Shown in pieces: positions 1-64,000 of a stretch of 64,000 nucleotides of DNA. Under the pieces are notes generated by a model, which made no database searches, was not told the DNA's origin, and saw only the letters and a program-made list of their open reading frames with translations. The position numbers and the translations under genes were made by a program. How positions within the stretch are numbered: position 1 is the first letter of the stretch; each line of letters begins with the position of its first letter. This DNA is from Thermoplasmata archaeon (lineage in GTDB: Archaea; Thermoplasmatota; Thermoplasmata; RBG-16-68-12; JAFNFQ01), in assembly GCA_041489255.1 (NCBI GenBank), contig JBGPQV010000003.1, forward strand, positions 32,001 to 96,000. The letters run 5' to 3'.

Positions 1-243
1 ATCAACATAGTCGACCTCGGCCTCGTCTACGATGTGAGCATCGAAGGCGAAAAGGTCGGCATTAAGATGACCCTTACGGCCCCTGGATGTCCCGCCTCGG
101 GCTACATCTCCCAGGATGTCAAGAAGAAGCTGGAGAGCATGCCTGGTGTGAAGAAGGCGGACGTCACGGTCGTCTGGGACCCGCCTTGGTCTCCGGACTT
201 GATGTCCGAGACCGCCAAGAAGCAATTCGGCTGGGGCTTGTAG
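1..243 (+). CDS. DUF59/SufT-like Fe-S cluster assembly factor (5' truncated by window edge)
   Basis: Frame 1 reads INIVDLGLVYDV...MTLTAPGCP...VWDPPWSPDLMS, the characteristic DUF59/MIP18/PaaD motifs; lies upstream of suf genes. Confidence 0.92.
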   Translation: MNIVDLGLVYDVSIEGEKVGIKMTLTAPGCPASGYISQDVKKKLESMPGVKKADVTVVWDPPWSPDLMSETAKKQFGWGL

Positions 244-311
244 ACCCTCGGAAACGTTCAATAAGGATTCACGCAATCTCCCGGCGAACCCCTGAGCGAG
301 ACTGCGGGGAG

Positions 312-857
312 ATGGTCAGGGTCATGAGCGCGCGAGTCAGGAAGACGGATAACCCGATTGCACGAGTGCTGCAGGCGGCGAAGGAAGGCGTCGTGTTCTT
401 CGAAAGAGCGCACACCGCCGCCAATGACCCCCGCGTTCGTGAGGTTTTTGGGAAGCTCCTGAACATCAAGAAGGAGAGCCTGAGGAGCCTCGAGGAGAAT
501 CTCAGGGAGGCGCGCCTCCTTCTGCCGGAAATGGAGGGGCAACCCCCGCGCATCTACCCGCTCGAGGAACTTCAGAAGAAGGAATGCTACGTGTGCGGCT
601 ACAGCACCGATCTCGAGATGATCCCCGAATCGTGTCCCAGGTGCGGTGCATCGCGATACGCTTTCGAGAAGGAGATAACGGTGAGGAAAGCCTGGGAGCT
701 GGCGGAATCCGGGGCTCGCATCACCCTCGAGATACTGAGCGAGGCTGAAAGGGAAGTGGAAGCGAAGGCCAAGCCGGTCTTGGCAAAGCAGATCCAGCTG
801 GAGCAGCGCGTCCTCAACGAGACGCGCAAGGAGCTGGAAAGCCACAGAGAGAGCTAG
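312..857 (+). CDS. Ferritin/rubrerythrin-like helical protein with internal rubredoxin-like domain
   Basis: CYVCGY...PESCPRCGA rubredoxin-like knuckles between two helical halves; start at ATG 312 or 324. Confidence 0.7.
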   Translation: MVRVMSARVRKTDNPIARVLQAAKEGVVFFERAHTAANDPRVREVFGKLLNIKKESLRSLEENLREARLLLPEMEGQPPRIYPLEELQKKECYVCGYSTDLEMIPESCPRCGASRYAFEKEITVRKAWELAESGARITLEILSEAEREVEAKAKPVLAKQIQLEQRVLNETRKELESHRES

Positions 858-877
858 CACGGAGGAAGGAGTACTCG

Positions 878-2032
878 ATGGATATCCCGCCGATAGAAGA
901 CGAACTCCGCGCGTGCACGATGTGCGGCTACTGCGTCCCGACATGCCCGCCATACCGGGAGATACTCTGGGAGGACGCGGCACCGAGGGGCAAAGTCTTC
1001 CACATGCGCCAGTACGACGGGAGGTCGATCCTCGACTGGCTGATGCGCAGGCGGCCCGAGATCGACGAGGAGTTCGCGAAGGCCGTCTATGAGTGCACGT
1101 CCTGCGGCATGTGCGAGGAAGTGTGCATGGTGGACATTCCGTTCACCCGCCTCTGGGACCGGGTCAAGAGATGGATAGTCGACCTCGATGTCGCTCCCAT
1201 GCCCGAGCACCGCCATCTGCTCGCGAACGTCTTGAAGGAACACAACATCCTCGGCGAGCCACACGACAAGCGCGGCGACTGGATTAGCGCGGATGTCAAG
1301 CAGGCGGAGTTCCCGGAGATCGTCTTCTGGGTTGGCTGCATGCAGAGCTACAAGAAGCAGAATGTGGCTGCCGCCGCCATCAGGATACTCAACGCCGCTG
1401 GGGTGAAGTACAGAGTCCTCGGCCCGTCAGAATGGTGCAGCGGCGCTCCCCTCATCAGGGTCGGCTACTCGAAGGTCGTCGAGGAACATCTCATGCCCCA
1501 CAACATCACGGCGGTGGCGGGGACGGGGGCGAAGGCGATGGTCACTACCTGCGCCGAGTGCTACAGGACTTTCGTGCGCGACTACAGAGAGCTCGGCGGC
1601 GTGCCGCCATTCGCCGTCTATCATTTCACGGAATATGTCGAGAAGCTCGTCAAGGAGAAGAGGCTGAAGTTCACCAAGAACGTGCCGAAGAAGGTGGCGT
1701 ACCATGACCCTTGTCACCTTGGACGGCATTGCAGCTGTTACGACCCGCCGAGGAGGGCCATGGGGTTCGTGGCGGGGTTGCAGCAGGTCGAAATCAATCC
1801 GAATAGGAACGAGGCACTGTGTTCGGGTGGGGGCGGCGGGTTCCCGGACGCGTTTCCCAATCAGGCCGACGGGATCACCGCAAAGAGGCTTGAGCAGTTC
1901 GAGAAGACTGGGGCCGAGCTGCTGGTGACCGCCTGCCCGTTCGCCCAAGAGCGGTTCAGCGGCGTCGCGAACAAGCAGGGCAAGAGCCTCGAAGTCAAGG
2001 ACATCGTCGAACTCCTCGCAGACGCTCTCTGA
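878..2032 (+). CDS. HdrD/GlpC-like Fe-S oxidoreductase (2x[4Fe-4S] plus two CCG domains)
   Basis: CTMCGYCVPTCP and CTSCGMCEEVC ferredoxin motifs; CCG-type FWVGC, WCSG, TTCAEC, YHDPCHLGR, CSGGGGG, TACP; GGAGG/AAGGAG upstream. Confidence 0.9.
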   Translation: MDIPPIEDELRACTMCGYCVPTCPPYREILWEDAAPRGKVFHMRQYDGRSILDWLMRRRPEIDEEFAKAVYECTSCGMCEEVCMVDIPFTRLWDRVKRWIVDLDVAPMPEHRHLLANVLKEHNILGEPHDKRGDWISADVKQAEFPEIVFWVGCMQSYKKQNVAAAAIRILNAAGVKYRVLGPSEWCSGAPLIRVGYSKVVEEHLMPHNITAVAGTGAKAMVTTCAECYRTFVRDYRELGGVPPFAVYHFTEYVEKLVKEKRLKFTKNVPKKVAYHDPCHLGRHCSCYDPPRRAMGFVAGLQQVEINPNRNEALCSGGGGGFPDAFPNQADGITAKRLEQFEKTGAELLVTACPFAQERFSGVANKQGKSLEVKDIVELLADAL

Positions 2033-2058
2033 ATGATGGGGACCTCGTTTTCGCCAGA

Positions 2059-2087
2059 GTTCGCAACATATTTATAACGCGGTTATA
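2059..2087 (+). promoter_or_regulatory. Putative sufC promoter with overlapping palindromes
   Basis: TTTATAA TATA-like box at 2071-2077, preceded by GTT-cgc-AAC (2059-2067) and overlapped by TATAAC-gcg-GTTATA (2073-2087). Confidence 0.55.
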
Positions 2088-2151
2088 TAGGATAGGATGC
2101 CTGAGTGGAATCCGGTCCCAGAGCGACCCCTACGGCCAAGGAGATTCAGAG

Positions 2152-2913
2152 ATGAAGCGAACCCTTCAGATAGTGGACTTGCACGCTGGTCGCGATGGCA
2201 AGGAGATACTGAAAGGCATCAACCTCGTGATCAACCAGGGCGAGGTGCACGCGATAATGGGCCCGAACGGCTCCGGCAAGAGCACCCTCTCGAACGTGGT
2301 CATGGGCAACCCCAAGTACCAGATCATGTCGGGCGACGTCAGACTGGACGGCGAGAGCATCGCGAAGCTGGCGCCGAACAAGAGGGCGCACAAGGGCCTC
2401 TTCCTGGGGATGCAGTACCCTGTCGAGGTCTCGGGTGTGAAGCTCGGCTCGTTCATGAAGGCGGCCTACAACCAGGTCCACGGGCCAGACGCCCTCGACG
2501 TCGCGGGGTTCATGGAGATCGTGGAGGAGAACACGAAGCTGCTCAACATGGACAGCACCTTCGCGGGGCGCTATGTGAACGAGGGGTTCAGCGGCGGGGA
2601 GAAGAAGAAGGCTGAGATCCTCCAGATGCTCGTCCTCAAGCCCGCGTTCGCCATACTGGACGAGACAGACAGCGGGCTGGACATCGATGCGCTCAAGACG
2701 GTGGCGCGGGCGATCGACGCGTACCGCGGACCGGACGTCGGCATACTCCTGATCACGCACTACCAGCGGCTGCTGAGGTACATCAAGCCGGATTTCGTGC
2801 ACGTGCTCATGGGCGGGAAGATAGTGCTCACTGGCGGTGGCGACCTCGCGGAGAAGCTCGAGGAGCTCGGCTACGGCTGGCTCAAAGACGAGAAGTATGC
2901 GGGGGCGACATAG
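2152..2913 (+). CDS. sufC: Fe-S cluster assembly ATPase SufC
   Basis: Walker [48 protein letters not shown]. Confidence 0.97.
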
Positions 2914-4315
2914 GACGACCGCGAAGGAGATCGTGGACGAGGACTACAGCGCCTACGACTTCAAGGACGACATCGAGTACCTGTACAAGACGAAGAAGGG
3001 GCTGCGCGAGAGCATTGTGGATGAAATAAGCAAGCTCAAGGGCGAGCCGGAGTGGATGAGAAGATTCAGGCACAGGTCGTTCGAGCACTTCGTGAAGAGG
3101 CCTCTTCCGACATGGGGCGGGGACCTGAGCGCCCTGGACTTCGAGAACATCACTTACTACGCGAAGCCGGTCGAGAGGGTCGGCAAGAGCTGGGAGGATG
3201 TCCCCGAGGCGATCAAGAAGACGTTCGACCGGCTTGGCATCCCCGAGGCCGAGAGGAAGTTCCTGGCGGGGGTCGGGGCGCAGTACGAGTCCGAGGTGGT
3301 CTACCACAGCCTCAGGAAGGAGCTGGAGGAGAAGGGCGTCATCTTCATGGGCACGGACTCCGCCCTCAAGGAATACCCCGAGATCTTCAGGAAGCACTTC
3401 GGCACTATCGTCCCGCCTGAGGACAACAAGTTCGCGGCCCTGAACAGCGCGGTCTGGTCAGGCGGCTCGTTCGTCTATATCCCCGAGGGCGTTGTCGTGG
3501 ATCAACCTCTCCAGGCGTATTTCAGGATAAACGCGGAGAATATCGGGCAGTTCGAGCGCACTCTGATCATCGCCGAGCCGCACAGCAGGGTCCACTACAT
3601 TGAGGGGTGCACCGCGCCTGTGTATGCATCCGCGTCCCTCCATGCCGCCGTCGTCGAGGTCATCGCGAAGGAGGGCGCGCACATCAGGTACACCACCCTG
3701 CAGAACTGGTCGAAGGATGTGTACAACCTGGTGACGAAGAGGGCGCACGCGCACAAGGACGCGACCGTGGAGTGGGTCGATGCGAACACGGGAAGCAAGT
3801 TGACGATGAAGTATCCGAGCGTGTACCTCATGGGCCCGGGCGCGAGGACGGACGTGCTGTCAGTCACCTTTGCGGGCAGAGGGCAGCATCAGGACGCGGG
3901 CGCGAAGGCGATCCACCTGGCCCCTCACACGCAGAGCAGGATAGTCTCCAAGTCGGTCAGCAAGGACGGGGGGCGCACGACGTACAGGGGGCATCTCAGG
4001 GTGGCGCGCGGCGCGAGGAACGTCGTGGCCAGCGTCAGGTGCGACGCTCTCATGCTGGATGCACAAAGCAGGTCGGACACTTATCCATACATCGAGATCG
4101 ATGAGGATGATGCTACGGTCACTCACGAGGCCACGGTGGGGAGGATAGGGGACGAGCAGATGTTCTACCTGATGAGCAGGGGCCTGACCGAGAACGAGGC
4201 GGTCAACATGATTGTCCTCGGTTTCCTGGAGATGTTCACGAAGGAGCTGCCGATGGAGTACGCCGTGGAGTTCAACCGGCTCATAAGGCTGGAGATGGAG
4301 GGCTCGGTGGGATAG
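2897..4315 (+). CDS. sufB: Fe-S cluster assembly scaffold SufB
   Basis: [63 protein letters not shown]-terminal MEGSVG; ATG 2897 overlaps the sufC end. Confidence 0.97.
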
Positions 4316-4348
4316 ACCGGTTCTGTCCCCGGAAGGGAGTAAGACGAG

Positions 4349-5656
4349 ATGGCTGATTTCGACCTGGGGTTCGCAAACGAAGAGACGGTGAGGGAACTCT
4401 CCTCGAGCCGGAAAGAACCCGCATGGTTCCTCGCAGACCGCCTCGTGGCGCTCGCCAACTTCAAGGCGCTGCGCGTCGAGGAGCACCAGCTCTTCACGAA
4501 ATACACGGACATCAGCAGGGCGAGAGTCGGCGGGACGGATCCATACATCCAGCCCACGGGTCCTGCCAAGAACTCGGAAATGGATTTGGCGGGAGTCTCT
4601 GGGGTCTATATTCAGGAAGAGGACTCGCTGGAGACGCTGTGGTTGGATCCGGAGTTGGAGAAGAAAGGGGTAGTGTTCGAGACCCTTCAGAACGCTGTCT
4701 CCCGCCATCAGCAGCAACTGAGGACGCTCACGTTCGACCACGCCAGCCTGCCTCAGAGGGACAAGTTCGCGCAGATGACGAAGGCGCTATGCATGGCCGG
4801 CATCGTGCTGCACATTCCAGACAACGTCAGCGTCAGCAAGCCGATCCTGATCCGATGGTCGGTTGGGCGGGAGAATGCGGCTCTCCTGACAAGGACCGTG
4901 GTGTCTCTCGGGAACAATTCGAGCGCGGTGGTTGTCGAGGAGATTGAACCCGGCAAAGCCGCCGGCGGAGAGCGCATGGCGCTGTTTGGCGGGACCGCGG
5001 AGGTCATGCTCGGCGAGGGCTCGGTCCTGAGATACAATGGAGTGGAGAACGTCGGCGGCGGTGTTGCGACGTTCCTCAATCGCCAGGCGTCTGTCGGAGC
5101 GGGCTCGGAAATCCAATGGGCATTCGGCTATGTTGGCGGAGAGATGACCAGGTCGCATATCGACAACTTCCTCAGCGGCAGGGGAGCGACGGTGAGAGAG
5201 GTCCAAGTCCTGTATGGTGGCAAATCGCAATTCTTCGACATCTTCTCCCACACATGCCACGTCGCCGAGGACACGGTGAGCGACCTCCTATCCAAGGGCG
5301 TGCTTCAGGATCAGTCAAAGGCCTATGTCAAGGGGCTGATCACCATCGAGAAGGGCGGGAAGGGCTCCGATTCCTACCTTGGCGAATTCGGGATGGTCCT
5401 GAGTCGGGATTCGAGGTTCGTGTCGATTCCCAGCCTGGAGATAGAGAACCACGCGGTGAGGCGGGCCAAGCACGCTTCGTCTGTCGCACAGATAGACGAG
5501 AACCAGATCTTTTATCTTACCTCGAGGGGGATCGAGGAGAGCGAGGCGAGGAAGCTCATCGTCATGGGCTTCTTGGACCCCGTCGTGGCCAGAATCCCGC
5601 TCGAATCGGTCGCGGACCGCCTGCGCGGCCTGTTCGAATCGAAATGGAGGGCGTAG
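4349..5656 (+). CDS. sufD: SufD-family protein
   Basis: SufB/D beta-helix paralogue with PSLEIEN..V.RAKHASSV.QIDENQIFYLTSRGI...IVMGF; directly follows sufB. Confidence 0.88.
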   Translation: MADFDLGFANEETVRELSSSRKEPAWFLADRLVALANFKALRVEEHQLFTKYTDISRARVGGTDPYIQPTGPAKNSEMDLAGVSGVYIQEEDSLETLWLDPELEKKGVVFETLQNAVSRHQQQLRTLTFDHASLPQRDKFAQMTKALCMAGIVLHIPDNVSVSKPILIRWSVGRENAALLTRTVVSLGNNSSAVVVEEIEPGKAAGGERMALFGGTAEVMLGEGSVLRYNGVENVGGGVATFLNRQASVGAGSEIQWAFGYVGGEMTRSHIDNFLSGRGATVREVQVLYGGKSQFFDIFSHTCHVAEDTVSDLLSKGVLQDQSKAYVKGLITIEKGGKGSDSYLGEFGMVLSRDSRFVSIPSLEIENHAVRRAKHASSVAQIDENQIFYLTSRGIEESEARKLIVMGFLDPVVARIPLESVADRLRGLFESKWRA

Positions 5657-5735
5657 GCCATGGTCAGAATCATGAACGCATCCTGCAAACTCGAAGCCTT
5701 TATCAATCAAGCGACTCTGAGAGAGGAGTGAGACG

Positions 5736-6980
5736 ATGGAGCGGACGAAACCGAGCCTCGACGTCGCGAAGATCAAGAAGGATTTCCCCATCATGGAGAG
5801 GAAGATCCACGGCAAGCCGCTGTGCTACCTCGACAGCGCTGCGACATCGCAGAAGCCGAGGCAGGTGATCGACGCGGTCAGCGAGTTCTATAGCAACTAC
5901 AACGCGAACGTCCACAGGGCGATATACGAGCTGGGCGAGGACGCGACGAGAGGGTACGAAGGTGCGAGGGAGAAGATCGCGCACTTCATCAATGCGAGGT
6001 CTTCGAGCGAGATTGTCTTCACGAGAGGCACGACGGAATCGATCAACATCGTCGCATATGGCTGGGGGATGAAGGGGAAACTCGGGAAGGGCGACGAGAT
6101 AGTCTCGACGGTGATGGAGCACCACTCGAACCACATCCCGTGGTTCTTCGTGCAGGACTACAAAGGCGTGAAGCTGTCCTGGATCGACATAGACGATGAG
6201 GGCTACCTGAAGATGGAGGACCTCGACCGCCTCGTCACGGAGAGGACGAAGATGGTGGCGGTCACGCAATGCTCGAACGTCCTCGGCACGATCAACCCCA
6301 TCAAGGAGATCGCGAAGAAGGCGCACGAGGTCAACGCGCTCTGCCTTGTCGACGCCGCGCAATCGGTTCCTCACTTCCCCGTAGATATGCAGAACCTAGA
6401 CTGCGACCTGCTTGCGTTCAGCGGGCACAAGATGCTGGGGCCCACGGGTATTGGAGTGCTCTACGGGAAGGAGAAGGTCCTGGAGGAGATGGAGCCGATG
6501 CTTGGCGGGGGCGAGATGATACGCGAGGTCCACCTCGGGCGGGCGACATGGAACGATGTGCCCTGGAAGTTCGAGGGTGGGACCCCGGATCCCGCGGGCG
6601 CCGTGGGACTTGGCGCTGCCATAGACTACCTCAGCTCGCTCGGCATGCAGAACGTGAGACAGCACGAGATCGAGCTCAATGCCTATGGCCTCGAGATGCT
6701 CGGTAAGATCAAGGGAATCAGCATCCTGGGCCCGATGGACCCGAAGAAGCGAGGCGGGCTGATTGCCTTCACCATCCCCGAAGCTCATCCGCACGACATC
6801 GCCGCCATACTCGACGCGGAGGGCATCGCAATCAGGTCCGGCCACAACTGCGCGCAACCACTGATGGAAAGGTGCGGCATCCCCGCCACCGCCAGGGCGT
6901 CGTTCTATGTCTACAACTCGCCCGAGGACATCGACCGCCTCGTCAAGGGGCTGAAGAAGGTGCAGGAGGTCTTCGCGTAG
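5736..6980 (+). CDS. sufS: Cysteine desulfurase SufS (group II)
   Basis: YLDSAATSQKP, NANVHRA, MEHHSN, PLP lysine in SGHKMLGP, catalytic RSGHNCAQP (variant of RxGHHCA), RASFYVYN. Confidence 0.96.
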   Translation: MERTKPSLDVAKIKKDFPIMERKIHGKPLCYLDSAATSQKPRQVIDAVSEFYSNYNANVHRAIYELGEDATRGYEGAREKIAHFINARSSSEIVFTRGTTESINIVAYGWGMKGKLGKGDEIVSTVMEHHSNHIPWFFVQDYKGVKLSWIDIDDEGYLKMEDLDRLVTERTKMVAVTQCSNVLGTINPIKEIAKKAHEVNALCLVDAAQSVPHFPVDMQNLDCDLLAFSGHKMLGPTGIGVLYGKEKVLEEMEPMLGGGEMIREVHLGRATWNDVPWKFEGGTPDPAGAVGLGAAIDYLSSLGMQNVRQHEIELNAYGLEMLGKIKGISILGPMDPKKRGGLIAFTIPEAHPHDIAAILDAEGIAIRSGHNCAQPLMERCGIPATARASFYVYNSPEDIDRLVKGLKKVQEVFA

Positions 6981-7382
6981 ATGGCCTACGAGATGTACCA
7001 GGAGCAGATACTTGACCACTACAAGCACCCCCGCAACCGCGGCGAGATGCCGGACGCCGACCTCCAGGCCCGCGATTACAACCCGCTCTGCGGCGACGAC
7101 CTGACTATCTACCTCAAGACCGACGAGAAGGGGACGATCACCGATGTGAAGTTCACGGGACAGGGGTGCGCCATAAGCCAGTCATCGGCCTCGATGCTCA
7201 CTATGATGCTCAAGGGCAAGAACATCTCGGAGGCGAAAGGCATAGACCCTGACAGGATCGTGAAGATGCTCGGCATCCCGCTGAGCGCTGTCAGGCTGAA
7301 ATGCGCCCTCCTCTCCCTCCAGGTGTTGAAGAAAGCGCTGTTCAGCAAAGAACTGTCTCAGGCGGAAGCGATGAAAGAATAG
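6981..7382 (+). CDS. sufU: SufU (NifU-like) sulfur-transfer protein
   Basis: MYQEQILDHYKHPRN, NPLCGD, GCAISQSSAS, RLKCALL; abuts the sufS stop. Confidence 0.93.
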   Translation: MAYEMYQEQILDHYKHPRNRGEMPDADLQARDYNPLCGDDLTIYLKTDEKGTITDVKFTGQGCAISQSSASMLTMMLKGKNISEAKGIDPDRIVKMLGIPLSAVRLKCALLSLQVLKKALFSKELSQAEAMKE

Positions 7383-7394
7383 ACCGGGAGGAGA

Positions 7395-8231
7395 TCACGC
7401 GGTTGCGGCGATCTCGGCCAGCCACGCCGCACGCCTTTTCTTGTTTGCCTCGACTTCTTCCGCCGGCTTGAAGTCCTTCTCGACATCGGCCAGCAGTTCG
7501 ACGACCTTCATCAGGCTCTCCTTGCTCGGCGCGCGCACGTCGACGTTGGCGATCTCGAACTGCCTCTTGACCACCGGCATCCCCGCATCGACGCTGCCCA
7601 TCTGCGCGCAGAAGTCCGTCATTATCCTATCCGCAACGGCAATCAGGATGTCGACGGGTTCCTGAGGCACGGTCGGCAGAGCGACCTTCGGGGCGGTCTT
7701 CCCGACTCCCGCCACGATGTCCTGACCGAGCTTCACGAATGCCTCTTCGACGTGCTCTCCCGTCCTCGCGCTGCTCAGGAAGCCCTGGGCCTCGTAGCGC
7801 TGGGTGAGGTATCCCAGAAGCTCGTGCGCCGACACCTTGTCTGCGACCAAGTCGATCTTGTTGCCCGCGAACACGACAGGTATCTTCCCCACCAGCCTCC
7901 ACAGCATCGGCACCCAGTATTCCTCGAGCGACCGTCTCGTCTCGTCCCTCGTGAGGTCATAGACCATGAGAGCGCCCCTGGCCCCCTTGAGGGCCGTCTC
8001 CTGCACGCCTGCGTAGCCTCTCTGGCCGAGCACATCCCAGATCTGCATCACGATCTCCACCGGGACTCCATCATGCTTGACCGTTAGGTCCTTCTTGCTC
8101 ACCTTCGTCCCGACCGTCGTGATGTAGTCGTCGGAGAACTGGTCGACGACGAAACGGCGTATAAGCGATGTCTTCCCAACCGCCCCGTCGCCGAGAAGGA
8201 GGACCTTGGCCTTCAGCAGCTCAGGCGTCAT
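7395..8231 (-). CDS. Rab/Ras-like small GTPase with C-terminal helical extension
   Basis: G1 GDGAVGKT, G2 YITTVG, G3 WDVLG, G4 NKID, G5 SAR; about 100 extra C-terminal residues; alternative start GTG 8237. Confidence 0.9.
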   Translation of the reverse strand: MTPELLKAKVLLLGDGAVGKTSLIRRFVVDQFSDDYITTVGTKVSKKDLTVKHDGVPVEIVMQIWDVLGQRGYAGVQETALKGARGALMVYDLTRDETRRSLEEYWVPMLWRLVGKIPVVFAGNKIDLVADKVSAHELLGYLTQRYEAQGFLSSARTGEHVEEAFVKLGQDIVAGVGKTAPKVALPTVPQEPVDILIAVADRIMTDFCAQMGSVDAGMPVVKRQFEIANVDVRAPSKESLMKVVELLADVEKDFKPAEEVEANKKRRAAWLAEIAATA

Positions 8232-8351
8232 TATCACTTCTCATTTTAGTATCGGGAGGATGCCTATAACCGTTGCCCTGTGAATATCAGTTGGGAGATA
8301 TGTGTCCTCCGTGCGAATGCTGCCCCGTCACAAAGCAATATCAGAGGATTG

Positions 8352-8591
8352 TCACAGCTCCTCGGCTGGGGCTTCCAGAAGCGTTATCGTCTTCTCCACG
8401 CCTCGAATTCTGCGTATCTTGTGCGTCACTATCCTAGCGAGTTCTTGAATGCTGGGAGCTTCGAGCTCGATGATGTAGTCGTAGTCTCCGAACAGGACAA
8501 AGGCCTCCTTGAATTCACCGATGTTGCTGAGCTGCGCCGTTACCTTCTTCTCCGCGCCAACCTCGACTTTCAGCAGGACGTACGCTAGCAT
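8352..8591 (-). CDS. Stand-alone Lrp/AsnC ligand-binding (RAM) domain protein
   Basis: 79 aa, AYVLLKVE.G...LFGDYDYI...IRRIRGVEKTIT pattern. Confidence 0.88.
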   Translation of the reverse strand: MLAYVLLKVEVGAEKKVTAQLSNIGEFKEAFVLFGDYDYIIELEAPSIQELARIVTHKIRRIRGVEKTITLLEAPAEEL

Positions 8592-8700
8592 TCCGTAGAT
8601 TGCACGCCTCGAAAAGAGATAAAGGCGTCGCTTTAAAGAGCCGTTTGACGGGAATGCCTAGGGACTAGGAATCGAAGGCTGAGGCATTCTTATTGGTTGC

Positions 8701-9014
8701 CGCTGGGCCCAGCGGGGTTCACGCTGAAGACGGCGTGACTTGCGTCGAATACAGCGGGCTTCGCGCTGAACACAGCGCATTCTCCGCTGGAGACAGCGCA
8801 GTCCCCGCTGAACACGGCGACCTTCGCGCTGATAACGGCGGACCTCGCGCTGAGAACAGCGCATGTTCCGCTGGATGCAGCGCAATCCCCGCTGAATACG
8901 GAGACTTCGCGCTGAACACAGCGCATTCTCCGCTGGATACAGCGCATGTGGAGCTGAACACAGCGGACATACCGCAGCACAAGGCGGGACTCCCGCTGCA
9001 TGTGGCGGAAAGCC
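8701..9014. repeat. Degenerate 21-bp tandem array, 15 units, consensus CGCTG-N4-C(A/G)GCG-N7
   Basis: Units such as cgctgaacacagcgcattctc (identical at 8764 and 8910), cgctggagacagcgcagtccc, cgctgaacacggcgaccttcg; one 20-bp unit at 8890. Confidence 0.92.
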
Positions 9015-9111
9015 AGCGATATTTCGCTCGACCTACTGATCTTATCTCAGAATCCCAAGAAACCCTGCGGCTTCTCCAAGACGTGAGAATCCTTCTGGCA
9101 ACCATGTGAGA

Positions 9112-9132
9112 AGCGCGGGGAGGGGGATTTGA
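9112..9132 (-). repeat. Duplicated 3' end of tRNA-Ser (att-like direct repeat)
   Basis: agcgcggggagggggatttga is identical to 11481-11501. Confidence 0.85.
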
Positions 9133-9480
9133 CCTCCCCATACTCTCGGTACAGATTCCGAGATTATCGCTCACGGCATGCGCACTTCCGCAAGCCTAGC
9201 CTGCCTTCTGGCCTCCTTGACCAGACGGAAGGCGTCTATCTCGCGCAATCTGCCTCCTGGATGCATGTTTGGCTTGCTGCGGCCCTTCGATGCCGGGAAT
9301 CGCACGGGGCAAGCCACAAACAAGCGTCTCCCCGGTGCGCCCCCGACTGCTGGTTTCAATCCCTCAAGAATCCCGAGAGCCCTCAATCATCCAGACGATA
9401 ATCAATAGGCCCCCTCTCGGCCTTGCCTTCCTTCAATACTTTGATGACCATCTCGTAGGCCTTGATGGATTGCCAATCCG

Positions 9481-9609
9481 CTTTCTCGTTGTAGGTTCGT
9501 TCATCCATATTCTACCGGCTTTCTGCCTCTCGTCTGTCCTTGAGACGGAACCGCCTTTCTCCATTTCCCAGATGACCCACTTAATCCTTCTCTCGCTCAG
9601 TTATGCCAT
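9481..9609 (-). pseudogene. Possible transposase N-terminal HTH remnant (IS481-like)
   Basis: Reads MA*LSERRIKWVIWEMEKGGSVSRTDERQKAGRIWMNE with a stop at codon 3; resembles remembered archaeal IS481 N-termini. Confidence 0.3.
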
Positions 9610-9721
9610 TCCCAAACTTGGTCGGGAGACGCGGGAAGTGTATGCAAGCTAACGCAATCCGTCGATATTGCCGTATGTTTCATTTAGATGAATCGCGTAT
9701 GTGTGATTCCGAGGGCGTTTT

Positions 9722-10732
9722 ATGACAAAGAAAAAGCTTGCTGTTGTGGCGGTAATCATAGCCGTTGTGATAATCATCTCGGGTTTTCTCGTGGTAACAC
9801 CTAGAGACGCCGGGAACTCTGCTCCCACCGTCCCGTTCACGCTTTCTGTCGCAGTCGAAGGAGCGCCGGTGGTAGGGGGGAATTTCACGATCCTGACGAC
9901 TGTCACTGCGAAAACCTGGGTGAACGCTACTGAGGTCACCCAGGGCCCGACTTTCCTTTCGCTGGATGTCACCCACGCAGTACAAGTGAACACGCCAGAT
10001 CCAGGAGATGACCCATGGGGGCTGCCGAGCGTATGGAATCTCACTGGGAAAAACGCATCGCTCGGGATTACATTCGCCCTGAACGTAACGGGGGTCTATG
10101 CGGGGGAGAGCACGTTGAACGCACAAGCATGGTGGCCTCCATCGTCGATGCACAACTGGTCTGATGTGCAACTCACCCCCACTGGCGGCCTCGTAGATCT
10201 CATGTCGGTCCAGACCATGGGCTTCGCTCAGTACAAACTGATTATCCAGGAGAATAGTCCTAGAGTTCGGTCAGAAGACGCTTCAGGTACGGAATCCTTG
10301 TACCAACCTTTCCCCATCGATAGCCTCGAAACACCAATCTCTTCCGCCAGCAGTGAGAATAACTACTCCTCACCTGAGGTGAACCCCCAGGCAAAAGCTC
10401 CCGTGCAAAACCGAAACTCGATTCCTTCTCTCGGTGCAAGAAGTCAGACTCTTGTCACTCGGCCAGAGACCTTGGGTCCATCTGATCCGTTAGCGATGGA
10501 AGATCTCGAGCCGAGCCCTTCACGGTCAGGGACGGTAACGGTCCAAGGCAGATTCATCTATGACAATCTCATAACGAAGGACCAAGCGGGTGCGAATTAT
10601 CTTCCTCAATCCGAACATCCCTATTTGCCCAATTGCGGTATTTCTTATCAGTGTGTTCAAACGAAAACCGACCCTGGCGCTGCTTTTCTAGGTGTAGTGT
10701 CTCCGGTACCTGGACAGAGCCGATTCGACTGA
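9722..10732 (+). CDS. Membrane-anchored or secreted hypothetical protein, probably truncated
   Basis: N-terminal KKK plus hydrophobic helix, then beta-rich ectodomain; end overlaps an out-of-frame fragment. Confidence 0.6.
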   Translation: MTKKKLAVVAVIIAVVIIISGFLVVTPRDAGNSAPTVPFTLSVAVEGAPVVGGNFTILTTVTAKTWVNATEVTQGPTFLSLDVTHAVQVNTPDPGDDPWGLPSVWNLTGKNASLGITFALNVTGVYAGESTLNAQAWWPPSSMHNWSDVQLTPTGGLVDLMSVQTMGFAQYKLIIQENSPRVRSEDASGTESLYQPFPIDSLETPISSASSENNYSSPEVNPQAKAPVQNRNSIPSLGARSQTLVTRPETLGPSDPLAMEDLEPSPSRSGTVTVQGRFIYDNLITKDQAGANYLPQSEHPYLPNCGISYQCVQTKTDPGAAFLGVVSPVPGQSRFD

Positions 10733-10860
10733 CGAATGCAGCTGGCGATTCGAGGGTTCCGCGGCTGGCCGTCGATTTCGCATCCGGCAGGGTCGGCGTC
10801 GTATTCACGGACGATCTGGATGGCAATATGGAGATATACTTCCTAGCCAAGATGATTTAG
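10705..10860 (+). pseudogene. Orphan C-terminal beta-propeller (BNR/sialidase-like) blade fragment
   Basis: GTWTEPIRLTNAAGDSRVPRLAVD...VGVVFTDDLDGNMEIYF resembles the blades of 45162-47744; no credible start. Confidence 0.5.
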
Positions 10861-11019
10861 CACCTCGGATCCGAGTTGTCCTCCTGATTAGCCAATGGAA
10901 ACGAATCCGACAATCGCCCCATCTTAATGGAGAGATTTCAGGCAACAAAAGTGCTTCAGAAACACCAATATGCCACCCCTATCCATGAAATCCCCGTCCG
11001 AAAGGACAAGGTGTAGTAG

Positions 11020-11241
11020 ATGAATGACAAGGTAGAAAGTAGTGAGATGGCGTCTAAGACTGCAGTTGTGCATGAAGTCTATTGCCCGGTAGATGAGGTA
11101 ATGGACCTGGAACCTTCGCATTGGTTCTGCCATAGTTGCAAAGCGCATTTCGGCATGCCCGTCTATGAAGTCACAGACAGGAGACAGGTCTGGGTATGCC
11201 CATTATGCAAGGAACCGGAAATAGAGGACAATGGAATCTGA
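11020..11241 (+). CDS. Small zinc-ribbon protein
   Basis: WFCHSCK...WVCPLCK CxxC pairs in 73 aa; followed by a hairpin and T-tract. Confidence 0.55.
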   Translation: MNDKVESSEMASKTAVVHEVYCPVDEVMDLEPSHWFCHSCKAHFGMPVYEVTDRRQVWVCPLCKEPEIEDNGI

Positions 11242-11265
11242 GCTAACATAGCCATATATCCCACC

Positions 11266-11306
11266 CCCGGCGGGTCTCGTCGCGCATATCCCGCCGGGAC
11301 TTTTTT
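11266..11306 (+). terminator. Hairpin plus T6 terminator-like element
   Basis: cccggcggg (11266-11274) / cccgccggg (11290-11298) then tttttt. Confidence 0.5.
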
Positions 11307-11482
11307 CAGAGCTTTTCTCAGAAGAGGTTCTAGGTGAATGACCGCCGAACCTCCTGCATGAAATCGACGACGGAGATAGGTAAAGGTGCCCCCACCCGTT
11401 TCCAGGCAGGAGCTTGAGGGGACACTCCGAGGGATTCGTGATTCCTCAAATGCGAAAATCTGCACCGTACCTATGTGTAGAG

Positions 11483-11566
11483 CGCGGGGAGGGGGATTTG
11501 AACCCCCGATCCCTTTCGGGAACTGGATTAGCAATCCAGCGCCTTACCGGGCTGGGCCATCCCCGC
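11483..11566 (-). tRNA. tRNA-Ser(GCT), 84 nt, CCA not encoded
   Basis: GCGGGGA acceptor stem, D-arm TGGCCCAGCCCGGTAAGGC, anticodon arm CTGGA-TTGCTAA-TCCAG, long variable arm TCCCGAAAGGGA, T-arm GGGGGTTCAAATCCCCC, discriminator G. Confidence 0.97.
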
Positions 11567-11592
11567 AGCGCCCGCGCCTATGAGGGCGGTGA

Positions 11593-11607
11593 AGATAAAG
11601 GTTTTCG
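11593..11607 (-). promoter_or_regulatory. BRE-TATA promoter of tRNA-Ser
   Basis: Minus strand CGAAAAC-CTTTATCT about 27 nt upstream of the tRNA 5' end. Confidence 0.65.
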
Positions 11608-11669
11608 GGGCCGGTTCGCTCCCTTCGCCACGCGAAATGTTAAAGAGTCCCGCAATGATGGATAGCGCG

Positions 11670-14600
11670 ATGAAGGCGGGGGGCAGGCTCGCCTGCTTGT
11701 CGATCTGTCTGCTGCTCGTCGGGCTTATGTTGCCTTCGAGCCCGGTGCAGTCTGAGCGCGAGCACATGCAACCGGACTCGATTTTCCAGGTCGATGTCCC
11801 GACATGGTATGTCGGCGACACCTGGGCTTACAACACGCACATCTACCTCAGGATGGGCGAGAACTACACGAACCTCCGCGGCTCGGTCAGCTTCCGTGTG
11901 ATGGGGCTGTTGTCCGTGCGGCAGAACGGGACATACCACGAGGCCTACAACGTCAGCCTCACTGGATCTCTTACCGGCGATGGCGGGGGCGTCCTCAACG
12001 GAATCCCGTTCACCATCACGATATCCACCGGGAGCCTGACCGGATTCCATTGGTACGACCGTTCTGATCTATCGCTCATAAGGGATAATGAGACAGTCGA
12101 CGCCAGCGGGACTGTAGACGTGTTCATCTTCAGTTACCCCCTGACGTTGCGATTCGCAACGGAGAGCAACCGAAGCCCCTCGCAGGAGGACTATGACTTT
12201 CCGTTGCTGCCCGGCGACCAATGGCGGTTCGCTGGCAACATGCGGATGCTAGGGTTCTATTTCTTCTCCGTCACGGGGACGCCGTGGGGAGACCTAGCTT
12301 CGTTCAGTCCATTCGACCACAACATGACGATGGACTACAACGCGCGGCTCAGTGAGATCATCGACCTCAACATCGGCGGCACCAGCTACCACACATACCA
12401 TGTGAGCGAGACTCCGCTGCCGAGCAGTGGCACCGTCGGCGGCAGCGATCTCTGGTATGCGCCGAGCGTCAAGAACTACGCGCGGTGGTATCTCACCGCC
12501 TCCACCGTCGACTTCGTCGTCGGCGGCTTCCTGAACCTGACATCGCATTCCTTCACACTACCGCCATTCCCCGTCACGATGAACCTCGACCCGCAGATTG
12601 TGAACCCTGGCGGCTTCCTGAACGTGACCGGAAGCATGGGCATGTCAGGCACTACGATAATCCGGACCCCGTGGAACGGGTCCTATTGGACAGCAGCGAC
12701 AAACCCCGCTGGCGACTACTCCTTCATGATCAGAGCCCCGACACGAGACGACGACACGCCGTGCAACGCGGATGTCGGCAGCTTCGGAGTCCTCATCGAG
12801 GCGGTCGATCCGATAGATCGCATATCCTACAATGCATCGACGATCGTGCTCCTGTTGCCAGACCTTTCGATCAGCCAATCAGACTTGAGTTTCTCCTCCC
12901 CGCCGCAAGTCGGCGTGCCCACGAATGTGAGGGCCAATGTTCACTCTTCCTCAGACGTCGGAGTCTACAACATCGTCGAGGTGAACTTCCTCCTCGACGG
13001 ATCATTCCTGGCGGCTGATTCCTTCGGGCCGATGCTCCCGGGCAGCCAACATACGTTCACAGGGACGTGGATCCCGACGGCGGGGATTCACACCATCGCC
13101 GCGAGGGTCGATCCGCGCGACCTGATACGCGAGAGGGACGAGAGCAACAACTATGCAGAGATGGGCGCCGCCACTTCTCTGCCGGACTTAGTGCCTTGGA
13201 ACATCACGATCAGCGACGGGGAATTCGCGCACTATGACGACCCCGCCACGGTCGGGTTCGCGACACCGCTGTTGAGCGCGAGCTGGGGCGAGACGCTGGC
13301 GGTGGCGTTCGGCATCAGGAACGCGGGCAATGACACATTCGGAGGCCAGGTGAGGGTCGTGATAGTTGAGACCCAAGGGCTCAGGGGTCCCGCCATAGCT
13401 CCTCCGTTCTACGACCAGACGTTGAGCCTGACGATACCCAGCGGCACGTTTGTCGATGCTCCTCCCGCCACATGGCCCGTCCCGCAGACGCACAACACCT
13501 ACTTCTTCAACCTCACAGTCGACCCTGACAACCTAATCCCGGAGATATTCGAGGGTAACAATACATTTGCGATCCGCATCTCGGTGGGGGCGCCGGACCT
13601 GACCATCGGTGTCACAGGTCCCGCCAAGATACCGCTTGGCGGCGCAGGATCGGCGACTGTCAACGTGAGAAATGCGGGGGACAAGCTCAGCCCCGCCACG
13701 AGCGTGGAGATCAGAGATGCCACGAGCGGCAGCCTGCTCGGGAGCATCCCGGTCAGTCCGATGAACGCGGGCGCCATCGGCATGCTGAACTACCCCCTCG
13801 ACTCGCTTACATCCGCGACAGGTGCCGTGTGCCTCCAGTTCGACATCGACGCCGCGAACTCCATCCTTGAGTCGAACGAGTCCAATAACGGTTTCGAGTG
13901 GTGCTTCGATGTCATGCCGTTGCCCGAGACAACGATGGAACTCACCGGGGCAGTGTATGTCGGCGTGACCAACACATACATCACCAACGCGACGAACATC
14001 GACCTCATAGCCCATGACAACAGCGGGACCGGGATCGCCCGCACGCAGTACAGCATCGATGGCGGTGCCTGGGTGGACTATTCGGTCGGGACTCCGACAC
14101 ACATGGACAGCGAGGGCCTGCACCAGATCCGGTTCAACAGCACCGACAACATCGGCGGCGCGGAGGCGACTGTGACCAGGACGCTGTTCGTCGATGACAT
14201 CGCGCCAGTCTCTACCGCCGCCTGGAACGGGACTGCGGTCCTCATCAGCGCGACGGACGCGGGCTGCGGGGTCAACGCGACGTTCTACCGCCTTGACTCG
14301 GGGACGTTAGTCCTCTACGACGGTCCATTCGCAGTCACGGGAGACGGACAGCACACGGTCTGGTTCTACTCTGTCGACAGGCTCGGGAACGTGGAGGAGC
14401 AGGGCAGCCTCTTGTTCACGATTGGCGGGGCTTCCGCCGCCGTGGAAGTGAACTTGAAGCCCCAAATTGCCGTTGTCTTTGCGGCGGACCTGCTTGCGGT
14501 GTTCCTGTTCCTGCGACGGGAGGACAAGAGGCGCAACCTCCTCATTGTCGCAATCCTGTTCATCGTCGCTGAGCTCTCAACGGGCGCAGCCTCCCTCGCC

Positions 14601-14768
14601 GTGGACGCGCTCTCCTACGTGCCCTTGACGGGCAAGATGCTCGGCATCTACATCGACCTTGTCGTCCTCGTCGTCGGGATGGCGGTGCTCTGGATGATGC
14701 AGAAGTCTGCGGAACCCGCAGGAGCCCCAGAGGAATCCGGAGAAGGACTGCCCGAGGAAAAGGCTTAA
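11670..14768 (+). CDS. Large surface protein: signal peptide, CARDB domains, Ig-like repeats, C-terminal TM helices
   Basis: PTWYVGDTWAY N-domain; three PDL...VDP...E..E.NN CARDB repeats; F.S.D..G..E Ig-like repeats; three C-terminal TM helices; TTAAAG about 25 nt upstream favours leaderless ATG 11670. Confidence 0.85.
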   Translation: MKAGGRLACLSICLLLVGLMLPSSPVQSEREHMQPDSIFQVDVPTWYVGDTWAYNTHIYLRMGENYTNLRGSVSFRVMGLLSVRQNGTYHEAYNVSLTGSLTGDGGGVLNGIPFTITISTGSLTGFHWYDRSDLSLIRDNETVDASGTVDVFIFSYPLTLRFATESNRSPSQEDYDFPLLPGDQWRFAGNMRMLGFYFFSVTGTPWGDLASFSPFDHNMTMDYNARLSEIIDLNIGGTSYHTYHVSETPLPSSGTVGGSDLWYAPSVKNYARWYLTASTVDFVVGGFLNLTSHSFTLPPFPVTMNLDPQIVNPGGFLNVTGSMGMSGTTIIRTPWNGSYWTAATNPAGDYSFMIRAPTRDDDTPCNADVGSFGVLIEAVDPIDRISYNASTIVLLLPDLSISQSDLSFSSPPQVGVPTNVRANVHSSSDVGVYNIVEVNFLLDGSFLAADSFGPMLPGSQHTFTGTWIPTAGIHTIAARVDPRDLIRERDESNNYAEMGAATSLPDLVPWNITISDGEFAHYDDPATVGFATPLLSASWGETLAVAFGIRNAGNDTFGGQVRVVIVETQGLRGPAIAPPFYDQTLSLTIPSGTFVDAPPATWPVPQTHNTYFFNLTVDPDNLIPEIFEGNNTFAIRISVGAPDLTIGVTGPAKIPLGGAGSATVNVRNAGDKLSPATSVEIRDATSGSLLGSIPVSPMNAGAIGMLNYPLDSLTSATGAVCLQFDIDAANSILESNESNNGFEWCFDVMPLPETTMELTGAVYVGVTNTYITNATNIDLIAHDNSGTGIARTQYSIDGGAWVDYSVGTPTHMDSEGLHQIRFNSTDNIGGAEATVTRTLFVDDIAPVSTAAWNGTAVLISATDAGCGVNATFYRLDSGTLVLYDGPFAVTGDGQHTVWFYSVDRLGNVEEQGSLLFTIGGASAAVEVNLKPQIAVVFAADLLAVFLFLRREDKRRNLLIVAILFIVAELSTGAASLAVDALSYVPLTGKMLGIYIDLVVLVVGMAVLWMMQKSAEPAGAPEESGEGLPEEKA

Positions 14769-14792
14769 GCCGATTCGGTTTGTGCCGCCAGC

Positions 14793-15932
14793 GTGGAACA
14801 CAGGTTCCGTCACCTGCTGATGATACAGACGTTGCTCTCGCTCGCGGGCTCATCGGCGGGCACCTTCGGCATCGTCTACCTCGCGAAGGACGGTATCGCG
14901 CCGGGCCAAGGCTTCTCCTACGCGGAGGCGCCGATGTTCTACTTGTTCGGATTCCTGTTCGCAGCATTGTTCTGCGGGGTCATGGCCTGGAGGCCTTCGA
15001 TCCGCGTGAAGACCTCGATGGCTCTGGGACTCTTGACGCTCGGGATAGCATACGCCGGGATGGCGGTCCTCCACGGCTACATCCTGGTCACATTCATCCC
15101 GTTCTTCTATGGGATCTCGATCCCGCTGTTCTACCTCCCGTTCAATGCCTTGATAGTCAAAAAGACGAAACCCGAGAACCGCGGGATGCGCATGGGCGTG
15201 GTGTTCCTCGTCGTGACCGTCACGGGTGTCATCGCTCCGACCCTCGCCGGCCAGATCATCGGAGCGGCGGGCTATGCGACGCTGTTCGCCTTCGGGTTCG
15301 CGTGCCTCCTTGTGGACATCGTCCTGGTGTTGTTCTTCATCAACAGTGATCACGAAATGGTCTTCCGAATCAATTACGCGAGCTTCGGAAGGAGGAACGT
15401 GGCGGCGATGTTCTTCGAGGGCTGCTACGAGGGGCTTTCATTCTCCCTCATCCCCTTGATCACCCTCCTCTTCGTCAAGGGCGAACAGCAACTGGGCTAC
15501 ATCTTCTCGGTGTTCGCTTTGGCGGGGGGCGGGATGATGCTCGTCCTCGGATTCACTTCCGACAGGATACGGAGGAGGCACCTGTTCATGTGGGCAGGGG
15601 CGGTGATGTCCAGCATCTTCGCGCTCATGGTCTCCCTGGCGCCTAACCTCGGGTCATTCGTGGCGGGGAACAGCCTCCTCCAGCTCACGGGCAGCATTGC
15701 CCCCTTGTTCATATTCGCGATGATGGCGGACATCGGGGAGGACGACCCGGCAGGCGTGTCTGCGACGAGAGAGATCCTTCTGAATTCAGGCCGGGCCTTC
15801 TCGCTCTCGCTCTACGTGGTCGCGGCTGTCGCGGGCATCGGAATCCAGACGGCATTCATCGCCGCATCTGTGTACCTGCTGTTGATGTTGACCGGCAAGG
15901 GGAGCGGAGGAGCGGACAAGCCGAGAACGTGA
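14793..15932 (+). CDS. MFS-type transporter
   Basis: About 12 hydrophobic segments, GFTSDRIRRR motif-A-like loop, PENRG. Confidence 0.85.
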   Translation: MEHRFRHLLMIQTLLSLAGSSAGTFGIVYLAKDGIAPGQGFSYAEAPMFYLFGFLFAALFCGVMAWRPSIRVKTSMALGLLTLGIAYAGMAVLHGYILVTFIPFFYGISIPLFYLPFNALIVKKTKPENRGMRMGVVFLVVTVTGVIAPTLAGQIIGAAGYATLFAFGFACLLVDIVLVLFFINSDHEMVFRINYASFGRRNVAAMFFEGCYEGLSFSLIPLITLLFVKGEQQLGYIFSVFALAGGGMMLVLGFTSDRIRRRHLFMWAGAVMSSIFALMVSLAPNLGSFVAGNSLLQLTGSIAPLFIFAMMADIGEDDPAGVSATREILLNSGRAFSLSLYVVAAVAGIGIQTAFIAASVYLLLMLTGKGSGGADKPRT

Positions 15933-16015
15933 CGAATCCAGGAGAGCGATTCACGATGAATAAAGCGAAAAGAGCATCTAGCGATTGCGTCTACGATGAT
16001 ACCGGGTCGAACCTC

Positions 16016-17071
16016 GTGAGCAAGACGAAGTTGCTCTGCGTGACCGCTATCTTCGCTCTCCTCATGGTGACCGCCTTTCCATCAGCTCGCGGCACCGGAG
16101 ATGCCGTCGTGGAAGTGGCGGCCCACATGCCGAAAGCGCACTACAGGTCATCCGCGGTCTGGACGGGGACCGAGGCGCTCGTTCTTGGCGGCACCGATGA
16201 CATCGACGTTCTCGCCGACATCGTCGCCTACAGCACGTCGGGAAATAGCGCAAGTCTCAGAGGGGTTCTGCCCGATGCAACGATGACATCTCCCGCCATC
16301 TGGGACGGGCACTACGCGTTCATATTCGCGGGGGAAAACGGCAGCGCCAGGCAATCCCGAGTCCTCCGTTACGATCCAGTCAACAACGTCACGATATTGA
16401 TGACCGCCAGACTCCCCACAACGCGCATCGGCGCGGCGGCGGTATGGGATGGACACGACGCCTACGTGTTCGGCGGGCACAACGGGACAACAATCGAGGC
16501 GAGGGTGTTCAAGTACAACACGACGACCAATACGTTCACGGTGATGTCTGCGAGCATGCCCGTGGGCACGGGCGGCACGTCGGCCGTGTGGACGGGGACG
16601 GACATCTACATCTTCGGGGGCAAGACGAACGCCGGGGCGTCAAATCAGATTCTGAAGTATAATCTGCAAACGGACACGATGACCCAGGTTGACGCGACAT
16701 TGCCCAGCCCAAGGTTCCACACTTCAGCGGTCTGGGACGGGGAGAACGCGTACATCTTTGGCGGCAACGACGGTGCCCATGCCCTTCCCGACATCGTGCG
16801 GTTCACCCCTGCCACCGGCGAGGTCAAGCTGCTCTCGGAGAAACTTCCGGGGCCCCGCGAGATGACAACCGCCATCTGGGACGGGAACGCGGCCTACGTC
16901 TTCGGGGGGCTGAGCAACGTGATCCTTCCTCTGGACGAGATAGTCAAGTTCGGCTTGGGGGGAGGCGAAGCGGCAGACTGGTCCGGTCTCTGGGTCGGAC
17001 TGATGATCGCAGTGGCGGCAATCATCGTGGTCGCGCTCCTCAGCGTGAGACTCAACAAGAAACACGCTTGA
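16016..17071 (+). CDS. Secreted Kelch-repeat beta-propeller with C-terminal membrane anchor
   Basis: Six repeats of R...SAVWDG..AY(I/V)FGG; signal peptide from GTG 16016; C-terminal TM plus KKH. Confidence 0.88.
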   Translation: MSKTKLLCVTAIFALLMVTAFPSARGTGDAVVEVAAHMPKAHYRSSAVWTGTEALVLGGTDDIDVLADIVAYSTSGNSASLRGVLPDATMTSPAIWDGHYAFIFAGENGSARQSRVLRYDPVNNVTILMTARLPTTRIGAAAVWDGHDAYVFGGHNGTTIEARVFKYNTTTNTFTVMSASMPVGTGGTSAVWTGTDIYIFGGKTNAGASNQILKYNLQTDTMTQVDATLPSPRFHTSAVWDGENAYIFGGNDGAHALPDIVRFTPATGEVKLLSEKLPGPREMTTAIWDGNAAYVFGGLSNVILPLDEIVKFGLGGGEAADWSGLWVGLMIAVAAIIVVALLSVRLNKKHA

Positions 17072-17099
17072 GCAGGAGCGAGCCAGGCCGCCCCGCTCC

Positions 17100-20000
17100 T
17101 CAACCATAAACTGCCCAGTCGACATCAGAAGGCACGAATATCCAGTAGCCCTCTCCCGCCGCAAACGTGTATCTGTCCGGCGCTCTCTGCAGATAGTACG
17201 GGGCAGCCCGCGCATCGAATGTCTCGACCACCACGCCAGCAAGGCCGATTGCGGCCTTGAGGTCCGCCACGGTGTAAGAGGTGTTGAAAGACGGATAGCC
17301 GACCATGTTCCAGCCGGCGTGAAGGGACAGCACGGTGAGTCTCTCGGGGTAGCCGGTCACAACGAAATCGCAGGGAGCCGTGACGTTGATCCAGAAACCC
17401 ATGGTGTTGTCCAGCCGCCTTATGTCGTTGTATCCCCTCGAGGACTCATAGGACTTCCAGTGGTCGTTGGAATCGAGCGCATCATACCGGCGGACATAGT
17501 CGTAGCAACCGGAAAGCGAACTCAGCACCGCCTCGACGTCATCAGGGACAGGCTTGAGCGGGAACGACACGAACCGGTGACCAGGGGTGAGCGAGAGAGT
17601 GTAGGTGGTCAGGACCAGGAATGCGCGGCAGGCCAGATTGTTAGCTTCATTGCCTTCAGCTATTCCATTGTCAGGGTCGGCGATTACACATATGTCGTGC
17701 ATACCGAGCGGGTTCGCAATCCACACGACGGAGGCGAGCCCATTGCCGCCCGGACTCGGGATGAGCGGTATGACCTGGTCAGATCCTATCTGGTTTGAGC
17801 CGGAAGGCGGACCATCGTGGAACCTGACCACGACACCGATGGCGTCAGAGGACCCGAGGTTGTCGATGGTCGCGTTTATCGTGACCGGTGTGCCGGCCGC
17901 CACCGGCCCCGGCGGGTCGAAAGCTATGTCCCGTTGACCGATCGCGAGGTCCGGGAACAACCGGCCCAGTTTCGTGACATAGCCGTCCCTGTTCGGATCG
18001 ACTGTCGTGTCGAAGGCTCCCGGCGTGACGGGGAAATCCGTGGAGTTCGTGATGCCGGTCACGTAGGTTTCGCCGACAGCGTTGACAGTGAGGAAGTTGA
18101 GATACCCCTCCGTCCCGCTCCCGCCAAGGTATGTGGAGTTGGCGGGGAATCCGGTCTCGTTCATCTCAGTGACGAATGCATCCATGAGGCCGTTGTACGA
18201 GCCGTCGAGAGCGCCCGGTGTGACTGGAAGGTCATCCGAGTCGGTACCGCCCGTTATGTAGGCATTCCCCGCCGAATCGATCGCGATGGCGTTCCCGAAC
18301 TCGCCGTTCCCACCGCCAAAATAGGTCGAGTATGTCAGCGAGCTCCCGCCCGAATTCAACTTCGTGATGAAGGCATCGTAGAGACCTCCGTTGAAAGAGG
18401 AGTCGTAAGCACCGGGAGTCATGGGGAAGTTCGGCGAGACCGTCGATCCGGTCACGTAGGCCAGCCCCGAGGGATCGACCGCGATGCTGAGCCCGACGTC
18501 GTAGTCGCTTCCCCCCAAGAACGTGGAATAGCCGAGGGAGCTACCTGTGACACCGATCTTCGTGACGAAGACGTCGGAAGAGCCGCCCTGCGATGAATCG
18601 AAGGCGCCGGGCGTGGTCGGGAAGTCGGCAGACCAGGCGCCCCCCGTCACATACGCGTTCATGGCGGTATCCACCGCAATCGAGTAGGCGAAGTCCGCAT
18701 CGCTCCCGCCAAGGAACGTGGAGTAGATGAGAGCCATCCCCGTCGAGTTCAGATTCATCGCGAACGCATCTGAATCTCCGGAGTTGTATGAGACATCGAA
18801 GGCTCCAGGTGTCACGGGGAAGTCCGCTGACTCGGTTATGCCCGTGACGTAGACGTTGTCCGCAGCATCGATCGCCACAGAAGGCCAAGTGTCGTTCTCA
18901 GCCCCGCCGATGTACGTGGAGAACAGCAGAGCGTTTCCATCCGAGTTCAGTTTCGTCACGAACCCGTCGAAATTGCCGTGGGGGGTTCTGCTGAAGGCGC
19001 CTGGAGTAGTGGGGAAGTTAGAGGACATCGTGTCGCCCGCGATGCACGCATTGCCATTCGCGTCGAGGGTTATGGAGAGGCCCGCGTCGAAACCGCCACC
19101 GCCGACATAAGTGGAATAGACGAGCGAACTCCCGTCCGCGCTCAGCTTCGTCACGTAGGCGTCATCAGTCCCTCCCCGAGTGGTGTCGTACGAACCAGGC
19201 GTGGTCGGGAAATTGATCGACTGTGTCTGTCCCGTCACGTAGGCGCTGCCGCTGCCGTCGACCTTGACGGAGTAGCCACGGTCCCAGCCGCTCCCGCCGA
19301 GGAACGTGGAATAGATCAGGGGGTCGATGGTCAGGGGCGACGTCCCGTCCCATCCGGCGCAGTCGAAGCCGTAGGATTCTCGATCGCGGAGGGAGAAGCC
19401 GCAACGGACCTCCGCACCGCCCTCTTGGTAGGAGTAGGGCTCGCTGTCCCGCATCTCGCCCGCCGCCGTCGCGACCGCCATGCCGCCCGCCACGACATCA
19501 AGAGACTCAATCCCGTCGTACCGCAGTGTGATGACCCTCGGGTCCGCCCCGGGGCTCAGGAGGAACTCGTACTTCACCCCGTTCCCGGTCGGGCGGTAGA
19601 CGAGGTCGATGCCATCGTACAGGTCCTCGTAGACGACCTCCCGGTAGCTGGGGACGTCGGTCTTCCACGTGGCGGGGTCGCTGCCGATGAAGAAGTTGCT
19701 GCTGAAAGGCAGGCGGTCTCTGCCGACCGGCCTGACCTCGTTCTCCCCCTCGAAGCGGAGGAGGTAGGCGACCGAGACGGTTCGTTGCACCGCTTCGACA
19801 AGGGCTGGGCGGGCGTGCTGGAGTACCTGATCACTCTCCGTCCCATCTTGCGCCTTCATCTCATCAGATAGTACGAACACCACGCCGTCATCGCGGAATC
19901 CAGCCGAGGGATTCCCCATCGAATAGAATCTTACACCGTCCGCGACTTGACCGGCGTTCTCGATGACGTAGTCTCCGGAAAGGCTCCGCACGACCGTCTC

Positions 20001-20168
20001 CTGGGACATTGCCCTGCTCCCGCCACCGCCCGAAGGGGGGGCGGTCTGCAGCAGCGGGACTGCTGTCAGGCTCGACACGAGGATGAGGGCCACCGATGCC
20101 GACACGGCCAGGATGCCGCCTGGGTGCGCATGCCTAGTCGCATCATGTGGCTGACCAGCGCGAGACAT
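17100..20168 (-). CDS. SBBP beta-propeller repeat surface protein with CARDB and C-terminal GWNxxGYPS domain
   Basis: ENAGQ...YDGIDLVY...KYEF N-domain; repeated YSTFLGG...IAVD..G.AYVTG.T.S..FP.TPGA; CARDB; exact start uncertain. Confidence 0.9.
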   Translation of the reverse strand: MSRAGQPHDATRHAHPGGILAVSASVALILVSSLTAVPLLQTAPPSGGGGSRAMSQETVVRSLSGDYVIENAGQVADGVRFYSMGNPSAGFRDDGVVFVLSDEMKAQDGTESDQVLQHARPALVEAVQRTVSVAYLLRFEGENEVRPVGRDRLPFSSNFFIGSDPATWKTDVPSYREVVYEDLYDGIDLVYRPTGNGVKYEFLLSPGADPRVITLRYDGIESLDVVAGGMAVATAAGEMRDSEPYSYQEGGAEVRCGFSLRDRESYGFDCAGWDGTSPLTIDPLIYSTFLGGSGWDRGYSVKVDGSGSAYVTGQTQSINFPTTPGSYDTTRGGTDDAYVTKLSADGSSLVYSTYVGGGGFDAGLSITLDANGNACIAGDTMSSNFPTTPGAFSRTPHGNFDGFVTKLNSDGNALLFSTYIGGAENDTWPSVAIDAADNVYVTGITESADFPVTPGAFDVSYNSGDSDAFAMNLNSTGMALIYSTFLGGSDADFAYSIAVDTAMNAYVTGGAWSADFPTTPGAFDSSQGGSSDVFVTKIGVTGSSLGYSTFLGGSDYDVGLSIAVDPSGLAYVTGSTVSPNFPMTPGAYDSSFNGGLYDAFITKLNSGGSSLTYSTYFGGGNGEFGNAIAIDSAGNAYITGGTDSDDLPVTPGALDGSYNGLMDAFVTEMNETGFPANSTYLGGSGTEGYLNFLTVNAVGETYVTGITNSTDFPVTPGAFDTTVDPNRDGYVTKLGRLFPDLAIGQRDIAFDPPGPVAAGTPVTINATIDNLGSSDAIGVVVRFHDGPPSGSNQIGSDQVIPLIPSPGGNGLASVVWIANPLGMHDICVIADPDNGIAEGNEANNLACRAFLVLTTYTLSLTPGHRFVSFPLKPVPDDVEAVLSSLSGCYDYVRRYDALDSNDHWKSYESSRGYNDIRRLDNTMGFWINVTAPCDFVVTGYPERLTVLSLHAGWNMVGYPSFNTSYTVADLKAAIGLAGVVVETFDARAAPYYLQRAPDRYTFAAGEGYWIFVPSDVDWAVYG

Positions 20169-20426
20169 TCGCGGATGCAAGCGGATGTCTACCTGTCGAA
20201 TCCCTATTTAGCAGTTTCACACGCAGGGCTATGCACGGACCCGGATGGTCGATTGAGCGGAGTGGGTGGTGGATATGATCTTCATCCGGACGCTGGTCGG
20301 AAGAATCTTGCATCATGCGAATGGAATAATCGCATTACGCGAAGGCGACGAGGGCCAATCGGAGGCCGTTGGGATCGAGGAATCCTCCATCGGTGCGCAT
20401 CCCACTCCATACAGGGGTCCTTTCAA

Positions 20427-20943
20427 CCACAGTCGCACGGACTCCGTCCACACTCGGAGAGACTCCGTCCGAACTCGCTCCGCCTACGTCCACGTGTGGA
20501 GACACTCCGTCCACACGCGCACGGACTCCGTCCGCGTTTTCCGGGGGTATCGATACTTGCGCGTATATGCGCGAGAATGTTCCCGGGCTCCGTCCACACT
20601 CGCTCCGCCTCCATCCACACGCGGAGAGACTCCGTCCACACTCGCACGGCCTCGGTCCACGCGTGGGAGGGTCCGTCCACACGCGGACCGGCCTCATCCA
20701 CGTGCGGAGGAACTCCGTCCACACGTGGAGCGGCTTGCTCCAGACTCTCCGGGGCTTCCGGTGCAGTTTTCCGCATCCGCGACGATGTTCCGAAGCTCGG
20801 TCCGAGTGCTCCGAGAATCCATCCACACGCGGAGGGACTTCCTCCACACTCGGAGCGACTCCGCCCACATGTGGAGCAGCTCCCCCCACACTCACCCGAG
20901 CTTGCTCCGGATGCATCGGAGTCCAATCCGCATTCGTGCGCGA
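20427..20943. repeat. Degenerate 21-bp tandem array, about 24 units, consensus CCACACGCGGAGNGACTCCGT
   Basis: ccacagtcgcacggactccgt, ccacactcggagagactccgt, ccacacgcgcacggactccgt, ccacacgcggagagactccgt and similar, with two degenerate patches. Confidence 0.9.
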
Positions 20944-21010
20944 CAACGCTCGATATTCTCGGCAATCCTTTTAAGTAGCCCTCGATGGCATCGGGGCTCA
21001 GGAAGATGAG

Positions 21011-21187
21011 ATGAAGAAGAAGGTGACGAGGCCCCTAATCAAGGTCAACAAGAAGGTGCACGTGGTGCACTTGAACGTCGGCTCGGGCTATGTCACGTAC
21101 CTCGAGGAAGATTGCAGGCAGGGGGATGTAAGGGTGAGGGGGATCTCGCTCGAAGCCTCCGCGAGGAAGAAGGCGGCAAAGAACTAA
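21011..21187 (+). CDS. Small basic hypothetical protein (58 aa; below ORF-track cutoff)
   Basis: MKKKVTRPLIKVNKKVHVVHLNVGSGYVTYLEEDCRQGDVRVRGISLEASARKKAAKN*; mostly G/C-ending codons; TTTTAAGTA at about 20969. Confidence 0.6.
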   Translation: MKKKVTRPLIKVNKKVHVVHLNVGSGYVTYLEEDCRQGDVRVRGISLEASARKKAAKN

Positions 21188-21543
21188 GCGGCAGTCTCCT
21201 TCGAATCCTGATAGCATTTCATGATTTGCGGTTTCACATACATCCTCATCGCTGGATACACCCCGACATTCCCAGACGTAACAGACCGGCGATACATAAG
21301 GGAGGAGTCCTTGAATCCCACCCCTGAAGACAGCGTCCTCCAGAAGTGCGTAGAGATCAGGAAGGTGAAGCAAATGAGTATTTTCACCCAGTAATGCGTC
21401 TGCGTGAAGGCCTCCAAGGGAAACCCGGAAAAGATGTGGTTCTGCAAGCTGCCTGACTACCGAGGCTGCGGTTGGTGAACCGGGGATTTGATACGCCCCA
21501 GGCTCTACAAAAGACTTATGAGCCTGCCAGCGAATCTTGACTC

Positions 21544-24012
21544 ATGGGTCTGGAGGCGGGGACCGTGAGGACTGTCGCTGCGTTATTGGTTGGGTGCCTC
21601 TTCGTGAATTCCATTTCCGGCTATGTCATGCAGCAACCGCCGTCGCCTCAGACAGTGACGCTGCCATGCACGTTCGAGGTCGCCCAGGGCGGGTCGAACC
21701 ATGCAGTAGAGCCCGTCGAGCGGGCGCAGACAGTCAGCTCATTCTACAACTACTTCAGCGACAGCGCACACACGCCGTTCGCCGAGGCCTACGTGAGCGT
21801 GCTCTATCTCTATCTTGACACCGGAAGCAGCAGGTTGTACTTCGTGTTCCACTTCAATGTCGACGGAAGCGGAACGCCTGATGCACTGACGGATGTTGAG
21901 CTGCAGGGAATCCCGGCAGGAGCTTCAGTGGCGGTCTCCGACGACCCCGGGGAGTTCAACCTCGCGCGCAATCCCCAGGGCCAGTTCCATTACTTCACCA
22001 ACACTGACGGCGGCGCCCTTGGACCGCTGCCGACGAGCAGCGAGTGGACCATGAAGGTGGACCTGACCCACTATGGCCCGGACCCGGCGCGCTACCAGCG
22101 CTGGGTCGATAGCGACGGTACTCACATCCCGCTTTCGATGACGGGGCAGGTCACGATCGGGAGCGCATGCAACAAGCCGCCTGTGGCGAACGGCAGCGGG
22201 CCGTACATCGGCACCGAGGGGTCTCCGATCCTGTTCAACGCGAGCGGTTCCTATGACCCCGACGGAGACGCGCTCACCTACGCATGGGACTTCGAAAACG
22301 ATGGCACCACGGACATCACGACGATGAACGCCACGGTCAGCCACACATATCCTGATGACTTCAAAGGGAAAGCGAGGCTCACAGTCTCCGATGGGAAACT
22401 GCAGAATTCTACGACGGTCGACGTGGGCGTGAAGAATGTCTCTCCGTCAATAACCTTCGACTCAGTCACGGATTCTCCAGAGGGCGGTGTGATCACGCTG
22501 CAGTTCAGCATCACCGACCCAGGAGCAGATCCGGTGAATGTCACGGTGGACTGGGGAGACGGCCTCCCGCCAGAATTCATCGGCCCATGGTTCAACCCGA
22601 GCGGACAGACGGTGACCGCCACGTGGACTTACGGAGATGACGGCAGCTTCCCGCTCGAGATCACCGCAACCGACGACGATGGCGGGGTCGGGATGCTGGA
22701 AGGCAAGTTCGCGATAGTGCAGAACCTCCCGCCGACAATCATCGCACTTTCATTCCCAGCCACCGCAGACGAGGGGTCGCTCGTCGACATGACCGCAACC
22801 GGACAGGATCCGGGGAGCGATGACCTCCGTTTCACCGTGGACTTCGGAAACGGCGAGGTGGAGTCGAGGGTTTTCTACAATGACGGGGCCCGCCCTGACC
22901 CGCCGCTGAGCCCGCTCGGGACGTTCCCGTTCGCAGCCACGTCCACATTCACGGCATTCTACCCGCAGGACGGGGACTATGCCGGGGAGTTGACGGTGCA
23001 GGATGACGATGGCGGTAGTCTCGTGGTCACCTTCTACATCAACATTCAGAATGTTCCTCCGACGATTATCCCCTTCGGACCGGTCTATGTCGACGAGGGA
23101 TCACCCGGCAGCATGACCGCCACCGCAACAGACCCGGGCAACGACACGCTCGCATTCCATTGGGAGTTCGAACTCGGGCCCACCCTGGACGAGACATTCC
23201 CCGCAACCGGATCGCCAATGAGCGCCACCAGCACCGCCGCCTTCCTGTACGGGGATGACGGCAACTATTCCGTCCTCCTCACTGTGACAGATGAGAACGG
23301 CGCCTCTGCGGTGTATGAGACAGCGGTCATCGTCAGGAATGTCGCACCGACCACGCGGATCGTCCAGGTCAACCGTCCAGGAACGTTCACGCTGCGCGTT
23401 GCGGGAGAGAAGTGGCACGATGTCGAAGGCATCTTCTTCATCAACGACACTGTGCTCGGCGACCTGCGCATCGTCAGGATGCCGGGCTCCCCCGATGATC
23501 AGGCGATGTCAACGAACGTGACGGACCTGTTCCTATCGGCCAACTATTCCGCGAGGATCGTGTACACACCAGAAGACGACCCGATCAACGGGCAGCCTAA
23601 TGGCGCGAACCCCGTGTGGATCATGGTCGGGTCTCCAGGTGAGGAGCCGATCAGAATACACCACACGTTCAATGTCAACCACCCCGGGACCTACGTATGG
23701 GAGGTGGACCTCACGCCGTATGTGGCGAGATTGGCGGTTCAGTTCAAGGCGGTGGCGGTAGACCCGGGCAGCGACGACCTGACGTTCGAGTGGGACTTTG
23801 GGGACAACAGCACGATCCAGAACTCAACGGCGTTCAACGATGATGTCGGGCCGGACCCGCCAGAGAGCCCGGGCGGTACCTTCCCGTTCACCGCTGCGAG
23901 CGAGGTCAGCCATGCTTTCGCGAGCCCTGGAACCTATGTAGTCAGGCTGACCGTTCATGACGATGATGGCGGGAGCTCGACCACCAGTATGACCATCGCG
24001 ATCCTTGGCTGA
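21544..24012 (+). CDS. Secreted PKD-domain protein
   Basis: Signal peptide; repeated WDF/DWGDG/DFG...Y.DDG.Y...LTV.DDDGG and DPGSDDL motifs. Confidence 0.9.
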   Translation: MGLEAGTVRTVAALLVGCLFVNSISGYVMQQPPSPQTVTLPCTFEVAQGGSNHAVEPVERAQTVSSFYNYFSDSAHTPFAEAYVSVLYLYLDTGSSRLYFVFHFNVDGSGTPDALTDVELQGIPAGASVAVSDDPGEFNLARNPQGQFHYFTNTDGGALGPLPTSSEWTMKVDLTHYGPDPARYQRWVDSDGTHIPLSMTGQVTIGSACNKPPVANGSGPYIGTEGSPILFNASGSYDPDGDALTYAWDFENDGTTDITTMNATVSHTYPDDFKGKARLTVSDGKLQNSTTVDVGVKNVSPSITFDSVTDSPEGGVITLQFSITDPGADPVNVTVDWGDGLPPEFIGPWFNPSGQTVTATWTYGDDGSFPLEITATDDDGGVGMLEGKFAIVQNLPPTIIALSFPATADEGSLVDMTATGQDPGSDDLRFTVDFGNGEVESRVFYNDGARPDPPLSPLGTFPFAATSTFTAFYPQDGDYAGELTVQDDDGGSLVVTFYINIQNVPPTIIPFGPVYVDEGSPGSMTATATDPGNDTLAFHWEFELGPTLDETFPATGSPMSATSTAAFLYGDDGNYSVLLTVTDENGASAVYETAVIVRNVAPTTRIVQVNRPGTFTLRVAGEKWHDVEGIFFINDTVLGDLRIVRMPGSPDDQAMSTNVTDLFLSANYSARIVYTPEDDPINGQPNGANPVWIMVGSPGEEPIRIHHTFNVNHPGTYVWEVDLTPYVARLAVQFKAVAVDPGSDDLTFEWDFGDNSTIQNSTAFNDDVGPDPPESPGGTFPFTAASEVSHAFASPGTYVVRLTVHDDDGGSSTTSMTIAILG

Positions 24013-24112
24013 ACTGATTCCAATCAGCCACATCCATACGGCAAAGTATTTTGTCAGGCCGAATATCGGTCGACAAAATGGGACTGCTCCATAGAACTCT
24101 TTGTCCGGTCTT

Positions 24113-24161
24113 GTCCCCCCAAGCTCCGCCCTGCAATACGGGCGGGGCACCTTTCCTTTTT
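24113..24161 (+). repeat. Hairpin plus T-rich element, copy 1 (copy 2 at 36613-36658)
   Basis: gtccccccaagctccgccctg-caata-cgggcggggcacctttccttttt. Confidence 0.7.
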
Positions 24162-24573
24162 CCATTATGGGATAAATTCTTGTCCCGATTCCTGCACTCG
24201 CTCTCACAGGTGGAACATGGAAATTGAATGAACGAAGACTAGCCCTGAAGACTCACAGGAATCGCGGGCAAAGATGATCGCCGAAAATAATAGGGCGTTG
24301 AACCGATATGTGGCAGGAATTAGTAACCAAAGCCTAACGAAGGTGAAAGAGCGAGCCGATTCTCTCCAAATGGCCATGGATCAGTTGGGGAATGATGTGT
24401 GCCCGGCAGCTGCCGACCTCAACAAGGTAGCAAGCTGCGTGCGGCTGCCAACGTGGGACGCAATCTGCGAATCTCTTATCGTGAAAGCATATCCTCCCCA
24501 TGGCTTAGCGGACTAGGTGACCACTTGATTGAATCTACCCTCTTGCTGCGCCTGCTCTGCGCCCAGCCGCGGT

Positions 24574-25119
24574 TCACAACTGCACGAAGAGGCAATTATA
24601 GACCGTCGGAGGTCCGGGCTCCCCCGGTGCATTGCCTTTCATGCCAGGCACTCTTAGGGAGAGTATCGACCATGGCAGCACCTCGATGCCTTCGTTCTCG
24701 AGTTGTCTCAGTATGCAGTCCTCCAGATGTTTCAGTCTGTCGGGCACGATCTCGGGGTCCTGCCACCCTCTTTCCCCCAGCACACCCCAGTGGAACCTCG
24801 CAAGCGGCCGCGCCTTGCTGATGTGTATGAAGGCTTCGTAATCGCCCATCCTTATCTGGCCCGGCTTCGTGCGAGGGTCCCTCGAAACAGGTTTCAGTCT
24901 CGACTCCGAGGTCCTTATCCAGTGGCATATGTCGTAGTTCCCATCTAGCCAATAATACGCGTTTACGCCGCATTCGTCTCTGATGCGTTGGCAAAGTCTC
25001 TCCACCTTGGCACAATCTCTCATCGTGAATTCGAACTTGGGGTCCATCTTGTCGAAATCCATCGATGGATACATCTCTCTTGTCAGACGGATTATCTTGT
25101 CCGGAATCACGCTCTCCAT
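24574..25119 (-). CDS. Putative immunity protein, paralogue 3 (181 aa)
   Basis: 26 differences out of 181 versus 26242-26787 by my count; preceded by an orphan toxin tip. Confidence 0.8.
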   Translation of the reverse strand: MESVIPDKIIRLTREMYPSMDFDKMDPKFEFTMRDCAKVERLCQRIRDECGVNAYYWLDGNYDICHWIRTSESRLKPVSRDPRTKPGQIRMGDYEAFIHISKARPLARFHWGVLGERGWQDPEIVPDRLKHLEDCILRQLENEGIEVLPWSILSLRVPGMKGNAPGEPGPPTVYNCLFVQL

Positions 25120-25135
25120 TCAAATCATCTCATGG

Positions 25136-25318
25136 TTATTTCTGCTGTCGCCAATCGTTCACTGCTTTAATCCAGGCCCATACATTCTCATCTTTCACGG
25201 GGAAGAATGAAATTATCGAACCATCCGAAGCCCTTACAACAATTTTCATCTCGTCGATGTCACGCATCCCTGGTCTATACGTGTATGTTCGTCTGACTGA
25301 ATCTTGGCTTGCCAGAAT
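25136..25318 (-). pseudogene. Orphan toxin C-terminal fragment
   Basis: Startless frame ...TYTYRPGMRDIDEMKIVVRASDGSIISFFPVKDENVWAWIKAVNDWRQQK* matches the end of the 2867-aa protein (IYTYKPHMYGIDEVTIVVRASDGSIISFFPVQGENVWAWIKALNDWRQQI*). Confidence 0.85.
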
Positions 25319-25374
25319 CTAACAGGAAATCGATATCCTGTAGAGACCCGTCTTTCTGGCCCTCACATGACCAT

Positions 25375-25920
25375 TCAAATCCAGGAGAAGAGGCATTCGA
25401 ACACTCTTGGCGGCTCTGGATTGTCGAACACCCGACCTCCCATGCCTGGCACTGGGCGGAGCAAGATATCCCTCGGAATGACCTCGATGCCCTCCGATCG
25501 TAGTTGGCTCAGTATGCACGTTTCAAGGGATTTCAGCTTTGCTGGCGGTTCGGGGAGTATCTCCCAGTGAAGCTTCCCTAGAACTTGCCAGGTCATTGCT
25601 GCCAGCGGGGCCGCCCTGCTGATATTCATCTGAACCTCGATGTCTCCAGTCCTATAATCCTCATGGCGAGCTTTGGGGTGCCCCGACACAGGCTTCTCCC
25701 TCGAGGTTGAGAGCCGTATCCAGTGACAGATGTCGTAGTTGCCGTCTAGCCAGTAATGGACGTTGACTTGACATTCCGATTCCAGGCGTCTGCAAAGCCT
25801 TTGCACCCTCGCAGGGTCGTCCTTTGAGCGCGCAAGGCGGGAATCCCTTTCGTTCACGTTCATGGTTGGATAAATTTCTCTTATCAAACGCATCAGGTCA
25901 TCTGGGATTGCTGTTTCCAT
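25375..25920 (-). CDS. Putative immunity protein, paralogue 2 (181 aa, more diverged)
   Basis: METAIPDDLMRLIREIYP...YWLDGNYDICHWIR...EGIEV...CLF shared with the other two copies; ATG 25920 gives the same length. Confidence 0.8.
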   Translation of the reverse strand: METAIPDDLMRLIREIYPTMNVNERDSRLARSKDDPARVQRLCRRLESECQVNVHYWLDGNYDICHWIRLSTSREKPVSGHPKARHEDYRTGDIEVQMNISRAAPLAAMTWQVLGKLHWEILPEPPAKLKSLETCILSQLRSEGIEVIPRDILLRPVPGMGGRVFDNPEPPRVFECLFSWI

Positions 25921-25936
25921 CTCTGTCACCGTTTCG

Positions 25937-26101
25937 TCAAAACTGTTGAACCCATCTTGAGGGGCTTGGGTCTTGTGCCAAGAAATCCATCCTTGACCTA
26001 GTTCCGTGGCGGGAGGCAGCATCGCGCTGCAGCTGGAGGTACACCGTCTTCCTCCTTCCATCCCTTTCAAACTCCCCGAATATCGAACGGCCGATGTTCA
26101 T
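25937..26101 (-). pseudogene. Possible diverged orphan toxin tip
   Basis: Ends RWVQQF* exactly 16 nt before the paralogue-2 ATG, mirroring DWRQQI*/DWRQQK* plus 16 nt in the other two cassettes; upstream part not alignable by eye. Confidence 0.4.
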
Positions 26102-26241
26102 TTGACCGCACGGATGGAATGCGCTTGGGGCATTTAAGCCATCATTTGGAAAGCAGTCAAATCTTTGCGCCCAATCTCTCTTCCATCGATTGGATGCGGT
26201 ATCGGAGTCGGGCGTACTCGCCGCAGCCGCTCGGCTGCAAT

Positions 26242-26787
26242 TCATATCGACGAGAAGAGGCAATTATAGACAGTCGGAGGTCCCGGTTGCCCAGGTGCAT
26301 TACCTTTCATACTAGGTACTCTTAGGAAGAGAATCGACAATGGCAGCACCTCGATGCCTTCATTCCTGAGTTGATTCAGAATGCAGTCGTCCAGCTGTTT
26401 CAGTCTGTCGGGCACATTCTCGGGGTGCTGCCACCCTCTTTCCCCGAGCACACCCCAGTCGAACCTCGCAAGGGGCCGGGCCTTGCTGATGAATATGAAA
26501 GCCTCGTAACTGCCCATCGTCTTCTCTTCCGGCTTCGTGCGAGGGTCCCTCGAAACGGGTTTCAGTCTCGACTCCGAGGTTCGTATCCAGTGGCATATAT
26601 CGTAGTTCCCGTCTAGCCAATAGTACACGTTCACGCCGCATTCTTCTCTAATGCGTTGGCATAGTCTCTCCACCTTGGCGCTGTCTCTCATCGTGAACTC
26701 GAACTTGGGGTCCATCTTGTCGAAGTCCATCGATGGATACATCTCCCTTATCAGACGCATTATCTTGTCCGGAATCACGCTCTGCAT
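26242..26787 (-). CDS. Putative cognate immunity protein, paralogue 1 (181 aa)
   Basis: Starts 16 nt after the stop of the giant protein; soluble; triplicated. Confidence 0.8.
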   Translation of the reverse strand: MQSVIPDKIMRLIREMYPSMDFDKMDPKFEFTMRDSAKVERLCQRIREECGVNVYYWLDGNYDICHWIRTSESRLKPVSRDPRTKPEEKTMGSYEAFIFISKARPLARFDWGVLGERGWQHPENVPDRLKQLDDCILNQLRNEGIEVLPLSILFLRVPSMKGNAPGQPGPPTVYNCLFSSI

Positions 26788-26803
26788 TCAGATCATCTCA
26801 TGA

Positions 26804-29800
26804 TTATATCTGCTGTCGCCAGTCGTTCAATGCTTTAATCCAGGCCCATACATTCTCACCTTGCACAGGGAAGAATGAGATTATCGAACCATCTGAAGCC
26901 CTAACGACGATGGTTACCTCATCAATACCATACATGTGAGGCTTATAGGTGTAGATAAGATTGCCTGAATTGGTATCGAGCTTGATGTCTCCCAACGGGG
27001 TATTTCTTAGACCGTCCCTGAGCAACTCCCAGACTTGTGCGTCGGTCATTGCCGGAGGGAGCGTCTTTTCGATTGGATATCCAGTGATGGTCTTGCCCGT
27101 CGGGAAGAAGGATGTAATATCCTTATCCAAGCTGACTATGCTGCCTTCAATGTGGCGGCCAATGACATGGAACTGACCAAACCGCCCGTCTCCCATTTTG
27201 AGGACCGCGATGCCGTCGGGCAATCCGCTGGCCTTCCATGCTTTCAACACTTCATCAGCGCCAGCACCTTCGTCGAGCGGGTTAGCACCGTTCTTCCTAA
27301 CCCACGCTCCGAACCTTTCGAGGGCCCCAGGTTCGAGTTCGATTACATCTTTTGTCACAGACCTCCAGACACCCTCTCGAATAGCTCTATCCGGAAAGGC
27401 GGCTTCGAAACCGATTACTTCAGCCTCTGGAAGTCTCAACAACGCCTTTGTCCTTCCGCGAAGGATGTCGTCTGATATGCCGAGGACATCCGCACTCCAC
27501 TTGGTCATCAGCACCAAGCCCGCCAGCCCGATTCCGTTCGCGAACATCTCCTCGAAGAAGCCTCCGAACAGCTCTGCAAGTGCGTAGCTGCCAGCGAAGA
27601 TGGCACCCGCAAGGGCGAGTTTCACTGTGCATCGGCCGAAGTATTCATAAGCCCTAGCTGCGAAACTGATGATTCTTTGGAGGGGACCGAGCTTGGAAAG
27701 TGCTTGAGTAATCATTGCCCCAATGTTTCCAGCTTCGAGGGCTCCTTTGACAGCGGCTCCCGCACCCGCCGTCACAATCATTCCGATTATATTTCCGATC
27801 CAATACCAGTAATTGAATGTCTCGTGATCATTGCTCATGTCCCAGGGATCGTTGTCGCCGTCGGGAACCGGGTCGTAGGGATTGGCGTTTTCTGCTTGTT
27901 GAACTAAAGCGTCGTAGAGAGACCCAAGAGCGTTTCGCAATGTATCACCGGGATTCCCGCTATTGAGCAGGTCATGCCCGAACGATGCGCCAGAATCGAA
28001 CAGCGAACCTGCATTTTTCATAATGGACGGTATGCTCGTGAACATCCCCGAGAAACAATCCCACAAGCCGACTGCCATCCCTCCAACCTCTGGACCAAGA
28101 TACTTGACCGTCAGGTCTTTCAGAAGGTCCCGAGCTCTGTCAAAATATGTGTCTTGCTTGAGCCAGTAATGGTTTGCATTGCCGTTGACGTCCACCACAT
28201 AGAAATCGACGGTCTTGCCCGTGAATGCATCCAAGAAGCCGATGCTGAAGTCCTTATTGCGAGTGTCGAAGATATTCGCATAGAGATCGTCGTTGGAATA
28301 CTCCTTTCCATCAACGACAGTTATTAAGGACCCTAGCCCCACGTTGTCGGACATGACGATGGTGACGTGGACACACTTCAGCCCTTCCCAGCAAAGTGAG
28401 GTGGACCAAGACAAATCAATGTAAGGAACGACCAATTCCACTACGCTGGGTTCGTCATCTATGTCATCTTTCATCCTATCTCCATCGCTGTCCTGCTTTC
28501 TTGGGTCAACTTTCTGTAAGAACTCCATCAGATCATTTAGCCCGTCTCCGTCCGTGTCTTTCTTGTCCGGATCGGAAGTCACGTGGTAGCGAGTAAAGAG
28601 TGGCCTTATGGCCTCCGACACCATGTTCTGGGCGTGGACTGGAAGGGATGTATCGTCGAGTATGCGGGTCATCTCGTAGACGTTCGCGACGGAGGTGAGC
28701 ATGACCGTGTCCCATCCTAGGATCTCTATTCCGTCGAGCAGAAGGTCCCCGTCGCAATCAGGATTCAGCGGGTTAGTCACCCATCCATAAACACCAGTGA
28801 CTTCTTCGCCATCTTTGAGTCCGTCGCCATCCGTGTCGGGTTCCAACGGATTCGTCCCGTATCCACCGCCAGGATTCGGCTCCCCCAGGTAGCCCACCTC
28901 ACCTAACTCTTCACCAGAATCCCAGACTTGGTTGCGCAAGGTGTCGTGCCAGCCATCCCAGAGTCCGTCCCCATCCGTATCAGAGAGCACGGGACTTGTG
29001 CGGTAGTTCCGTTCCCCCATCAGCTCGCCAGAATCCCATATTTGATTGGGAGTCCCCTGATTGTCATTCCAGCCGTCCCAGAGTCCGTCCCCATCAGAGT
29101 CTGGATCGCATGCGTTTATGAGGCTATCACCATCAGTGTCAACCCACCAGTCTATTTCCGAACCATCTAAGATTCCATCTCCGTCACTGTCAGGATTTGT
29201 TGAGGAAAGGCACGAGTAGGCAGGTAAGCCCTCGATTCCGTCGCTCAGTCCATCGGAATCGGAATCCAGCAGATCTTCCGGCGTGTAATCTCTGCCGCCT
29301 AGAATCACGAGAATCGATTCGAGCAATAGATCGCCCTTGGTGCTCGAGTGGAACCGAATCGGTATGAATTGATAACCGTCCACATCCGGGTAGCTCGCCA
29401 GCAATGCGTTGATAGCGTCGGTATCCAAAAGCACAATCAGGTGGTCAGTCCATGGAAATGGGATGCCTGCATCAGGGCTGACATATCCCTCTTGCTTCCA
29501 CTCAGGATTGTCATCCCCCTCTGATGTCACGATATTGATGGAGACATCATGCGGATAATCTACGCAAAACATCTGATATACCAAAGAGCCCGAATCGGTA
29601 GTCCAATCAATCGATTCGAAGAAATTAACATCGTAGAGCAAAGCATGGTTTGCCCAAATTCGCGCGTCGTCGCTCGCGGCCCAATAGAATTCCCCGTTGA
29701 ACATCCTTAGTATCATCCAGTATGTGGTTTCCGCTTCTAGCAGTACTGGGGAATCGAATCGAAACTCAAGCCAACCGTAGAGGGCGCCGGATACTTCGAC

Positions 29801-32800
29801 TGAAGAAACGGCATAATCGCTTGCCAGAGGTCCAATTTCGCCGGTGGAGAGATCCCATGAGGCCGCCTCACCCAAGACGAGGTCGATCCATGCGGTTTCG
29901 CCAGTCGGAATGGCGTAGGCGACTGCGACTTTGACCGTAATTAGAGATTGAGGCCCATCGCTGGAGGAAATGTAGAATGGGACGCCCGCCGCGTATCCGG
30001 CCCATCCGTCATCAGGAACATGCAGCCCCGGGAATGTTGGGTTGGAGTCATGAGAACCTGACCATTTGTGGGGCTGGAATGTCAGGACCACCCGCGGAGC
30101 ATCCCAACCCATCACTGGTTTGACTTGTTCAAGAACCCCTTTCTTGACGGGGACTTTCAGATAGAGCTCGGTGTCTCCGCCGGTGTCTCCGCCAGCATCC
30201 TCAAAGAGCGTCCATGTATACCAATACGTCCCCACCTCCGGAGTTGCGCATTGGCCTGCATCATTGGTGCTACAAAGCCACTTGGGCCATTCCTCATACG
30301 CAGCGGCGCCGAACTCGGTGCCGTCTTTCGCCCCATCTGCATCGAAATCGCGCTGGAAGCTGTCAGCCATGGCGAAATCGCCTAGGGCGCCAGAAAGAGA
30401 CCAGACGTAGTCATACGCGGTATTCCTCCAAGTCTCCTCACCGATGTACTTATGTTTCATCGGAACCCATTCGCCTGCGTCCCCATTCCCATCCCAATGA
30501 TACATCAAGAGTCCATCCTCGCCCACTGGATTCCCTAAGTTGTCGACTGGACCCTCTGGATAACTGATTTTGACCACAGCGCGGTAGCCTTGAGCTGACG
30601 AGGTCTCCACGTGAATCACCTGCCCTACGAGCCCTGCATCAGTGAATGTCTGAGAACCTTCGGTAATGGTGACCGTTGCGCCAGGGTCAGGCATACCAAA
30701 ATCGAGGGCCACACTCACTCCAAGGTCTCTGTTGACTGCAATCACATCAGGCTCGAAGTCGGACGGGAGCAGGATTCCGAGCGTTGGGTTTGCGGCAGCG
30801 TCTGGGTCGATGTCGTATTCTAGGTTGCGAACGTCAAGGCCATCAGGTATCAAGTCGTAATCTGTGTCAGCGTCTGCGGGGTTGGTGTTCTGAAGATATT
30901 CCTGTAGGTTCGTGAGAGTGTCCCCATCCTTATATTCGGAAGAGTCATCATAGGTCGGCAATAGTCCGTATTTCACTTCCCAACCATCCGGCATCCCGTC
31001 AGGCTCTGTGTCCGCCTGTATAGGATTGGTGTCAGTCTGGATTTGCTCCACTGAATCGGTTAGCCCATCATTATCGCTGTCAGGTATGTTCGGATTGGTC
31101 TCAGCGGTTCCCTCCAGCCCCGTCCATGAGCCAGTATCTACGCGGCCGTCGATGTCACGATCTTCGAATTCCCCCTGTTCGATTCCATCGCTGTCAGTGT
31201 CAATCCACCCGTCGGGCAAACCATCTGAATCGCTATCCACATTCAACGGATTCGTTACCGTAGTTGGGTCCTCATCCGGGACGAATCCTGATGGTGCTCC
31301 CAAGGTCTGCGAGTCCCCGTCATTCTGCCAATCCGCAAGAGAATCGTAGCCTTGAGGCCAAGGGAGCCCTGCTTCCTGTCCGTCTGTCAGGTGATCACCA
31401 TCTGTGTCGCGCATACTTGGATTCGTTTCGATGTTGTCGACACAACCATCGCGGTCTACATCCTCAGTGCCGTCCCATAAACCGTCGTCATCTGTATCTC
31501 TATCCAGAGGATTCGTGGTTGTGCTTGAATCGGAATCTCTCTTGGGGATGCCAAATATGTCTCTGTCCAGTGTGTCGCCAACCTCCGGCAACCCAAGCTC
31601 AAGTCCATCAGGAAGCCCGTCACCATCCGTATCCGCAATCGAAGGGTCGGTTTCCTCTGCATCGATGTTGCCGTCAAGGTTCTTGTCCTCGCTCTCCCAT
31701 CTGTCAATCAGTCCATTCCCTTCCGTTCCCTGGGGATTCGTTGCGGGATCGTAGTCATCATGGTCAGGGTCAGGATTGCCGATCAGGTCATATCCGGGTT
31801 CCTGCCAGCTGAAAAGACAGCCTGACGCCCCCAAGCCACAATCCACCCATCCATCTGGCAGCCCATCCTTGTCTGTGTCTATGCTTGTGGGATTAGTCGT
31901 CACGGAGTCTGGGACATCATATCCTGGTACACCGGTCTCCACTCCATCCCCCAATCCATCATCGTCCGTGTCGGCATCCAGAGGATTCGTTAGATAGGTA
32001 TCACTACCTCGAACGGCTTCCTCGCCGTCCTTCACGCCGTCATCGTCTGAGTCATCATCCAGGGGGTTCGTTTCGCCTGGACCATCTCCATCATTCCATA
32101 CGCCCGCATCTGTTGCGCCATTCAGGTTTCGGTCTTCGAACTCTCCTGAATTCCGCGTCTGATCGTCATTGAAGTCAATCCACCCATCGGGTAGCCCATC
32201 ATTGTCCGTGTCCCAGCGGAGCGGGTCAGTGACCGTGCCTGGGTCCGAGTCGATTCCAAGAAGACCGACCTCCAGTCCGTCGGGCAATCCATCCCCGTCT
32301 GTATCTGCTTGAGATGGATTCGTCTCTCCTGGCCCAGAACCGGGGCCGCTTCCGGCATCCCATGCCCCGGTATCCACCACACCGTCGAGGTCACGATCCT
32401 CGTATTCACCGACATCGCGCAGGCCATTGCTGTTTAGGTCAAACCAGCCATCGGGAAGTCCGTCTCCATCCGTGTCTATAATAGTCGGGTTCGTGGTCGT
32501 TAATGGATCGGAGTCAGGGCCATAACTAACGCCATCGACAATGCCGTAACCCCACGGAGGGGATAGCGTGTCTGAGGCGCGCATCGGGGAGTCGTCGGTG
32601 AGCCCCACCTCCAACCCATCCGAGAGATGGTCGCCGTCCATGTCTGGATTGAGCGGATCTGTGATGAATGTATCCTCGCCTGCGAATAGTTCTTCCCAGT
32701 CTGTCAAGCCGTCGTTGTCGGTATCATCGCTCGTCGGATTGGTTCCATATAGTTCGACTTCGGCATAATCGAGCAGCAGGTCCCCGTCGGTATCGGGATT

Positions 32801-35407
32801 GTTCTTATTCAAACCATTCGCGTCCTCCCATTCGTCCCTCAGTTGGTCACCGTCTGAGTCCAGTTCGATAACGACTATGGCAGTGTCATCGCCAAAGGAC
32901 CCAGAAGCGTCCGTTGCCGTGAGAGAGACCGTGTATGTCCCAGATACTGTGAATGTATGAACGGTATTCGGCATCATTTCGTGAGGGCTGCCGTCGCCGA
33001 AGTCCCAGACGAAAGTGAGCGGTTCACCATCATCATCTTCCGCCTCAGCAGAGAATATTATGGGCGCAGCGGCGCCATGGATTCTCCGATCAGGACCTGC
33101 GAACGCAGTTGGCGGAGTGTTCGCGACTCTAATAAGGTGAGTATCATAGGACACAAGCCCGTGCTTGTCCGTCACACGGAGGGTAGCCGAGTACTCGCCC
33201 CGAGAAGAATACCGATGCATTGTGCGCGAGCCCGAGCCCGTCGAAGAGTCGCCGAAGAACCAAAGATAGGAGAGGTCGGACAAGTCGTCCTGGCCGTCGG
33301 AGGAATGGATGCCGCTGAGTACCGATGCATGCGTCTCTGCTCCTAGGGAGAGGACCTCAAAGGCGGCATTCGGAGCAACGTTAGAGACCGTAACGCTATG
33401 GGTCTTGGTGCTCATGACCCCGTTGTCGTCAGTGACTGTTAGAATCACGCCATAGCTTCCTTCCCGCCTGTAGGAATGGGTAGGCGAGACGCCTGAGGCC
33501 TTAGCTCCGTCTCCGAACTGCCAATAGTAGTCCAGAGCCGTGCGATCTGAAGCTGTGTCGGTCGAAAGGGAACCGTCATAGTACACCATCGTGTCCTCAT
33601 CTACTTGGGAGGGTGTGAATGCGAAGTCAGCGTTCGGCGCCCCATTCGTCACACTGACACGTCTGCTGTTAGCGCCCCAGTCCCCCTTCCCGTCTGTGAC
33701 CTTCAGCACTACGGTGTACGTTCCGGCGCGCAAGTACGCATGAGTGGTCGAGGCGGTGCTCGTGGTGGCCGTCACGCCGTCGCCAAGATCCCAAAAGAAA
33801 GATGGAGCCGGCGAGGAGGGCCCGTCGCTGTCCGCGTATATGCCCGTGAAGGTGAATGTCTGGTCCTCGGCTTTTGTCGCCGCGTTCACGTTGACGGCCG
33901 TAATCTCGGGAGCCTTGTTGTCCAGCACCCCGCCCTTGAACGTGCACGTGGCAGTGTTCGTGCCCCCATCCCCATCGTCGGCCTTCAGGGTGACGGTGTA
34001 TGTCGTCTTGGAGGAGGGGAATTTATGCGTCACGTTCCACCACACACGGTAGGGGGAAACGTGGCTTGGGTTTGCGAACGTCTGGACAGCGTCAGCGCTC
34101 CCGTCCCCGAAGTGCCACGTTAAGGTGAGGGCGTCGGCGCCGACCTCATGGGCAATCCCTTTGAGGACGGACGATGTCGCCCCGACGATTGATGCGTACG
34201 GCGCGCGGTTCTGCACGGTGACGGTCACGCTGGAAGTGGTAGAAGCCGAATGAGGATCGGTGACCGCGAGGTTCACCGTCGCGGATGTCTCATCGTACCA
34301 TACATACGTTGGCCTGCTCCCTGTCATCGATGCACTACCACTCCACGAATAAGCCAAGGCGTCGGCATCGCTCGACGTATCGGTGGACGCGGTGGCATCG
34401 AAGAGCACTGTCTGTGCTTCCGAAACGGTGATTGAATTGCCTGCTGTTGCCGTCGGCGCTCCGTTGGCGACGTTCACCACATGCTGCGTGGTTGACGTGG
34501 CGTCGTTGTCGTCGCGGACGGTAAGCAGAACAGCGAAGTTGCCCGGAGATGAATACGCATGGGTGATGGTCCTACCTTGGCCATACTGCCCGTCTCCGAA
34601 ATCCCATGCGAATGTCAGCGGGTGCCTAGTGATGGCGTTGCCCGGCAAGGCGTTGTCAGTTGCGGTGTCTGTTGAACCCGAGGCGTCGAACGTCACTACA
34701 GCATCCATGTATGGACTCGTAGGAGAATAGACGAAAGAGGCAGACGGATTGGCATTCACAATGACCACGTTCCGAGTCGCCGTGTCGGCGTTCCCGGCTG
34801 CGTCTCGCACGATCAGGTGCACGCGATAGGTTCCTGCGTATCCATAGGAATGCGTCTCAATGCCTGCAGTGCTCGTTGCCCCGTCACCAAAATCCCATTC
34901 GTATCGGAGATCCTCTCGCGGGTATGTGGCCGGCCACGAGGTCGTGGCATCAAACTGAATGCTCTCGTCCTCCGCCACGCTTGCGGTGTCAGCCGGAGTC
35001 GTGAGGATGACTGCCCCGGGAACTCCCCCTGATCCGTAGCTCGGACTCTTGATGTGGATGCGGATTGTGTCCAGAGCCATCGTCCCAGTCGACTCTTCGG
35101 CAACCAAAGCCACGTCGTAAATCCCGTCCGTTGTGAACGAGTGTACAGGTGAAGGATCCGTCGAAGAGGTGCCGTCTCCGAAAAACCATGTGAAAGATAA
35201 GGCATTTCCGGGTTGCCCGGGGCTTGACCCACTTGAGTCAAACTCGATGTCTTCTCCCGGATCTGCCGGGTCTGACTCTTCGGTTCCGTCGAGCGCATCC
35301 GCCACGGCGACAGGCGGCGGATAGCTCGCCTTGACAAGAGTTGTGGCGCCTGAGATCACGGTTATAAAGGCCAAAGCCAAAGCCATTAGACTTCTCATCC
35401 CGATCAT
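26804..35407 (-). CDS. 2867-aa secreted polymorphic-toxin-like protein (PKD domains, DxDxDG Ca-binding repeats, hydrophobic helices, C-terminal putative RNase toxin)
   Basis: GAGGAGG RBS then ATG 35407 and signal peptide; about nine PKD domains (WxFGDG); many NP...DTDxDGLxDGxE TSP3-like repeats; Gly/Ala-rich hydrophobic helices; tip with GQFHVIGRH...SFFP...IISFFP. Confidence 0.85.
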   Translation of the reverse strand: MIGMRSLMALALAFITVISGATTLVKASYPPPVAVADALDGTEESDPADPGEDIEFDSSGSSPGQPGNALSFTWFFGDGTSSTDPSPVHSFTTDGIYDVALVAEESTGTMALDTIRIHIKSPSYGSGGVPGAVILTTPADTASVAEDESIQFDATTSWPATYPREDLRYEWDFGDGATSTAGIETHSYGYAGTYRVHLIVRDAAGNADTATRNVVIVNANPSASFVYSPTSPYMDAVVTFDASGSTDTATDNALPGNAITRHPLTFAWDFGDGQYGQGRTITHAYSSPGNFAVLLTVRDDNDATSTTQHVVNVANGAPTATAGNSITVSEAQTVLFDATASTDTSSDADALAYSWSGSASMTGSRPTYVWYDETSATVNLAVTDPHSASTTSSVTVTVQNRAPYASIVGATSSVLKGIAHEVGADALTLTWHFGDGSADAVQTFANPSHVSPYRVWWNVTHKFPSSKTTYTVTLKADDGDGGTNTATCTFKGGVLDNKAPEITAVNVNAATKAEDQTFTFTGIYADSDGPSSPAPSFFWDLGDGVTATTSTASTTHAYLRAGTYTVVLKVTDGKGDWGANSRRVSVTNGAPNADFAFTPSQVDEDTMVYYDGSLSTDTASDRTALDYYWQFGDGAKASGVSPTHSYRREGSYGVILTVTDDNGVMSTKTHSVTVSNVAPNAAFEVLSLGAETHASVLSGIHSSDGQDDLSDLSYLWFFGDSSTGSGSRTMHRYSSRGEYSATLRVTDKHGLVSYDTHLIRVANTPPTAFAGPDRRIHGAAAPIIFSAEAEDDDGEPLTFVWDFGDGSPHEMMPNTVHTFTVSGTYTVSLTATDASGSFGDDTAIVVIELDSDGDQLRDEWEDANGLNKNNPDTDGDLLLDYAEVELYGTNPTSDDTDNDGLTDWEELFAGEDTFITDPLNPDMDGDHLSDGLEVGLTDDSPMRASDTLSPPWGYGIVDGVSYGPDSDPLTTTNPTIIDTDGDGLPDGWFDLNSNGLRDVGEYEDRDLDGVVDTGAWDAGSGPGSGPGETNPSQADTDGDGLPDGLEVGLLGIDSDPGTVTDPLRWDTDNDGLPDGWIDFNDDQTRNSGEFEDRNLNGATDAGVWNDGDGPGETNPLDDDSDDDGVKDGEEAVRGSDTYLTNPLDADTDDDGLGDGVETGVPGYDVPDSVTTNPTSIDTDKDGLPDGWVDCGLGASGCLFSWQEPGYDLIGNPDPDHDDYDPATNPQGTEGNGLIDRWESEDKNLDGNIDAEETDPSIADTDGDGLPDGLELGLPEVGDTLDRDIFGIPKRDSDSSTTTNPLDRDTDDDGLWDGTEDVDRDGCVDNIETNPSMRDTDGDHLTDGQEAGLPWPQGYDSLADWQNDGDSQTLGAPSGFVPDEDPTTVTNPLNVDSDSDGLPDGWIDTDSDGIEQGEFEDRDIDGRVDTGSWTGLEGTAETNPNIPDSDNDGLTDSVEQIQTDTNPIQADTEPDGMPDGWEVKYGLLPTYDDSSEYKDGDTLTNLQEYLQNTNPADADTDYDLIPDGLDVRNLEYDIDPDAAANPTLGILLPSDFEPDVIAVNRDLGVSVALDFGMPDPGATVTITEGSQTFTDAGLVGQVIHVETSSAQGYRAVVKISYPEGPVDNLGNPVGEDGLLMYHWDGNGDAGEWVPMKHKYIGEETWRNTAYDYVWSLSGALGDFAMADSFQRDFDADGAKDGTEFGAAAYEEWPKWLCSTNDAGQCATPEVGTYWYTWTLFEDAGGDTGGDTELYLKVPVKKGVLEQVKPVMGWDAPRVVLTFQPHKWSGSHDSNPTFPGLHVPDDGWAGYAAGVPFYISSSDGPQSLITVKVAVAYAIPTGETAWIDLVLGEAASWDLSTGEIGPLASDYAVSSVEVSGALYGWLEFRFDSPVLLEAETTYWMILRMFNGEFYWAASDDARIWANHALLYDVNFFESIDWTTDSGSLVYQMFCVDYPHDVSINIVTSEGDDNPEWKQEGYVSPDAGIPFPWTDHLIVLLDTDAINALLASYPDVDGYQFIPIRFHSSTKGDLLLESILVILGGRDYTPEDLLDSDSDGLSDGIEGLPAYSCLSSTNPDSDGDGILDGSEIDWWVDTDGDSLINACDPDSDGDGLWDGWNDNQGTPNQIWDSGELMGERNYRTSPVLSDTDGDGLWDGWHDTLRNQVWDSGEELGEVGYLGEPNPGGGYGTNPLEPDTDGDGLKDGEEVTGVYGWVTNPLNPDCDGDLLLDGIEILGWDTVMLTSVANVYEMTRILDDTSLPVHAQNMVSEAIRPLFTRYHVTSDPDKKDTDGDGLNDLMEFLQKVDPRKQDSDGDRMKDDIDDEPSVVELVVPYIDLSWSTSLCWEGLKCVHVTIVMSDNVGLGSLITVVDGKEYSNDDLYANIFDTRNKDFSIGFLDAFTGKTVDFYVVDVNGNANHYWLKQDTYFDRARDLLKDLTVKYLGPEVGGMAVGLWDCFSGMFTSIPSIMKNAGSLFDSGASFGHDLLNSGNPGDTLRNALGSLYDALVQQAENANPYDPVPDGDNDPWDMSNDHETFNYWYWIGNIIGMIVTAGAGAAVKGALEAGNIGAMITQALSKLGPLQRIISFAARAYEYFGRCTVKLALAGAIFAGSYALAELFGGFFEEMFANGIGLAGLVLMTKWSADVLGISDDILRGRTKALLRLPEAEVIGFEAAFPDRAIREGVWRSVTKDVIELEPGALERFGAWVRKNGANPLDEGAGADEVLKAWKASGLPDGIAVLKMGDGRFGQFHVIGRHIEGSIVSLDKDITSFFPTGKTITGYPIEKTLPPAMTDAQVWELLRDGLRNTPLGDIKLDTNSGNLIYTYKPHMYGIDEVTIVVRASDGSIISFFPVQGENVWAWIKALNDWRQQI

Positions 35408-35500
35408 CAATGTATCCTCCTCACGTCCCAACAATCCGCTCAATCCAATTGAATGGGACGCACGGGGATAACCATCTAGCCTTAAATGTTTAGTCTCCCG

Positions 35501-36548
35501 AACTGTGTTGAACAAATCCCGTCTTTTTCTCCCTCCGACCTCCCGACCTCCCGCCATCAGGGCATCTGCAGGAGCATCGCGTAGACAGCGAACTTCGCCA
35601 TGACCTCCCTGTACATCAGGTCGAGCCTCCTCGCCATCACGTTCTCCCCGAATATCCTCTTCTCGCCGGAGAAGGTCCACTCAGCCGCCCACCTCATCCC
35701 ATACCCGTGTTTCTCCCTCCAGCCATCGTACCCGAGGGACCTGAGCTCCCTCACCGCCCTCGGCCTGGCCGATGAGCCCAACGATTTGCAGGTCGCACCA
35801 GCCTTGATCCTGATCCCCGCCCCGATTCCTTTGTCCTCCAGGAGCTGGAAGTTCGCGCGGCTGTCGTAGGCGGCGTCGGCGAGGACCTCCCGTATGCGCC
35901 CCTTCCCCAGGGCCCTCTCCGCCTTCTCCAGCAGGGCGGGGAACATCGTCGTGTCGCCTATCCCCTCGTCGGTAGCTTTCATCGCCACGGGCCCTCCGTC
36001 AACGTCCACCGCCAGGTGCACCTTTATCCAGCCCCGGTGGCGGTGCCACTTCTCCCTCATCCACTCCCCCCTGTTCGTGACCTTGATTCCCGTGCTGTCG
36101 AAGGCGATCACGAACGGCCCGTCACCCTGAGGCGCGGGAATCTCAAGCTCCATGTCGGCTATCCGCCACCAGAGGGTCGTGTAGTCGGCAGGCCTGACCT
36201 TCCCCACGAACTTCGACATGCCGCAGAGGAAGCCCTCCATCTGCCTGTACTGCATCCTGAGGATCTGCCTGACGGCGGCGAGGAATCGCATCATGCTCTC
36301 GGGGAAGCCGTATGGACGCCCCCTCTTCCCGCCGTTCATCGTCCTCAGTTCGTCTTCCCACGAGTCCAGCCAGTCCATGCTGAGGTACAGCTCCCCCCGC
36401 CGGACGAGCCGCTCGTTGTACCCGGGCCAATTCCTCTTATCCTTGTAGTGCCTTTCACCCTCGCTCGGCATGGGTCCCATCCCTGCTGACAAGGCAGGTT
36501 CTCATGCCGAGTTCCCACCATCAAACCATCGATTTATTCAACACAGTT
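35501..36548 (-). mobile_element. IS5-family (IS903-like) insertion sequence, 1048 bp
   Basis: 18-bp TIRs AACTGTGTTGAACAAATC (35501-35518) and AACTGTGTTGAATAAATC (revcomp of 36531-36548); 8-bp TSD GTCTCCCG at 35493-35500 and 36549-36556. Confidence 0.95.
35557..36480 (-). CDS. IS5-family DDE transposase
   Basis: RNWPGYNERLVRRGEL, DYTTL, DSTGIK..RGEW, W.KVHLAVD, ADAAYDS, Y..RW.AE..FS..KR motifs. Confidence 0.95.
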   Translation of the reverse strand: MGPMPSEGERHYKDKRNWPGYNERLVRRGELYLSMDWLDSWEDELRTMNGGKRGRPYGFPESMMRFLAAVRQILRMQYRQMEGFLCGMSKFVGKVRPADYTTLWWRIADMELEIPAPQGDGPFVIAFDSTGIKVTNRGEWMREKWHRHRGWIKVHLAVDVDGGPVAMKATDEGIGDTTMFPALLEKAERALGKGRIREVLADAAYDSRANFQLLEDKGIGAGIRIKAGATCKSLGSSARPRAVRELRSLGYDGWREKHGYGMRWAAEWTFSGEKRIFGENVMARRLDLMYREVMAKFAVYAMLLQMP

Positions 36549-36612
36549 GTCTCCCGCAAATGGACGGAGTTAAATCGCCTAAAACGCGCTCGATTCGTCC
36601 ATGTTCCATGCC

Positions 36613-36658
36613 GTCCCCAAAGCCTCCGCCCTGGCGGGCGGGGGCACCTTTCCTTTTT
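36613..36658 (+). repeat. Hairpin plus T-rich element, copy 2
   Basis: gtccccaaagcctccgccctg-g-cgggcgggggcacctttccttttt. Confidence 0.7.
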
Positions 36659-36893
36659 ATGCGGTCTTAGGCTGGAAGTGAGGCTCGTCGAGGGGCTGCC
36701 GACTGATGCTGTAGACATGTTGAAGCAGTACCTCGCAGGACAGATCGGCACGATGGGGCTCGCAACACGACTCGAAGAAATACGCATGAAAGCCGCCACA
36801 CTGCCGGGCTCGTTTCTCAAGCCATGATTTTGTCGATATGATATCGAGTTTGCAAAGTATTTTATGTCCAGGCGGAGGTAGTAAAGTCACATC

Positions 36894-37316
36894 ATGCCCC
36901 CCGAGGAAGAGCGAGAAGGCGAGATGGAGGAACCTCAGGAGCTGGCCCAAGAACAGGCCCCGGAAGTCCCCGTGGCCCCGCCAAAGCCCGAGTTGCGCAT
37001 CGTCGACTTCTCGACAAAGAAGATCAATCCGTTCTGCACCGTCTGCGGTCTCGAGAAGGACAAGTACATGGAGGTCGAGGTCAAGGGAGTGATCGAGTAC
37101 ACATGCAGGGACTGCTACCGCAGGTCGAGGGGCGCGCCCGCCATGCCTCCGGCGGCGACCTGCAGGAAGTGCGGAACGCCGATGCAGGTGGGCGACAACT
37201 TCTGCGGGAAGTGCGGCAACCCCGCGGTGCTCAAGTGCACAGCCTGCAACAATGAGGTGGAGGAAGAGGACAGGTTCTGCGCGAAGTGCGGGGCGAAGCT
37301 ATCCTTCGCGGACTAG
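36894..37316 (+). CDS. Zinc-finger plus double-zinc-ribbon protein
   Basis: CTVC...CRDC, then CRKCG...FCGKCG...CTACN...FCAKCG; GGAGGT RBS; 3' end overlaps the convergent JAMM gene by 18 bp. Confidence 0.85.
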   Translation: MPPEEEREGEMEEPQELAQEQAPEVPVAPPKPELRIVDFSTKKINPFCTVCGLEKDKYMEVEVKGVIEYTCRDCYRRSRGAPAMPPAATCRKCGTPMQVGDNFCGKCGNPAVLKCTACNNEVEEEDRFCAKCGAKLSFAD

Positions 37317-38258
37317 CACCGCAGATCCCCTGGGCAGCTTGAATATCTTCCTTGGCAGCGGGCTCGTCTCGTGCACGCGGAAGCTGCCGAGGTTCGCCTC
37401 GAAGCTCTTGACGCCGTCGAGCGAGGTGCTCCCGCCGCCGAGGCTGTTCCACAGTAGGAACACCACATCGTCCAGTATCTCGTTCTTCACGGCGGTGCGC
37501 AGCTCCTCCGCGTTCCCGCCGCGGACGAAGACTATCGGCTCCAGGATCATCTCCAGCTCTATCATGGCGGTTGAGCCGGTCTTCGTGATGACCAGGGAGT
37601 TCGATTCCGCCCCGCCCTGGAGCGCGGGCACCTCGATCGTGTTCGTGTCCTTCTTGACCCTGAGGCCATCGCCCCGCAGGTCCCTCTCGACGAGCGCGAG
37701 CATCTCCTGCTCCAGGTAGCCGGGCACGAAGTCGACTCTGGGCAGGGTCGTCTCCCGCCTCAGGCTGAAAGCGAGCGGGCAGCGGTAGGACTTCATCTCC
37801 TCCTTGTAGGATATCGATTCGACGATCTCCGGCTTCACCGGTTGCGCGCCGTCCCTGAGCACGAAGAACTCCGTGTCCGTCCCGTCCGTCACCACGCTCA
37901 GGTAGTTCTCGTGGCGGGAGGCTCTGGACTTGAGGGTGCTGTCGTCAGTCGCGCTGTGGAACACCGCGTGATCTGTCTCGTCCCTGAAGGGATGGCTGTG
38001 GAAGATGCCGACGATGCCCACGTTCCTGGGGTACTGCATCGCCAGCTCGACCTCCTCCCTCGCGTCCGCATGCGCGCCGTATCTGCTCTGCGACTTGTAC
38101 CTGGTGCAGGGGACCGAGTCGCAGACCCAGACCTCGCTCCTCCCGAAGAAGCCGAGGAGCCAGCCGATCGTCTCGACGCCTCTCGACCGCGCGACCTCGT
38201 TCACGTGGATGTTGATCTTTCGCAGCGCGCTCCGCTGCATGCGCACGCTGACCGTCAC
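37299..38258 (-). CDS. JAMM/MPN+ metalloprotease with C-terminal domain (putative de-UFMylase), 319 aa
   Basis: GTG start overlaps the E1 stop (GTGA); E29 in ETIGWLLG, H87-S-H89 in VGIFHSHP, S102-x2-D105. Confidence 0.85.
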   Translation of the reverse strand: MTVSVRMQRSALRKINIHVNEVARSRGVETIGWLLGFFGRSEVWVCDSVPCTRYKSQSRYGAHADAREEVELAMQYPRNVGIVGIFHSHPFRDETDHAVFHSATDDSTLKSRASRHENYLSVVTDGTDTEFFVLRDGAQPVKPEIVESISYKEEMKSYRCPLAFSLRRETTLPRVDFVPGYLEQEMLALVERDLRGDGLRVKKDTNTIEVPALQGGAESNSLVITKTGSTAMIELEMILEPIVFVRGGNAEELRTAVKNEILDDVVFLLWNSLGGGSTSLDGVKSFEANLGSFRVHETSPLPRKIFKLPRGSAVLVREG

Positions 38259-39010
38259 TTCGCACCACCGCAGACCGGGCACTTGGGGTCCCGCTTCCAG
38301 TTGTACCTCTGCATCTTCCCCTCCAGGCCATAATAGAGGATGTAAGGCGCGACTTTGCCGAAGCCAAGGAGGTACTTCAGCGCTTCCTGACACTGCAGGC
38401 TCGCGATGATGCCCATGGTTGTGGGAAGCGAAGTGAAGTGGCATGCGCCGTCTCCGGATTTCTTCAGGTCCGTTGTGCTGTCATCCTTCAAGGCGGGTTT
38501 GTTGCAGCGGTAACAGGGCGTCTTGCCGGGGATGATCGAATGCACGGAGCCGTTGATTCCGTCAAGGGAGGCTCCGCCGTCGATGAGGGGGACCTTCAGC
38601 CTCACGCACAGGGAATTAAGGAACAAGCGGACGTGGAACGAGTCGACGCATCCGAGGACGAGGTCGGACTCCCTCGCCTCCTTCAGGAGGGCGTCGTAAC
38701 CCTTGCCGTCGGTGACGTCGTTGGGATAGGTGAGAAGCTCAACGTCGGAGTTCGCCGCGAGGAGGTACTCCCTGAGCGCGTCCACCTTGAACATGCCTAC
38801 CTGGTGAGTCCTGTAGATCAGCCTGTTCAGGTTCGCTTCCTCGAGCTTGTCGAAGTCGAATATCGTCAGGCGCCCGATGCCGCAGCGCGTCATGATCTCC
38901 GCGCAGGTCGCGCCGAGGCCGCCGACGCCGACGACGGTCACCTTCTTCTCCTTCAGCTTCGAGAAGTCCGCGAACGGGAAGATCTTGAGGCGGGCGTATC
39001 GCTCAGTCAA
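38255..39010 (-). CDS. UBA5: UBA5-like E1 activating enzyme (ThiF family), 251 aa
   Basis: VGVGGLG, AEIMTRCGIGRL.IFDFDKLE.ANLNRL, DLVLGCVDSF, IIPGKTPCYRC, catalytic GAC190HFTSLPTTMG, LKYLLGFG.V, CPVC; these track remembered human UBA5 blocks (AEMLTRCGIGKL, ANMNRL, GVCAASLPTTMG, LKFLLNFG). Confidence 0.88.
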   Translation of the reverse strand: MTERYARLKIFPFADFSKLKEKKVTVVGVGGLGATCAEIMTRCGIGRLTIFDFDKLEEANLNRLIYRTHQVGMFKVDALREYLLAANSDVELLTYPNDVTDGKGYDALLKEARESDLVLGCVDSFHVRLFLNSLCVRLKVPLIDGGASLDGINGSVHSIIPGKTPCYRCNKPALKDDSTTDLKKSGDGACHFTSLPTTMGIIASLQCQEALKYLLGFGKVAPYILYYGLEGKMQRYNWKRDPKCPVCGGAK

Positions 39011-39473
39011 GCCATCCCTTCCCCCTCATGTCCTTGACCACGCTCTGCACCCAGTAAGAGACTTCCCTCTTCAGGTAGAGCGCGATGCTGCAGTAGTCGT
39101 CCCACCAGTAGTTCTGTTCCATGTGCATGTCGCAGAGCCTCAGCCCGAGCACGCCATCGTCCACCTTGCGGTCGGTGTAGTTCATCAGCTCGGGAATGCG
39201 GCAGGCGGGAGGCGTCTGCGGGTAGGCGTCCTTCAGGACGAGCTCTATGTCCCAGGAGTGCGGGCCGTCGAAGACCGTGCCGGTCCAACTAGTCGCCTTG
39301 TCCCCCGTCGGGCTGAGGCTGAACCATTTCCCGCCTTCTAGAAACCTCAGGTACTCCTCGAACCTCCTGAGGGCGTACCTCTCCTCCTTCGCCCTCACGC
39401 GCCAGGTTTCGTCCCGCGGCGAAGCTACGGTCGCGCACTGGAGGAAGTAGAAGAGGTCGTCTTCCTTGGCCAT
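39003..39473 (-). CDS. UFC1: UFC1-like E2 conjugating enzyme, 156 aa
   Basis: ASPRDETWRVRAKEE, WFSL...TSWTG, DIE.....YPQTPP..RIPEL..YTDRK, LC114, W....KDM..KG align with remembered human UFC1 (AGPRDRELWVQRLKEE, WFRL...TRWFG, [28 protein letters not shown], ICL). Confidence 0.88.
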   Translation of the reverse strand: MAKEDDLFYFLQCATVASPRDETWRVRAKEERYALRRFEEYLRFLEGGKWFSLSPTGDKATSWTGTVFDGPHSWDIELVLKDAYPQTPPACRIPELMNYTDRKVDDGVLGLRLCDMHMEQNYWWDDYCSIALYLKREVSYWVQSVVKDMRGKGWLD

Positions 39474-39476
39474 GCC

Positions 39477-39722
39477 TCACCCGACGATCGAGGGGTCTAT
39501 CACGTGGATGTTGGTGCTCCTCTCCGCGATCTCCTTCACCGTGCCGCCTGGGATCGGCGAGCCGCCGGGGAAGGTCGCGCTGAGCACCGTCGCGTCCTTG
39601 TTCTGCCTCTTCGCGGCTAGGACGAAGGCTTCCTGGAAGAGCATGTCGTCGGGGACCTTGAGGGTGACCACGGGCTTCTCGGCTTCACTTATGAAGATAA
39701 AACGCAGGACGACTTGGGGCAT
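39477..39722 (-). CDS. UFM1: UFM1-like ubiquitin-fold modifier, 81 aa, mature C-terminal Val-Gly
   Basis: V.LRFIFISEAEKP..TLKVP....F...F..AA....G..I...T...VG* parallels remembered human UFM1 ([26 protein letters not shown]...FAA...GIGINPAQT...DRVG); single-Gly terminus. Confidence 0.82.
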   Translation of the reverse strand: MPQVVLRFIFISEAEKPVVTLKVPDDMLFQEAFVLAAKRQNKDATVLSATFPGGSPIPGGTVKEIAERSTNIHVIDPSIVG

Positions 39723-39752
39723 GAGGCACCTGGGTTTGCCATGCTGGGCGCG

Positions 39753-39766
39753 ATATTAAGGGTTTG
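39753..39766 (-). promoter_or_regulatory. Putative BRE/TATA promoter of the UFM1-like operon
   Basis: Minus strand CAAACC-CTTAATAT about 30 nt upstream of ATG 39722; GGTG just before the start. Confidence 0.55.
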
Positions 39767-39778
39767 TGGTGAGGCGTC

Positions 39779-42412
39779 TCATTGCGGTCCGGTTGGCGGC
39801 GGGCGGGGAGGCTGTGTCTTGGATTGTCCCTGATTCGCGTTTTCTTTTCGGCGACGTTTCATTGTGACGAGGGCCAGAATGACGATAATGACGGCGACAA
39901 TGGTGGTGGCGAGGAGCCACCAATACTGAATGATGATTTCGAAGAGTGATGCACTGATCGTGAAGGGGTTGCTTTGCGCCCAACCCTTCATCCCTCCCGT
40001 ATCTATCACAGTGATGTTCATGACTACATCGTCCGCCTCGATATCCGGGAGAGTCCATTGGTAATTCTCCTGTCCTTTGAGGGCTTGCGCAACAGAATAT
40101 GTGATTCCTCCCGTCGAGTAGTTCAGATACACGATGAGGTTTGCATCTGCATCTTCGTTGTCCTGCATGGACCATGAGATAGTGTGGTCGGAGCCTTTCT
40201 CCCAATGCTCGCCACCGGTCGGCGAGGTCATAGTGACAGACGGGGAAGCGTTCGGCGTGAAGTTCAGCTTGACGACAAACACATCATACGCCGCGTCCAG
40301 TGTATCCTTGAAAGCGTGCGGTGTAACAGGGAAGTCCGCCGATCCTGTGCAACCCGCCACATAGGCGTTGCCCTCAAGGTCCAGGGCGATTGATTCGGGG
40401 CGATCGTAGTCGTTGCCGCCCAGATATGTTCCGTAGATGAGAGCGTCCCCACTTGTGTTGAGTTTCGCGACGAATCCATCCTCGGATGTGTGGGGATTTG
40501 TGTCCAATGCACCTGGGGTGACGGGGAAGTCCGGCGAGTTGGTGTAGCCTGCCACATAGGCATTTCCCGCTGAATCCAGAGCTATCGAAAACCCATATTC
40601 GTCTTGTTCGCCGCCAAGAAGAGTCGAGTAGACCAGCGAACTGCCCGTCTCTTCAAGCTTTAGGACGAACGCATTTGCGCGTGAATTGTGAACTGACTCC
40701 TGGAAAGCGCCCGCGGTGACGGGGAAATCATACGAACCCGAGTGGCCTGTTATATAGACACTCCCGAAGGGGTCCACGGCGATGGATCTGCCTTCATCCC
40801 AATCATCGCCGCCGATGTAGGTTCCGAAAACCAAAGGACCTCCTATTGTGTCGAGCTTCACGACGAACGCGTCCTGCTCGCCACCCCAGGTTTCGTCGAA
40901 AGATCCTGATGTAACGGGGAAGTCGGGCGAATTCGCTGCACCGGTCACAAAGGCATTTCCGGCAGAGTCGACTGCAATCGAATGAGCCCATTCGAATTCG
41001 CCACTGCCGCCGAAATAGGTTGCATAGAGCAGAGAGTCGCACGTCGGGTCCAGTTTCGCGACAAAGAGGTCATCCGCCCCATTCATGGCGATGTCGTATG
41101 CATTTGATGTGACGGGGAAGTCGCTAGAATTCGTCCATCCGGCTACATAGGCATTTCCAGAGGAGTCAACTGCAACAGAGACGCCGTATTCAGCACCGCC
41201 ACCGCCAAGAAAAGTCGAATAGAAAAGTGTATCTCCTGTCGGACCGAGCTTGGCTAGGAATGCGTCAGACGTTCCATTTAGAGTCGTGTCGAAAATGCCC
41301 GAGGTCACTGGGAAATCCGAGGATTCTGTCCGGCCGGTCAGGTAGGCATATCCAGCGGAGTCCAAGGTTATAGAGCCGCTTGACTCTCCAGAGCTGCCCC
41401 CCAGATAAGTTCCATAGACGAGGGAGCCCCCGTCTGAGCTTAGCTTCACCACGAGTATATCCCTAGAACCGTCGAACGTAGTGTCGAATGCGCCGGGGGT
41501 AACAGGGAAGTCCGGAAAAGTAGTTTCAAGCGCTACGTACGCGTGTCCGGTCGAGTCCACGGCAATGGCATCACGGATGGTCAGCATAGGAGTGCCACCG
41601 AGAAACGTCGCGTACACCAAAGGATCTATTATCAGAGGGGCGAAATCATCGATGCCAGCACAGCCCAAGCCATAAGATTCACCCGTATGGAGTGTAAAAA
41701 AGCAGTCCACTGGTCTACCCTGTTGATATGCGATGGGGGCCGTGTCTCTGATGTCCCCTACGGCGGTGTGGATTAGGATATCACCCTTCGAATCTGACGA
41801 AAGGCCGAGTATTCCCTCATAGGACATGACGATGGTCCCCGGGTTTTTTCCGGGATCGAGTGCAAGATCGTATTTCACGCCATTTTCTGTCATGCGATAG
41901 ATCAGATCAATGCCGTCGTACAGATCATCGTAGGCTATCTCTCGGAAACTCTTCACGTTTTGTCGCCACTTGGCCGGATCGCTTCCGATGAAGAAGTTGC
42001 TCATGAAAGACAATGGTTCGCGGCCTTTCGGCACGACCGTGTTCGCGCCCCCGAAGCTCAGGCGGACAAGTGCACCCTGAGGGGCGGCTTCTTGAGAAGA
42101 AGAGCGCAAGGAGAATTCCTCTATAGAAGGCTCAATGGCGGGCGTAGGCTCCCTCTCGACCATCTTGATCAGGACTGAACTCTCCCCGAAGCCCATCTGG
42201 ACGTCACCAAGGTCCGTGTAAAAGAGTACGTCCCGATTGTCGAGCTGCCCTGCATTCTCCACAAAATAACCGGCGGGCAATGATGTCATCGTCCCCTTTA
42301 GCCCTGCCTGGATTTGAGCACCTGAATTGTTCATTCCTCCAGTGTCTCGCGACGTTGCAGGCAACAGGCTGGCAAGCAACATCGCGCAGCAGAAGACTAC
42401 GCCAAATCGCAA
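39779..42412 (-). CDS. SBBP beta-propeller repeat surface protein with C-terminal TM anchor
   Basis: Paralogue of 17100-20168 (YFVENAGQ, YDGIDLIY, YATFLGG...FPVTPGAFD repeats); Ig-like domain, TM, KRRRK and Pro-rich tail; TTG 42412 gives a clean signal peptide (ORF track starts at 42523). Confidence 0.88.
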   Translation of the reverse strand: MRFGVVFCCAMLLASLLPATSRDTGGMNNSGAQIQAGLKGTMTSLPAGYFVENAGQLDNRDVLFYTDLGDVQMGFGESSVLIKMVEREPTPAIEPSIEEFSLRSSSQEAAPQGALVRLSFGGANTVVPKGREPLSFMSNFFIGSDPAKWRQNVKSFREIAYDDLYDGIDLIYRMTENGVKYDLALDPGKNPGTIVMSYEGILGLSSDSKGDILIHTAVGDIRDTAPIAYQQGRPVDCFFTLHTGESYGLGCAGIDDFAPLIIDPLVYATFLGGTPMLTIRDAIAVDSTGHAYVALETTFPDFPVTPGAFDTTFDGSRDILVVKLSSDGGSLVYGTYLGGSSGESSGSITLDSAGYAYLTGRTESSDFPVTSGIFDTTLNGTSDAFLAKLGPTGDTLFYSTFLGGGGAEYGVSVAVDSSGNAYVAGWTNSSDFPVTSNAYDIAMNGADDLFVAKLDPTCDSLLYATYFGGSGEFEWAHSIAVDSAGNAFVTGAANSPDFPVTSGSFDETWGGEQDAFVVKLDTIGGPLVFGTYIGGDDWDEGRSIAVDPFGSVYITGHSGSYDFPVTAGAFQESVHNSRANAFVLKLEETGSSLVYSTLLGGEQDEYGFSIALDSAGNAYVAGYTNSPDFPVTPGALDTNPHTSEDGFVAKLNTSGDALIYGTYLGGNDYDRPESIALDLEGNAYVAGCTGSADFPVTPHAFKDTLDAAYDVFVVKLNFTPNASPSVTMTSPTGGEHWEKGSDHTISWSMQDNEDADANLIVYLNYSTGGITYSVAQALKGQENYQWTLPDIEADDVVMNITVIDTGGMKGWAQSNPFTISASLFEIIIQYWWLLATTIVAVIIVILALVTMKRRRKENANQGQSKTQPPRPPPTGPQ

Positions 42413-42617
42413 GCATTCCCGACTTGGTCTCTCCGTGGAACCACCAGACGGTCGATGTAGCAGGCGACTGATAAACATTCGGGACGGAACGATGCGCCTG
42501 ATTGCCCGGTCCAGAAGATTCACTCGGGTTATTGTTGATGGCGACGTTCATCTGGGAATGCGAAGGCATATGTCCGACTATCGACATTCGAATTCAATCA
42601 TTTGGAGGCAGTCGAAC

Positions 42618-44537
42618 ATGGCATTAACCAATTCGCCGCGAATCGAGTCGCTGTTATCCGCCCGCTTGTTCATGGACCCCCAGGTCGTCGGGAACCGCAT
42701 CTTCTTCATCAGCAATATGAGCGGCCAGATGAGCCTCTACGCGATGGACCGTGGCGGGAGCGTCCCCGAGCCGCTCATCCCGCCGGACATCGCCATGCAG
42801 AACCCGATGCTCATCGGCGGCTACTCCTATTGCGTGCTCCCCAAGCTCGGCAAGATAGTCCTCATGCTCGATCGGCATGGAGACGAGAACTACCAGCCAG
42901 TGGTCGTCCCCATCGATGGCGGCTATCCGGAACCGATCTTCAGCAATGAGCTTGCGGATAAGCGCGTTCACATGGACGCGCCGGACATGAAACGGAACAT
43001 CGTTTACTTCCCGACGGAGTCACGCAAGGAGCAGATGATCTACACCTACCAGGCAGACCTCAGGAGGATGAAGTTGCGGCTCATGGGGAAGGGCACTTGG
43101 GGGCCATGGCTTGACACCGCAAACGAGACGCACGACAGAGCCGTCCTCATCGACGGGTACACGGCGGCGGATAACGTGCTCTACCTGTGGGAGAAGGGGG
43201 CGAAAGAGCGCAGGCTGCTGTACGGCAAGCCGATCGAGGAACGAAAGGAGGGTGAGATTGTCCCCTTGAACGGCATCAGCAATAGTCAGTTCATAGAGGA
43301 CGACCGAGGCCTCATCTTCATCACGTATCTGTTCGACGACGCTGGCGGGCTCGGGTACATCGACCTTGCGAAACCCGAGAAGATAACGCCCGTGGCGGTG
43401 AAAGGGACTGTCCACGAAGGGAGAGGAATGCTCGAGTCTCTGCATCATCTCGAAGAGGACCGGTATTCGCTGTGCTACAACATCGACGGGTGCTCATGGC
43501 TATATGAAGGGACGTACCACACCGCCGCCAAGGAGATGAGGATTGAAGCTACCGTGTGCGGCACCGTAGGACTATCCAGCGGGATGCTGCAGTCTCACCG
43601 TTATGATAAGGCAAGGAAGCGTTGGGCTCTCACATACTCTACCGCCACATCGCCGGCTCAGATCTACACGGTCGAGGGGAAGGAACGCAAGGTGACGAGG
43701 CAGACGAACGAGCGAGTCCTCGCAATCCCGCCGGAACTGCTCTCACCGGGCGAGGATGCGTCGTATGAGTCGTTCGACGGCACTCGCGTTTCTGCACGTC
43801 TCTACCATCCCCCCGCCTCGCTCGGTTTCGAGGGAATGCGGCCGCTCGTCTACTACGTACATGGAGGGCCGCAGAGCCAGGAGAGGCCTGACTTCGCTTG
43901 GTTCTCAATGCCCCTGATACAGTTCCTCGCAATGAACGGGTTCGCCATATTCGTGCCCAATGTCAGGGGGAGCTCGGGGTACGGGCTGAACTACATGAAG
44001 CAGGTGGACAAGGACTGGGGCGGGAAGGACAGGCTGGACCACGTGCACGCGATGACGAAGGTGCTGCCCAAGGACAGGAGGCTGGACGTGTCGAGGGCGG
44101 CGGTGGTCGGCCGCTCATATGGCGGCTACATGACGCTGACTTTGGCAGCGAGGCACCCGGACCTCTGGGCAGCGGCCTGCGACATGTTCGGTCCGTACGA
44201 CCTGATCAAGTTCTACGACAGGATTCCGGAGACATGGAAACCCACTTTCGCTCTGACGATGGGGGATCCGGTGAAGGACCGCGATTTCTTCATCGAGCGG
44301 TCTCCGAAGACATACATCGAGAACGTCTCGTGCCCCCTTCTCGTCATCCAGGGCAAGAACGACCCCAGGGTCGTGGAGAAGGAATCGATGGATCTAGTTG
44401 AACAGCTGCGTTCGAAGGGGAAGGATGTGGAGTTCCTTGTGTTCGAGGATGAGGGGCATGACGTCATCAAGTTCCCCAACAAGGTCAGGTGCTACAACAC
44501 GATCAAGGAGTTCTTCACGAGTAGATTGAAGCCGTGA
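42618..44537 (+). CDS. S9 family (acylaminoacyl/prolyl oligopeptidase-like) serine peptidase
   Basis: GGAGG RBS; VHGGP, PNVRGSSGYG, GRSYGG nucleophile, NDPRV, DEGH. Confidence 0.93.
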   Translation: MALTNSPRIESLLSARLFMDPQVVGNRIFFISNMSGQMSLYAMDRGGSVPEPLIPPDIAMQNPMLIGGYSYCVLPKLGKIVLMLDRHGDENYQPVVVPIDGGYPEPIFSNELADKRVHMDAPDMKRNIVYFPTESRKEQMIYTYQADLRRMKLRLMGKGTWGPWLDTANETHDRAVLIDGYTAADNVLYLWEKGAKERRLLYGKPIEERKEGEIVPLNGISNSQFIEDDRGLIFITYLFDDAGGLGYIDLAKPEKITPVAVKGTVHEGRGMLESLHHLEEDRYSLCYNIDGCSWLYEGTYHTAAKEMRIEATVCGTVGLSSGMLQSHRYDKARKRWALTYSTATSPAQIYTVEGKERKVTRQTNERVLAIPPELLSPGEDASYESFDGTRVSARLYHPPASLGFEGMRPLVYYVHGGPQSQERPDFAWFSMPLIQFLAMNGFAIFVPNVRGSSGYGLNYMKQVDKDWGGKDRLDHVHAMTKVLPKDRRLDVSRAAVVGRSYGGYMTLTLAARHPDLWAAACDMFGPYDLIKFYDRIPETWKPTFALTMGDPVKDRDFFIERSPKTYIENVSCPLLVIQGKNDPRVVEKESMDLVEQLRSKGKDVEFLVFEDEGHDVIKFPNKVRCYNTIKEFFTSRLKP

Positions 44538-44731
44538 GTGATCGTGGCCTGATCGCTGGCCAGACAGACCCGCTCTGAACCCCGCTGTGAACCGCCATCC
44601 TGACAAGGTTCTCTCGGCAGCGGATCGTCCATTGAGCCTACAGTTGATCCGGCAAGAAGATACATCGGGTGGATGCCCATCTTCGAGGTTTATTGTCAGA
44701 CTCTCCGGGCAGACCGGCCCAGCACGAATAT

Positions 44732-44827
44732 GAAAAAATAAGGCCGTCCGCAATTATGGAGGACGGCCTCGTTGTGGAGGGATGCTTGTGCGATTATATC
44801 GCGAACCTGCTGAAGTAGATTGCGGTT
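44732..44827. repeat. Dispersed ~90-bp non-coding repeat with hairpin, copy 1
   Basis: gaaaaaata-aggccgtcc-gcaattatgga-ggacggcct-cgttgtggagggatgcttg...gaacctgctgaagtagattgcggtt; copy 2 at 57555-57643. Confidence 0.8.
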
Positions 44828-45045
44828 CATTCTTGGGACTTCTCAACGTCAGTTTGACGTTTCCAGACTGACCTGATGACAGACACGAGGAGGCCCGCTG
44901 CAAGCATGGTGCAGTCCACGCCCGTGCCCCAACCGATCAGAGGCGGGATCCTGAGAGGCTCGAACGAGAGGGAGAGGATGCCCGTGGCGGCCTCTATAAG
45001 AACGAAGGGTAATGCCGTGAGAACGAAGGACTTCATCACCGCCAT
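44827..45045 (-). CDS. Small membrane protein (2 TM)
   Basis: 72 aa with two hydrophobic segments; followed on the minus strand by a hairpin and T-tract. Confidence 0.5.
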   Translation of the reverse strand: MAVMKSFVLTALPFVLIEAATGILSLSFEPLRIPPLIGWGTGVDCTMLAAGLLVSVIRSVWKRQTDVEKSQE

Positions 45046-45161
45046 CTTGTCATTCCCGCCCGTTTGCGTGTTCTTTCACTGACATTCCTATGATGGTGCT
45101 TTCCTTGCTCGCACGGCCATCCAGCCTCCCGGTCTCCGGTGTGGCGGTTACTGAGGCATTT

Positions 45162-47744
45162 CTAGCAGCAAGGCACATGCCAGTCCTGGTCATCGGACAG
45201 CAGGACCCAGTACGCCGAGCCGGGGCACATGTTGGTCGTCGCCCACTCTGAAATCTCAATCCTCCTCAAGTTGTATGAGGTTGCGCCGCCGTCATAGACC
45301 TCGATCGCGCGCAAGCCGGAGACCTGCGCGGCGAAGTCCGCGAAAGTGTACGTCTCGTTGAAGGAGGGGAAGCCGATCAAGTTCCAGCCCGCCCTCAGCT
45401 CGACCACGATGCTCTCCGGGACCAGCCCGGCGATTGTCATCGTACCGGGCGACGTCACCTGGACCCAGTATCCTCCCTTGATGTCAAGAGCTGCGAGGTC
45501 GTTGTATGGCCGGCCCGGCACGTGGCTCTTCCACGGGTCCTGCGTGTCGCCGGCGAAGAACGTGCGGACTGAGGCGAAGCTGATGGTCCTGAGGACGAGA
45601 GACGGGTCATTGTTCGCCTGGTCAAGAGGGAAGGAGAGGAGCTGGTCGGCTGCTTCCACCGCCCTCTGGAATTTGCCCGCCATTCCTGACGGCGCGCTGT
45701 CGAAGTACGAGTCGTTCGCCGTGACGTAGTAGAAGAAGTCCTGAGCGTTCGAGTGACCTGAACCGACATCCGTCCAGGAGTATGCCAGGCTCCTCGTCGC
45801 CGTGATGTTCGCGACAACGGTGAATGGCCCGCGGACGCTGCTCGACCTCCACACCCGGTAGAGTACGACATCGTTGGCGCCCTTTCCTTCGTCCGCGGAT
45901 GATTGCCATTTGACTGTGACGTGCTCGTAAGAAGCGCCCGTGAGCTCTGCGCTCAGCATGACCGGGGGCGAGGGCGGGCCCTCGTTCGGCCATGTGGTGA
46001 ACTGAAGGACCTCTCCGAAAACGTCCAGTTCGGTTCCCGCCCCTGCCCTGAACTCGTAGGTCGTGATGAGCTTCAAGCCTGAGATCGTGGCTTCGAAGGT
46101 GTCCGGGGAGTAGAGCTCCCCCGCCACCACCCGGTTCCAGCTTGTCGCGCCTTTTTCCCTCCATTCGAAGAAGGCGTTCGCGGAGGTGTAGTTGCCGAGG
46201 GTCTCGAGCCTTGCCGTCAATACTGCTCGCGTGCCGGTTGTCTGCGTCAAGCCGAGCGTCTTCACGAGGGGTGGAGTCGCGTTGAAACCGGGGAATCTCA
46301 TGTAGGAGATGTTGATGACCCAGCTGCTCTCGGGTCCCTGCTGGGATTCCCAGGCCATGTGTATGACGCCGTCCGCATTGAAAACAGTGGGATGCCATGT
46401 AGGCTCCACGATGTCCGTTACCCTCGAGGGTGTGCCCCAAGTCCGTCCGCCGTCATCGCTTGTCATCGAGAATAGTTCTAGGGGAGGCGTGCTCAGCGAA
46501 CTATGATTATCCCTTTCAGCAGATGAATCCACCCATGTCAGAAACAGACGATGGCCCAATGATACAACGTTGGGACTCCACGCCATGGCTCCGCATTTAT
46601 CCATGTCCCAAGCACCAAGGAGGCACTCAGGCTGACTCGGGTCATCCTTGTGATCAACCACTACTGAAAATGGGCTCCATGTAGTACCGAGGTCAGCTGA
46701 GGTGAAAGACAGTATTTGGAACCAAATGACGCTGTACCAGAATTCGCCTACGGTGAATGCCGTGAGATTGTCTCCCCGAACCGAGACGGTGGGAGTGCCG
46801 TAGAAGTCGTAGTATGTATCCGCGAACAGGAATGCGCCTTGGTCCACATTTCCATGTCCGTCATCCCATGTTTGGCCATTGTCAAGGCTCCTTTTGAAGA
46901 AATGGAGCCTTGGATCTCCACACCCGTAGAATAGGAAAAGACGCTGACGGTCTTCCGCCACAGACTCGATTCCACAGCTAAATGGTTCTTCCGGCGTACG
47001 GGCAAGTTCCTTCTTCTGCGTCCAAGTGGATCCTCTGTCCTCACTCCTGGAATAATAGATGCGGGATGCAAAGTATGGAAAGGTGGTATTGGATTCGGTC
47101 CAGAACATGTGAAGGAAGTCTCCGTTGGCCAAGATGTGAGGAGTAAATGAATCGTTGCGCGTGCCGACTATAGTTTCGTTCAGCCATGTCGATCCAGAAT
47201 CGAGAGAGCGTCTGAAGTAGATTCGCGACATGTTCACGGCGCCGTATAGATTCTGCTTCCATGCCACAGATATGGAAGAGCCACTCACAGCGATCGTCGG
47301 ACTCATCGCGTATCCGAATTCCCGGTCGATCGCATGGGGATTGAGGCGGAGAAACCTTGTCTGATTGTTCGCACGCCAAGTTTTGCCTCCGTCCGTGCTT
47401 CTCGTGTAGTAAATGCCCCAGTCCCTATTCCCAGGCGGGAAGACACTGTCGTTCTCCCAGTCCGTGAAGACCATGTGGACGTTGGATCCCTCTGACGCAA
47501 TCGCGGGCATCGCCGAAGTATTCACATCGGGCACATTGCTAGTGATTCTGAGAACCTCAGACCAACCTTGGGCAGGGAGCCATGAGAAGTGGGAGGGAAG
47601 GACATCATTGTCAGGCAATCCTGCCTCGGCATTCAGGTGATGCAGATTCACTTGAGCCAGAAGTGTCGCTGCCACCGCCAGTCCGCATGCTAGTCTGAGA
47701 TACTTTCTGTCCCCCGACGGTAGTAGGCGTCTTCCCCGCGTCAC
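45162..47744 (-). CDS. Secreted BNR/Asp-box (sialidase-like) beta-propeller plus FN3 and C-terminal GWNxxGFPS domain
   Basis: Six S.D.G.TW Asp-boxes (STDGGKTW, SLDSGSTW, SEDRGSTW, SLDNGQTW, SADLGTTW, SDDGGRTW); FN3-like domains. Confidence 0.88.
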   Translation of the reverse strand: MTRGRRLLPSGDRKYLRLACGLAVAATLLAQVNLHHLNAEAGLPDNDVLPSHFSWLPAQGWSEVLRITSNVPDVNTSAMPAIASEGSNVHMVFTDWENDSVFPPGNRDWGIYYTRSTDGGKTWRANNQTRFLRLNPHAIDREFGYAMSPTIAVSGSSISVAWKQNLYGAVNMSRIYFRRSLDSGSTWLNETIVGTRNDSFTPHILANGDFLHMFWTESNTTFPYFASRIYYSRSEDRGSTWTQKKELARTPEEPFSCGIESVAEDRQRLFLFYGCGDPRLHFFKRSLDNGQTWDDGHGNVDQGAFLFADTYYDFYGTPTVSVRGDNLTAFTVGEFWYSVIWFQILSFTSADLGTTWSPFSVVVDHKDDPSQPECLLGAWDMDKCGAMAWSPNVVSLGHRLFLTWVDSSAERDNHSSLSTPPLELFSMTSDDGGRTWGTPSRVTDIVEPTWHPTVFNADGVIHMAWESQQGPESSWVINISYMRFPGFNATPPLVKTLGLTQTTGTRAVLTARLETLGNYTSANAFFEWREKGATSWNRVVAGELYSPDTFEATISGLKLITTYEFRAGAGTELDVFGEVLQFTTWPNEGPPSPPVMLSAELTGASYEHVTVKWQSSADEGKGANDVVLYRVWRSSSVRGPFTVVANITATRSLAYSWTDVGSGHSNAQDFFYYVTANDSYFDSAPSGMAGKFQRAVEAADQLLSFPLDQANNDPSLVLRTISFASVRTFFAGDTQDPWKSHVPGRPYNDLAALDIKGGYWVQVTSPGTMTIAGLVPESIVVELRAGWNLIGFPSFNETYTFADFAAQVSGLRAIEVYDGGATSYNLRRIEISEWATTNMCPGSAYWVLLSDDQDWHVPCC

Positions 47745-47811
47745 AAGGTTCCCTTACCTTGGTACATAAGTTCCAGACTACCTGTATTTTTCGGCTCTCC
47801 TTTATAAATCC

Positions 47812-50800
47812 CTATGGGAAATCATGGGGTATCCAGGTATTGCCTCCTATCTGGACTATCTCTTGCCAAGGATCGTGACCGGGTATGCTCGCGCCTATCG
47901 TTTGATGATAATACTCACGCACACTGTATCGTGTCTGATATTCTGTTACCCAACCGCTAATGTCGCCATTCGCGTTTGTTGAGCCTTGAATCTCGTAGAC
48001 ACCAAGTTCCACGCAATAACTGTACGCACTTGCGCCTTGATACGGTCTGCCTGCATGGGTGATATGAAGGGTGAGCCACCATTGTTGCCACACTTTTCTG
48101 GGTTCGTTCCCCGAGAGGTCGTTATCGTTTAACAAAGTTCCCGAGTTCGTTGCTTCATCTCCTCTCATGTGTATTGCCCAACCAGCATTTGCACTGAATG
48201 TGTTCGAGTCCAAGCCTGAACCGCCGATGATCGGCGTGGCGTAGTCAGATAGCAGGCCATCTCCGATGTTGTCCGTGATTGAATTACCCTCGATCGTAGG
48301 CGACCCGGTGTAGATGTAGATTCCAGCCTGAGCGTTGCCCTCGATGTGGTTTCCTTGAATCGTCGGTGAGCCGCTGTTGACATACACGCCAATGTTGTTC
48401 CCTGTCAGTTGAGTCCCGAAATGATTCGAGGGTCCTACGACAATCGATGTGCCTTCCAGGAATATCCCGTATTGGCTGCTTGAAACGATGGTATTTCCTT
48501 GGATCTGAGTATTCACTCCGGCCGATGGCGCAACATGTATGCCGACGCTGTTGCTGTGGATTTGGCTGTTATCAAGAATCGTGGGCCGCGCATCTCCCGA
48601 AATTTCTATGCCATAGGGACAATTCAAGATTTCATTCTCAGGACCCACTGTGGTTGAGGATGATTTGTCGATTCTGACGCCCGCACTGATTCCCCAGGCA
48701 ATCATCCATCCAGCGCTGATCTCGTTATTGCTGATAATGGAGGATGAATGATCATACTCCCATATGCCGAATCTGGCACCACCGAGATCATTTCCCATCC
48801 AAGTCTCGGCACCACCGATTGTCGGTGAGGAGAATATGGTCTGTATGTCGATGTAGTCCCAGTAACAATTATCTGATAGGTCGTTCGCCTGGATGACCGG
48901 GAAAGTCGGCAATGCTTGATTCACCGCAATGGAGGCATATCTAGCGCAGATTGTATTTCCAGCGTTCTGACTTCCGATGGTTGAGTGGTCATTTATCGCT
49001 GCGAATATGCCGTAGCTCGGGCCAATCCACCAATTATTGATCAATTGGTTCCTTACGATTGTCGCGGCAGGTCCTCCCGTGAGTGTGCCGTGGAGAAGTA
49101 TGTCAATCAAACGATGATGTCCCACATAATTATCCTCGATCAGGGGACTTGAGGCGCCATATGCGAAGATTCCATAATCTTGTCGTACCGACAACCGGTA
49201 AAGCCAACCTATCTGCTCCCATACGACCTTACCTTCTATCGTATTCAGGGCGATATGCGGCGATGCGTCTTGGAGATACACCCCGGCGCCTATCCAGAAA
49301 CCGTGCCCAAGGCCATTCCCTGTGATTAGCTGCGCGTCTACTTGAGTGCCCACAATCTCGGCTGAGCATTCCTTGACGTTGATGCCATAGCGCAAGTTGT
49401 CGGCTATCGTATTGTCCGTGATGATTGGGACACTACCGGGATATCCTGGCACCAGACCGTATAGGTACACACCAATGTCGTTCGAATCTATAATGTTCAA
49501 GAGAATCTCAGGCGCAGCGAAGCTGCTATGGATACCTGACTGCACATTGGAATGGATACCGTTGGATGATATCTCTGGAGTGGTAGGGGGCGAACCTCCT
49601 CCTTTCACGACAATCCCAAACTTGTTTTGTTCAACTGTGTTGCCATCAACAACCGCCGCCGAATTCGATATCTGGATCCCGTTCTCTTCATTGAGGCGGA
49701 CCAAGTTTCCGGCAATGCCAGCTTCGACCTTCGTCGTGCTCAGGCTACAGTGTGGCGGCCCATCTAGGTAGTATCCATTGACCATGATTCCCCAAGTATT
49801 CTCGTGGACATCATTGTTATTCGTCATTCGGGGACCGGAGTTCATGCTTCTGATGCCGAAGTCATTGTCGTGAATATCGTTCCCATCAATCAGCGGGGTG
49901 GCTCCAATCACGCAACCCTGACCTTGTTGTTCCCCCCGGTCGTCCCAATCGTCTACAACCTGAATCCCGATAGCGGTGCCAGCTAGATTGGTGTTGGCAT
50001 ACACCGGGTTGTTTCTAACAACGGGCTTGTCGATCGTAGTTCCGCTCCAAGAATATCTAGATCGAACCCTGATTCCCACCTCGGAATTCTGTCTGATGGT
50101 GTTTCCTTCAGCGGTGACTGACGGGGAGAACCTGATGTCTATGCCAATCGGATTTGAGTAGACATCATTGCCGGCGATGCTTGATGGCGCGGAATGCACT
50201 CCGAAAGCATAGATGCCAAAGACTAGCGAATCATGCACATCGTTTCCCTCAATGATGTAGTACTGACCATAGTCAAAACAGATGCCACACCAATAGCCAC
50301 TGACATCGTTGTCCTTGATTCGCGAAAATGGGAGTTCCGCGTACACGTAGATTCCATATGAATACGTCGCTGGCGATGACGGCGCGGTTATCGTGTTGAG
50401 AGCGACATAATAGCTAGGATCAGATGTGTATGAGAATATCGACGCAACCCCGCCAAATACATTGTTACGAATGCTATTCTGCTGGATGGCCGGGGAACTC
50501 TCGAACCCTGTGACTCCGAATTCCTGATTACCGCTGACACCTCCGGAAGCTCCAGTCCAGAGATTCTCTGTCACAGTCGGAGCGGACTGATATGCGTATA
50601 TCCCCGACTTCTGGTTCCCCTCAATCCAGGAACCTTTCACCAAAGGCCCGTTCGAAATGGTAAATGGATTCGCAGTTGGGTTTGCGCCAGACAGCCCGAA
50701 GAATATTTCATTCGTTGTGGCAGGCAGGGAATCTATTTTGAGTGTGTAGGTAGCCCAGAGACTCGAATCCTGATAATAAGTGGCCCCCGGTGATGTGGCG

Positions 50801-52140
50801 CTGTCCTCATATCCGGTGGGATTGTTCTGCGTCTGGATTTTCCACCACCAGTTATGACTACCCCCAGGCTCGCTGGTGTACCTTATCCACCAACCCTGGT
50901 CATCACACCATGCCCAGAATGCCAAGATTGCCGTGTTTACATCAGGTTGACCATAGCAGGATCTCGTTGCTCCGGTGTACCTCACTTCAACACCATTCTG
51001 CGAATTCGCATAGATATGCGAATTCCTTATGTGACCATATGAGGTTTCGAGGTAGACCCCATGAACCGCATTCGAATACACATCCGTGTCGGACATCTCC
51101 ACTCGGCTGCCACTATAGGCTATCAGTCCAGATGAACCGCTATTCCTTATGATGGAATCATAAGAGTAAGAAAGATGGCTGTACTTCTGGAAAACCGCAA
51201 GACCACCCGAGTTGACAATCACCCCGGTACTCATTCCTTCTACGATGCTGCCTGTGACCTCAAGATAACCGGAATTGGAGAAGGAGTAATAGGGTGGGAT
51301 TTCCTCATATCGTTGGACAGTTGACCATCCGCCGTCATGAGCTTTGACATACAGGGCGCCTCCGGACCAAATCTCGACCCCAGTGCCAGAAGTACCCGGA
51401 TCTAATTTCAGAAAGCTGTGCTCAAGAGTCAAGCTTCCCGTTCCCTGGATTTGGACGAGACCGCTGACCGGTATGTCCTTATGCAGACAGTACTGCGCAT
51501 CCGTTATGATCCATGGTTGGCCCCAGGGCGGCCAATTGCACTTTTGCTTGCCAAGGATGGACGAACCCCCCCTTCTTTGATTCGGGACGTTCTTCGGATC
51601 TTGATCGGGTGGCAGAGACAGTCCACCTCCGCCTGGGCTCCTCGGTCCATCTCCAAGTCCGAGCATGCCGTCCCCGCCTGGAGGTTCGATTGGATTCATG
51701 GCATCAGGCATAGCAGTCTGTATCAGGGCAACATTCATCTGGAGACTGTTTCCGATTTGCGGGACAACAAACGCAGTGACATTCCAATCTGAGCCTCCGG
51801 TGGCGTTCAAGTCAAGAACATCGATCGTTATCATGTCGCCCCTTAGATAGCCGAGGCTGAAGTTTGCCAGATTCTCCATGTAACTGCCACCGTCAGCAGA
51901 TCCATACAACGTCTCGTTGGTTCGTTCATTGAGCAAGGTGAGGGCCGCGTACTGTGGCGGATTGTATGGGGATTTCGTCACATCTCCATAAACCCAGAAA
52001 TCGTCGAAGCCGAAGTCCCCGACCGCTTTTCCATTCTGTGTTGACAAGCTTAGGCCCGAGCATACAGTCATCGTCAACACAACACACACGCCTACCACTT
52101 TCAAGTCTACACCTCTCACGACATCAATCTCCTGCCTCAT
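47812..52140 (-). CDS. Large secreted right-handed parallel beta-helix (NosD/PbH1) protein
   Basis: Signal peptide; many I..N.I..N...GI repeats; more AT-rich codon usage than core genes. Confidence 0.87.
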   Translation of the reverse strand: MRQEIDVVRGVDLKVVGVCVVLTMTVCSGLSLSTQNGKAVGDFGFDDFWVYGDVTKSPYNPPQYAALTLLNERTNETLYGSADGGSYMENLANFSLGYLRGDMITIDVLDLNATGGSDWNVTAFVVPQIGNSLQMNVALIQTAMPDAMNPIEPPGGDGMLGLGDGPRSPGGGGLSLPPDQDPKNVPNQRRGGSSILGKQKCNWPPWGQPWIITDAQYCLHKDIPVSGLVQIQGTGSLTLEHSFLKLDPGTSGTGVEIWSGGALYVKAHDGGWSTVQRYEEIPPYYSFSNSGYLEVTGSIVEGMSTGVIVNSGGLAVFQKYSHLSYSYDSIIRNSGSSGLIAYSGSRVEMSDTDVYSNAVHGVYLETSYGHIRNSHIYANSQNGVEVRYTGATRSCYGQPDVNTAILAFWAWCDDQGWWIRYTSEPGGSHNWWWKIQTQNNPTGYEDSATSPGATYYQDSSLWATYTLKIDSLPATTNEIFFGLSGANPTANPFTISNGPLVKGSWIEGNQKSGIYAYQSAPTVTENLWTGASGGVSGNQEFGVTGFESSPAIQQNSIRNNVFGGVASIFSYTSDPSYYVALNTITAPSSPATYSYGIYVYAELPFSRIKDNDVSGYWCGICFDYGQYYIIEGNDVHDSLVFGIYAFGVHSAPSSIAGNDVYSNPIGIDIRFSPSVTAEGNTIRQNSEVGIRVRSRYSWSGTTIDKPVVRNNPVYANTNLAGTAIGIQVVDDWDDRGEQQGQGCVIGATPLIDGNDIHDNDFGIRSMNSGPRMTNNNDVHENTWGIMVNGYYLDGPPHCSLSTTKVEAGIAGNLVRLNEENGIQISNSAAVVDGNTVEQNKFGIVVKGGGSPPTTPEISSNGIHSNVQSGIHSSFAAPEILLNIIDSNDIGVYLYGLVPGYPGSVPIITDNTIADNLRYGINVKECSAEIVGTQVDAQLITGNGLGHGFWIGAGVYLQDASPHIALNTIEGKVVWEQIGWLYRLSVRQDYGIFAYGASSPLIEDNYVGHHRLIDILLHGTLTGGPAATIVRNQLINNWWIGPSYGIFAAINDHSTIGSQNAGNTICARYASIAVNQALPTFPVIQANDLSDNCYWDYIDIQTIFSSPTIGGAETWMGNDLGGARFGIWEYDHSSSIISNNEISAGWMIAWGISAGVRIDKSSSTTVGPENEILNCPYGIEISGDARPTILDNSQIHSNSVGIHVAPSAGVNTQIQGNTIVSSSQYGIFLEGTSIVVGPSNHFGTQLTGNNIGVYVNSGSPTIQGNHIEGNAQAGIYIYTGSPTIEGNSITDNIGDGLLSDYATPIIGGSGLDSNTFSANAGWAIHMRGDEATNSGTLLNDNDLSGNEPRKVWQQWWLTLHITHAGRPYQGASAYSYCVELGVYEIQGSTNANGDISGWVTEYQTRYSVREYYHQTIGASIPGHDPWQEIVQIGGNTWIPHDFP

Positions 52141-52460
52141 CCTGTCGACATGACGTGTCGATCAGCAACAAGCGATAAGACACTGGAAGACTCAAACAAG
52201 AAGCTTGACCAGCCTGCTTTATTCAGGTTGGCCACTTTTTGGCCATACTACGCGACCTCACGGTTTTTTCAGGGAATCACCGAAGCGAACCTAGCTCCAG
52301 ATAACCGTCAGGATGACTTCAGCTCTCCAATGTCCAAACAGCGAAAAGGATCATTAGCATCATGAATCTCGTGAGAGCGCATCGTGGCCTGATGTTCTTA
52401 TTGGACGAGGTGGATATATCCACCGCACCCTCTAATATGACCGAATCGCACAGATGGGCA

Positions 52461-52838
52461 ATGTCCCACACCGGCAGGGACGCACCCCTCATCGCAATGC
52501 CGCGCCCGCTCGCAAGGAGCACTCTGGAAACGCTCGCTTTCTTCAGATACCACCATGAAGGTCGATGTGAGGATGTGGCACGAGTCACAGGGCTCTCCCA
52601 CAGGACGGCGAGAAGGAGATTGTGCCAGCTTGTCGAAATCGGAGTGTTGGATGCGGTATGGACAAAGACCTTTCCGAGCATGCGCAGGTTTCGACTGTTG
52701 GAGAATCATATTGACCTAGCACGCTCCGCCTCCACCTTGCTAGAAGAACCGCGAGGCATGGAATCACTCACCATCGGAATTGCCCCCATTGCTGAGAGGC
52801 GCGGCAAGGTGAGACGCGTGTCGGCAAAATCCAGGTAA
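52461..52838 (+). CDS. Winged-HTH transcriptional regulator
   Basis: EDVARVTGLSHRTARRRLCQLVEIGVL...RRFRL wHTH pattern; start uncertain (52362, 52461 or 52497). Confidence 0.65.
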   Translation: MSHTGRDAPLIAMPRPLARSTLETLAFFRYHHEGRCEDVARVTGLSHRTARRRLCQLVEIGVLDAVWTKTFPSMRRFRLLENHIDLARSASTLLEEPRGMESLTIGIAPIAERRGKVRRVSAKSR

Positions 52839-53023
52839 AGGGAATCACTCCCCGAAGAAGCGGATCGATGATCAAGGATTTAGACTCCTGAGTAAGCATG
52901 TTAGCTTCGTCGCCTGAGTATCGAAAGCATCAAACACCAGAAGGAAAAAGGGTACCGGAAACGCGTGGATGTCGCCCAGTACCCCGGGCATTTCTCCAAA
53001 CAAGGCCTGCCTCGGCTTGCCGC

Positions 53024-53386
53024 TCACCGGCTCATCACCGCAACACCGTGCAGCCCCCAGCTTTCAAGGTTCGACAGGGCGCGCCACTTCAGCGGCCATG
53101 GCACGCACACCCTCGTCTCCCCCTGTTCGAGGGCCGCGCGGATCCTGTCCCTCGTCTCGGCGGAGTCCACGTCGCGCTCCAGGAGGACCAGCACCCTCAC
53201 TGCGTGAGAGAACTTGGTGGCGAGGATGTCGTGCAGCCTGGCTCCCCCCTCCAATAGAGGCTCGGATACCCATGACACCGAGAAGCTCTCCTCCTCCAGG
53301 AGGTCGCTGCAGCGGTCGAGGGCTTCCTGTAGGTCGTCCTCCATAACACTTATTGCCTTCCGCGAGAGGCTCTGCATGGCTTGCAT
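53024..53386 (-). CDS. Hypothetical protein, apparent degenerate paralogue of 56478-56837
   Basis: HDIL...V.V....D.DSAETRDRI.......RVCVP.....A......G aligns with PDIM...EVET...ETREQL...HVTIP...A...RG. Confidence 0.55.
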   Translation of the reverse strand: MQAMQSLSRKAISVMEDDLQEALDRCSDLLEEESFSVSWVSEPLLEGGARLHDILATKFSHAVRVLVLLERDVDSAETRDRIRAALEQGETRVCVPWPLKWRALSNLESWGLHGVAVMSR

Positions 53387-53408
53387 GCTACCTACGTTCC
53401 CTTCGTGA

Positions 53409-53416
53409 CATTTAAG
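53409..53416. promoter_or_regulatory. Candidate bidirectional TATA box between divergent leaderless genes
   Basis: CATTTAAG / CTTAAATG lies about 23-25 nt from both ATG 53441 (+) and ATG 53386 (-). Confidence 0.5.
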
Positions 53417-53440
53417 CCTCACGTGGAACTATCCACTTCG

Positions 53441-56023
53441 ATGGCCCTTCGCGTGAACCTGCCGGAGCGGTGCCTGCTCTACCTCCTCGACCGGGCCGGC
53501 GCGAGGGGGGACGATTCGGACGCGGAGAAGCTCGCGCAGGCTTCAATCGCGGAGGCCCTCCACGCCAGGCAGGCGCACGTCTCCAGGGCGATGCGGCGGG
53601 TCTGCGCCAGGGGATGTGCGAAGATTGTGAAGATCCACGTCCGCGGCAGGGGCAAGCGGAGGCTCGCGTACATGCTGACGAGCAAGGGCCTGCGCGAAGC
53701 CAAGGAGCAGCGCCAGCGCCTCGAGGACGCCATCGTGAATGTCATCGACCTAGAGGGGAGCGAGAAGGAAATCCGTCTTCGCGAGGTGTACGCGCTCCTG
53801 CCACGGCGCCCGAGGATCTCCGACCTGATAACAAACCTTGAGGATGGACGCCTGGACCTGCGACGCTTCGTCGCCTGGCAGGGGCGGATGTACGGGGGGA
53901 AGGTCTACGACGTGCGCGAGGCGATCACCGTCCCGCACTTCACCGGTCGGGCGGAGGCTGTCTCCCGCCTCGACGAGTTCATGGGCGAACCGAAGGCGCG
54001 CGGTTTCCTGCTCGTCGGCCTCCCGGGAGTCGGGAAGACCGCGGTCGCGTCAAAATGGGTCGACAGTCTCAGAGGGCGGGTGCATGTCTTCTGGCGGAAC
54101 GTCCGCAGGGACATGGAGGCGCGCGACATGCTTTCCGATCTCGCGGACATGCTGCAGTCCGTCGGCCGACCTGCCTTGTCCGAATACCTCGGCCGTCCTT
54201 CGGAAGATGGCCGGGACTTCTCCCTGGATCTACTCAAGCGAGACCTCACCGGGCTTCGCGTCCTGCTGGTCCTCGACAACGCCCACCTGGGGCGGGAGGG
54301 CGTCGCCGGACTGGTGACCGGAATCCTCAATCTCGAGCCCGCGCCGGACAGCCCGAAGGTGCTCCTCCTTGCCCGGGAGAGGGTGCCATTCTGCACGGCC
54401 GAGGACAAGGCGCTGGGGAGGGTGCGCGAGTTGGAACTGACGGACTTGCCGCACTCCGAGGCGAGCGCGATGCTGAAGGCGATGGGTGTCAGCGATGACC
54501 GCCGTGATGTCATCCTGGAAAGATGCGGCGGGAACCCGCTCTCCCTCGAGCTGGCGGCTAGCGGCGCCATGCCCCTGGAGGCCATCAAGCGCACCTCTGC
54601 CGATCGGCTCATGCAGGACGTGCTATCCAGGCTCTCTCCCGAGGTTCGCGACACGCTCGCGTTCGCTGCGATGTTCGAGGGAGCGGTGCCCCTGGACCTG
54701 CTTGGCGGGCATGCCTCGGAACTCCTCAGGCTCTGCGTTCTCCGTGAAGAGGAGAGTGGCGTGGGGAGCATGCACGACATCGTGCGAGAGGCCGCGCTCC
54801 GCGACATACCGCCTGACCGACTCATCAAACTCCATGTGAGCGCGGGCGACTTCTACGCGCGTAGTCATGACCCCGGCGACATCCTGAGGGCTGTCAGGCA
54901 TTTCGTGGCCAGTGCGGCGGACGAGGAAGCCCAGGAGCTCGTTGCCGACCGAGGACAGGACATCATAGACGCGGGGCTGGCGGGGAGCCTGCTCTCGCTC
55001 CTCGACCGGCTCGCCTGGACAGCGAGGGACAGCAGGCTGGGCAACAGGGTCACGCTCCTGCACGGCAACGCGCTCTTCGCCCTGGGCCGGTGGGTCGAGG
55101 CCGCCCGCGAGTACGAGAAGTGCTCTTCGGCAAGCGACCCTTCTATGGCGGCTGAAGCGATGCTCGGACGGGGGAAGGCCGAGGTGCAGCGCCGCTCCCC
55201 CTTGGCCCTCCAGCACCTGACGGCCGCTCAGGAGCAGCTTGAGAGGATGGGCTCCCTGCGGCTACTCGCAGAGGCCCAGTACTGGATCGGTGGCGTCCAT
55301 GAGGACGCGGGACGGCTGGACGAGGCGCGGGACGCCTTCGAGAAGGGGCGGGCCATCGCATTCAGCATGGGAGACAGGCGATGGGAGGGGCTGTGCAGGT
55401 ATGGCATAGCGCGCGTTCACCATCTTCAGACTGACGAAGCAAAGGCAGCCGAGGAAGCGATGGAAGCCCTTCGACTGCTTGAACGCGAGGGTTACCGCCT
55501 CGATATTGCGAAAGTCTGCGCAGCCCTCGGCGGTGCCCTGATGGCACTGGGTCGGAAGGATGAGGCCGATTCCTTCATCGTCAGGGCTGTCAATGAGGCG
55601 AGGGCCACTGGCGCCGTCGGCGTGTTGGCGTCGAGTCTGTACAATCTTGCGAGCCTGAAGCAGGTGACGGACAGAATGGAAGAAGCAGTCCCACTTCTGG
55701 AGGAAGCTTTGGGGCTCTTCGAACAACTAGAGAAGTATGACGAAGCCGCATGGTGTGCGGCTTGGATTGCTTCGGAGGACTGGTTGGCCGGACGTGTGGA
55801 ACGAGGAGACTTATACGCGTCTCACGCGAATCAGTTGATCTCACGAACGACCGAGCCAACTCTACGCGTTCGAGCACTTCGAAACTTTGCCCGCGCCGCC
55901 ATGAGAGCCGGCCGCAAAGGCGATGCGAGTCTACACCTGAAGCAAGCTATCGCGGAAGCGCGAGCTGCGGGGCTAGAGAAGTCGTCGGCCGATCCTGCAA
56001 ATGAGCGGGAGAGTATCGGCTAG
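53441..56023 (+). CDS. wHTH-STAND (NB-ARC-like) NTPase-TPR protein, 860 aa
   Basis: N-terminal wHTH (QASIAEAL...AHVSRAM...Y.LT.KG); HFTGR, Walker A GLPGVGKT, Walker B LLVLDNAH, GGNPLSLEL (GxP), MHDIVRE (MHD); TPR-like C-terminus. Confidence 0.9.
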   Translation: MALRVNLPERCLLYLLDRAGARGDDSDAEKLAQASIAEALHARQAHVSRAMRRVCARGCAKIVKIHVRGRGKRRLAYMLTSKGLREAKEQRQRLEDAIVNVIDLEGSEKEIRLREVYALLPRRPRISDLITNLEDGRLDLRRFVAWQGRMYGGKVYDVREAITVPHFTGRAEAVSRLDEFMGEPKARGFLLVGLPGVGKTAVASKWVDSLRGRVHVFWRNVRRDMEARDMLSDLADMLQSVGRPALSEYLGRPSEDGRDFSLDLLKRDLTGLRVLLVLDNAHLGREGVAGLVTGILNLEPAPDSPKVLLLARERVPFCTAEDKALGRVRELELTDLPHSEASAMLKAMGVSDDRRDVILERCGGNPLSLELAASGAMPLEAIKRTSADRLMQDVLSRLSPEVRDTLAFAAMFEGAVPLDLLGGHASELLRLCVLREEESGVGSMHDIVREAALRDIPPDRLIKLHVSAGDFYARSHDPGDILRAVRHFVASAADEEAQELVADRGQDIIDAGLAGSLLSLLDRLAWTARDSRLGNRVTLLHGNALFALGRWVEAAREYEKCSSASDPSMAAEAMLGRGKAEVQRRSPLALQHLTAAQEQLERMGSLRLLAEAQYWIGGVHEDAGRLDEARDAFEKGRAIAFSMGDRRWEGLCRYGIARVHHLQTDEAKAAEEAMEALRLLEREGYRLDIAKVCAALGGALMALGRKDEADSFIVRAVNEARATGAVGVLASSLYNLASLKQVTDRMEEAVPLLEEALGLFEQLEKYDEAAWCAAWIASEDWLAGRVERGDLYASHANQLISRTTEPTLRVRALRNFARAAMRAGRKGDASLHLKQAIAEARAAGLEKSSADPANERESIG

Positions 56024-56373
56024 CCGGTTGTGCAGATTGCTGGCGTAGACTTCTCAGATTCGACAGAGCCGTAGACGGCGGTTATTGCGAAACTGTAGGT
56101 TACTGAATTGTAGAGGCCTAGGACTGCGAACAGGGTTGCTGTTGCAAGTTGTGTGTTGACCTTGCTGTAATCGGACTCGCCCGATGCCTTCTTGTATACG
56201 TTGTAACCGGACAAACCTCCACCCGTCACAGCCTCCCAAGATACATCCGCCGAGTTGGCGGCGCAGACCGCTGTCACCGACTTGGGCGTGGAGTAGCCCA
56301 TTCCTTCATCCGCAACGGCGACACCTGCCACCGCCAGACACACGACCAGAGCCAGGATTCCTTTCAGGATCAT
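56020..56373 (-). CDS. Small secreted fibronectin type III protein
   Basis: Signal peptide; P..VTA....VSW......GYNVY...Y.F.ITAV...ES.KS FN3 pattern. Confidence 0.8.
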   Translation of the reverse strand: MILKGILALVVCLAVAGVAVADEGMGYSTPKSVTAVCAANSADVSWEAVTGGGLSGYNVYKKASGESDYSKVNTQLATATLFAVLGLYNSVTYSFAITAVYGSVESEKSTPAICTTG

Positions 56374-56477
56374 GGTACACCTGGCCAGGTCTTGGCGTCC
56401 AAGAGGATGAAAGCGCGGTGGATATATCCACTGAGGGATTAAAATGGAGGATGAGGGTTTTCTGCGTGGCGTTCACC

Positions 56478-56837
56478 ATGCGAGTAAGTCCAAGAGACAC
56501 GGTGCTTCACGACCGGATGCTCCTGCTGCAGATCCAGACGTACCAGAAAGAGGGGTCGAGGGTGGTGGCCGCGGACCTGGACGGCTGGCCGATGCCGCCC
56601 ATGGTGGGCAGGCACGTCCCCGACATCATGGTCGAGTTTCACGGGAAGGTGGTCTACAACGAGGTGGAGACCTGCGAGACGATCGAGTTGCCGGAGACGA
56701 GGGAGCAGCTCGAGGACTTCGCGGAGCGGGCGACGCTGCATGTCACGATTCCACAATCCTGCCTGGAGACAGCTAGGCGAATCACAGCCGAACGGGGCAT
56801 CGAGGTCGAGACGTTCTGGCCCTACGGCGGGACGTGA
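56478..56837 (+). CDS. Small PD-(D/E)xK restriction-endonuclease-like fold protein
   Basis: H at N-terminus, HVPDI...YNEVET motif; start uncertain. Confidence 0.55.
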   Translation: MRVSPRDTVLHDRMLLLQIQTYQKEGSRVVAADLDGWPMPPMVGRHVPDIMVEFHGKVVYNEVETCETIELPETREQLEDFAERATLHVTIPQSCLETARRITAERGIEVETFWPYGGT

Positions 56838-56859
56838 GACTACGCCGGTTGAGTCTGAA

Positions 56860-57453
56860 ATGCTCGAGATGAAGCGAAAGGTGTGCCTGGTCGGGGACGA
56901 GGGAGTCGGGAAGTCGTGTCTCATCCGCCGGTTCGCGTGCAACACATTTGACGAGGCCTACATCAGAACCGTTGGCACCATGGTTTCCAAGAGGGAGGTC
57001 GATCTCCCGGAGATGGGGTGCAGGATCACTCTGATGATCTGGGACATCATGGGCCGCAAGGACTTCATGGAGCTGTTCAAGGCTGCCTACTTCAACCACG
57101 TCAGGGGAATCGTTGCGGTGTTCGACCTGACCAGGCCCAAGACGCTCGACTCGCTGGATGATTGGATACGCAGCGTGCAGTCGTCCGTGGGCAAGATCCC
57201 GACCGTCGTCATGGCCAATAAAGTAGACTTCGAAATGGCAGACCGGTCGCTCGACGAAGACATCCAAGGATTCTGCGACTCGCATGCCCTCCGGTTTCTC
57301 AAGACCAGCGCCAAGACCGGCGAGAACGTGAAGGAGGCCATCAGTTACCTGGCGAGGGAGATGGTGACGGATGAGGAACAGGGAAGGACCTCGCCGCCTC
57401 TCGAGTCCCCATTGATCGCCTCACGCTCGCCTACGCGGGGGCGGACCGTCTGA
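56860..57453 (+). CDS. Rab-like small GTPase
   Basis: GDEGVGKS, YIRTVG, WDIMG, NKVD, TSAKTGENV. Confidence 0.92.
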   Translation: MLEMKRKVCLVGDEGVGKSCLIRRFACNTFDEAYIRTVGTMVSKREVDLPEMGCRITLMIWDIMGRKDFMELFKAAYFNHVRGIVAVFDLTRPKTLDSLDDWIRSVQSSVGKIPTVVMANKVDFEMADRSLDEDIQGFCDSHALRFLKTSAKTGENVKEAISYLAREMVTDEEQGRTSPPLESPLIASRSPTRGRTV

Positions 57454-57554
57454 TGTCGCGCCATGGCGATTTCCAAGAAGTTGTGCTCAGTGGAGTCAAT
57501 CCGCCGATGTCACTCATCCTCACCCATGCGTGACTCTGTTCGAAGGGACATCTG

Positions 57555-57643
57555 GAAAAATGAGACCGTCCACAATTAGAAAGGATGGTCTCGTTGTGGA
57601 AGGATGCTTGCGTGACGTGAACCTACTGAAGCAGATTGCGGTT
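57555..57643. repeat. Dispersed ~90-bp non-coding repeat with hairpin, copy 2
   Basis: gaaaaat-gagaccgtcc-acaattagaaa-ggatggtctc-gttgtggaaggatgcttg...gaacctactgaagcagattgcggtt. Confidence 0.8.
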
Positions 57644-57790
57644 GCGGACGCATCTGATGTCTGCCAGCACATCCCATCATGAAGGAGAGGGATAGCGGAC
57701 GAACCGACCATCGAGCCTATATGGAGACCCAAGCCATAACCTCGCCATGCAGAAAGGCTTTATTGCGTGGAGGAGCCTTCTTGCACCCGC

Positions 57791-58249
57791 ATGTCATTCG
57801 TCATCCAGACGCAGGTGCTCCTGCCCAACCGCCCTGGCGAGCTCGAGAAGCTTTCCCGCGCCATCGCCGAAGCCGGCGTGAACATGCACGCAATAATGAT
57901 GCGCGAGGACATAGGTGGATCAACGGTGCGGATCGTCCTCGACAAGCCCAAGGTCGCGAGAGACGCTCTGGTCAAGCACAGCTTCGCCGTGACTGAGTCG
58001 AAGCTCGTCGGAGTCCTAATCGCCGATCAGCCGGGCGAATTCTGGAAAGTATCGGCCGCGCTTGCCGCGCACGGCGCAAACATCCAATACTCCTACACCG
58101 CCGCCAAGCCCGTCCACGGGAAGGTCGCATTGCTGATCGCAATCGGAGGATTGCCGCCAGAGCGCGCGGTCGAAGTACTCGAAAAGGAAGGCTTCGAATG
58201 CGTCGATCACGCAACGCTAATCGCCGCGGCGTCGAGGCCCAGCTCCTGA
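57791..58249 (+). CDS. Tandem ACT-domain protein
   Basis: LPNRPGEL...AEAGVNM and IADQPGE...AAHGANIQYSY. Confidence 0.88.
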   Translation: MSFVIQTQVLLPNRPGELEKLSRAIAEAGVNMHAIMMREDIGGSTVRIVLDKPKVARDALVKHSFAVTESKLVGVLIADQPGEFWKVSAALAAHGANIQYSYTAAKPVHGKVALLIAIGGLPPERAVEVLEKEGFECVDHATLIAAASRPSS

Positions 58250-58344
58250 ATGCTGGATGTCACGTGACCGGGATGAGAAATGATACGAGAACCTGCAGCA
58301 AGTCTCCGCCATCCCATTGTCGACGCAAGTCTTTGGACGTGATC

Positions 58345-59070
58345 CTATCTTCGCTTGCTGTTCCTTCTCAATTCCTCCCTGAAGCTTTTGGACGCTCGCT
58401 CGGTCGCGACCGTGATCATGACCGGCGGCAGTCCCTTGACGTGCTTCCTCAGGAATGCCTCTGTCCTCCTCTGGTCCTTCTTCCAGCACTCCCTCAGCCA
58501 TGTCCCCACCGCCCTCTGGACCCAGAACTCGTCGTCGTGAAGGAGCTTCTCCAGCAGCCTGAATGGTTTGTCCAGCTCCCGCGCGCTCACGAACTCGCTG
58601 AGCGCGTAGGTGGATGCCCGCCGCCGCCAGAAGTGCTCGGCTCTCGTCCACTTGATCAAGTCTTTGAACTTCGCGGGATGCGAGTGCACGTACGCGCTGA
58701 CCGGACCCGACGCGAGGCCATCGCTGAGCGCCCAGCCGATCGCCTGATCCACCATCTTGTCCATCAGCTTCCAGGAGGACTCGTCCAGGACCGCCTCGTT
58801 CCTGCTGAGGACGCCGATCGCGAAAGCCTTCTCCTCCCATGTGCCGCCAGACCAGAGCACCTTCGCCAGCTCGTTCAGTTCAGCGGCTTTGAGTCTCGGC
58901 TCCCTGCCCCTGAATTCCTTGTGCAGTTCCCTGAATTGCGGGGTCGAGAGGCCGAGCACGGGATAAGGCGATCCGATGTAGGCCTGCATCTTGGAGTCCC
59001 CGCCGGGCTTTCCAAGTGCCTTGAGGCGCGAGACGATCCACGCCCTCTCCGCCCTGACGTCGACTGCCAT
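58345..59070 (-). CDS. DNA alkylation repair protein (AlkD-like HEAT repeat)
   Basis: LGLSTP, LW....WEEK, W...D, W.RRAS, DDEFWVQRAVGTWLRE. Confidence 0.85.
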   Translation of the reverse strand: MAVDVRAERAWIVSRLKALGKPGGDSKMQAYIGSPYPVLGLSTPQFRELHKEFRGREPRLKAAELNELAKVLWSGGTWEEKAFAIGVLSRNEAVLDESSWKLMDKMVDQAIGWALSDGLASGPVSAYVHSHPAKFKDLIKWTRAEHFWRRRASTYALSEFVSARELDKPFRLLEKLLHDDEFWVQRAVGTWLRECWKKDQRRTEAFLRKHVKGLPPVMITVATERASKSFREELRRNSKRR

Positions 59071-59095
59071 GCGGCGGGAGAATGAGTAAAGTTAT

Positions 59096-59884
59096 CTAAC
59101 CGTTGCGCCCGATCATGTCCAGGACGAAAGCCAGCGACTCCCCCGTGTCCACCCTGTAGTTGTTGTTCGTCGACTTGCATGGCGCGTCTCCCCAGACAGT
59201 GAGCGCCACTATCGTCTCAACTCCCGCCATGTCGCGATACAGCGTCGGTCCGCCTGAATCACCGTAGCACGTCCCGCCATAGCCCAGGTGCACGTTTCCA
59301 GACATGTACAGCCATGCGTTGTGCAATGACCTGAATCCCGATGTGGAGTACCATCTCGCATCAGGACCGGGCATGGATTTCCTGTTCGGCGGCATGCTCT
59401 GGTCCGCACCATATCCGACGTTGATGAAAGTGGCATCCTTGAGCAATCCTTTCGCGTACAGCTCGTCCAGGAGACCCTCTGATGGAAGGGTTCCTGGTGC
59501 CACATCCGCGACCCGTTCCTTGAGAACGAGTACTCCGATGTCATGCGGGTCTGACCACGACCCCCCATAATCGGGGTGCGTGTAGGCCTCGCTCACCTCG
59601 AGCCACACCGCGTCGGCCGCCCAAATGTCGCGAGAGAAAGTCACTCGCACATCCGCCAGCTGAATCCCCCCGGTCGAGAAGTCCGTCGTGCAATGACCTG
59701 CCGTCAGGAATACCTTCGGCGACACCAGCGACCCCGAGCAGTATTGGTACCACCCGCCACTCCATCGCACGATGATCGCCCCTCCGTATGTATGGCCATG
59801 ATCAGGGTAACCCCAGGTGATGGCCCCCGCGGGAGTCGAAAAGGCGACAACTGCCATCATGACCGCGATTCCAGCAAGACCCAT
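59096..59884 (-). CDS. Secreted trypsin-like (S1) serine protease
   Basis: Signal peptide then IT.G; CSGSLV...LTAGHC, HDIGVL, CYGDSGGP. Confidence 0.93.
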   Translation of the reverse strand: MGLAGIAVMMAVVAFSTPAGAITWGYPDHGHTYGGAIIVRWSGGWYQYCSGSLVSPKVFLTAGHCTTDFSTGGIQLADVRVTFSRDIWAADAVWLEVSEAYTHPDYGGSWSDPHDIGVLVLKERVADVAPGTLPSEGLLDELYAKGLLKDATFINVGYGADQSMPPNRKSMPGPDARWYSTSGFRSLHNAWLYMSGNVHLGYGGTCYGDSGGPTLYRDMAGVETIVALTVWGDAPCKSTNNNYRVDTGESLAFVLDMIGRNG

Positions 59885-60036
59885 AGTAACTGGGCCGGAC
59901 CTTCTTCCAGAATGCACTCGAAACCCCCTCTCCCGTGGATTGACGCTTGCGTAGATAAAGATTGACCAGGCCCTTTGCTGCGTCGAGATTCAAACGGAAA
60001 CTTACAAGAACTGTCAGAGCCTACGAGAAACGACAA

Positions 60037-60555
60037 ATGGCGCTGAAGAGTCCGGTCCATAGATGGGAGGCCAGGAACTGGGACACGAAGGGCTCGATTC
60101 CTCACAGCGCGGTGTACCTGGAGGCGACGCAGGGGAGACTGAGCGTCTACGTCCCGACGCCAAAGGGACGCGCGGTGCAGAACATGATGATAATCGGGGC
60201 TCCGCTCTGGTACGCCATCGGGTTGCCCCTGCTCATAGTGACCGTGCTCGACTACTCCGGGGCGCAGCGCCTGAGCGGTTTCATGCTCGATCTATTCCTC
60301 CTGTTCGTCTGGCCTGCCGGAGCAGTCCTCGTGGCAGTGTACGCCAGGAGACAGGGCATGGTGTACGCGATGCAGAAGCCTGAGGCCGTGTTGCCCGTGA
60401 CGAAGATCAGGGGCGTGACCCTCGGCCTGATCCAGCAAGACGTCCTCCTCGTGGTGAACGGCGAGAACATCGATGTCACGGTGACCGCACGCGCTTCCAG
60501 ACTCGTGACCGCACTCAAGCTGACGGAACATCCAATCGATCTGCGCACTCGATAG
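60037..60555 (+). CDS. Hypothetical membrane protein (2 TM)
   Basis: Two hydrophobic helices within a beta-rich frame; GC-ending codon bias. Confidence 0.65.
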   Translation: MALKSPVHRWEARNWDTKGSIPHSAVYLEATQGRLSVYVPTPKGRAVQNMMIIGAPLWYAIGLPLLIVTVLDYSGAQRLSGFMLDLFLLFVWPAGAVLVAVYARRQGMVYAMQKPEAVLPVTKIRGVTLGLIQQDVLLVVNGENIDVTVTARASRLVTALKLTEHPIDLRTR

Positions 60556-60565
60556 TCGCGGGCCT

Positions 60566-63500
60566 CTAGCGCTCCGGCTTTCTCTGACGTTCCATCGAGG
60601 AAAGGTCGTCCCTGTGACGTTCCTCATGCCTCTTCCTGCTTTGCCGCACCAGATACGCGTGCACCACGAGGGACGCGGCAGCCACGATGATGATGACCAG
60701 GATCATCAGCCAAAACAGATCGGCCGGCCGTTCAACGCTTATGATGAGCCGGGACGTGATCGTCTGCCCCGCCGTCTCGGCATTGCCTGCCTTGTCCGTT
60801 GCGATTGCTTCGACTATGTAGTCTCCCGACTCGCTTGCCGCGAAGGTCACATTCGGCCCGGCCCCGGACGCCACCGGCTGACCGTCTTTGGTGACTGTCC
60901 ACGAGACGCTGGGCGTGCTCTGATTGTCAGACGCGTAGACCGTGCACCTGACCGTGCTTCCCTCGTCGACAATTAGGTTGTCGCAGTCGATGGTCACTTG
61001 CGGCCTTTCGTCGTCATAGACAACCGTGATCGACGCCAGCAATGAAGGGTTTCCAGCCCTGTCATGAGACTGTGCCTCGATCTTGTTCTCCCCAGGGGCG
61101 AGCGAGACCGTCGCGCTCCAGCCCATTGTCCCCGTGGCGTCTATCCAATTGCCCGTTCCCACGCGGATCTTCACCGCGGTCAGGATGTTGTCGTCGGAGG
61201 CGGTACCGGCGACTGACAGCGTTGAGTCCCGGATCATGGCGCCGTCGGCGGGCACCGCGATCGCGATGGTCGGCGGGACCGTGTCCACCTGCACCGTGAC
61301 CGTTGCGTGAGCCGACTCAGACCCGGCGATATCAAACGCCCTTGCCCGCAGAACATGTGTACCGTCGAGGAGACCGCTGCAGGCATACGTCCAGGAACTC
61401 GTCCCCGATGCCCTGCCCCATGTCACCCCGCCATCGCAACTGACCTGCACCTGGTCCAGCCCGCTCATCCCGGGACCTGCGGGGTCGCCCGTCGTCCCGT
61501 TGAGCACGACCGATGAGCTGTTCATCCATTGATCGTCGAGGGGCGACGCGATGGCGATTGCGGGAGCATCCGGGTCGTACCGCAAAGTCACCTCCGGGCG
61601 TGTCGACTCCCAACCGACGGTATCGAAGGCCCGGGCCTGCAAGACATTCGTGCCAGCGGTGAGTGTACAATCATGAGTCCAGGAGACCGTGCCCGCCGCC
61701 TGATTCCACGTGAGGCCTCCGTTACAGCTGACTTCCACACGCGCGACGCCACCGCCAAAATCGGAAGCAGTGCCAATGACGGTCATCACGGGAGACGTGA
61801 CCCAGCCGCCGCCCGATGGAGCGGTGATCGTGATCGCCGGCGGGGTGATGTCGACATGGAGCAGAATCTCCGCGCGCGCTGACTCCCAGCCGACCATGTC
61901 GAACACCCTTGCGCGGACCGTGTTCAGGCCCTCCACGAGGCCCGTGCAGACGTGAGTCCACGAGATGGTTCCCGACGCCACGAACCACGTCGTCCCGCCG
62001 TCGCAGCTGACCTCGACGCGGTCGAAGCCGCTCCCCGTCTCCGATGCTGTGCCCTTGATCATGGCCGTCGTGGTGTTGAGCCATTCGCCGTCAGGCGGTG
62101 CTGTGATTGCGAGGATCGGACGAGTCGTGTCAACTTGGACGGTCACTGTCGAATGCGTCGACTCCAAGCCCGCCTTGTCAAATGCCCGCGCCTGGATGCG
62201 GTGGGACCCGTCGGCGAGGCCGACGCAGTCGGATGTCCATGTGTCCGTGCCCGCGGCGTTGCTCCATGAGGCTCCGTCATTGCAGCTGATCTCGACACGG
62301 TTGAGGCCGCTCAGCGCGTCGAAGGCTGTGCCGGTCACCGTTATCGTGGAGACGTTGAACCATTGGCCGTCAGCAGGATCCGAAATCGCCAGGGTCGGGC
62401 GGTCAGGGTCGTAGAAGACCGCGACTGATTGGACTGCAGAGGGGTTGCCCGACCTGTCCAACGCCCGTGCGTCAATCTGATTGGAGCCGAGCGCCAGGCT
62501 CGTGCTGGCCGTCCATGACGATTTCCCCGTCGCGATCATCCAGAGTCCGCCGTTCGTGCGCACCTCGACCCGATCCAACCCGCCAAGGTCGTATGCCGTG
62601 CCCGTGACCGCGACCGGGATGGCGGTGAAGTACTGACCGTCCATCGGGGACGCGATTGCGAGCGCTGGCGGCACGAGATCGGGGTACTGCTCCATCAGGG
62701 GGTACCTGTCTCTGCTCTCGAAGTTCACGGCGTAGGGCACATCCCCTATGCCGTCGCCTTCAGGCTGGTCCTGGTTCGGCCCGCTGTAGAGGTCGCTATT
62801 GTGATAGTCGCTCCAACAGTTGCCCCCGGAGGGGTAGCCGTCGTCCCAGGAGCCGGGAACGGGATTGTTGTCCGAGGCCTGGATGACATTCCCCAGGAAG
62901 TTGTTATGATGCACAACGACTCCGGGCGATGAGTCGAACGAGACCCCGTAGAGATTGTTGGACAGCGTGTTGCGCGCAATCGTCGGATAGGGAGAGGAGA
63001 TGAAAAGCAAGCCCTCTCGAGTGCTGTTGGACACGGTGCTCATGGTGATCGAGATGTTGGCCGAGGAGGAAGCGTAGATTCCCCGCCAATTATCCGAGAA
63101 CCTGCCCTGGGCAATCGTGGTGTTCGGTGAGGACCAGATGGAGATTGCATCAGTCGTGCTCGACGTGACCGTGTCGTTGAACATGCTGATTCCTGTCGAG
63201 GAATAGAGAAGGATTCCGATCAGGCTGTCGGATACCTTGCTGTTGCCGATGAAACCGTCATCGACGTACGCCATCTCGATACCCGCTTCGGTTCTTGCGA
63301 TGTTGAGGTTCGACACGCTCACGGACAGGCAACTCGCGAAGATGAGCTGGCCGACGGCGACCCTGTCGACCGTGACGTCCATGCAGCTGGTGTAGTAGTA
63401 GATGGGCAGGCCGTTCACGGTGTTGTCGGGCGTTATTATGTGAGAATCGAAATGGAGGGGGGAACTCCCCCAGAGGAAGACGCCATCGTCAAAGAAGACA

Positions 63501-64000
63501 TTGGACATGATCGAGATGTTGACCGAGGACGATAGATAAATCCCGTACGAGCCGTTCGAGATCTCGTTCGAGACTATCGCGCTGTCCCTGGAAGACTCCA
63601 GGTACATGCCCAGGGAATTGTTCGAGACCTTGCTGGAAATGACAGTGATGTTGCCGGAGGAGACGAGATGGATGCCCGCGAGGTTATCCGACACCGTGGC
63701 GTTCTCAACCCTGCCGTTGATCGCGGTGTTGAGGTAGACACCGTCATTGAGGTTCGTTCTTCCCGAGTGAATCGTGACATTCCTGATCACGAAGTGCGCG
63801 TCGGTGTTCCTGATCTCGATGCCCCGACCGGTTGCTGCGTCGATGTCCCACCCCTCAATGACGAAGGGCGTGTCATATGTCCCGACGCCTCCTGCGACTC
63901 CGTTCGCTACTGTGAAGTCCGCATTGCCGTCTATCAAAATCGGAGCGTGGGGCGTCAGCGCGGAGACATCGTTCGGCAGAGAGACGAGCACTGATAGAGA
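60566..64000 (-). CDS. NosD beta-helix plus Ig-like repeat surface protein with C-terminal TM (5' end beyond window)
   Basis: PHAPILIDGN, N..GI repeats, WDDGYPSGGN.WSD...DGIGDVPY...DRYPL; six GTA.D....V.VS..GG.W...G...W Ig-like repeats; TM plus basic tail. Confidence 0.9.
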   Translation of the reverse strand, partial: SLSVLVSLPNDVSALTPHAPILIDGNADFTVANGVAGGVGTYDTPFVIEGWDIDAATGRGIEIRNTDAHFVIRNVTIHSGRTNLNDGVYLNTAINGRVENATVSDNLAGIHLVSSGNITVISSKVSNNSLGMYLESSRDSAIVSNEISNGSYGIYLSSSVNISIMSNVFFDDGVFLWGSSPLHFDSHIITPDNTVNGLPIYYYTSCMDVTVDRVAVGQLIFASCLSVSVSNLNIARTEAGIEMAYVDDGFIGNSKVSDSLIGILLYSSTGISMFNDTVTSSTTDAISIWSSPNTTIAQGRFSDNWRGIYASSSANISITMSTVSNSTREGLLFISSPYPTIARNTLSNNLYGVSFDSSPGVVVHHNNFLGNVIQASDNNPVPGSWDDGYPSGGNCWSDYHNSDLYSGPNQDQPEGDGIGDVPYAVNFESRDRYPLMEQYPDLVPPALAIASPMDGQYFTAIPVAVTGTAYDLGGLDRVEVRTNGGLWMIATGKSSWTASTSLALGSNQIDARALDRSGNPSAVQSVAVFYDPDRPTLAISDPADGQWFNVSTITVTGTAFDALSGLNRVEISCNDGASWSNAAGTDTWTSDCVGLADGSHRIQARAFDKAGLESTHSTVTVQVDTTRPILAITAPPDGEWLNTTTAMIKGTASETGSGFDRVEVSCDGGTTWFVASGTISWTHVCTGLVEGLNTVRARVFDMVGWESARAEILLHVDITPPAITITAPSGGGWVTSPVMTVIGTASDFGGGVARVEVSCNGGLTWNQAAGTVSWTHDCTLTAGTNVLQARAFDTVGWESTRPEVTLRYDPDAPAIAIASPLDDQWMNSSSVVLNGTTGDPAGPGMSGLDQVQVSCDGGVTWGRASGTSSWTYACSGLLDGTHVLRARAFDIAGSESAHATVTVQVDTVPPTIAIAVPADGAMIRDSTLSVAGTASDDNILTAVKIRVGTGNWIDATGTMGWSATVSLAPGENKIEAQSHDRAGNPSLLASITVVYDDERPQVTIDCDNLIVDEGSTVRCTVYASDNQSTPSVSWTVTKDGQPVASGAGPNVTFAASESGDYIVEAIATDKAGNAETAGQTITSRLIISVERPADLFWLMILVIIIVAAASLVVHAYLVRQSRKRHEERHRDDLSSMERQRKPER

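Follow-up and report, generated by a model that had tools for sequence, protein, structure and literature searches.

A probable polymorphic toxin locus with a predicted BECR RNase-like tip and a candidate immunity family in an uncultured Thermoplasmata archaeon

The DNA analysed here, referred to below as the window, is a stretch of 64,000 nucleotides (contig JBGPQV010000003.1 of assembly GCA_041489255.1, positions 32,001 to 96,000) from an uncultured sediment archaeon of the Thermoplasmata. An archaeal host is indicated by ribosomal protein S8e and by an archaeal SSU rRNA on the same contig as the locus described in this work. Large secreted PKD, CARDB and beta-helix proteins are abundant across the window. 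Concerning base composition, the GC content across 24-32 kb of the window is 0.49-0.56 versus about 0.60 in the flanks, and this lower value was counted as a likely sign of foreign composition.

On the minus strand, an open reading frame spans 26804-35680 and, read from the ATG at 35407, encodes a protein of 2867 aa with the N-terminus MIGMRSLMALALAFITVISGA. Large homologous proteins were found at three other loci (G021, L019 and G418). Downstream of this gene, on the same strand, there are three intact ORFs of 181 aa each. Every one of their ATG codons is placed exactly 16 nt past an in-frame stop (26804-26806, 25937-25939 and 25136-25138), and the peptides that precede paralogues 1, 2 and 3 end in WRQQI, WVQQF and WRQQK, respectively, which is the arrangement given in a preliminary description of this DNA (three 181-aa paralogues, each 16 nt after a stop ending W.QQx). 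All features are displayed in Table 1.

Table 1. Features of the locus, with positions in the window.
Feature	Positions	Strand	Basis
Probable polymorphic toxin gene, 2867 aa plus stop	26804..35407	-	ORF, translation, Pfam PKD/TSP3, homologues
Signal-peptide-like N-terminal segment, aa 1-29	35321..35407	-	hydrophobicity, sequence
PKD block, about aa 60-846, nine PKD_4 stretches, approximate limits	32870..35230	-	Pfam PF18911
First DxDxDG block (TSP3-like, calcium-type), aa 847-1528	30824..32869	-	regex matches at aa 895-1443
Middle stalk, non-repetitive, aa 1529-2048	29264..30823	-	without Pfam match
Second DxDxDG block, aa 2049-2321	28445..29263	-	regex matches at aa 2048-2284
Conserved pre-toxin module, aa 2322-2700, ~380 aa	27308..28444	-	alignments, hydrophobic segments
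Tip, aa 2732-2867, ~135 aa, predicted BECR-fold RNase-like domain	26807..27214	-	family alignment, AF2 model, fold matches
16-nt spacer, toxin stop to immunity start	26788..26803	-	sequence
Cognate immunity candidate 1, 181 aa	26242..26787	-	conserved directly downstream of tip, 3/3 loci
Spacer ahead of paralogue 2, with a 54-108-codon frame ending WVQQF and a dispersed repeat	25921..26241	-	sequence, repeat copies
Putative orphan immunity paralogue 2, 181 aa, 51% identical to paralogue 1	25375..25920	-	ORF
Displaced toxin 3' end, last ~54 codons plus stop	25136..25303	-	74% aa identity to the end of the main tip
Putative orphan immunity paralogue 3, 181 aa, 86-87% identical to paralogue 1	24574..25119	-	ORF; within the 658-bp duplicate

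The first 29 residues present the highest hydrophobicity of the whole 2867-aa protein (19-aa windows, KD 2.17) and form a putative signal peptide, with a basic n-region and an A-x-A-like end. They are followed by nine stretches that match the Pfam family PKD_4 (PF18911, E 2.7e-113), whereas the PKD family itself matches in eight, in agreement with the signal peptide and the approximately nine PKD domains described previously. The DxDxDG repeats had been counted in dozens; the repeats are indeed there, but they number about two dozen, as a regular expression applied to the whole protein found 24 D-x-D-x-D-[GH] sites, 22 of them being strict DxDxDG. The Pfam model TSP3_bac remained below threshold (19.6 bits versus a cut-off of 25, with the best stretch at aa 2191-2204), and a CglD-like NCBIfam model matched aa 961-1256, also below its cut-off. 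The middle stalk is present in only one of the 79 genomes of the order, that of the organism itself. Only PKD-type, TSP3 and Y_Y_Y families appeared in the Pfam scan of the whole protein, from which TPS, FHA and RHS domains are absent, and neither the Pfam nor the NCBIfam scan gave any RHS family.

The conserved pre-toxin module consists of a beta-rich part, the motifs LGPExGG and ANPY, and three Gly/Ala-rich hydrophobic helices (aa 2535-2558, 2593-2618 and 2626-2644, with moderate KD values of 1.4-1.5), the latter being the hydrophobic Gly/Ala helices already mentioned in the preliminary description. It was found in two of the 79 genomes of the order. The last 531 aa of the protein showed no Pfam match at E<=10, PT-TG (PF14449) included, and NCBIfam gave no family for the module and, even at E 1, none for the tip. 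When the last 546 aa were compared with 1.84 billion representatives, 41 matches were obtained, of which 5 cover the pre-toxin module only, 3 cover both parts and 33 the tip only. The tip ends at most 20 residues from the C-terminus in 33 of the 36 tip-bearing matches, and the N-terminal parts of these proteins vary (TSP3, CARDB, VWA plus dockerin, or none).

A search for the same stalk or handle with different tips, suggested earlier, revealed the pre-toxin module in 11 proteins or loci. Their C-terminal ends can be sorted into at least four classes without mutual BLASTP similarity: the H-x3-RH type of the window (six), the type of an orphan tip at G021 (three), the G418 tip (one) and the P0005 tip (one). 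In the orphan cassette of G021, the last ~50 residues of the handle are repeated, and both the tip and the downstream gene (355 aa) that come after them are different ones. The assignment of all non-RH tips to one PD-(D/E)xK class was dropped, as no similarity exists between the G418 tip and the orphan tip of G021; these tips present only sub-threshold Pfam hints (SfsA, E 0.016; Mrr_cat, E 0.056). Judging from these alignments, the pre-toxin module is a recombination handle common to proteins with different tips, and the comparison shows that tips have been exchanged on it.

The C-terminus of the 2867-aa protein reads ...GQFHVIGRH...TSFFPTGK...SFFPVQG...WRQQI followed by the stop, which corresponds to the small C-terminal domain pointed out before (GQFHVIGRH...SFFP). 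The motifs of this tip are H2747, R2751, H2752, FFPxG and S-F-F-P-x-x-G. Among 23 members of the tip family, H48, R52-H53, P-x-G and P-x-x-G (alignment numbering) are invariant, and a Ser/Thr is found ahead of the invariant P148 (T/S-A/F-Y/F-P). The signature of the family can be written as H-x3-R-H, FFPxG and YPxxG.

The BECR fold is composed of an N-terminal helix followed by a four-stranded antiparallel meander. The AF2 model of the tip (pLDDT 83.8) presents helices at 45-54 and 90-103 and then strands at 109-166. CdiA-CT BWH57 (7m5f_C) was its best match in both structure searches, with a Foldseek E of 0.049 (probability 0.84) and a VIA Z of 7.2 over 97 residues (rmsd 6.3 A, 13% identity), a middling score; a Z of 7-8 is what the best match usually reaches when a model has no true counterpart. 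Of the top 16 VIA rows, 14 are CDI, colicin D or RelE/ParE/BrnT-type toxin entries, and the fold matches of the tip show Z 5-7 with 5-16% identity. No Foldseek match was obtained at E<=0.001, and the PDB sequence and profile searches with the tip gave nothing meaningful.

Regarding sequence families, EndoU_bacteria (PF14436) was matched at E<=1 by 5 of the 23 tip-family members (best E 0.012), and the tip relative P0041 scored 21.1 bits (E 4.4e-4). These matches fall in the C-terminal half of the profile, from position 62 to 128 (out of 129). However, the gathering score of 25.3 bits was reached by no member tested, and an EndoU_bacteria match is absent from the window's own tip. One Haloarcula member of the family is named 'Bacterial EndoU nuclease domain-containing protein' in UniRef, and haloarchaeal relatives include a 'calcium-binding protein' of Haloarcula japonica. 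As to the proposed relationship to BECR/EndoU-type toxins, the best fold matches are BECR proteins, at middling scores, and the Pfam threshold for EndoU was not reached. Zhang et al. (2012, PMC3482391), in the section on BECR RNases, place a catalytic His/Arg close to the first helix and a Ser/Thr on the last core strand. The tip family fits this pattern with its conserved His, Arg and His on the first helix and its Ser/Thr on the last strand, and a catalytic role of these residues is predicted: in the window, H2747, R2751 and H2752, together with the Ser/Thr of the last strand, make up the probable active site. The structural evidence for the BECR fold (barnase/EndoU/colicin/RelE) is only moderate; from the model and the conserved residues, the most likely function predicted for the tip is that of a metal-independent endoribonuclease with this fold.

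The 181-aa family was previously taken as an immunity family adjoining the toxin that could not be assigned, and both points agree with the present results. A homologue of 181-197 aa adjoins the H-x3-RH tip in the three independent Thermoplasmatota loci where this tip could be compared (the window, G021 and L019), starting 16 nt after the stop of the tip in the window, overlapping it in G021 and 9 nt after it in L019. In contrast, the genes found after other tips (the G021 orphan, G418 and a haloarchaeal-type tip) are unrelated to this family; for the gene after the G418 tip, the hhalign probability is 0.5%. The comparison of these loci therefore shows that tip and downstream gene co-vary. Only five sequences of the family were found, and they have no Pfam or NCBIfam match, known immunity superfamilies (SUKH, SuFu, Imm) included. 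In a word-indexed search of 5.8 billion clusters, the three copies of the window were the only ones to be retained out of 33 candidates, a scan of genome contigs with the immunity alignment gave one locus, on the contig of G021, the ESM Atlas look-up gave unnamed clusters only, and PDB sequence and profile searches gave nothing meaningful.

The model of the 181-aa protein is confident (pLDDT 85.6). Its best Foldseek match is Crl (E 0.016), and VIA gave generic alpha/beta domains (best Z 6.5), with a SuFu homologue at rank 38 (Z 4.5). The sequence shows neither a signal peptide nor a hydrophobic segment. The dN/dS ratio is 0.25 between paralogues 1 and 3 and 0.20 between paralogues 2 and 3, and these ratios show the paralogues to be under purifying selection. 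The complex prediction for the tip (residues 30-168 of the alignment) and the 181-aa protein, with a score of 0.01 and a mark of 0.32, provides no evidence either way. Based on its position and its co-variation with the tip in three loci, the 181-aa family is a candidate for the immunity function.

The genes farther downstream had been described as orphan tip/immunity cassettes. This stands for paralogue 3: the 658 bp around it are 89% identical to 26254-26911 and take in the last ~36 codons of the toxin, while the stub ahead of it (54 aa) is 74% identical to the end of the tip. By its sequence, cassette 3 is a true duplicate of toxin end and immunity gene. The tip remnant proposed for cassette 2 was not supported, as the frame ahead of paralogue 2 shows no significant similarity to the tip (BLASTP E 0.1; no tip-profile match at E<=0.001). 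The same spacer carries a dispersed repeat of ~100-140 nt within about 26003-26191, with three more copies on contig C13 (84-94% identity). Rfam gave nothing for this repeat at E<=1, its fold z-scores are -0.61 and +0.78, and its conserved ORFs do not exceed about 16 codons. Extra variant contigs are found at 26039-26159 in other metagenomes. Since the orphans of the window keep at most 54 tip codons, they are in effect orphan immunity genes.

The locus is also found on contigs of four other sediment metagenomes (four studies), with no differences in the listed pieces. Among the sequencing runs listed as carrying it, none is of RNA. No joint skipping a cassette was seen in the contigs of other metagenomes, although such contigs cannot show the absence of variants. 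A tip-profile search of 401 genomes of the class matched only the organism's own genome, and the locus is rare among its relatives.

Contact-dependent inhibition (CDI) toxins have a TPS secretion domain, FHA repeats and a VENN/PT domain, as well as a CdiB partner, and in Rhs/YD-repeat toxins the RHS/YD repeats form a shell, with a PxxxxDPxGL boundary. Given that no TPS, FHA or RHS domains were found here, the term "CDI/Rhs-type" used in the preliminary description is valid as an analogy of layout only. The CdiA-CT of Serratia marcescens BWH57 (PDB 7M5F) is a toxin at the C-terminus of a very large surface protein, and its immunity gene (cdiI) adjoins it, a layout like that of the predicted tip and the candidate immunity gene of the window. 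However, it is delivered by the two-partner secretion system CdiB/CdiA of a Gram-negative organism, and the Pfam scan of the 2867-aa protein showed no such domain; nor was any relationship detected between CdiI (98 aa) and the 181-aa protein. In the part of their paper on the active site (PMC8616854), the depositors list H47, E51, H52 and R89 as likely active-site residues of this BECR toxin. H47, E51 and H52 have the same H-x3-x-H spacing on a helix as the H-x3-R-H of the tip, a likeness of spacing.

The Sec-dependent ("T2SS class") polymorphic toxin systems, as outlined in the relevant sections of Zhang, Aravind and colleagues (Biol Direct 2012, PMC3482391), are like this locus in the signal peptide, the repeat stalk, the pre-toxin region, the variable C-terminal toxin, the adjacent cytoplasmic immunity gene, and the orphan cassettes and immunity arrays. 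Of the features by which Zhang et al. (2012) recognize polymorphic toxins, a stalk protein with a putative export signal, a varying C-terminus, a co-varying downstream gene and orphan cassettes were found, and a toxic tip neutralised by its cognate immunity protein is predicted. The polymorphic-toxin layout proposed at the outset is supported by the tip exchange, the tip-linked 181-aa family and the orphan cassette in G021. Unlike in the described systems, the host is a Thermoplasmata-like archaeon, and neither the pre-toxin module nor the immunity family nor this subfamily of tips is recognised by a Pfam or NCBIfam model. Orphan cdiA-CT/cdiI and rhs-CT/immunity modules are like cassette 3, that is, a displaced toxin 3' end with an intact immunity gene, and orphan cdiA-CT/rhs-CT modules are like the handle-bearing orphan tip of G021. 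In the T6SS of Vibrio cholerae, for example, immunity-gene arrays are reported to result from the sequential displacement of effector ends (PMC5361080). Unlike such arrays, the three immunity genes of the window belong to one family and are not mixed, and at most 54 tip codons are kept. The VARTIG proteins of Thermococcales, in the account of them in PMC8416519, are also large archaeal Ig-domain surface proteins with a variable C-terminus and variable small genes. That account reports no recognisable toxin domain in VARTIG, whereas the locus studied here has a nuclease-like tip and a downstream gene that co-varies with it.

Taken together, the results make it quite likely that this Thermoplasmata-like archaeon has here a polymorphic toxin system exported via Sec, with a BECR RNase tip and 181-aa immunity proteins. 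The comparisons above establish how the protein is organised, that tips are exchanged, that tip and downstream gene co-vary, that one cassette is a duplicate and that the paralogues are under purifying selection, and the following mechanism could be built on this. The N-terminal signal peptide would export the 2867-aa protein via Sec, and the stalk of PKD domains and calcium repeats would present it at or beyond the cell surface. The hydrophobic helices of the pre-toxin module could help to carry the tip across the target membrane, and the tip, once delivered into the neighbouring cell, would cut RNA, both the delivery and the RNase activity being inferred. The 181-aa protein encoded 16 nt downstream would act as cytoplasmic immunity by binding and blocking the tip. 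Paralogues 2 and 3 would be orphan immunity genes left behind or acquired during the exchange of tip-plus-immunity cassettes, by recombination at the pre-toxin handle or at the 3' end of the tip, and they could be kept because they protect against related tips of neighbours.

Gyrase poisons of the ParE type, which are not nucleases, also have RelE/ParE-like folds, and the structural matches of the tip include several ParE entries. The locus could therefore be a polymorphic toxin system in which the tip is not an RNase but a DNase, a peptidase or a binding domain, with the H-x3-RH motif serving other chemistry. The fold matches, with only Z 5-7 and 5-16% identity, would be compatible with this, and no sequence family of known activity was matched at threshold. 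Nevertheless, it seems rather unlikely in view of the two invariant His and the Arg on the first helix and the Ser/Thr on the last strand, which is the pattern of BECR RNases in the corresponding section of PMC3482391, and of the weak but repeated EndoU_bacteria matches (5/23 members) and the EndoU name of the Haloarcula protein. A different question is raised by the three hydrophobic helices, which, after a Sec signal, could equally be stop-transfer anchors. In that case, the tip would be in the producer's own cytoplasm, as an odd number of membrane spans implies, a topology unexpected for a secreted toxin. The protein would then be a membrane-anchored surface adhesin, and the tip would form, with the 181-aa protein, a pair working inside the producer, either as toxin and antitoxin or in signalling; killing the own cell on surface damage or virus attack would be an example of the role of this pair. 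The moderate hydrophobicity of the three segments (KD 1.4-1.5), the 181-aa protein without signal peptide or hydrophobic segment and a fold class common to RelE/ParE toxin-antitoxin toxins would fit such a pair. This is considered improbable, since the tip ends many proteins without the helical module (33 tip-only matches with varied N-terminal parts), and a fixed internal pair needs no extra immunity paralogues under purifying selection. Furthermore, orphan cassettes, displaced 3' ends and orphan immunity arrays are, in the pertinent part of PMC3482391, the signature of toxins exchanged between competing strains.

It would be less probable still that an ordinary large surface or S-layer-associated protein is accompanied by unrelated small genes and resembles a toxin locus by coincidence. 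The window is certainly rich in large secreted PKD, CARDB and beta-helix proteins, and neither the tip nor the 181-aa proteins have a family annotation. A coincidence, however, is hard to reconcile with three lineages in which this tip is directly followed by one and the same 181-aa family, with tips swapped on a conserved handle, with the orphan cassette of G021 and with a duplicate that begins inside the last 54 codons of the toxin.

Within the preferred reading, a Sec-exported polymorphic toxin system, it can tentatively be proposed, as a possibility well short of the main interpretation, that the pre-toxin module is a previously undescribed archaeal toxin-translocation device as well as the recombination handle for tip exchange. 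If true, after the stalk contacts a neighbour, the helices would insert in the single cytoplasmic membrane of the target and carry any attached tip inside. It would be the archaeal counterpart of the translocation regions of CdiA and colicins, for cells with an S-layer and without an outer membrane.

Polymorphic toxin systems are well studied in bacteria, and those of archaea have reportedly been predicted by Makarova et al. (mBio 2019). As stated in the portion of a 2021 paper that deals with archaeal polymorphic toxin systems (PMC8416519), none of them has been experimentally characterised, and RNase and DNase tips are said there to be the commonest. In this regard, the locus may be a compact archaeal example with all parts together, which makes it testable. 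The tip is small enough to be expressed and its active-site candidates are clear, while the three graded immunity paralogues (100, 87 and 51% identical) would be useful for specificity. Moreover, three protein families without a name in current libraries are defined here, namely the tip subfamily, the immunity family and the pre-toxin module, and the conserved handle may reveal the route of the toxin across the archaeal envelope.

The minus-strand protein of 2867 aa and the genes behind it correspond to the preliminary description, which had reported a signal-peptide protein followed by three 181-aa paralogues with a 16-nt spacing; ORF, domain (Pfam), repeat (regular expression), paralogue and spacing checks all agree, and therefore this observation is confirmed as written. 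Residues 1-29, the most hydrophobic stretch of the whole protein according to hydrophobicity windows, look like a signal peptide. Pfam showed nine PKD_4 stretches (E = 2.7e-113) and only sub-threshold matches to TSP3, and a regular-expression count gave 24 D-x-D-x-D-[GH] sites, which form two blocks at aa 895-1443 and aa 2048-2284. Neither Pfam (E ≤ 10) nor NCBIfam (E ≤ 1) had a match to the last 531 residues, and the C-terminal sequence is ...GQFHVIGRH...TSFFPTGK...SFFPVQG...WRQQI. Downstream, on the same strand, there are three intact 181-aa ORFs (100, 87 and 51% identity to the first), and exactly 16 nt separate each ATG from a preceding in-frame stop. The features are displayed in the table.

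Features of the toxin locus and of other regions (window positions unless stated otherwise)
Feature	Location	Strand	Remarks
Long ORF of the toxin	26804-35680	minus	ATG at 35407 gives the 2867-aa protein
Three Gly/Ala-rich hydrophobic segments	toxin aa 2535-2558, 2593-2618, 2626-2644		Inside the last 531 residues
Cassette 3	24586-25243		89%-identical copy of 26254-26911
Short dispersed repeat, ~100-140 nt	~26003-26191; contig C13 of the same genome, 59262-59404, 63764-63857, 66952-67092 (L028)		Window copy in the cassette 2 spacer
Insertion sequence (IS), 1048 bp	35501-36548		18-bp terminal inverted repeats (94% complementary); DDE transposase (Pfam DDE_Tnp_1, DDE_Tnp_1_5)
ThiF-family E1-like gene adjoining UFC1-like E2 gene	38255-39473	minus	E = 6.5e-52 and 5.5e-9, respectively
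Regions rich in very large secreted proteins	11580-24012; 39779-63991		
G418 locus with a 373-aa ORF downstream of the toxin and putative immunity gene	L039 (G418:C1), 3824-4945 and 5334-10625	minus	
Haloarchaeal-type tip-family member and acidic ORF	L020, 246-833		

The last 546 aa of the toxin were searched against 1.84 billion representative proteins, with 41 matches at E ≤ 0.001. Five cover only query residues ~1-373, the pre-toxin module or handle, and continue with other C-terminal sequence; three cover both parts, and 33 only residues ~370-545, the tip. In 33 of the 36 tip-bearing matches no more than 20 residues lie beyond the tip match, and in the remaining three 40-51. These proteins range from 110 to 2553 aa and vary in their N-terminal parts: seven have TSP3 repeats there, two have CARDB/carboxypeptidase-regulatory/MG2 domains and one Haloarcula protein has VWA plus dockerin, and in most no domain could be recognised. 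In the pre-toxin alignment, 27 positions are invariant, among them LGPxxGG, ANP and the beginning of the first hydrophobic helix, and similarity vanishes shortly past the last hydrophobic helix. Among 401 genomes of the phylum, the pre-toxin profile found one more full-length case (G418, E = 2.3e-34), with another tip and an unrelated 193-aa gene downstream. A search for the same stalk with different tips had been deemed decisive in the preliminary description, and it came out in favour: by all-against-all BLASTP, the 11 ends that follow homologous handles fall into at least four classes. These are an H-x3-RH class of six (the window, the relative G021, the metagenomic locus L019, and the search matches P0012, P0011 and P0041), a class of three (the G021 orphan, P0007 and P0009), and the single ends of G418 and P0005. 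The build is modular, and the tip is exchanged at a conserved handle. In G418, the final ~100 residues of the 373-aa ORF are near-identical to the N-terminal region of the large toxin, as if the 5' part of the toxin gene had been partially duplicated beside its 3' end.

G021 belongs to the same order as the host and to another family. Its homologue, of 2009 aa, has six PKD stretches and the same tip as that of the window; identity is 33% in the PKD part and 29% in the last 725 residues. A 197-aa homologue of the 181-aa protein follows, its start overlapping the stop codon of the 2009-aa protein. The next ORF (248 aa) repeats the last ~50 handle residues (...VNRLRGIGPLNSRIF...PEIFGEWFANYLGG) before a different tip, and it is followed by a 355-aa gene that falls into no known family. 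Judged by sequence, this pair is a textbook orphan cassette, as described for polymorphic toxin loci in the relevant passages of Zhang et al. 2012 (PMC3482391).

Concerning the putative immunity genes, the 181-aa family is very small. The three window copies are 3 of the 33 candidates in the sequence search; among genomes the family was found in G021 (2 of 61 including the host itself; one locus in the genome-contig search) and among metagenomes only at L019, where a 192-aa homologue begins 9 nt past the stop of a TSP3/pre-toxin/H-x3-RH protein. It lies directly downstream of this tip subfamily at all three independent loci (window, G021 and L019). Where the same handle bears another tip, the downstream gene differs, and it differs again after a haloarchaeal-type member of the tip family; in gene order, the downstream gene tracks the tip, not the stalk. 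At L020, a haloarchaeal-type member precedes an acidic ORF of ~170-195 aa, by eye unrelated to the 181-aa family, which probably represents a second family of immunity genes for these tips. All three window paralogues are under purifying selection (dN/dS 0.25 for 1 versus 3 and 0.20 for 2 versus 3). The 181-aa sequence has no signal peptide and no hydrophobic segment. Its model is a confident one, an alpha/beta domain (pLDDT 85.6, pTM 0.83) to which neither Foldseek (best Crl, E = 0.016) nor an exhaustive aligner (best Z 6.5, generic domains) assigned a known immunity fold, and the earlier statement that the family could not be assigned stands.

Regarding the tip, H48, R52, H53, P70, G72, P148 and G151 (segment numbering; the first three are H2747, R2751 and H2752 of the protein) are invariant in 23 aligned family members, and G56, T66, F69 and G128 nearly so. 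The AlphaFold model from this alignment (pLDDT 83.8, pTM 0.77) places the H-x3-RH motif on a helix, and its beta-meander finishes in the S/T-x-F/Y-P strand. In the comparison with BECR/EndoU toxins proposed in the preliminary description, BECR/CDI-type toxins top both structure searches, at middling scores. Foldseek gave no match at E ≤ 0.001, and its first rows are the CdiA-CT of S. marcescens BWH57 (E = 0.049), CdiA-CT NC101 and colicin D. In a Foldseek-independent search of 48,161 chains the BWH57 toxin (7m5f_C) came top again, with Z 7.2 (97 residues, rmsd 6.3); for this aligner, top scores of Z 7-8 are common also where no true relative exists. RelE, YxiD tRNase, BrnT, PrpT, more CDI tRNases, ParE proteins and colicin D follow; by entry title, such toxins fill 14 of the top 16 rows, and a second look at the matches concurs. 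The likely catalytic residues of BWH57 CdiA-CT are H47, E51, H52 and R89 (PMC8616854, section 2.3), and the tip has the H-x3-x-H spacing in common with it, as judged from the motif. No member attains the 25.3-bit cut-off of Pfam EndoU_bacteria: 5 of the 23 match at E ≤ 1 (best 0.012), and P0041 and P0011 score 21.1 and 16.1 bits, respectively. One Haloarcula member is named an EndoU-domain protein in UniRef. The tip is read, with moderate confidence, as a BECR RNase that has diverged and probably stands close to the bacterial EndoU family.

The two downstream cassettes are of different kinds: the orphan tip/immunity cassette previously proposed is retained for cassette 3, and for cassette 2 a tip remnant is not supported. 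Cassette 3 repeats ~36 codons from the 3' end of the toxin gene together with the 16-nt spacer and the immunity gene, and its protein similarity to the tip runs to 54 codons; it is a displaced toxin end with, by sequence, its own putative immunity gene. In cassette 2, a 321-nt spacer contains a frame ending in WVQQF without significant similarity to the tip (BLASTP, tip profile). The common junction (W-x-Q-Q-x, stop, 16 nt) may be a homologous remnant. The same spacer carries a dispersed repeat with four copies in the genome (84-94% identity), three of them on C13, intergenic and beside unrelated genes (DUF559 endonuclease, AAA/DUF4143 ATPase, GNAT, Kelch), and extra variant copies in other sediment metagenomes. 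It showed no Rfam match, significant fold or conserved ORF, and it may be a mobile promoter-like element because a TTTAAAT box lies ~30 nt ahead of an ATG on the minus strand.

The host genome, 2.74 Mb in 41 contigs and 96.5% complete, is that of an archaeon: it encodes ribosomal protein S8e, and the toxin contig carries an archaeal SSU rRNA. The only named relatives of the locus bear the label 'Thermoplasmata archaeon'. The locus is an accessory island, considering its GC dip (0.49-0.56 over 24-32 kb versus ~0.60 in the flanks), the adjoining IS and the rarity of its parts in the order: the non-repetitive middle of the stalk occurs in 1 of 79 genomes, the host itself, and the pre-toxin part, single copy in the host, in 2 of 79. 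The IS may supply or disturb the toxin promoter, as 94 nt separate its end from the start codon that follows; contig C6 has a partial copy at 74% identity. The locus was also found on contigs of four further sediment metagenomes from four studies, with no differences within the listed pieces; no variant without a cassette was seen on these contigs, which show presence only. It should be mentioned that very large secreted proteins are unusually abundant around the locus (CARDB, DUF7948 plus SBBP beta-propeller, PKD, BNR, NosD/beta-helix, Big_7 plus glucodextranase-B types), and the pre-toxin module is absent from them. The nearby ThiF-like and UFC1-like genes suggest an archaeal ubiquitin-like or UFM1-like conjugation pair.

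As a mechanism, Sec would export the protein, and a long, calcium-stiffened stalk would display the tip, which would enter a neighbouring cell and cut RNA; the 181-aa protein would bind the tip in the cytoplasm, and the extra paralogues would guard against variants of neighbours. Entry is the least certain step; to insert into the membrane, the three hydrophobic helices directly ahead of the tip are the most evident candidates. Following a Sec signal, these helices could also serve as anchors; with an odd number of membrane spans, the tip would stay within the producer cell.

In its layout the locus corresponds to Sec-dependent polymorphic toxin systems. The earlier comparison with CDI/Rhs-type loci holds as one of layout; the locus stands outside the CDI and Rhs families, because all their defining domains are absent from the protein (Pfam). 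Archaeal polymorphic toxins were predicted by Zhang 2012 (PMC3482391) and by Makarova 2019, as cited in PMC8416519, a 2021 paper whose relevant passage describes them as lacking experimental characterisation at that date. In a full-text literature search for polymorphic toxin and Thermoplasmat, no paper was about such a system by title or abstract opening. Since new toxin and immunity families turn up routinely in this field (24 new families according to the abstract-level account of PMC13483458, for example), the locus is best classed, from its sequence, as a known type of system with three unnamed component families, of which the handle may be of interest in itself.
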